Part shown: positions 1 through 11,309 of the stretch, piece after piece | How the letters are laid out: every line of letters starts with the position of its first letter | Numbering within the stretch: the first letter of the stretch is position 1 | NCBI GenBank assembly: GCA_026396515.1 | Contig: JAPLWQ010000002.1 | Coordinates: forward strand, 317,575-328,883 | Direction of reading: 5' to 3' | DNA from: Candidatus Magasanikiibacteriota bacterium | GTDB lineage: Bacteria; Patescibacteriota; Patescibacteriia; Magasanikbacterales; GWA2-37-8 | DNA length: 11,309 bases | Notes under the pieces: generated by a model | Databases searched by the model: none | Seen by the model: only the letters and a program-made list of their open reading frames with translations | Told to the model about the DNA's origin: nothing | Translations under genes and position numbers: made by a program

Positions 1-13
1 AATGCCATTTTTG

Positions 14-22
14 TGCTATACT
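14..22 (+). promoter_or_regulatory. Putative extended -10 element (TGcTATACT) upstream of the lipoprotein gene
   Basis: tgctatact at 14-22 matches the TGnTATAAT-type extended -10. It lies in the AT-rich leader about 100 nt upstream of the ATG at 123. No clear -35 was identified. Confidence 0.3.
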
Positions 23-122
23 ATTCAGTTAAGTTCATTGAAAAAGCACTTAGATTAGCGAAAAAAAAGAATAACGGCAAAAACCGGTGCGAATGCGGTA
101 AAACCCGCAAAAGGGAGAAAAA

Positions 123-1640
123 ATGAAGAAGATCATCGGGGTCTTGGCACTGTGTCTGCTCGGAACGATTGCGTGCTCCAATGGCGACATGGCGTCCGAC
201 GATACGGACGACACCGACACCATGGAGTGCGACGACGACACCGGCAGCGATGCGGACGCGGATAGCGACAGCGACTCCGACTCCGACGCGGACAGTGACG
301 GCGATGCGGATACCGGCAGCGAGACCGATACCGGCTCGGAAACGAGCACGGATTCGGACAGTGGCTCGGAGACCGATACGGATTCGGCGTCTGACACAGG
401 GTCGGACAGTGAAACCGGAACCGAAGCTGACGCGGGAACGGACACCGGCAGTGAGACCGACACAGGGTCGGAGACTGACACGGGTTCGGACACCGACAGC
501 GAAACCGACTTCACGCTCCCGTATACCGGCTGGTTCGCCGAGGGCGGGTCGGGCGCGCACGCGAGTGCCAGCCCGGTCTACATTCATACCGGGTTTTACG
601 ATAGTGGTACGATCGACCTCGGCCTTCACTTCTGGTATACCCCGATCGTGGACGTTGATGGCAACATCTACGTTGCTGTTGATACCGGTGCGACGAACGC
701 TAAGATCGTGTCGTATACGGAGAGTGGTGATTACCGGTGGGAGTTCGAATACCCGGCGTACTATGGTTGCCCGCGCGAGCCAGTGATGGACGACGCCGGT
801 CACCTGTACGTTTCGGGCGCTCTTACCAACACGGTGTACTCCGTGAACACGGCAACGGGCGAAGCGGTCTGGTCTTACCAGAGCGACGTTGTCATGATTG
901 TCGAAGAGATGGTTCCGGTAGCGAATGGCGGTGTCGTGATCCGCGATATGAGTAGCGTGGAAGCAATCAACGAGGACGGCGAACAGGCTTGGGCGATCGA
1001 TTCGCTCGGGATGTCCCCGCAGTTCATGACCACGGATGCTGATGGCACGCTGTATCTGTCAATCGGCAGCGGCACGCTTCTGCAAATCGTGAATGGCGAA
1101 ATCATTTGGTTGTTCGCAATGCAGGTTCAGACACGGCCCGCGCTGAAAGACGGCATACTGTATGTGGTGGACATGGTCGCGAGCGACCCCGACCTCAACT
1201 CGGCCACCTACGCGATTCACGCTATCGATATTAACGAAGAGTCCATCGCTTGGACTTCATCCGAGATGGTGATGGCCGCGAACAGCGCCAAGCCGAGCGG
1301 CGTGTCGGTGGCTAACAACCTGGTGTACTTCGGTGTCGAGAATAAAATCAAGATGCTGTCCCAGGCGACCGGCATCGAGGTCGGCGAATACGTCTTCGGC
1401 GAGGTGGATGGATACAGCTTTGCTCCGCCGGTCGTTGATCCGGACGGTGTGGTGGTTGCCGCAAGAGGCAACAAGCTGTACATGCGTTACCTTGGCTCGT
1501 GGGATATAGTTTTCACGCCGAGCGTGGACATCCCCGACAACACCACCACGACTGCTGTTCTACCGACGCCGATCGCTGTGAGGAAAAACGGCGGTTTGCT
1601 CGTCGGGAGCAAATCGGGCAGGCTGTACTTCTTCAACTAG
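123..1640 (+). CDS. Secreted/lipoprotein-type protein: signal peptide with a lipobox-like TIAC, acidic D/S/T/G/E low-complexity linker, C-terminal PQQ-like (BamB/YfgL-like) beta-propeller repeats
   Basis: 505-aa ORF with a GGGAG SD 7 nt upstream of the ATG. The N-terminus MKKIIGVLALCLLGTIAC is a signal peptide with a Cys. About 100 aa of DSDSD/GSETDT repeats follow. After that come repeated motifs (GNIYVAVDTGA..., GHLYVSGAL..VYSVNTATGEAVWSY, DGTLYLSIGSG, DGILYVVD, NLVYFGVENK...ATG.EV, GVVVAARGNKLY) typical of PQQ-enzyme-like beta-propeller blades. The GC-rich codon usage is uniform along the ORF. Confidence 0.75.
   Translation: MKKIIGVLALCLLGTIACSNGDMASDDTDDTDTMECDDDTGSDADADSDSDSDSDADSDGDADTGSETDTGSETSTDSDSGSETDTDSASDTGSDSETGTEADAGTDTGSETDTGSETDTGSDTDSETDFTLPYTGWFAEGGSGAHASASPVYIHTGFYDSGTIDLGLHFWYTPIVDVDGNIYVAVDTGATNAKIVSYTESGDYRWEFEYPAYYGCPREPVMDDAGHLYVSGALTNTVYSVNTATGEAVWSYQSDVVMIVEEMVPVANGGVVIRDMSSVEAINEDGEQAWAIDSLGMSPQFMTTDADGTLYLSIGSGTLLQIVNGEIIWLFAMQVQTRPALKDGILYVVDMVASDPDLNSATYAIHAIDINEESIAWTSSEMVMAANSAKPSGVSVANNLVYFGVENKIKMLSQATGIEVGEYVFGEVDGYSFAPPVVDPDGVVVAARGNKLYMRYLGSWDIVFTPSVDIPDNTTTTAVLPTPIAVRKNGGLLVGSKSGRLYFFN
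195..512 (+). repeat. Imperfect in-frame tandem repeats (about 18-nt units such as accggcagcgagaccgat) encoding a D/S/T/G/E-rich linker (GSETDT, DSDSDS units)
   Basis: Repeated accggc(a/t)cgga(g/a)ac(c/g)ga(t/c)a-type units and gacagcgactccgac runs are visible directly in 195-512. The translation is almost entirely D, S, T, G, E and A. Confidence 0.7.
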
Positions 1641-1673
1641 CCGCTCTTTAATCCACTGGAGTTCCTTCCTTTA

Positions 1674-1697
1674 GCCCTGACTTTCTACAGTCGGGGC
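1674..1697 (+). other. GC-rich hairpin (gccctgact-ttctac-agtcggggc, 9-bp stem with one G.U wobble) just downstream of the lipoprotein stop
   Basis: An inverted repeat is visible in the sequence. It is not followed by a T-tract, so it may be a structural element at the edge of the GC-rich block rather than the terminator. Confidence 0.35.
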
Positions 1698-1708
1698 ACA
1701 TCTAAAAG

Positions 1709-1732
1709 ACACCACTTTACGTGGTGTTTTTT
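1709..1732. terminator. Bidirectional Rho-independent terminator between convergent genes (acaccac-tttac-gtggtgt followed by tttttt)
   Basis: A perfect 7-bp stem at 1709-1715/1721-1727 with a 5-nt loop and a T6 run at 1727-1732. On the minus strand the same hairpin follows the stop of the MGMT-like gene (1731-1733) and is followed by cttttag. Confidence 0.65.
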
Positions 1733-2003
1733 AGTATGATTTTTTAATAATATTTTTTATCCCTTCGTTTTTAAGCTTTGTAATTTTTAATTTTATCCCA
1801 CGGTTGTAGTCGCCGATTTTTCCGTCCGAGCGGGCGACGCGGTGGCAGGGGATCTTCGGGTCATAATTTTTATTTATAACTTTCCCTACTGCCCGCGCCG
1901 CCCTGGGCCGGCCGGATTTTCGTGCTACTTCGCCATATGTTAAAACTTTTCCTTTGGAGATTTTAGCGACGACCGATTTAACTTTTTGGGTGAAAGTTAG
2001 CAT
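1731..2003 (-). CDS. MGMT-family protein (methylated-DNA-protein-cysteine methyltransferase DNA-binding domain, Ogt C-terminal/Atl/YbaZ-like), active-site PCHRV present
   Basis: The 90-aa product contains LTYGEVA...GRP.AARAVG...N...IPCHRV, the MGMT C-terminal domain signature including the Cys acceptor motif PCHR. Its start overlaps the upstream gene stop as TAATG, indicating translational coupling. Confidence 0.8.
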   Translation of the reverse strand: MLTFTQKVKSVVAKISKGKVLTYGEVARKSGRPRAARAVGKVINKNYDPKIPCHRVARSDGKIGDYNRGIKLKITKLKNEGIKNIIKKSY

Positions 2004-2512
2004 TAAGAGAGCATATTATTTATAAACTCAATCTTTTTTGCATAATAATTCCTCGGGGACGTGCCATCATTTTGTATTTTTAATGTTTCATATTCTTTGA
2101 GAGCGTTTGGGTCATTCCTCAGTATTTTCTCAAATTTTATTGACCGTTTCCAATCAGAATGATTTTTATTTATCAAAAATATTTCAATTTTTATGTCATC
2201 AATATATTTAACAAAGCGTACACGCCTCAACGGGTAGACGCTACCCGGTTGGCCCAGATATTTAATGAGTTTGTCGAGGTAAACATTAAAATTTCTATTG
2301 GAGATGGGGATGTAGAGGTCTATCTCTCCTTGTCCGGCAATACCGAGTGCGGTTGAACCGCGAAGCGATATTCTTGTTTTACCCAAGACATTAATCAGGT
2401 CCTTTTTTATCATCTTAAATATTGTTTTGGTTTTCGGATTATAAGGCAGGACACTGATTATATTAGTGTCGCTTAAATGATTTACCCATTCTTGTTGTTC
2501 GGGTGTCAACAT
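2003..2512 (-). CDS. GrpB/UPF0157-like nucleotidyltransferase-fold protein
   Basis: The 169-aa product has IISVLPYNPKTKTIFKMIKKDLINVLGKTRISLRGSTALGIAGQGEIDLYI, which resembles the GrpB pattern (I.V..Y.P.W...F..E...L...LG.....HIGSTAVPG...IDI). This is the minimal NTase hG[GS]-x10-D motif, but the second acidic residue is replaced (DLY instead of DID). It is AT-rich with no SD. Confidence 0.5.
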   Translation of the reverse strand: MLTPEQQEWVNHLSDTNIISVLPYNPKTKTIFKMIKKDLINVLGKTRISLRGSTALGIAGQGEIDLYIPISNRNFNVYLDKLIKYLGQPGSVYPLRRVRFVKYIDDIKIEIFLINKNHSDWKRSIKFEKILRNDPNALKEYETLKIQNDGTSPRNYYAKKIEFINNMLS

Positions 2513-2534
2513 GTCGGGTATTCTATCAAGAAAA

Positions 2535-2590
2535 TGAAAAAAATAAAAAAGCCGCCGGCGGGAAACGCGGGCGGCGAGGCGGGGAGCGAT
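2535..2590 (-). terminator. Putative intrinsic terminator of the minus-strand GC-rich operon: GC-rich dyad (gccgccggcgg palindrome and flanking GC-rich repeats) followed by a T-rich run on the minus strand
   Basis: On the minus strand the GC-rich dyad cccgccggcggc is immediately followed by ttttttattttttt (plus-strand A-run 2535-2550). It lies right after the TGA stop (2597-2599) of the MIF-like gene. The exact stem could not be resolved by eye. Confidence 0.35.
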
Positions 2591-2596
2591 TGTCTC

Positions 2597-2962
2597 TCAG
2601 GTAGATACTTCCTTACTGAACGTAGAGAAGCCGATATCGTCGCGACTGACCGGGTGAACGAAACACTCGATCAGTGCGGTCTCGGGGAAGAATGCGCGGA
2701 CGGTGGTAACCAGGGCAGCGGCGAGAGCGTCCCGAACATCCGGCGTGCGATCCGGCTTCTTGAGGAGACTGTCGACGTAGATGATGATCTCTTCGCCCAG
2801 GCCGGCGGACATCATGTCACTCGGGAAAAAGCAGGAGACCTGGTCTGCGACCAACTCCAGCTCTTTGACCGCGGCGGTCGCTGCGCGCAGGTCATCGCAG
2901 AGTGCCTTGAGTTTCTTCTGGTTGGTCTTTCTCGGAATTCCGTAAACGATGATGACTGGCAT
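2597..2962 (-). CDS. Tautomerase-superfamily protein, MIF/D-dopachrome-tautomerase-like (Pro1 retained)
   Basis: The 121-aa product begins MPVIIVYGIPRK, close to MIF MPMFIVNTNVPR. A central VSCFFPSDMMSAGLGEE aligns with MIF IAVHVVPDQLMAFGGSSEP, and the length is MIF-like. There is a GGAG about 7 nt upstream and a TGATG overlap with the upstream gene. The sequence is GC-rich. Confidence 0.5.
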   Translation of the reverse strand: MPVIIVYGIPRKTNQKKLKALCDDLRAATAAVKELELVADQVSCFFPSDMMSAGLGEEIIIYVDSLLKKPDRTPDVRDALAAALVTTVRAFFPETALIECFVHPVSRDDIGFSTFSKEVST

Positions 2963-3318
2963 CAGACTGCTCCCACGATAGGACCGAGGTCGGGGTCGAC
3001 GGCGATTGCACCTTTCGGGACCTTGTCGCCGGCGCGGTAGAGGGCCGGACCGCCGATGCTGAGGACGCGGCCGTCGAGTTCGTGTTCCAGCTCCTCGATG
3101 GTTTTCAGGACCCGCTGGCGGCTGGCCTCGTTGCCGAGGTGCAGCACGTTAGCCCTGCCGCCGCTGTAGTGCCAGTCGACCTTCGCCTTGGCCTTTTCGG
3201 CCACGCGTCGCACCCAACGCTCCACGGCGTTGGAGCTTCCGTCGACGACGCAGACGCCTTTTCCTTTCTTGAAGATCGCGGGGTTGCACGGGGATGGGGT
3301 CGGTCCATCTGTTGCCAT
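2962..3318 (-). CDS. Hypothetical protein (118 aa), first gene of the GC-rich two-gene operon
   Basis: Strong SD AGGAGGTG 5 nt upstream of the ATG at 3318. It is translationally coupled to the MIF-like gene through a TGATG overlap. The motif GKGVCVVDGSSNAVERW is present, but no family could be assigned confidently from sequence alone. Confidence 0.6.
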   Translation of the reverse strand: MATDGPTPSPCNPAIFKKGKGVCVVDGSSNAVERWVRRVAEKAKAKVDWHYSGGRANVLHLGNEASRQRVLKTIEELEHELDGRVLSIGGPALYRAGDKVPKGAIAVDPDLGPIVGAV

Positions 3319-3358
3319 TGAAACACCTCCTGTGGGGTTTGTTCTAAGAACTAAACAA

Positions 3359-3387
3359 AAAATAGCACCAAAGTGCTATTTTGTCAA
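3359..3387 (-). promoter_or_regulatory. Sigma70-type promoter for the minus-strand GC-rich operon: -35 TTGACA (3382-3387), 17-nt spacer, extended -10 TGcTATTTT (3359-3367). A perfect 8-bp inverted repeat AATAGCAC-N4-GTGCTATT (3361-3380) lies in the spacer/-10 and is a putative operator.
   Basis: Read on the minus strand the region is ttgacaaaatagcactttggtgctatttt. The hexamers and spacing are directly visible. The palindrome overlapping the -10 is the classic geometry of a repressor operator. Confidence 0.5.
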
Positions 3388-3418
3388 CCCGGTAGAATGC
3401 ATAGGGGCCTCTACCGGG
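3388..3418. other. GC-rich hairpin (cccggtaga-N13-tctaccggg, 9-bp perfect stem) abutting the -35 at the boundary between GC-rich block 2 and AT-rich DNA
   Basis: A perfect inverted repeat is visible in the sequence. It has no adjacent T-tract on either strand. Its function is unknown; it could be a regulatory site or a recombination boundary. Confidence 0.35.
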
Positions 3419-3560
3419 CAGGCGCTCCCCATTAAGCACGTGTTTAGAACTTTAGATTGGGATAAGATAGCCATTGATTTGCGTATTTTTCAAGAAGATT
3501 GCCATTTTGCTTTAAAATGATAGGATGTAAATAAGGGTAAAACAGTCTTGATTGCCCTGA

Positions 3561-3575
3561 CTAAAAATGTAATGA
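3561..3575 (+). promoter_or_regulatory. Conserved 15-mer CTAAAAATGTAATGA (copy 1) upstream of the 408-aa hypothetical gene. It contains a start-stop-stop triplet ATG-TAA-TGA.
   Basis: An identical 15-mer recurs at 5274-5288 directly upstream of the 376-aa hypothetical gene. Confidence 0.4.
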
Positions 3576-3585
3576 CCAATTGAAT

Positions 3586-4824
3586 ATGAACGAAGAAGAA
3601 GATTTAGACAATCAAAATCTTAACTATTTCAATAACGATTACCTGTTTTTGATAATTCTGATTTTGTTAGAGAAATATCATACAGGCGAACGGGATGGCT
3701 ACGGCGTAAGTAGCGCTTTTACGCTGAATGAGTTTATAAAAGGCAACTTATCCAAATGTGAAGAAATTACAGGCGAAATTGAAGATACAAACGATTACAG
3801 TAGCCCAAACGAATACGTTTTAAGCCATATAATCAGAATAGGCGATGACTTAAATATAATAAAACTCCGACAAATAGGCGCTTTCAAAATGAGCGTAATG
3901 TTGGAACAGGTTGTTGAATACGCCATAAATAACGATAAAACATTCCCACCTGAAGCAGGATATTACTGCGCTGTAATTGACGAGATAATGAAATTGCAGA
4001 TTATCGAAAAAGAGCGAAATGAAAATCTTTTTAAGGCAAAGGAATACACCTTTGAAAAAACCAGAGAACCGATATTTTTTAACGATAACTACAGTAAGCA
4101 TATTGCCCTATTGCTTGATATAGTTCCTGAATATATATACTTACGAGCAACCTTTATTGACGAAGAAGTAAACACCATTGAAAAAGAAATAAAAACTTTT
4201 TTAGATGACTTTAGCAATGACCTACTTAAAGACTACCAGCCAGATTATGCCCTAACCAGTCGCTTATATTTTACCAAACAAATCGAGAATTTCTACGCCT
4301 ACCTAAACACGCTCCCACTTGTTGGAAATACCGTGAATATACCTTTTACCGTATTAGGCAATAAAGATTTTGAAGTAGTTAAAATCTTAAAATTTCTTGA
4401 GCTTAATAAGAGAATTAGAATAAACAAATGGAACGATGAAGCTTTTTGGAAAGTCGATTTTATAGATACCCCGATTACAATTGAAAGCCTTGTTAGCAAT
4501 ACAAAATCGCCCAGGCAGTCAAAGCCAAGAGTAAGCACAAAGTTCAAAGACGGCACGTTATATTTTGAAGATAAGCAATTTAACTTTAATAGAAAGCAAA
4601 TACAAAAAGACCTGCTTAATACCCTATTCAAAAAGCCTAAGTATAATTGGAGCAATGATGAGATATGGGAAGACTGGGGCGAGGAAGATTTTAAAAATAA
4701 GACATTAAAATTTTATACGGCCAGCGATGAGATAAATAAAATGATAGCCTTGGAAACTGGCGTTAGAGATTTTTTAATAAAAGGCACAAAACAAGTCCAA
4801 ATTAACCCTAAATATGTAAGTTAA
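3586..4824 (+). CDS. Hypothetical protein (about 408 aa) with no recognisable domain. The ORF track starts at a TTG at 3580; the first ATG is at 3586.
   Basis: Long uninterrupted AT-rich ORF with host-like codon usage and no SD, like all AT-rich genes here. Its N-terminal acidic stretch is followed by a hydrophobic LFLIILILLEKY segment. No ATPase, nuclease or MTase motifs were seen. Confidence 0.6.
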   Translation: MNEEEDLDNQNLNYFNNDYLFLIILILLEKYHTGERDGYGVSSAFTLNEFIKGNLSKCEEITGEIEDTNDYSSPNEYVLSHIIRIGDDLNIIKLRQIGAFKMSVMLEQVVEYAINNDKTFPPEAGYYCAVIDEIMKLQIIEKERNENLFKAKEYTFEKTREPIFFNDNYSKHIALLLDIVPEYIYLRATFIDEEVNTIEKEIKTFLDDFSNDLLKDYQPDYALTSRLYFTKQIENFYAYLNTLPLVGNTVNIPFTVLGNKDFEVVKILKFLELNKRIRINKWNDEAFWKVDFIDTPITIESLVSNTKSPRQSKPRVSTKFKDGTLYFEDKQFNFNRKQIQKDLLNTLFKKPKYNWSNDEIWEDWGEEDFKNKTLKFYTASDEINKMIALETGVRDFLIKGTKQVQINPKYVS

Positions 4825-4858
4825 AGTTAGGTAAAGTTAGATAAACACTTATTCTGTA

Positions 4859-4895
4859 AAATAACCTTATAACAAACTAAGGTTATTTTTTATTT
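4859..4895 (+). terminator. Rho-independent terminator (aaataacctt - ataacaaact - aaggttattt followed by tttatttg)
   Basis: A perfect 10-bp inverted repeat at 4859-4868/4879-4888 with a 10-nt loop and a downstream T-run, located 35 nt after the stop at 4824. Confidence 0.6.
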
Positions 4896-5003
4896 GCAAT
4901 CAAAACGAACAACTGACTAATGAGCAACTCGAAGCCAAGCATAATCTGACTGGCTTTTTTAAGTTGCTCTTGGAAATTGATATGCGAAATAACCCACATC
5001 TTT

Positions 5004-5264
5004 ATGAAGATAACGGAAGTCCAGATAATACCGATTAAGGCCAATAACGGCTTAATAGCCTTTGGGAGCGTATTGTTTGACGATTGCCTATTCTTAGGCT
5101 CAATCGGCATACACAAAAAGCTCGATGGGAGCGGTTATCGAATAACCTACCCTACAAAGAAAATCGGCGAAAAAGATATAAATATCTTTCATCCAATAAA
5201 TAAAGAAGTAAGTAAGCTCATTGAAGATGAGATTATAAAAAAAGTGAACAGGCTGTTTGCCTAA
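5004..5264 (+). CDS. spoVG: SpoVG-family nucleic-acid-binding protein
   Basis: MKITEVQIIPIKANNGLIAFGSVLFDDCLFLGSIGIHKKLDGSGYRITYPTKKIGEKDINIFHPINKEVSKLIEDEIIKKV aligns along its length with the SpoVG consensus (..V.DVRL..V..EG.MKAIASITLDD.FVVHDIRVI.G.NGLFVAMPSKR...GEFRDIAHPIN.E.R..I..AV). The ORF track begins at a TTG at 4977, but the in-frame ATG at 5004 gives the canonical SpoVG N-terminus. Confidence 0.7.
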   Translation: MKITEVQIIPIKANNGLIAFGSVLFDDCLFLGSIGIHKKLDGSGYRITYPTKKIGEKDINIFHPINKEVSKLIEDEIIKKVNRLFA

Positions 5265-5273
5265 AAATCACTT

Positions 5274-5288
5274 TCTAAAAATGTAATG
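5274..5288 (+). promoter_or_regulatory. Conserved 15-mer CTAAAAATGTAATGA (copy 2), 2 nt upstream of the ATG of the 376-aa gene. It is preceded by a partial copy, ctaaaaatcac, at 5261.
   Basis: Exact repeat of 3561-3575. Confidence 0.4.
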
Positions 5289-5290
5289 AA

Positions 5291-6421
5291 ATGTTGGATA
5301 CTGTAATACTACAAGTTGATTATAATAAATTTTATATTCAGAAATATGAAAATTTTGGCGCAAGCAAAGAACAGATTTTAAGTTCAAAAAGTCCTTTCAA
5401 AAAATGGATAAATAACCCAAGCAAGAAAGATGAAATTTATAAGCCAAGACTAACACTAATAAAACGAGGTATTCGTTTTGTTCTAAAGATAGAATTTTCA
5501 GCTCCCAAGTTAATTTTTGGGAATAACATTGATGAGCTTGATGATGGCGATTTTGATTTAGTCATTAAAACACTAAGAGAAAGACTGCAATCAATGGGAG
5601 TATTGATATTTAGTGCTAACCTCGAAAATTCAGAAGTTATATCATTTCATCCATCGAAAAACATACCACTCAGCAAAGGATATACTGCTAATCTCGCAAT
5701 TAAAGAACTTAATAAAATAGACTGTAGCAAGCGCTTTGATTTTGACGAAAAGAACTACAGAAATAACGGCGAAGTCCTGCAATTTTACACTCGCTCCCAT
5801 TCTTTCGTTATTTACGATAAAATAAATGACTTAGTAAAACCACAAAAAAGGGCTACTGATAAAGACCAGACTAAACAGCAATTATCTATATTTGACTACA
5901 TAAAAACAAACGAACAGGCACTCCAGATATTAAGATTGGAGATTAGGCTAAGTTTAAAGCAAAAGCTCAACAATGTAATGGACTTTTTGGAGCAAAAAAC
6001 AAACCCTACGTTTAAAGATATTTTTAGCAAAAAACTATGTAAAAAAATCGTCAATTCTTACTGGGATAATTTCTTTGGCAATAACCTTTTCATCTTTAAT
6101 ACTAATAGTAGTCCACAATATATCTTACAGCTTATTTTTATGAAATATCCAAAAACTAAAATTCTACAGGCAATAAAAGCGGTTGGGCTTTATATGTTAT
6201 GCAAAGACAATGACGGCATTAAGGGGTTTAGACAAATCATTGATAGCCACAGGCGCAATCGAGCTGATTGGCAAACAGTAAAAGAAAATTTAAAACAGTT
6301 TGAAGACGAGATTTTTACAAGCTCAACCTGGGGATTTATAAAAGATATACGCCGAGAATTAAGGGATTTTAAGCCTTACCGACTAACCAAGACTGAAAAC
6401 TTGATATGTAAAGAAAAGTAA
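5291..6421 (+). CDS. Hypothetical protein (376 aa), tentatively resembling a Rep_trans-type rolling-circle replication initiator or relaxase
   Basis: A long AT-rich ORF. The segment HSFVIYDK followed about 45 aa later by LRLEIRL is reminiscent of the YdK ... R.E.r region I recall from Rep_trans (pT181 Rep, NicK/Orf20-like) proteins. This recollection is unverified, and the N-terminal R.D.A.D-type motif was not found. The gene sits with an Xis-like and a recombinase gene, which would suit a mobile element. Confidence 0.55.
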   Translation: MLDTVILQVDYNKFYIQKYENFGASKEQILSSKSPFKKWINNPSKKDEIYKPRLTLIKRGIRFVLKIEFSAPKLIFGNNIDELDDGDFDLVIKTLRERLQSMGVLIFSANLENSEVISFHPSKNIPLSKGYTANLAIKELNKIDCSKRFDFDEKNYRNNGEVLQFYTRSHSFVIYDKINDLVKPQKRATDKDQTKQQLSIFDYIKTNEQALQILRLEIRLSLKQKLNNVMDFLEQKTNPTFKDIFSKKLCKKIVNSYWDNFFGNNLFIFNTNSSPQYILQLIFMKYPKTKILQAIKAVGLYMLCKDNDGIKGFRQIIDSHRRNRADWQTVKENLKQFEDEIFTSSTWGFIKDIRRELRDFKPYRLTKTENLICKEK

Positions 6422-6435
6422 AGTATAATATCAAT

Positions 6436-6528
6436 ATGAAAATCAAAAATGAGGATAACCTAAAATTCCACATTGAAAGCAATGATTACTTCGGCACTTT
6501 GGCTACAGTGTTAAGCCTACAAGAATAA
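6436..6528 (+). CDS. Possible small ORF (30 aa, MKIKNEDNLKFHIESNDYFGTLATVLSLQE) in the intergenic region upstream of the HTH gene
   Basis: An ATG-initiated frame read directly from the sequence. It has no RBS and no homology evidence, and could be non-coding. Confidence 0.15.
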   Translation: MKIKNEDNLKFHIESNDYFGTLATVLSLQE

Positions 6529-6629
6529 AACTTATCAGAGTATAAGAAATTTAAAGTATCTGAAATACTAAAAAGCAAAATTGACGAGCTTATGTATCTA
6601 CAAAAAAACTATAAGATAATCAAAAAATT

Positions 6630-6812
6630 ATGAGCGAAGATAAAAAACAATTTTACACCGCCCAAGAATTAGCCGAACTACTTGGTTTTAATATAATGAC
6701 TATTTACCGATATATTAAGTCTGGTAAGTTGAAAGCCTATAAATTTGGTAAAGATTTTCGGATTGATAATGCCGAATTTCAATCTTTCTTAAAAAAAGTA
6801 AGAACAAAATAA
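6630..6812 (+). CDS. Excisionase-family helix-turn-helix DNA-binding protein (HTH_17/Xis/MerR-like), 60 aa
   Basis: FYTAQELAELLGFNIMTIYRYIKSGKLKAYKFGKDFRIDNAEFQSFL matches the excisionase-family HTH pattern (lt..EaAelLgvs..tvyrli..G.lpa.k.G...ri...dl..fl). Its stop lies 2 nt before the mod ATG. Confidence 0.7.
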   Translation: MSEDKKQFYTAQELAELLGFNIMTIYRYIKSGKLKAYKFGKDFRIDNAEFQSFLKKVRTK

Positions 6813-6814
6813 CT

Positions 6815-8590
6815 ATGCAAAACACTAAACGCAAACCAGAGGAAAATGAAAAAGAACAATTAAAAAATGAAATTTCTCGTTTGAAAAAGAAAATGGAAAA
6901 ATACGAAGCGATAGAATTAAAGCAAAACCGCTTTGGTTTAGTTTGGTTAGATGTTCCAGAAGCCTTTGAAGATGATGTTGAAAACAAATTACCAATTTTA
7001 GAAAAGGTATCAAAACTATCAATCAATAGCAAAGATAAAGAACCAACACACTTACTAATCGAGGGTGATAATTATCACGTTTTAACTTGCTTAAACTACA
7101 CTCACAAAGGAAAAGTTGATGTTATTTATATTGACCCACCATACAACACGGGAACTGATGGATTTAAATATAAAGATAAAAGAATTTTAGCGGAATATCC
7201 AGATGGAACAGAAGTCCCAGCAGACCACCCATTACGACACAGCTATTGGCTTTCATTTATGAAAAAACGTCTTGAATTATCGAAAGACCTACTCACCGAG
7301 CAAGGCTCTATTTTTGTGAGCATTGATGAAAATGAAATAGCGCAATTAAAACTATTGATGGATGAGATTTTTCTACCAGAAAATTTTATAGCCAATATAA
7401 CAGTTCAAAGCAACCCAAGAGGAAAACAACAAATGAAAATAGCCACCACACACGAATATCTACTGGCATATGCCAAGAATATAAATAAGGTTCAAATAAA
7501 CAGCGAAGAATTATCTAATGCCCAAGTAAAAGATTACTCTAAATTAGACGGAAGTGGCCTAAACTACAGAGAAATGGGATTAAGAAAAAGAGGTGCGGCT
7601 TCAAGGAGAGTTGATGTTCCAAATTTATATTACCCAATTTACGTTAATCCGAAAACTGGCGAAGTCGCATTGAAAAAAAATACTATTTTTACAAAAGAGG
7701 CTTTACCAGTTTTAAGTAATGGCGAGGATGGTCGTTGGAGATGGGGTAAGAAAAAATTTGAGCTATTTCACGACAGACTATTTGGTCGCCTTGTAAACAA
7801 AGAAAGATGGGATATTTTTGAAAGAGATTATCTCGTAAAAGATGGCGAACAAAAAGGAATGAAAGCTAAATCTATTTGGGATGACAAGGAATTGAATTAT
7901 GAAAATGCAAAAAAAGAATTAAAAAATTTCTTTGACGGTAAAACAATCTTTGATTACCCAAAAACTGTATATCTAATAAAAAAGATTTGCAGGATTGCTT
8001 CAAATAAAAATTCTATTGTATTAGATTTTTTTGCTGGCTCAGGAACTACAGGCCAAGCTGTGTTAGAGTTGAATAAAGAAGATAAAGGTAATAGACAAGT
8101 ATTGTTAGCAACCAACAATGAAAATCGAATTATGACTGAAGTTTGTTATCCAAGAATAAAAAAAGTGATTAAAGGATATTACAATCACAAAAATGGATTA
8201 GGCAATTCAATTGAATACTTTAAAACTGCTTTTGTTGGTAAAAACAATATATTAAAAGCTACTGACTCAGATAAAATTGAATTAGCCCATAATGCTGGAG
8301 CGATGCTATCAATAGCAGAAAATACGCTAAATCTAATTGAGTCAAATAACTTCTGGCAAATCTTTGAAAATAACGAACAGTATCTTGCAATATATTTTAG
8401 AGAAGAATTTAATAAATTTGATGATTTCATAAAAAAAGTCAAACAGTTTAAAAGACCTACGATAGTTTATATTTTTAGTTGGGAGAAAGAATTTGATTTT
8501 AATGATTTTGAAGATGATAGAAATATAAAAGTTAAAACCATCCCTCAGCCAATCTTAGAAATTTATAAACAAATTTATAATCTTATTTAA
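6815..8590 (+). CDS. mod: Type III restriction-modification Mod subunit (N6/N4 amino-methyltransferase, beta class)
   Basis: Motif IV DVIYIDPPY at aa 102-110, preceded by LIEGDNYHVL. Motif I FFAGSGTTGQA is near aa 400 after a long target-recognition region. The DPPY-then-FxGxG order and the 591-aa size are typical of type III Mod. It is immediately followed by a helicase-nuclease gene. Confidence 0.8.
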   Translation: MQNTKRKPEENEKEQLKNEISRLKKKMEKYEAIELKQNRFGLVWLDVPEAFEDDVENKLPILEKVSKLSINSKDKEPTHLLIEGDNYHVLTCLNYTHKGKVDVIYIDPPYNTGTDGFKYKDKRILAEYPDGTEVPADHPLRHSYWLSFMKKRLELSKDLLTEQGSIFVSIDENEIAQLKLLMDEIFLPENFIANITVQSNPRGKQQMKIATTHEYLLAYAKNINKVQINSEELSNAQVKDYSKLDGSGLNYREMGLRKRGAASRRVDVPNLYYPIYVNPKTGEVALKKNTIFTKEALPVLSNGEDGRWRWGKKKFELFHDRLFGRLVNKERWDIFERDYLVKDGEQKGMKAKSIWDDKELNYENAKKELKNFFDGKTIFDYPKTVYLIKKICRIASNKNSIVLDFFAGSGTTGQAVLELNKEDKGNRQVLLATNNENRIMTEVCYPRIKKVIKGYYNHKNGLGNSIEYFKTAFVGKNNILKATDSDKIELAHNAGAMLSIAENTLNLIESNNFWQIFENNEQYLAIYFREEFNKFDDFIKKVKQFKRPTIVYIFSWEKEFDFNDFEDDRNIKVKTIPQPILEIYKQIYNLI

Positions 8591-8591
8591 T

Positions 8592-10967
8592 ATGCCGACA
8601 TTTAATCTTCTTCCTTTTCAAAAAACTGCAGTAAATGACTTAAATGAGGCTCTTCTGCATCTTTGGAAAAAACAAGAAAGACAATTACCACTGGTTTTTA
8701 AATCCCCTACTGGTAGCGGAAAAACCCTAACAATTGCTCATTTCGTAAAAAACTTAAATCATCTTCCACAATGGAATATCGATAAAGCTTTTATATGGAT
8801 TACTTTTAGTGATGATTTGGCGATGCAAAGTAAAGATAAATTCAATGAGTATTTTGAAAACAATTTAGAAAATGCTCTTTTGTCCGTAAGCGATATTAAC
8901 AGGGGTAAATTATATGAAAACGATATTTTATTTTTAAACTGGCAAAAAGTTGTGCAAGATAGCGCCGCTTCAAGAAAATTAAAAATACGCACACCTAAAG
9001 ATGAAAGGTTTAAAAAAGAAAAAGGTAGTTATTTTGAAGATGTAATAGCTGAAACAAAAAAAGATAACCGAGAAATTATCTTACTCGTTGACGAAGCACA
9101 CACTCATAAAGCCACAGAATTAGCACAAGAGGTAATTAACTTAATTGACCCTAAAATTATAGTGCATATTACTGCGACCCCAGATGACAAAGATATAGCC
9201 AAAGCCGCTACACTAAGCAGTTTTGTCCAAGTAGAAAGAGAAAAGGTTGTTGATGAGGGGTTAATTAAAGAAAAAATTTTAGTTCAAACAGAGGAAGATT
9301 TGTTAAAACATAAAAATAAAGACTTGGATGAAGTTTTACTGACTTTAGGTATGGATAAAAGACAGGAACTTGCAAAAGAACTAAAATCAATTGGAAAAGA
9401 TATAAATCCACTACTACTTATTCAGCTCCCAAATGACGACAAAGAACTTGTTGCTAAAGGAGATAAGACAAAAGAAGAAGTTGTTAGCCAATTTTTAGCC
9501 ACTAAGGGCGTAAAGGGTTCTCAAATAGCAAAATGGTTTGATGGAAAAAAAGAGAATTTAGATTATATAGCTGATAATGATAGCAAGGTTGATTATATGC
9601 TTTTCAAGCAAGCCGCTGGAACTGGTTGGGATTGTCCACGTGCAAGTGTTTTAGTAATGTTTAGAGAAATAAAAAAAGAAACTTTTTACACGCAAACAGT
9701 CGGAAGAATTTTAAGAATGCCTGAACCGCAGGTTAAAGAGGATTATAAAAATACCCCGAATTTAAGAACTGGGTATTTATACACCAACTACAAACGCAAT
9801 CAAGTCGAATTACCAGATTTAAATAAAAACGAAATTCCAAGTCAACACGCTTACATAAAGAAAGAAATAAAAAATGTTAAATTACAATCGGCCTATATTT
9901 CACGTATTGACTACGGCGATATTCCTGCCTCTTCAAAATTTCAAGATAGCTTTACAAAATCAATGAACTCCTATTTTGGCATAACTAAAACTGGCTCAAC
10001 GGCTGAGGAAAAATTAAAAAAAGCAGGAGTAGATTTAAATCACAAATTAACAAATAGCATTATCGCAAATGCTAAATTTGAAGATTTAGAACAAATGGCA
10101 TACGAATTTAAAAAAAGAGGTGTTGATATTGAGCTTGAAATGTCTATAAATGATGTTGAAAAAACATTTAATTACTTCTGCCTTACACTATTAAAAGAGC
10201 AAACCGAAGAACAAGCTAAATATACTAACGTCGCTCGTGCTTGGGGCGTATTTAAATCAGCAATAAGAGTTTGGTTTGGCTCTGTTTTGGGTAAGGATAG
10301 CGACTACTATTATCGAGTATTTGTTAAAGATATACAAAAGGGCGCAAGTAGTAAATTCAGACCAGCTATAACAAAAGCATTGATTGAATTTAAACCAATG
10401 GCCAAGGAAATTCTAAAAGAAAAGAAAGAAAAAGAAGAAGAAAAAGAAGCTCCAATTTTTACTATTTTAGAGCAATACGATTTTACCTCTGATTATGAAG
10501 AAGTTCCTCAAAGACTTTGCGCTCTGGATAAGTGTTTTATACTGAAAGATTACAGAGGAAAAGAAAATGAACTTAACTTTATCAAATATCTTGAAGCTAA
10601 AAAAGACAAGATTGATTGGTGGTTTAAAAATGGCAATCAAGGAAAAGACTATTTTGCCATAAAGTATTTCAATAGTATTGATAATAAAGAAGCGCTATTT
10701 TATCCAGATTTTATAATAAAATTTAAGAGTGGCAAGATTGGTATCTTTGACCCCAAAAAAGACCAAACAGCCGAAGATGTTATCACGGCCAATAAAACTA
10801 AGGCTTTAGCTATCAAGCTAAAAGAGTTGGGCAAAAACTATGTAGGCGGTATAGTTGTATTTGAAAACGGAATTTGGAATTACAACGGCTCGGAAAAATA
10901 TAATTACCAAAAAGGAAAAATTAGCCAAGATAAAAATTGGCAACCAATGGAAAATTTATTTAAGTAA
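8592..10967 (+). CDS. res: Type III restriction enzyme Res subunit (SF2 helicase with C-terminal PD-(D/E)xK-like nuclease motif)
   Basis: Walker A SPTGSGKT (aa 38-45), DEAH box LLVDEAHTH (aa 165-172), ITATP, and motif VI QTVGRILR. The C-terminal segment ...FYPDFIIKFKSGKIGIFDPKK fits PD-x16-DxK. Its start is 1 nt after the mod stop. Confidence 0.75.
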   Translation: MPTFNLLPFQKTAVNDLNEALLHLWKKQERQLPLVFKSPTGSGKTLTIAHFVKNLNHLPQWNIDKAFIWITFSDDLAMQSKDKFNEYFENNLENALLSVSDINRGKLYENDILFLNWQKVVQDSAASRKLKIRTPKDERFKKEKGSYFEDVIAETKKDNREIILLVDEAHTHKATELAQEVINLIDPKIIVHITATPDDKDIAKAATLSSFVQVEREKVVDEGLIKEKILVQTEEDLLKHKNKDLDEVLLTLGMDKRQELAKELKSIGKDINPLLLIQLPNDDKELVAKGDKTKEEVVSQFLATKGVKGSQIAKWFDGKKENLDYIADNDSKVDYMLFKQAAGTGWDCPRASVLVMFREIKKETFYTQTVGRILRMPEPQVKEDYKNTPNLRTGYLYTNYKRNQVELPDLNKNEIPSQHAYIKKEIKNVKLQSAYISRIDYGDIPASSKFQDSFTKSMNSYFGITKTGSTAEEKLKKAGVDLNHKLTNSIIANAKFEDLEQMAYEFKKRGVDIELEMSINDVEKTFNYFCLTLLKEQTEEQAKYTNVARAWGVFKSAIRVWFGSVLGKDSDYYYRVFVKDIQKGASSKFRPAITKALIEFKPMAKEILKEKKEKEEEKEAPIFTILEQYDFTSDYEEVPQRLCALDKCFILKDYRGKENELNFIKYLEAKKDKIDWWFKNGNQGKDYFAIKYFNSIDNKEALFYPDFIIKFKSGKIGIFDPKKDQTAEDVITANKTKALAIKLKELGKNYVGGIVVFENGIWNYNGSEKYNYQKGKISQDKNWQPMENLFK

Positions 10968-10971
10968 AAAT

Positions 10972-11309
10972 ATGAAAGCGATAATCCTTGCGAGAGTATC
11001 AACCGAAGAACAAAAAGATGCGGGTAATTCTTTGCCAGCTCAGGTTGTTCGTATGGAAACATATTGCAAGCAAAGAAATTTTCAGGTTGCAAAAACGCTT
11101 AGCTTTGACGAAAGCGCTTATAAGACAAAACGAGATGACTTTGATAAAATCATTGATTACATAAAACAATCAAAAGAAAAAATTATCGTTTGCTTTGATA
11201 AGGTAGATAGATTTTCACGAAACGTTTTTGATAAGCGAGTTGCTTATTTATACGAGATGGCAATGAGCGATAAAATTGAATTACATTTTGCCTCAGACAA
11301 CCTTGTTAT
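10972..11309 (+). CDS. Serine recombinase (resolvase/invertase or large serine integrase), N-terminal catalytic domain only, truncated by the window end
   Basis: MKAIILARVSTEEQKDAGNSLPAQ... matches the serine recombinase catalytic signature (AIYARVST.eQ...g.Sl.aQ) including the nucleophilic Ser. The ORF is open to the end of the window. Confidence 0.75.
   Translation, partial: MKAIILARVSTEEQKDAGNSLPAQVVRMETYCKQRNFQVAKTLSFDESAYKTKRDDFDKIIDYIKQSKEKIIVCFDKVDRFSRNVFDKRVAYLYEMAMSDKIELHFASDNLV

Follow-up and report, generated by a model that had tools for sequence, protein, structure and literature searches.

The window analysed here, a stretch of 11,309 nt, contains two GC-rich gene blocks separated by a pair of more AT-rich genes and followed by a long AT-rich block. 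The GC content was 36.1% in positions 1-122, 58.5% in 123-1700, 37.4% in 1701-2539, 59.6% in 2540-3420 and 32.1% in 3429-11309, so the two blocks of about 60% GC described in an earlier note on this DNA are real. The best estimates of the GC change points (about 158, 1645 and 2550) fell near gene or cassette edges; a fourth, coarser estimate from 150-nt windows lay at about 3258, and GC falls just beyond the start codon of a 118-aa gene at 3318. Over 300-nt windows of 3429-11309, GC had a standard deviation of 2.8 points and a maximum of 37.7%. The host, which is tiny and uncultured, belongs to Ca. Magasanikbacteria (Patescibacteria/CPR; L1 81% identical). Its backbone, seen in the 8.4 kb left of the window, has about 44% GC and lacks Shine-Dalgarno (SD) sites, and the gene order rplA, dCMP deaminase, dUTPase, ThyA, Tmk is conserved in about 55 related loci.

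Block A consists of a gene for a predicted 505-aa lipoprotein (123-1640, plus strand; 58.8% GC, GC3 0.74). It is preceded by an AT-rich promoter and 5' UTR (1-122, plus strand; 36% GC) with an extended -10 element (TGc TATACT) at 14-22 and a -35 hexamer TTGACA located 1-6 nt left of the window; the promoter scan gave 11/12 matches plus the TG (L002, 8427-8455). The protein has a signal peptide with a lipobox-like TIAC, an acidic D/S/T/G linker of roughly 110 aa and a PQQ-like beta-propeller, the Pfam match of the latter being weak and under the cutoff. The best full-length relative found anywhere, P0133, has the same architecture and 32% identity; it is a positional homologue that adjoins rplA in another locus (L171), where the gene has native composition (GC3 0.51). 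The upstream regions of these two genes showed no alignment apart from promoter consensus features. Folding of 1641-1740 (-40.7 kcal/mol, z=-7.6) yielded a 9-bp GC-rich hairpin in the 3' UTR (1674-1697, plus strand), immediately before a bidirectional intrinsic terminator (1702-1734; two-strand scan matches and fold) that is common to the converging 505-aa and MGMT genes.

The segment between the blocks (1731-2512, minus strand) is backbone-like, with 37% GC and no SD sites. It encodes a 169-aa GrpB (2003-2512; Pfam PF04229, 8e-14) and a 90-aa MGMT-type methyltransferase domain with PCHRV (1731-2003; Pfam PF01035, 1e-25), and the two genes overlap in ATG/TAA. Their GC3 values (0.38 for GrpB and 0.46 for MGMT) compare with 0.44 expected for both from backbone codon usage, and MGMT homologues lie near rplA in three other loci (L017, L025 and L060).

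Block B is read from the minus strand. Its first gene (2962-3318; 65% GC, GC3 0.80) encodes a 118-aa member of a large uncharacterised family (MATDGPTPxPC...VDWHYSGGRANVLHLGD); the second (2597-2962) encodes a 121-aa protein of the tautomerase superfamily with a conserved Pro after Met1, which matched no Pfam tautomerase or MIF model and for which only 11 sequence relatives were found. The 118-aa protein is ferredoxin-like. The genes overlap in TGATG, through which the 121-aa gene appears to be translationally coupled to the 118-aa gene. A sigma-70-type promoter was predicted at 3359-3387 (minus strand; TTGACA, 17 nt, TATTTT, with an extended -10 TG; 10/12 in the scan), and the same promoter sequence (TTGACAAAATAGCA...) also precedes the homologue in contig L091. 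The cassette is closed by a GC-rich intrinsic terminator (2537-2575, minus strand; GCCGCC..GGCGGC followed by a U-run, fold of 2513-2600). Promoters and 5' UTRs of the GC-rich genes of both blocks are AT-rich.

The chromosome/element boundary lies at 3388-3428 (minus strand), where a GC-rich hairpin (3388-3418) abuts the -35 box of the 118-aa gene promoter and is followed by GGAGC at 3428-3424, which resembles a tRNA 3' end. Folding recovered both of the block-edge hairpins reported earlier, this one and that at 1674-1697. A segment of roughly 36 nt comprising the hairpin is missing from the corresponding place in an alignment with L091. The AT-rich DNA right of 3428 (3429-11309, plus strand; annotated with Pfam, PHROGs and PADLOC) had been taken for the host, but at 32% GC it differs from the 44% backbone. 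Without SD sites, it encodes, in order, 412-aa and 376-aa unknowns, SpoVG, an excisionase-like HTH_17 protein and type III Mod and Res; the 376-aa protein had no relative in the phage collection. It runs 1.16 kb beyond the window, through a 494-aa large serine recombinase to a tRNA 3' end, the one that abuts the same promoter in L091. Contig L003 matches 3399-11309 at 100% identity, its end reading GGTTCGAATCCTACCCCTGGAGCA (reverse complement). This block is a separate integrative element of ~9 kb, distinct from the host backbone, whose insertion would have separated the tRNA 3' end from the promoter of the 118-aa gene.

Each of the three GC-rich genes has an SD: GGGAG at 113-117 (plus strand), 5 nt before ATG 123 of the 505-aa gene (anti-SD duplex of -8.4 kcal/mol), AGGAGGTG at 3331-3324 (minus strand), 5 nt before ATG 3318 of the 118-aa gene (-14.1 kcal/mol), and GGGAG at 2974-2970 (minus strand), 7 nt before ATG 2962 of the 121-aa gene (-6.5 kcal/mol). 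These are the sites named earlier, with slightly corrected coordinates, and they are probably functional. In contrast, none of the 23 other genes on the extended contig (MGMT, GrpB, 13 backbone genes left of the window and the 8 genes called in the AT-rich element, of which 6 lie wholly inside the window) had an SD in register; one backbone gene has GGAG about 19 nt upstream, too distant for an SD. The claimed restriction of SDs to the GC-rich genes is therefore borne out (3/3 vs 0/23; Fisher exact test, p=3.8e-4), and so is the SD-less host, which is, however, a member of Ca. Magasanikbacteria and not Bacteroidetes-like. The native rplA has no SD and a GC3 of 0.46. In 44 related loci with 736 ORFs, crudely called as the longest ORF from the first ATG, SDs preceded 3.9% of backbone ORFs vs 5.6% in the internal control, and 36-47% of the ORFs at least 10 GC points over the backbone. 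Strong SDs preceded 2-7% of the ORFs at or below backbone GC and 25-36% in the high-GC bins, against 1.2% in the control. Several GC-rich, SD-led genes are present in related genomes, and many of them encode lipoproteins.

Codon usage also sets the three genes apart. Their GC3 was 0.74-0.80, compared with 0.48-0.50 expected for the same amino acids under backbone codon usage (backbone GC3 0.45), indicating that the difference remains after correction for coding constraints. The shift includes GAA to GAG, AAA to AAG and CAA to CAG. The tetranucleotide z-scores, for which uniformity had been proposed as counter-evidence, divided the blocks: the 505-aa gene was not deviant (r 0.32 to the backbone vs 0.31-0.40 for backbone pieces of the same size), whereas block B was (r 0.07 vs 0.12-0.40), with the segments being short.

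The 118-aa family comprises 165 clusters, and all matches with an organism name are CPR. Relatives at 60-88% identity occur in low- to mid-GC contexts and are GC-rich and SD-led there as well; the nearest (80-88%) lie mostly in 34-45% GC contexts, with one in 59% GC. Members in genomes of 55-70% GC are just 41-60% identical, and their GC equals that of the flanks; further relatives are found on huge-phage contigs. At 28 low-GC loci, the family gene was preceded by an SD in 27 cases, compared with 23/166 flanking ORFs, and its GC3 was 0.56 vs 0.41 in the flanks (Wilcoxon p=2e-6), the excess being not significantly correlated with flank GC3 (r=0.21). The pattern TTGAC-N17-20-TAnnnT was present at most 160 nt upstream in 32/69 loci. 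Across genomes the gene stands in unrelated neighbourhoods and adjoins six different tRNAs, and it is paired with the 121-aa gene in only 3/80 loci. In L091, an unrelated metagenome contig whose L1 is 83% identical to that of the window's genome, the order is tRNA-Asn, tRNA remnant, the same promoter, the 118-aa gene (88%) and the 121-aa gene (58%), less than 1.5 kb from rplA. Between this genome and that of L091, the 118-aa and 121-aa genes have dS values of 0.49 and 1.06, respectively, and rplA one of 1.58. With the first value threefold under the last, the 118-aa gene could have passed between the two lineages at a later time instead of being shared by descent. That dozens of low-GC genomes retain the family's SD and excess GC3 implies selection on these signals or else an ongoing horizontal exchange among CPR. 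Homologues of the 121-aa gene in genomes of 33-35% GC are fully AT-rich and keep strong SDs (AAGGAGG), which shows that SD and GC-richness are separable; the SD may therefore be a selected native signal and not a donor relic.

The family-wide pattern bears on an explanation in which no transfer took place: the 118-aa family, its tautomerase partner and the surface lipoproteins would form a native class with special expression, a working anti-SD would have been kept by Magasanikbacteria ribosomes, and selection would hold the strong SDs and the G/C-ending codons. The near-universal SD at low-GC loci, an excess GC3 that does not track the flanks, the AT-rich homologues with AAGGAGG and the strong SDs on ORFs of backbone composition all argue for it. 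A low dS in the 118-aa gene is expected if its synonymous sites are constrained, and GC-richness ends at the edges of the coding sequences, next to promoters of host-type appearance. However, rplA, presumably highly expressed, has backbone GC3 and no SD, so high expression alone does not produce the signature, and the codon changes have the look of a global GC shift, not of classical translational selection. In addition, the unrelated neighbourhoods beside six different tRNAs are what a mobile gene would be expected to show, and the relatives in phages and high-GC genomes match the composition of their hosts. The anti-SD is also absent in part of Parcubacteria (Tsurumaki et al. 2022, PMC9297842). 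We consider a purely native class possible but unlikely.

The account preferred in the earlier note was that the genes came recently from a distant, high-GC lineage that uses SDs and have not yet ameliorated. The strongly atypical synonymous codons, SDs typical of SD-using bacteria and a region that adjoins an integration hot spot are consistent with it, as is the 505-aa gene, which has no close relative and whose GC is unlike that of its positional homologue. As that homologue is of native composition and just 32% identical, the copy in the window may be a later replacement, and a recent replacement of this one gene is conceivable. For block B, recent acquisition is already weakened by the nearest relatives of the 118-aa gene, which lie mostly in low-GC contexts and are CPR wherever named, by the low identity of members in high-GC genomes, and by the 118/121 pair with its promoter beside rplA in L091 at dS 0.5-1.1. 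The promoters and UTRs are AT-rich and host-like, with no donor flanking DNA left, and no donor lineage was found for any of the three genes among 5.8 billion proteins or 1.84 billion representative proteins. Foreign ancestry is plausible, given synonymous codon usage so unlike the backbone, but neither the recency nor the distant high-GC donor is supported, and we regard this scenario as distinctly improbable.

Contiguity was examined in Logan, which uses an independent assembler on reads that are probably the same as those of the source contig and thus not independent data. Contig SRR20698649_59604 is 100% identical to 1-3428 and extends 8.4 kb into 44% GC DNA, and _45931 covers 3399-11309 and continues to the serine recombinase and the tRNA 3' end. 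The k=31 assembly was unbroken across the junctions at 120, 1700 and 2540 and broke exactly at 3399-3428, the 30 nt by which the two contigs overlap, indicating that the assembly graph branches there; the break at this fourth junction is explained by the mobile-element insertion. A chimera joining three organisms (one of high GC, a CPR bacterium of mid GC and one of low GC), suggested by three compositional classes inside 11 kb and by the break itself, is hardly credible. Against it, the second assembly is identical through the junctions at 120, 1700 and 2540, the GC steps match start and stop codons and terminators, and the genes are intact and have promoters and terminators to match. L091 repeats the order tRNA, promoter, 118-aa gene, 121-aa gene, rplA; the AT-rich block carries the tRNA 3' end on its far side, as an insertion would predict; and many independently assembled MAGs contain GC-rich islands of a single gene together with both of their flanks.

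We therefore favour, with a probability of roughly 0.6, a reading of the window as genuine Ca. Magasanikbacteria chromosome built of three compositional layers, in which the GC-rich genes are self-contained cassettes, ultimately foreign and long resident or circulating within CPR. The first layer is the native SD-less backbone of about 44% GC, with the rplA/nucleotide-metabolism cluster, MGMT and GrpB. The second is the two cassettes, each with an AT-rich sigma-70-type promoter, one canonical SD per gene, a GC-rich coding sequence and its own terminator, block A probably specifying a surface lipoprotein with a beta-propeller and block B a translationally coupled 118-aa/121-aa pair. Their codon usage points to a GC-richer, SD-using source outside the mutational regime of this genome, and their more distant relatives are found in 55-70% GC genomes and huge phages; as no donor lineage was found, the case for a foreign origin is a compositional one. 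The cassettes lie in a variable region flanked by the rplA cluster and a tRNA integration hot spot, and they would have been present before the divergence from sister genomes. They belong to a group of accessory genes, GC-rich, SD-led and often encoding lipoproteins, that turns up repeatedly across Magasanikbacteria. The host lineage is indeed heterogeneous, with many such genes, an outcome which had been expected to speak against acquisition; we read it as recurrence of cassettes across the lineage, not as evidence against a foreign origin. The ~9-kb element with serine recombinase, excisionase-like protein and type III restriction-modification forms the third layer.

The AT-rich block resembles serine-recombinase elements with restriction-modification cargo in its Resolvase/Recombinase/Zn-ribbon integrase at one end, its excisionase-like HTH protein and type III Mod/Res pair, and its position between a tRNA 3' end and chromosomal DNA; it differs in that only a 5-nt repeat (GGAGC) flanks it and that neither an unoccupied site nor excision was observed. 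The 121-aa protein departs from the known tautomerase superfamily (fused 4-OT, cis-CaaD, MIF) in its lack of a Pfam match, its few relatives and its occasional pairing with a 118-aa family gene. Genomic islets or 'morons' are horizontally acquired promoter-gene-terminator cassettes of atypical composition, often beside tRNA genes or prophage ends. The cassettes share with them atypical GC and codon usage limited to one or two genes, their own promoter and terminator, a variable location by a tRNA integration hot spot and a mobile element, and, for the 118-aa family, patchy genomic neighbourhoods. Unlike islets, they have no identifiable donor, would be older than the split from sister genomes, lie outside any recognisable prophage and show GC excess and SDs that persist over dozens of low-GC genomes without decay. 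In Bacteroidetes, the anti-SD reportedly persists but most genes have no SD, rpsU being among the few that do. The backbone here is similar to this SD-poor initiation in its A/T-rich upstream regions with SDs at background frequency and in the strong canonical SDs of a small gene minority. The organism, however, is a CPR bacterium, and its SD minority is enriched in GC-rich accessory genes and lipoproteins rather than in a ribosomal autoregulatory gene.

The GC profile of the window contained exactly the blocks given in the earlier note. The GC content was 36.1% at 1-122, 58.5% at 123-1700 (block A), 37.4% at 1701-2539, 59.6% at 2540-3420 (block B) and 32.1% at 3429-11309, where no 300-nt window exceeded 37.7%. 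Three GC change points, at ~158, ~1645 and ~2550, lay near gene or cassette edges; the fourth, at ~3258, is a coarser estimate for a drop located just beyond the start codon of the 118-aa gene at 3318. Block A contains a 505-aa gene (123-1640, plus strand), and block B contains genes of 121 aa (2597-2962) and 118 aa (2962-3318), both on the minus strand. Between the blocks are minus-strand genes for a 90-aa MGMT-type domain protein (1731-2003) and a 169-aa GrpB protein (2003-2512), and further AT-rich genes come after the 118-aa gene. Both hairpins described at the block edges were present; scanning of the window yielded zero tRNAs and a single Rfam match far under the threshold, and by these two scans no known structured RNA accounts for the GC-rich blocks or the hairpins. 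The GrpB gene has no Shine-Dalgarno (SD) site, and only 7 nt separate its ATG from the end of a TAGAAT box (2513-2535, minus strand), suggesting a leaderless or very short-leader mRNA.

The codon usage of the three GC-rich genes, a comparison proposed in the earlier note, deviated from that of the backbone, with an observed GC3 of 0.74-0.80 vs 0.48-0.50 expected for the same proteins encoded with backbone codon preferences. Codons ending in G and in C were both enriched, and the GC3 of rplA, a backbone gene, was 0.46. In tetranucleotide z-scores, block B correlated with the backbone at r=0.07, lower than equally long backbone pieces (0.12-0.40), and block A, at r=0.32, deviated no more than such pieces do (0.31-0.40); both comparisons have low power, as the segments are only 0.7-1.5 kb long.

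The 8.4 kb to the left of the window have ~44% GC and encode rplA, dCMP deaminase, a kinase, dUTPase, ThyA, DHFR and Tmk. The rplA product, L1 (uL1), is up to 81% identical to that of Ca. Magasanikbacteria MAGs, and the gene order is kept in about 55 related loci; for these two reasons we regard the backbone as mid-GC CPR DNA, into which the MGMT and GrpB genes also fit. The Bacteroidetes-like host that had been suggested is thus replaced by one from Ca. Magasanikbacteria/Patescibacteria. In the left-hand contig (L002, 1-8267) and the ~55 related loci, rplA adjoins a conserved cluster of dCMP deaminase, kinase, dUTPase, ThyA/ThyX, (DHFR) and Tmk genes, and the stretch on the opposite side of rplA varies among genomes.

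All three GC-rich genes are preceded by SD sites: GGGAG at 113-117 before the 505-aa gene (anti-SD duplex -8.4 kcal/mol), GGGAG at 2974-2970 on the minus strand before the 121-aa gene (-6.5 kcal/mol) and AGGAGGTG at 3331-3324 on the minus strand before the 118-aa gene (-14.1 kcal/mol). The proposed limitation of SD sites to the GC-rich genes was borne out on the extended contig, where an in-register SD was found for none of the 23 other genes (Fisher p=3.8e-4), including 0/13 backbone genes and 0/8 genes of the AT-rich block. The lineage was surveyed in 44 related loci (736 ORFs, crude ORF calls). An SD-like motif preceded 3.9% of ORFs with backbone composition (n=597) vs 5.6% in the internal control, and 36-47% of ORFs whose GC exceeded that of their own locus by more than 10 points. 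A stricter motif, with a control value of 1.2%, was present upstream of 2-7% of ORFs whose GC did not exceed that of the backbone; the frequency rose to 25% for an excess of 5 to 10 GC points and to 36% for a larger excess. SD usage was low throughout 80 related CPR loci, and the upstream SD frequency equals the background level, as is characteristic of a host with SD-independent initiation. According to the literature (PMC9297842), about half of Parcubacteria show no anti-SD motif, and most of these belong to the group without uL1; uL1 is present in the genome studied here. A search for a 16S rRNA 3' end among 90 fetched loci found none.

Genes of this kind recur in the lineage. Several related MAGs contain single-gene islands of 59-68% GC within DNA of 37-49% GC, most with clear SDs and many encoding lipoproteins; the earlier note had named an abundance of such genes in the host as evidence against its own proposal, and at the level of the lineage that abundance was found. 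Examples are L008 3387-4610 and 11834-12790, L016 11407-12000 and 12890-13393, L041 1732-2274, L048 41-1180, L054 2513-3442 and L004 16297-17304, the last with a DTDS linker. Among the rare SD-led genes of related Magasanikbacteria, represented by the islands in L004, L008 and L016 together with L004 15258-16088 and L045 15046-16611, many encode predicted lipoproteins; some have D/T/S acidic linkers like that of the 505-aa protein, and their GC content tends to be above that of their own genome.

The 505-aa protein of block A begins with a putative lipoprotein signal and continues with an acidic D/S/T/G linker, in which short repeats occur in tandem, and a PQQ-like propeller. By eye, its MKKIIGVLALCLLGTIAC|S fits a relaxed PROSITE-type lipobox pattern. 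The linker region (180-530) contains short tandem DNA repeats, with an 18-nt unit at 453-498, and gave spurious matches to staphylococcal SD-repeat adhesin models. A word-indexed homology search with the propeller domain returned no match, not even the recorded protein itself. When 1.84 billion representatives were searched exhaustively, one full-length relative emerged, P0133, with 32% identity, the same architecture and ...FVAGAC at the lipobox position. Its gene adjoins rplA and the nucleotide cluster already described, in a Magasanikbacteria-like locus (L171), has a backbone-like GC3 of 0.51 and still has GGGAG before the start codon. The place and design of the 505-aa gene are thus old in the lineage, and its GC-rich allele either is ancestral and has escaped amelioration or replaced an earlier one. 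That the 5' regions of the two genes are orthologous was considered and rejected; since their alignment reflects promoter consensus features only, we refer to the L171 gene as a positional homologue.

Block B is a self-contained cassette with the order promoter (3387-3359, a 10/12 match with TG), SD, 118-aa gene, SD, 121-aa gene and GC-rich terminator (2575-2537), in which the two genes are joined by a TGATG overlap. The stem at 3359-3382 was considered as a terminator upstream of the 118-aa gene and rejected, as it lies within the spacer of the 10/12 sigma-70 promoter, which is conserved in L091, a related locus with 83% L1 identity. The 121-aa protein has a tautomerase-superfamily beta-alpha-beta fold duplicated in a chain of ~120 aa, and MP at positions 1-2 is nearly invariant among 12-14 aligned homologues, providing the N-terminal proline (Pro1) of that superfamily. 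Pfam, NCBIfam and PHROG models gave no match to this protein at E<=0.01, and a PDB profile search returned nothing significant. Only 11 relatives were found. Those in genomes of 33-35% GC are AT-rich (GC3 0.24-0.28) and retain AAGGAGG, for example at L172 5001-5354 and L174 5001-5345. These AT-rich homologues keep a strong SD among neighbours that mostly lack one, so an SD can occur independently of GC-richness.

The 118-aa family is larger, with 165 clusters at 60-88% identity. These closest relatives occur in low- to mid-GC contexts, and the named ones all belong to Magasanikbacteria, Minisyncoccia, Paceibacterota or Parcubacteria. Across 80 metagenome loci the GC content of the gene was ~50-65% irrespective of a flank GC of 34-70%. 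At 28 distinct low-GC loci an SD preceded 27 of the family genes vs 23/166 flanking ORFs, and GC3 was 0.56 vs 0.41 in the flanking ORFs (Wilcoxon p=2e-6). In contexts of 55-70% GC the gene had the GC content of its flanks, and the copies there were merely 41-60% identical; huge-phage contigs carry relatives at 34-54% identity. The gene neighbourhoods vary between genomes. In many genomes (L105, L106, L111-L113, L116, L117, L119, L120, L125 and L136) the 118-aa domain is part of a longer protein of ~244 aa, with an additional, well-conserved C-terminal domain of ~130 aa that shows the pattern ...VLDDP..AV..V.K.NCRNTLE.NADRV.HFK...VPFARGLA...; like the 118-aa domain, the fused domain has no library name. 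L084 (1-5106) and L085 (1-5338) are two assemblies of near-identical Magasanikbacteria DNA differing only upstream of the 118-aa gene, where one has an RT, PD-(D/E)XK and TIR set and the other a DNA methylase and a HATPase_c_3 protein, which seems to be a defence-island swap at one site.

The AT-rich DNA following block B belongs to a SD-less element of ~9 kb, which occupies 3429-11309 of the window and continues in the right-hand contig (L003) to 9075. It encodes unknown proteins of 412 aa and 376 aa, SpoVG, an HTH_17 excisionase-like protein, type III Mod/Res and, just beyond the window, a 494-aa large serine recombinase with the Resolvase, Recombinase and Zn-ribbon domains (PF00239, PF07508 and PF13408). 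The PHROG 95 integrase was matched at 3e-67, and the 60-aa HTH protein matches excisionase PHROGs; the domains of the recombinase and the accessory DNA-binding protein identify a large-serine-recombinase integrative element. A search of a phage collection with the 376-aa protein gave no match. The element ends in GGTTCGAATCCTACCCCTGGAGCA, a tRNA 3' end, and GGAGC is the sole sequence common to both of its ends. In L091, degenerate tRNA remnants with the terminal sequence ...CCTACCCCTGGAGCA come after tRNA-Asn, and 4 nt separate them from the same TTGACAAAATAGCA promoter, which precedes the 118-aa gene. In L088 tRNA-Asn lies directly upstream of the 118-aa homologue; in both loci the arrangement from tRNA to promoter is uninterrupted. 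We propose that the element was inserted between a tRNA 3' end and the 118-aa promoter, with the boundary at 3428/3429 beside GGAGC; the empty site would then read ...CCTACCCCTGGAGC joined to GCCTGCCCGGTAGAGG..., and no contig with such a site was retrieved. The L091 remnants (461-640), located between tRNA-Asn and the 118-aa promoter, are a second, degenerate tRNA-like copy and a third one reduced to its 3' end; they resemble traces left at this tRNA by repeated rounds of integration and excision. A tRNA-Asn/118-aa linkage fixed across CPR was rejected, as a tRNA lay within 400 nt upstream in only 6/69 loci and the six tRNAs differed; the linkage is limited to the genome studied here, L091 and L088. 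The window also cautions that the AT-rich majority of a sequence may not be the host.

The mosaic is genuine and part of the chromosome. In the best account of it, each GC-rich block would be a self-contained accessory cassette whose genes are led by SDs and derive ultimately from a foreign, GC-richer source, and both cassettes have probably long been resident or circulating within CPR genomes. They occupy variable DNA bounded on one side by the rplA cluster and on the other by a tRNA integration hot spot, and the separate AT-rich integrative element was presumably inserted next to them. A tblastn search with the three GC-rich proteins against 80 rplA-centred related loci gave no match, and hence the lineage as a whole does not keep these genes next to rplA.

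According to the main rival explanation, the GC-rich genes are native and selection maintains them as an expression class; it gains support from the relatives of the 121-aa gene that are AT-rich and yet have an SD. It could take the form of two-tier translation initiation in Magasanikbacteria and related Parcubacteria, which we consider unlikely: nearly all genes would be SD-independent, and selection would keep a small, persistent accessory set (surface lipoproteins, the widespread 118-aa family and the tautomerase-fold protein paired with it) at strong SDs and G/C-ending codons. If this were true, these genes would represent a separately controlled expression class in a reduced-ribosome episymbiont, and the 118-aa family would be a conserved factor, CPR-wide and also phage-borne, with an important function.

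Recent import of the blocks from a distant high-GC lineage, the origin favoured in the earlier note, is poorly supported. The compositional and codon deviation of the blocks is what such an import predicts, but no donor lineage was found: the best match of the 505-aa protein (32%) is the positional homologue in a sister CPR genome, and all named ones among the nearest relatives of the 118-aa protein are likewise from CPR. Comparison of the window genome with L091 gave a dS of 0.49 for the 118-aa gene and of 1.06 for the 121-aa gene (rplA, 1.58), which indicates that the 118/121 pair is not a recent arrival. Nothing was found in the literature on Magasanikbacteria with HGT and GC content.

The contiguity of the locus was examined in Logan contigs, produced from run SRR20698649 by a different, k=31 assembler and found by exact-protein look-up; they probably derive from the same reads as the source assembly, so the comparison checks the assembler, not the sample. 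One contig matches 1-3428 at 100% identity and extends 8.4 kb leftward, so that the junctions at 120, 1700 and 2540 all lie within it and none of them is a branch point. The other, likewise 100% identical, covers 3399-11309 and a further 1.16 kb to the right. The two overlap by exactly 30 nt (k-1) at 3399-3428, where the assembly graph branches; this is the fourth junction and the element boundary, and the branch would fit a population in which only some members carry the insertion. A chimeric assembly, the other origin that had been raised, is unlikely, because the first three junctions were repeated by a second assembler, the arrangement also exists in L091, and the fourth junction, where the element boundary coincides with the branch point, would be accounted for by the proposed element insertion.

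Taken alone, the window is ordinary: a variable part of a chromosome that harbours accessory gene cassettes and a mobile element. Less ordinary is the comparative picture of an essentially SD-less CPR lineage with a recurring minority of genes that have strong SDs and excess synonymous-site GC, many of them encoding surface lipoproteins and one large family being SD-led in 27/28 low-GC genomes examined. If the cause is ongoing gene flow, the pattern informs how tiny-genome episymbionts gain surface and accessory functions; if it is selection, it indicates a dual mode of translation initiation in reduced-ribosome organisms. Both readings are testable with existing metagenomes, metatranscriptomes and 16S rRNA 3' ends, and the 118-aa family with its fused variants is a well-defined target for functional work.

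Compared with a classical genomic island or islet, the locus differs in two respects. The homologues expected in a donor lineage are replaced by 118-aa relatives in low- or mid-GC contexts, the named ones from CPR, and in place of signs of recent arrival there are the 118/121 pair by rplA in L091 and the 505-aa-like gene by rplA in L171. The locus resembles an island in its GC and codon deviation (58.5-59.6% vs about 44% GC) and in its association with a tRNA, an integrase and a variable region: the promoter of the 118-aa cassette abuts a tRNA 3' remnant, the serine-recombinase element is inserted there, and L084 and L085 have defence islands of variable content upstream.

Follow-up and report, generated by a model that had tools for sequence, protein, structure and literature searches.

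Genes and features of the locus

The window, an 11,309-nucleotide stretch of a Candidatus Magasanikiibacteriota contig, carries on a single strand a trio of genes (ORF1, a SpoVG-like gene and ORF3), followed by genes for an HTH_17/excisionase-like protein, a type III restriction-modification (R-M) system and the N-terminal part of a serine recombinase, whose translation begins with MKAIILARVSTEEQ (Table 1). This layout agrees with the preliminary description of the locus, although the length given there for ORF1, 408 amino acids, is corrected to 412; homologues of ORF1 start with MNEEEDL. The arms of an AT-rich hairpin 3' of ORF1 are 100% complementary, enclose a loop of 8 nucleotides and are followed by TTATTT, and this structure resembles a terminator, a function that it may serve.

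Table 1. Positions of genes and other features in the window
Feature	Positions	Strand	Details
Left end of integrative element	3424-3531	+	core GCTCCC plus conserved 108-bp segment
Core GCTCCC	3424-3429	+	left element boundary
Two 12-nt direct repeats	3464-3475, 3495-3506	+	inside conserved 108-bp left-end segment
Promoter-like site TTGCCA-16-TAGGAT	3499-3526	+	inside conserved 108-bp left-end segment
Cis-motif copy 1, CTAAAAATGTAATGA	3561-3575	+	exact; ends 10 nt before ORF1 ATG
ORF1	3586-4824	+	412 aa counted from ATG
AT-rich hairpin and T-run, terminator-like	4858-4889	+	3' of ORF1; inverted repeat AAAATAACCTTA / TAAGGTTATTTT
SpoVG-like gene	5004-5264	+	86 aa
Cis-motif copy 2, CTAAAAATGTAATGA	5275-5289	+	exact; ends 1 nt before ORF3 ATG
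Cis-motif site AAAAAUGUAAUGA			putative target of SpoVG-like protein
ORF3	5291-6421	+	376 aa
HTH_17/excisionase-like protein	6630-6812	+	PF12728 E 4.5e-12; TIGR01764 E 1.9e-13
Type III Mod	6815-8590	+	PADLOC MTase_III E 4e-82
Type III Res	8592-10967	+	PADLOC REase_III E 1e-16
Serine recombinase N-terminus	10972-11309	+	gene continues past window end

An integrative element with exchangeable cargo

Copies of the element in three other contigs (L003, L004 and L046) are homologous to the window from position 3424 onwards, and the left flanks differ. An independent contig (L091) is 100% identical to window positions 1 to 3428 and ends there, and at the left end of the element GC content drops from about 60% to roughly 32%. 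The boundary sequence GCTCCC also forms the 3' terminus of the tRNA-Asn gene that lies at the right end of L003. In a 98.6%-identical element, the full recombinase has 503 amino acids, with Resolvase, Recombinase and Zn_ribbon_recom domains. From 3424 until past 11309, the sequence represents one end of an integrative element of Patescibacteria that is ~9.5 kb long and that a large serine recombinase has inserted where a tRNA gene has its 3' end. The earlier placement of the module on a mobile element beside R-M genes is borne out. Terminal overlaps were found in none of the contigs, and no origin or nick site, circular form or ssDNA evidence turned up for the element.

We surveyed the neighbourhoods of ORF3 homologues in 83 sources. 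On the 3' side of ORF3 and on the same strand, 67 sources have a large serine recombinase and 57 an HTH_17 protein. On its 5' side, SpoVG adjoins ORF3 directly in 43, and a gene whose product carries the C-terminal domain of ORF1 precedes it in 28 by phmmer or 37 by iterated HMM. Loci without SpoVG carry an ORF of ~55 amino acids at its place. Between 0 and 7.7 kb separate ORF3 from the recombinase gene, and nearly all of the 92 ORFs in these gaps belong to R-M systems of types I, II, IIG, III and IV, or to Fic. This slot is empty in about 20 of 60 elements and holds unrelated R-M types in the rest; in cargo-free elements the HTH_17 gene often directly abuts the recombinase gene. Because the recombinase, HTH_17 and SpoVG genes recur around ORF3 while the content of the slot varies, the trio belongs to the backbone of the element, and the type III R-M genes (6815-10967) are interchangeable cargo. 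The HTH_17/excisionase-family protein is also part of the backbone, probably as the directionality factor or a regulator.

Predicted folds of the trio proteins

Neither ORF1 nor ORF3 has a family match in Pfam, NCBIfam, PHROGs or PADLOC, and the view that both large ORFs lack a recognisable family holds at the sequence level. For ORF3, a Pfam search at E<=10 with 29 diverse members returned nothing, including no Rep_trans or Phage_CRI, and no match was obtained by a profile search against PDB sequences or by hhalign against single RepC or gpII sequences; with an HMM of the ORF3 family, shuffled versions of RepC and gpII score as well as the proteins themselves. The family comprises 1200 clusters at 50% identity, and its matches number 2 in 2.9 million IMG/VR viral contigs versus 120 in species-representative genomes.

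The AlphaFold model of ORF3 (pLDDT 86.5, pTM 0.87) comprises a predicted catalytic domain of about residues 1-230 and then a helical C-terminal domain. A structure search with ORF3, of the kind that the preliminary description had proposed as a check, gave matches at E 1.4e-8 to 3e-4 (Foldseek against BFVD), with an Inoviridae G2P among the best viral matches. An alignment of ORF3 homologues with 27-56% identity has invariant residues D3, H120, K123, N124, Y175, D176, K177, D180, R215, E217 and R219. These agree in order with the active-site residues of Rep_trans proteins as defined by Carr et al. 2016 (PMC4797284), and sit on separate beta-strands of the model. Mapped by eye from motifs, the corresponding Rep_trans/ORF3 residues are D46/D3, D142/H120, D146/N124, Y191/Y175, K193/K177, E196/D180, R212/R215 and E214/E217; for pT181 RepC and M13 gpII, the corresponding stretches were taken from the protein sequences themselves. 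The middle metal ligand is His in ORF3 and Asp in Rep_trans, and the ORF3 family conserves no equivalent of Rep_trans R140 and R189. The pattern around Y175 also matches motif III of MOBT relaxases, Y-x-K-x-x-E (PMC6499999). The model and these residues suggest that ORF3 is a very divergent tyrosine nickase of the Rep_trans/filamentous-phage gene-II superfamily, acting as a rolling-circle initiator or relaxase. The earlier statement that the module lacks a nuclease motif holds for sequence searches, but not for structure prediction.

The ORF1 model (pLDDT 85) is suggestive of a multi-winged-helix DNA-binding protein with an OmpR/PhoB-type winged helix at about residues 316-412. Only the C-terminal ~90 amino acids are common to the various ORF1 architectures, and the N-terminal part is variable. 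We infer that ORF1 binds specific DNA sequences as an accessory protein or regulator with a swappable N-terminal part; the pair of 12-nt direct repeats (at 3464 and 3495) and the 15-mer described below are candidate targets.

The SpoVG-like protein scores above the cut-off of PF04026 (E 8e-11; 42.3 bits, cut-off 29.6), which confirms the family membership originally proposed, and reaches 36 bits against the NCBIfam SpoVG equivalog, where the cut-off is 108. Judged by these scores, the middle gene encodes a true member of the SpoVG family that is an element-borne paralogue and not the housekeeping equivalog, and its product is a putative small nucleic-acid-binding partner. SpoVG binds specific DNA in S. 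aureus, with the site TAATT[T/A] (PMC3688583), and SpoVG proteins bind mRNA 5' leaders and ssDNA (PMC11086051).

A conserved motif upstream of two element genes

The 15-mer previously noted before ORF1 and ORF3 is real and exact, although its second copy was placed one nucleotide too far 5' (at 5274-5288, 2 nt from the ATG). Within the window alone, such a repeat is no more than chance would give: when the AT-rich part of the element is simulated with a first-order Markov model, 31% of the simulations contain a repeated 15-mer of some kind, and a second one, GATAAAATTGAATTA at 8270 and 11269, encodes DKIEL in both Mod and the recombinase and is clearly a coincidence. That the motif pair is likewise an accident of AT-rich sequence is scarcely credible, and is refuted by conservation and co-variation across loci. 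Among 75 non-redundant loci, the core of the motif, GTAATGA, occurs within 30 nt 5' of the ORF3 start in 28 on the plus strand and in none on the minus strand, and 1-2 kb 5' of ORF3 in 28 and 3, respectively. In most motif-bearing loci the distal copy precedes the start of the module's first gene by 1-8 nt, and about 25 divergent loci have GTAATGA 5' of that gene. The two copies also change together, both being GTAGCGA in L069 and L071, and both GTGATGA in L080.

The resulting motif of 13-15 nt, with consensus AAAWGTAATGA, immediately precedes the start codons of ORF1 and ORF3. It is not a Shine-Dalgarno site, because L069 has AGGAG between the motif and the start codon; within the leader, copy 1 is predicted to remain unpaired. 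The proposal that the 15-mer forms a minimal start-stop ORF (ATG-TAA-TGA) fails, since the T of ATG is A in several related loci (AAGTAATGA) and GTAGCGA or GTGATGA replaces GTAATGA in others. The motif occurs only in loci that have SpoVG: GTAATGA lies within 30 nt 5' of ORF3 in 22/31 SpoVG-bearing loci versus 0/31 SpoVG-less loci (Fisher p 1e-9, uncorrected for phylogeny, which confounds the association in that SpoVG-bearing loci are related groups), and no enrichment was detected anywhere near ORF3 in SpoVG-less loci. In distant loci the ORF3-proximal motif falls within the C-terminal codons of SpoVG, and its conservation there could be partly at the protein level. The 15-mer is real and conserved, and is probably a control site before two element genes; the earlier idea that it marks their common control is supported by a core that is conserved, strand-specific and co-varying.

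Proposed function and alternatives

The trio is the conserved core, with putative functions in nicking and binding DNA, of a mobile element that is small and widespread in ultra-small Patescibacteria, and this element with R-M cargo is apparently undescribed. We consider it likely that the trio is the replication/mobilisation backbone of a tRNA-integrated element, with ORF3 as its nickase and SpoVG-linked motif control of two genes. The element would first be excised, with the HTH_17 protein as the likely directionality factor. ORF3 would then nick one strand of the circle at an origin and remain joined to it through Tyr175, with a metal held by Asp3, His120 and Glu217, and the nick would prime rolling-circle copying for maintenance or amplification, single-strand transfer, or both. 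The motif would be a common control site, and the SpoVG-like protein is the likeliest to recognise it, either in the mRNA leader or in DNA. An analogy is phage f1, whose gene V protein represses translation of gene II.

It is possible, though doubtful, that ORF3 is mainly a MOBT-like conjugative relaxase instead of a vegetative replication initiator, and the element an integrative mobilisable element (IME). The nicked strand would be passed to transfer machinery whose genes lie outside the element, for example a chromosomal FATA-type type IV secretion system (T4SS) of Patescibacteria. This idea is compatible with the replication/mobilisation backbone that we favour, because ICEBs1 NicK is relaxase and replication initiator in one. 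ORF3 has the fold and motif III of MOBT relaxases, its large family is missed by the profile libraries searched, and the element is integrated and brings a recombinase and an excisionase-like gene of its own; a comparable case is that of streptococcal IMEs with Rep_trans-type relaxases (for example PMC7563843). However, ORF3 lacks the N-terminal HTH that defines the ICE-type MOBT architecture (PMC6499999), its catalytic Asp being residue 3, no T4SS family is among the 25 commonest Pfam families of the cargo census, and it is a phage replication initiator, not a relaxase, that is among the closest structural matches from viruses. We regard as unlikely the view that the motif is a nick site or origin (dso or oriT) recognised by ORF3, instead of an expression control. 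The motif is strand-specific and directly 5' of the nickase gene, as the dso is often 5' of rep in most rolling-circle plasmids, and its core T-AATGA resembles T/AATAG, with the nick at the slash, in the f1 origin (TCTTTAATAGTGG, M13 position 5776) and the pT181 origin (CTACTCTAATAGCCGG). The ICESt3 oriT, too, is in the orfK/orfJ intergenic region 5' of the relaxase gene (PMC6499999). Yet ORF3 is in all loci and the motif in SpoVG-bearing ones only, both copies keep a fixed short distance to start codons, and a pT181-like inverted repeat flanking the motif was not found. Moreover, two direct copies 1.7 kb apart are both kept across divergent lineages, whereas in rolling-circle plasmids two direct origin copies are expected to give premature termination or deletion.

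A degenerate or satellite inovirus-like filamentous prophage, with ORF3 as gene II and the SpoVG-like protein as a gene-V-like ssDNA-binding protein, would account for the small size of the element, the small nucleic-acid-binding protein adjoining the initiator and the whole-length alignment with Inoviridae replication proteins among the best Foldseek matches. We find this quite improbable, as R-M, Fic and related families make up the 25 commonest Pfam families of the ORFs that separate ORF3 from the recombinase, and none of these is for phage assembly, matches in viral contigs are rare compared with genomes, and there are no PHROG matches. Even less probable is a role of the trio, together with the adjoining R-M genes, in a new form of phage defence or abortive infection, which the preliminary description had suggested from their proximity on a mobile element and from the absence of family assignments for both large proteins. 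ORF3 and its partners accompany the recombinase, not R-M, whether the slot is empty or holds a type III, IIG, II, I or IV system; the fold and active-site pattern of ORF3 are those of a rolling-circle replication nickase; and the trio has no PADLOC matches. The evidence of backbone position and nickase fold favours the other option raised in that description, a replication/mobilisation module.

Relationship to known systems

Rep_trans initiators (pT181 RepC/RepD and RepSTK1; PF02486; 4CWC, 4CIJ) share with ORF3 a beta-strand that bears the nucleophilic Tyr in Y-x-K-x-x-acid, R-x-E on the strand after it, and an Asp on the first strand. However, ORF3 is undetectable by their sequence profiles, has His120 at the place of the second acidic ligand D142, does not conserve R140 and R189, begins its catalytic domain at residue 1, carries a different C-terminal helical domain, and is encoded on an integrated element rather than a plasmid. 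Gene II proteins of filamentous phages (Ff gpII and CTXphi RstA; Phage_CRI) resemble ORF3 in the whole-length match to Inoviridae G2P (E 1e-8 to 3e-4), in a similar N-terminus (M-x-D...), in motifs of equal order (gene II and ORF3, respectively: IKASPAKV / IEFSAPKL, VAYLKH / VIYDK and VRFEARI / LRLEIRL), and in having a small nucleic-acid-binding protein encoded alongside. Unlike gene II, ORF3 gives no sequence-profile match and is almost absent from viral contig collections, and its element is integrated by a large serine recombinase and has no morphogenesis family among the 25 commonest gap Pfam families.

MOBT relaxases (ICEBs1 NicK, ICESt3 RelSt3 and Tn916 Orf20) and streptococcal IME relaxases are likewise Rep_trans-fold nickases of integrated elements that have their own recombinase and excision functions, and share motif III, Y-x-K-x-x-E/D. 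The ORF3 element differs in the missing N-terminal HTH, in lacking a coupling protein or T4SS, in its Patescibacteria host, and in its SpoVG and OmpR-type winged-helix partners. Rep-Arvir of archaeal viruses and plasmids (PMC13107129, 2026) is a precedent for a large Rep_trans-related family recognised by structure only and with a conserved Tyr, although it is described as combining DUF7845 and a MarR-like wHTH in one chain, and its hosts are archaeal.

The element SpoVG is in the same Pfam family, above the gathering score, as the SpoVG proteins of Bacillus, Staphylococcus, Listeria and Borrelia, and this family binds specific DNA sites (TAATT[T/A]) and mRNA 5' leaders or ssDNA. It differs from housekeeping SpoVG in scoring far under the NCBIfam equivalog cut-off and in being a mobile-element gene directly 5' of a nickase gene. 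The predicted C-terminal winged helix of ORF1 resembles OmpR/PhoB-type effector domains (Trans_reg_C; SARP/AfsR, ToxR and CadC), but has no PF00486 match and no receiver domain, and is fused instead to variable N-terminal modules.

Gene content and ends of the element

All three genes of the trio proposed in a preliminary description (ORF1, a SpoVG-like gene and ORF3) are present on the + strand. That description put ORF1 at 408 amino acids, slightly fewer than the product listed in the table.

Features of the window, in order of position; cells are empty where no value applies.
Feature	Position	Strand	Remarks
Left end of element (GCTCCC)	3424		also start of left end in L003 (2514)
12-nt direct repeat	3464-3475		AAGATAGCCATT
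12-nt direct repeat	3495-3506		AAGATTGCCATT
Promoter-like site	3499-3526		
15-mer, copy 1	3561-3575		CTAAAAATGTAATGA
ORF1	3586-4824	+	412 aa counted from ATG; homologues start MNEEEDL
SpoVG-family gene	5004-5264	+	86 aa
15-mer, copy 2	5275-5289		CTAAAAATGTAATGA
ORF3	5291-6421	+	376 aa
Promoter-like site	6401-6429		TTGATA-17-TATAAT, 11/12
Small ORF	6437-6529		between ORF3 and HTH_17
HTH_17/excisionase-like gene	6630-6812		downstream of ORF3
Type III Mod	6815-8590		
Control repeat, copy in Mod	8270-8284		GATAAAATTGAATTA
Type III Res	8592-10967		
Serine recombinase	from 10972		first 112 codons inside window
Control repeat, copy in recombinase	11269-11283		GATAAAATTGAATTA

GC content falls from ~60% to ~32% near window position 3400. 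A related contig, L003, is 98.6% identical to the window over 3562-11309 and has a completely different left flank, and similarity to L003 and two further related elements picks up again within window 3424-3531. Between this left-end segment and ORF1, L003 carries an extra gene for 130 amino acids (2609-3001), where the window has just 30 nt (3532-3561). With Resolvase, Recombinase and Zn_ribbon_recom domains, the serine recombinase of L003 is 503 amino acids long. Its gene overlaps, at the 3' end, a tRNA-Asn gene on the minus strand (L003 11925-11997) and is followed by rpoD and dnaG. The sequence GCTCCC is both the end of this tRNA gene and the start of the left end of the element. The independent contig L091, obtained in another sequencing run, matches window 1-3428 with 100% identity and breaks off exactly within the GCTCCC core, which suggests that alternative continuations, with the element present or absent, may occur in that sample.

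The different flank of L003, the shared GCTCCC and the end of L091 together indicate that the window is host DNA to ~3423 and element DNA thereafter. As judged from these aligned contigs, the part of the window from ~3424 onwards makes up the left ~7.9 kb of an element of ~9.5 kb that is integrated at a tRNA gene. The nearly identical copy in the different, AT-rich context of L003 would imply recent movement between backgrounds, or else a mis-join. A search for circular contigs by terminal overlaps found none.

The 3' end of the recombinase ORF overlaps the 3' part of a tRNA gene on the opposite strand in 17 of 25 scanned loci (Asn-GTT in 12, His-GTG in four and Gln in one), so that the last ~12 recombinase codons would differ between the integrated and excised states. 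Insertion at the 3' ends of tRNA genes is classically linked to tyrosine integrases, and its apparent use here by a serine recombinase is noteworthy. With a recombinase, an HTH_17 gene, defined attachment-site ends and a predicted nickase, the gene content is that of an integrative mobilisable or replicative element.

The conserved left-end segment contains two 12-nt direct repeats, 31 nt apart, and the -35 of its promoter-like site overlaps with the second repeat. Such a layout is typical of OmpR-type activators, and the repeats are therefore a candidate target of ORF1. The best promoter-like site of the region lies across the ORF3 stop and faces the HTH_17, restriction-modification (R-M) and recombinase genes. 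The small ORF between ORF3 and HTH_17 encodes 65 amino acids in the related loci L001-L003 and is missing from L004; the window copy is cut to 30 codons by a CAA-to-TAA change at ~6527. The host flank (1-3423) encodes a 505-amino acid protein with a long Asp/Ser/Thr-rich repeat region, an MGMT-type DNA-binding protein, GrpB and two unknown ORFs. Its GC content is mosaic (~57% at 1-1600, ~38% at 1700-2500 and ~60% at 2600-3400), compared with 32% in the element.

Backbone and cargo

Relatives of ORF3 were collected by scanning one genome per species with a degenerate pattern; 120 were confirmed, and 80 of these were kept. They reside mostly in metagenome bins of Patescibacteria (Candidate Phyla Radiation, CPR), with a few bins labelled otherwise. 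We then used the window proteins to search six-frame ORFs from 83 sources. ORF3 was found in all 83, and a large serine recombinase lies downstream on the same strand in 67, the remainder being mostly truncated contigs. HTH_17 immediately follows ORF3 in 57 of the 83 sources, SpoVG directly precedes it in 43, and an iterated HMM detected the C-terminal domain of ORF1 upstream in 37. Mod and Res were present in 23 and 15 sources, respectively. ORF3 and the recombinase are 0 to 7.7 kb apart, and cargo is absent from ~20 of 60 loci. Where this slot is occupied, its 92 ORFs are almost all R-M genes (types I, II, IIG/MmeI, III and GmrSD) or Fic.

The trio thus travels with the recombinase rather than with R-M genes, which indicates that the trio, or ORF3 with equivalent partners, is the backbone of the element, as judged by gene co-occurrence, and that the type III R-M system is exchangeable cargo. 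PADLOC defence models match the Mod, Res and HTH_17 proteins only, and none matches ORF1, the SpoVG-like protein or ORF3. The proposal that the trio is a defence module is therefore not upheld, and its alternative, a role in replication or mobilisation, is supported.

In two loci (L005 11144-13264 and L010 11161-13077), the Mod methyltransferase bears the HTH_17 domain as an N-terminal fusion, in place of a separate gene. PADLOC has MTase_II models with an N-terminal HTH, and the domain may have R-M control as an additional role in some elements.

The SpoVG-like protein

The SpoVG-like protein matches PF04026 with an E-value of 8.2e-11 over profile positions 1-79 of 82, scoring 42.3 bits against a cut-off of 29.6, but scores 36 against a cut-off of 108 with the corresponding NCBIfam equivalog. 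It is therefore a member of the SpoVG family and not the housekeeping orthologue. SpoVG of S. aureus binds a specific DNA sequence, TAATT[T/A], with specificity set by an alpha-helix (PMC3688583), and SpoVG proteins also bind mRNA 5' leaders and single-stranded DNA (PMC11086051).

Elements that lack SpoVG carry in its place an unrelated, conserved ORF of ~55 amino acids (...NLxGFFxLLLxVDKRxNPxxY), whose end overlaps the start codon of ORF3. This ORF is found in loci L013, L015-L017, L021, L022, L025, L027-L049 and others.

A conserved motif upstream of ORF1 and ORF3

The 15-mer that was reported upstream of both large genes is exact at both sites, although its second copy lies one base from the coordinate first given. 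The copies end 10 nt ahead of the ATG of ORF1 and 1 nt ahead of that of ORF3. When the AT-rich part of the window is simulated by a Markov model, 31% of the simulated sequences contain a repeated 15-mer of some kind. A second repeat, which encodes DKIEL in both Mod and the recombinase, is a coding coincidence of the chance type and a useful control. Within the window alone the motif repeat is statistically unremarkable, and the case rests on other loci.

Among 75 loci, the core GTAATGA occurs at most 30 nt before the ORF3 start on the + strand in 28 and on the - strand in none, and 1-2 kb upstream of ORF3 on the + strand in 28 and on the - strand in 3. In most of these loci the upstream copy lies 1-8 nt ahead of the first gene's start codon. 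Motif-bearing loci include elements whose ORF3 is just ~30% identical to that of the window, and the flanking A-run varies (AAAAAT, AAAGAT, AAGAA). In distant loci the ORF3-proximal copy resides inside the last SpoVG codons (K-[ED]-V-M), whereas in the clade of the window the SpoVG gene stops before it reaches the motif, which is non-coding there; the position of the motif relative to ORF3 is kept in both cases. In GC-rich loci the two copies vary in step: both read GTAGCGA in L069 and L071, and both read GTGATGA in L080. Either variant has an expected count below one per strand in the locus concerned. A motif-like AAAATTGTAATAAAT also precedes the extra 130-amino acid gene of L003. The ORF3-proximal copy is present in 22 of 31 SpoVG-bearing loci versus 0 of 31 SpoVG-less loci (p 1e-9), and the upstream copy in 19 of 31 versus 3 of 31 (p 4e-5), where both p values ignore phylogenetic relatedness.

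Several interpretations of the motif can be weighed against these data. The preliminary description noted that the 15-mer encodes a minimal ATG-TAA-TGA start-stop ORF and has a -10-like TGTAAT, and took it as a sign of shared control of the two genes. The shared motif survives as a conserved GTAATGA, a candidate control site tied to SpoVG, but the start-stop ORF does not, for the T of its ATG is A in L005, L007, L011, L023, L051 and other loci (AAGTAATGA), and GC-rich loci have GTAGCGA in the same place, without TAA. A sigma-70 -10 box was rejected, as TGTAAT has G at the critical second position and the promoter-like sites that we found by scanning lie elsewhere. A Shine-Dalgarno function was rejected on the basis of L069, where an AGGAG separates the motif from the start codon. 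Nor is the ORF3-proximal copy a relic of SpoVG coding sequence, since the clade of the window encodes a complete SpoVG C-terminal helix before the stop. The motif might instead be the origin or nick site of ORF3, a rival reading that draws on the resemblance of its T-AATGA to the T/AATAG (nick at the slash) in the verified sequences of the f1 and pT181 origins. However, ORF3 is in every locus and the motif is not, which argues against a nick site.

The position of the motif, its association with SpoVG and the binding of nucleic acids by SpoVG proteins make control through SpoVG our best reading. The promoter-like site upstream of ORF1 would place copy 1 in the ORF1 leader, and copy 2 lies in the 26-nt spacer between SpoVG and ORF3. 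Predicted RNA folding of both contexts did not differ from that of shuffled sequences (z of -0.3 and -1.4), so we do not propose a structured RNA element; an Rfam search of the window gave no match. We tentatively suggest that ORF1 and ORF3 might share the motif as a SpoVG-dependent control site, which would act on leader RNA or DNA, and consider this plausible if somewhat less than probable.

ORF3 as a putative divergent nickase

ORF3 has no match in Pfam (E<=0.1), NCBIfam, PHROG or PADLOC. Pfam searches with 29 diverse members of its family at E<=10 detected neither Rep_trans nor Phage_CRI, and a profile of 64 homologues had 0 matches at E<=10 among PDB sequences. Alignment of the ORF3 profile by hhalign with single sequences of M13 gpII and pT181 RepC gave meaningless short matches only, and an HMM of the 29 members scores RepC and gpII no better than shuffled sequences (1000 each). 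In a library of 1.84 billion proteins, the family forms at least 1200 clusters at 50% identity; the best 150 matches of a profile search were all close ORF3 relatives, and a bridge to Rep_trans was absent among the matches listed. Because sequence methods do not detect the relationship, the assignment below rests on the predicted fold and a hand-made motif mapping.

The predicted model of ORF3 has a crescent-shaped, TBP-like catalytic fold, as in Rep_trans proteins, and also resembles inovirus gene II in fold. In an alignment of the 29 members (27-56% identity), the invariant residues are M1, D3, T4, N42, Y50, P52, T55, S70, P72, K73, N78, N79, E82, L95, H120, K123, N124, D150, N158, Y175, D176, K177, D180, Q197, R215, E217 and R219. 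We compared the conserved motifs by eye with the fetched sequences of pT181 RepC and M13 gpII and with experimentally defined residues of RepDE and RelSt3. They occur in the same order as in Rep_trans and gpII proteins, a correspondence of motif order and not of superposed structures, and each mapped motif has one predicted beta-strand, as in Rep_trans crystal structures.

Conserved ORF3 motifs and their proposed counterparts; numbers follow the residue they refer to.
ORF3	RepC	gpII
MLD3T	...SFD46AM	MID
IEFSAPKL	RIEFNPNKL	IKASPAKV
SFH120PSKN124	RLD142LAFD146	
RNNG	GRNG	
VIY175DK177..D180	RIY191NK193..E196	
LR215LE217IRL	WR212VE214IEL	

In RepDE, motif III consists of Y191, K193 and E196, and the metal ligands D46, D142 and E214, on three separate strands, are joined by R212 (PMC4797284). 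The ORF3 equivalent of motif III (Y-x-K with an acidic residue at +5) is formed by the invariant Y175, K177 and D180, with Y175 on predicted strand 170-176. Likewise invariant are D3, on strand 2-10, and R215 and E217, on strand 213-220. Two differences from Rep_trans stand out: the middle metal-ligand position, Asp in RepDE, is the invariant His120 (strand 115-126), which replaces the second acidic ligand, and R140 and R189 have no conserved counterpart. We place ORF3 within the Rep_trans/gene-II superfamily as a new, very divergent family outside PF02486, and predict that it nicks DNA. Rep_trans initiators do so at a cognate origin, in a reaction that depends on metal and leaves a covalent 5'-phosphotyrosyl link.

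Proposed mechanism

The gene arrangement, the predicted folds, the conserved pattern of active-site residues, the element boundaries and the conservation of the motif are observed; the mechanism that follows is inferred. The serine recombinase would excise the element, with HTH_17 as the likely directionality factor. ORF3 may then use Tyr175 to nick one strand, while Asp3, His120 and Glu217 would hold a metal, and so start rolling-circle copying for maintenance of the excised circle, for transfer, or for both. ORF1 presumably binds DNA by its conserved winged helix, putatively of the OmpR/PhoB (Trans_reg_C) type, with the 12-nt repeats at 3464 and 3495 as candidate sites, and the SpoVG paralogue could feed back on ORF1 and ORF3 through the motif.

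A 2025 survey of Patescibacteria T4SS detected relaxases in only 103 genomes, none near most T4SS clusters; a relaxase is missing from their widespread monoderm-type T4SS, and the survey mentions a 'very different relaxase'. One could speculate, although we think it unlikely, that the ORF3 family is this relaxase, that its 4-12-kb elements, inserted at tRNA genes by a serine recombinase, are the main spreaders of R-M systems among these ultra-small bacteria by single-strand transfer, and that SpoVG acts as a gene-V-like timer. If so, element-borne SpoVG would bind GTAATGA on the leaders of the nickase and the regulator, and perhaps on the displaced strand too, and this binding would set when the element changes between the integrated state and replication or transfer.

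Significance and comparison with known systems

Mobile elements of Patescibacteria are poorly known, and we found no description of such an element from this group in the open-access literature searched. The results give a predicted fold and likely chemistry to a large unannotated protein family, and define a family of compact elements whose ends are clear and whose one cargo slot is almost always taken by R-M genes. They also provide a first mobile-element setting for a SpoVG paralogue, along with a candidate target sequence. An unknown gene beside an R-M system need not mean defence.

Among known systems, the closest are the Rep_trans initiators of plasmids, gene II of inoviruses and MOBT relaxases of ICEs, to which can be added the Rep_trans-type relaxases of streptococcal IMEs (PMC7563843). 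ORF3 lacks a profile match to Rep_trans (PF02486) but has the Y175 motif III and the predicted fold. It likewise has no Phage_CRI profile match and occurs in only 2 IMG/VR loci, and phage assembly families are absent from the 25 Pfam families that are commonest in the cargo ORFs of the elements. MOBT relaxases combine an N-terminal HTH with PF02486 and are found with a coupling protein and a T4SS in ICEs (PMC6499999). In contrast, the catalytic domain of ORF3 begins at residue 1, with D3 invariant, and so does not have this N-terminal HTH architecture, and the cargo families listed for the elements are R-M and Fic. The archaeal Rep-Arvir family (PMC13107129) is a precedent for a relative that is seen by structure only. 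In none of the closest systems does such a nickase occur together with a SpoVG paralogue, a putative OmpR-type partner, a serine recombinase and a slot for R-M cargo, and we rate as new both a nickase family within a known superfamily and a family of integrative elements.
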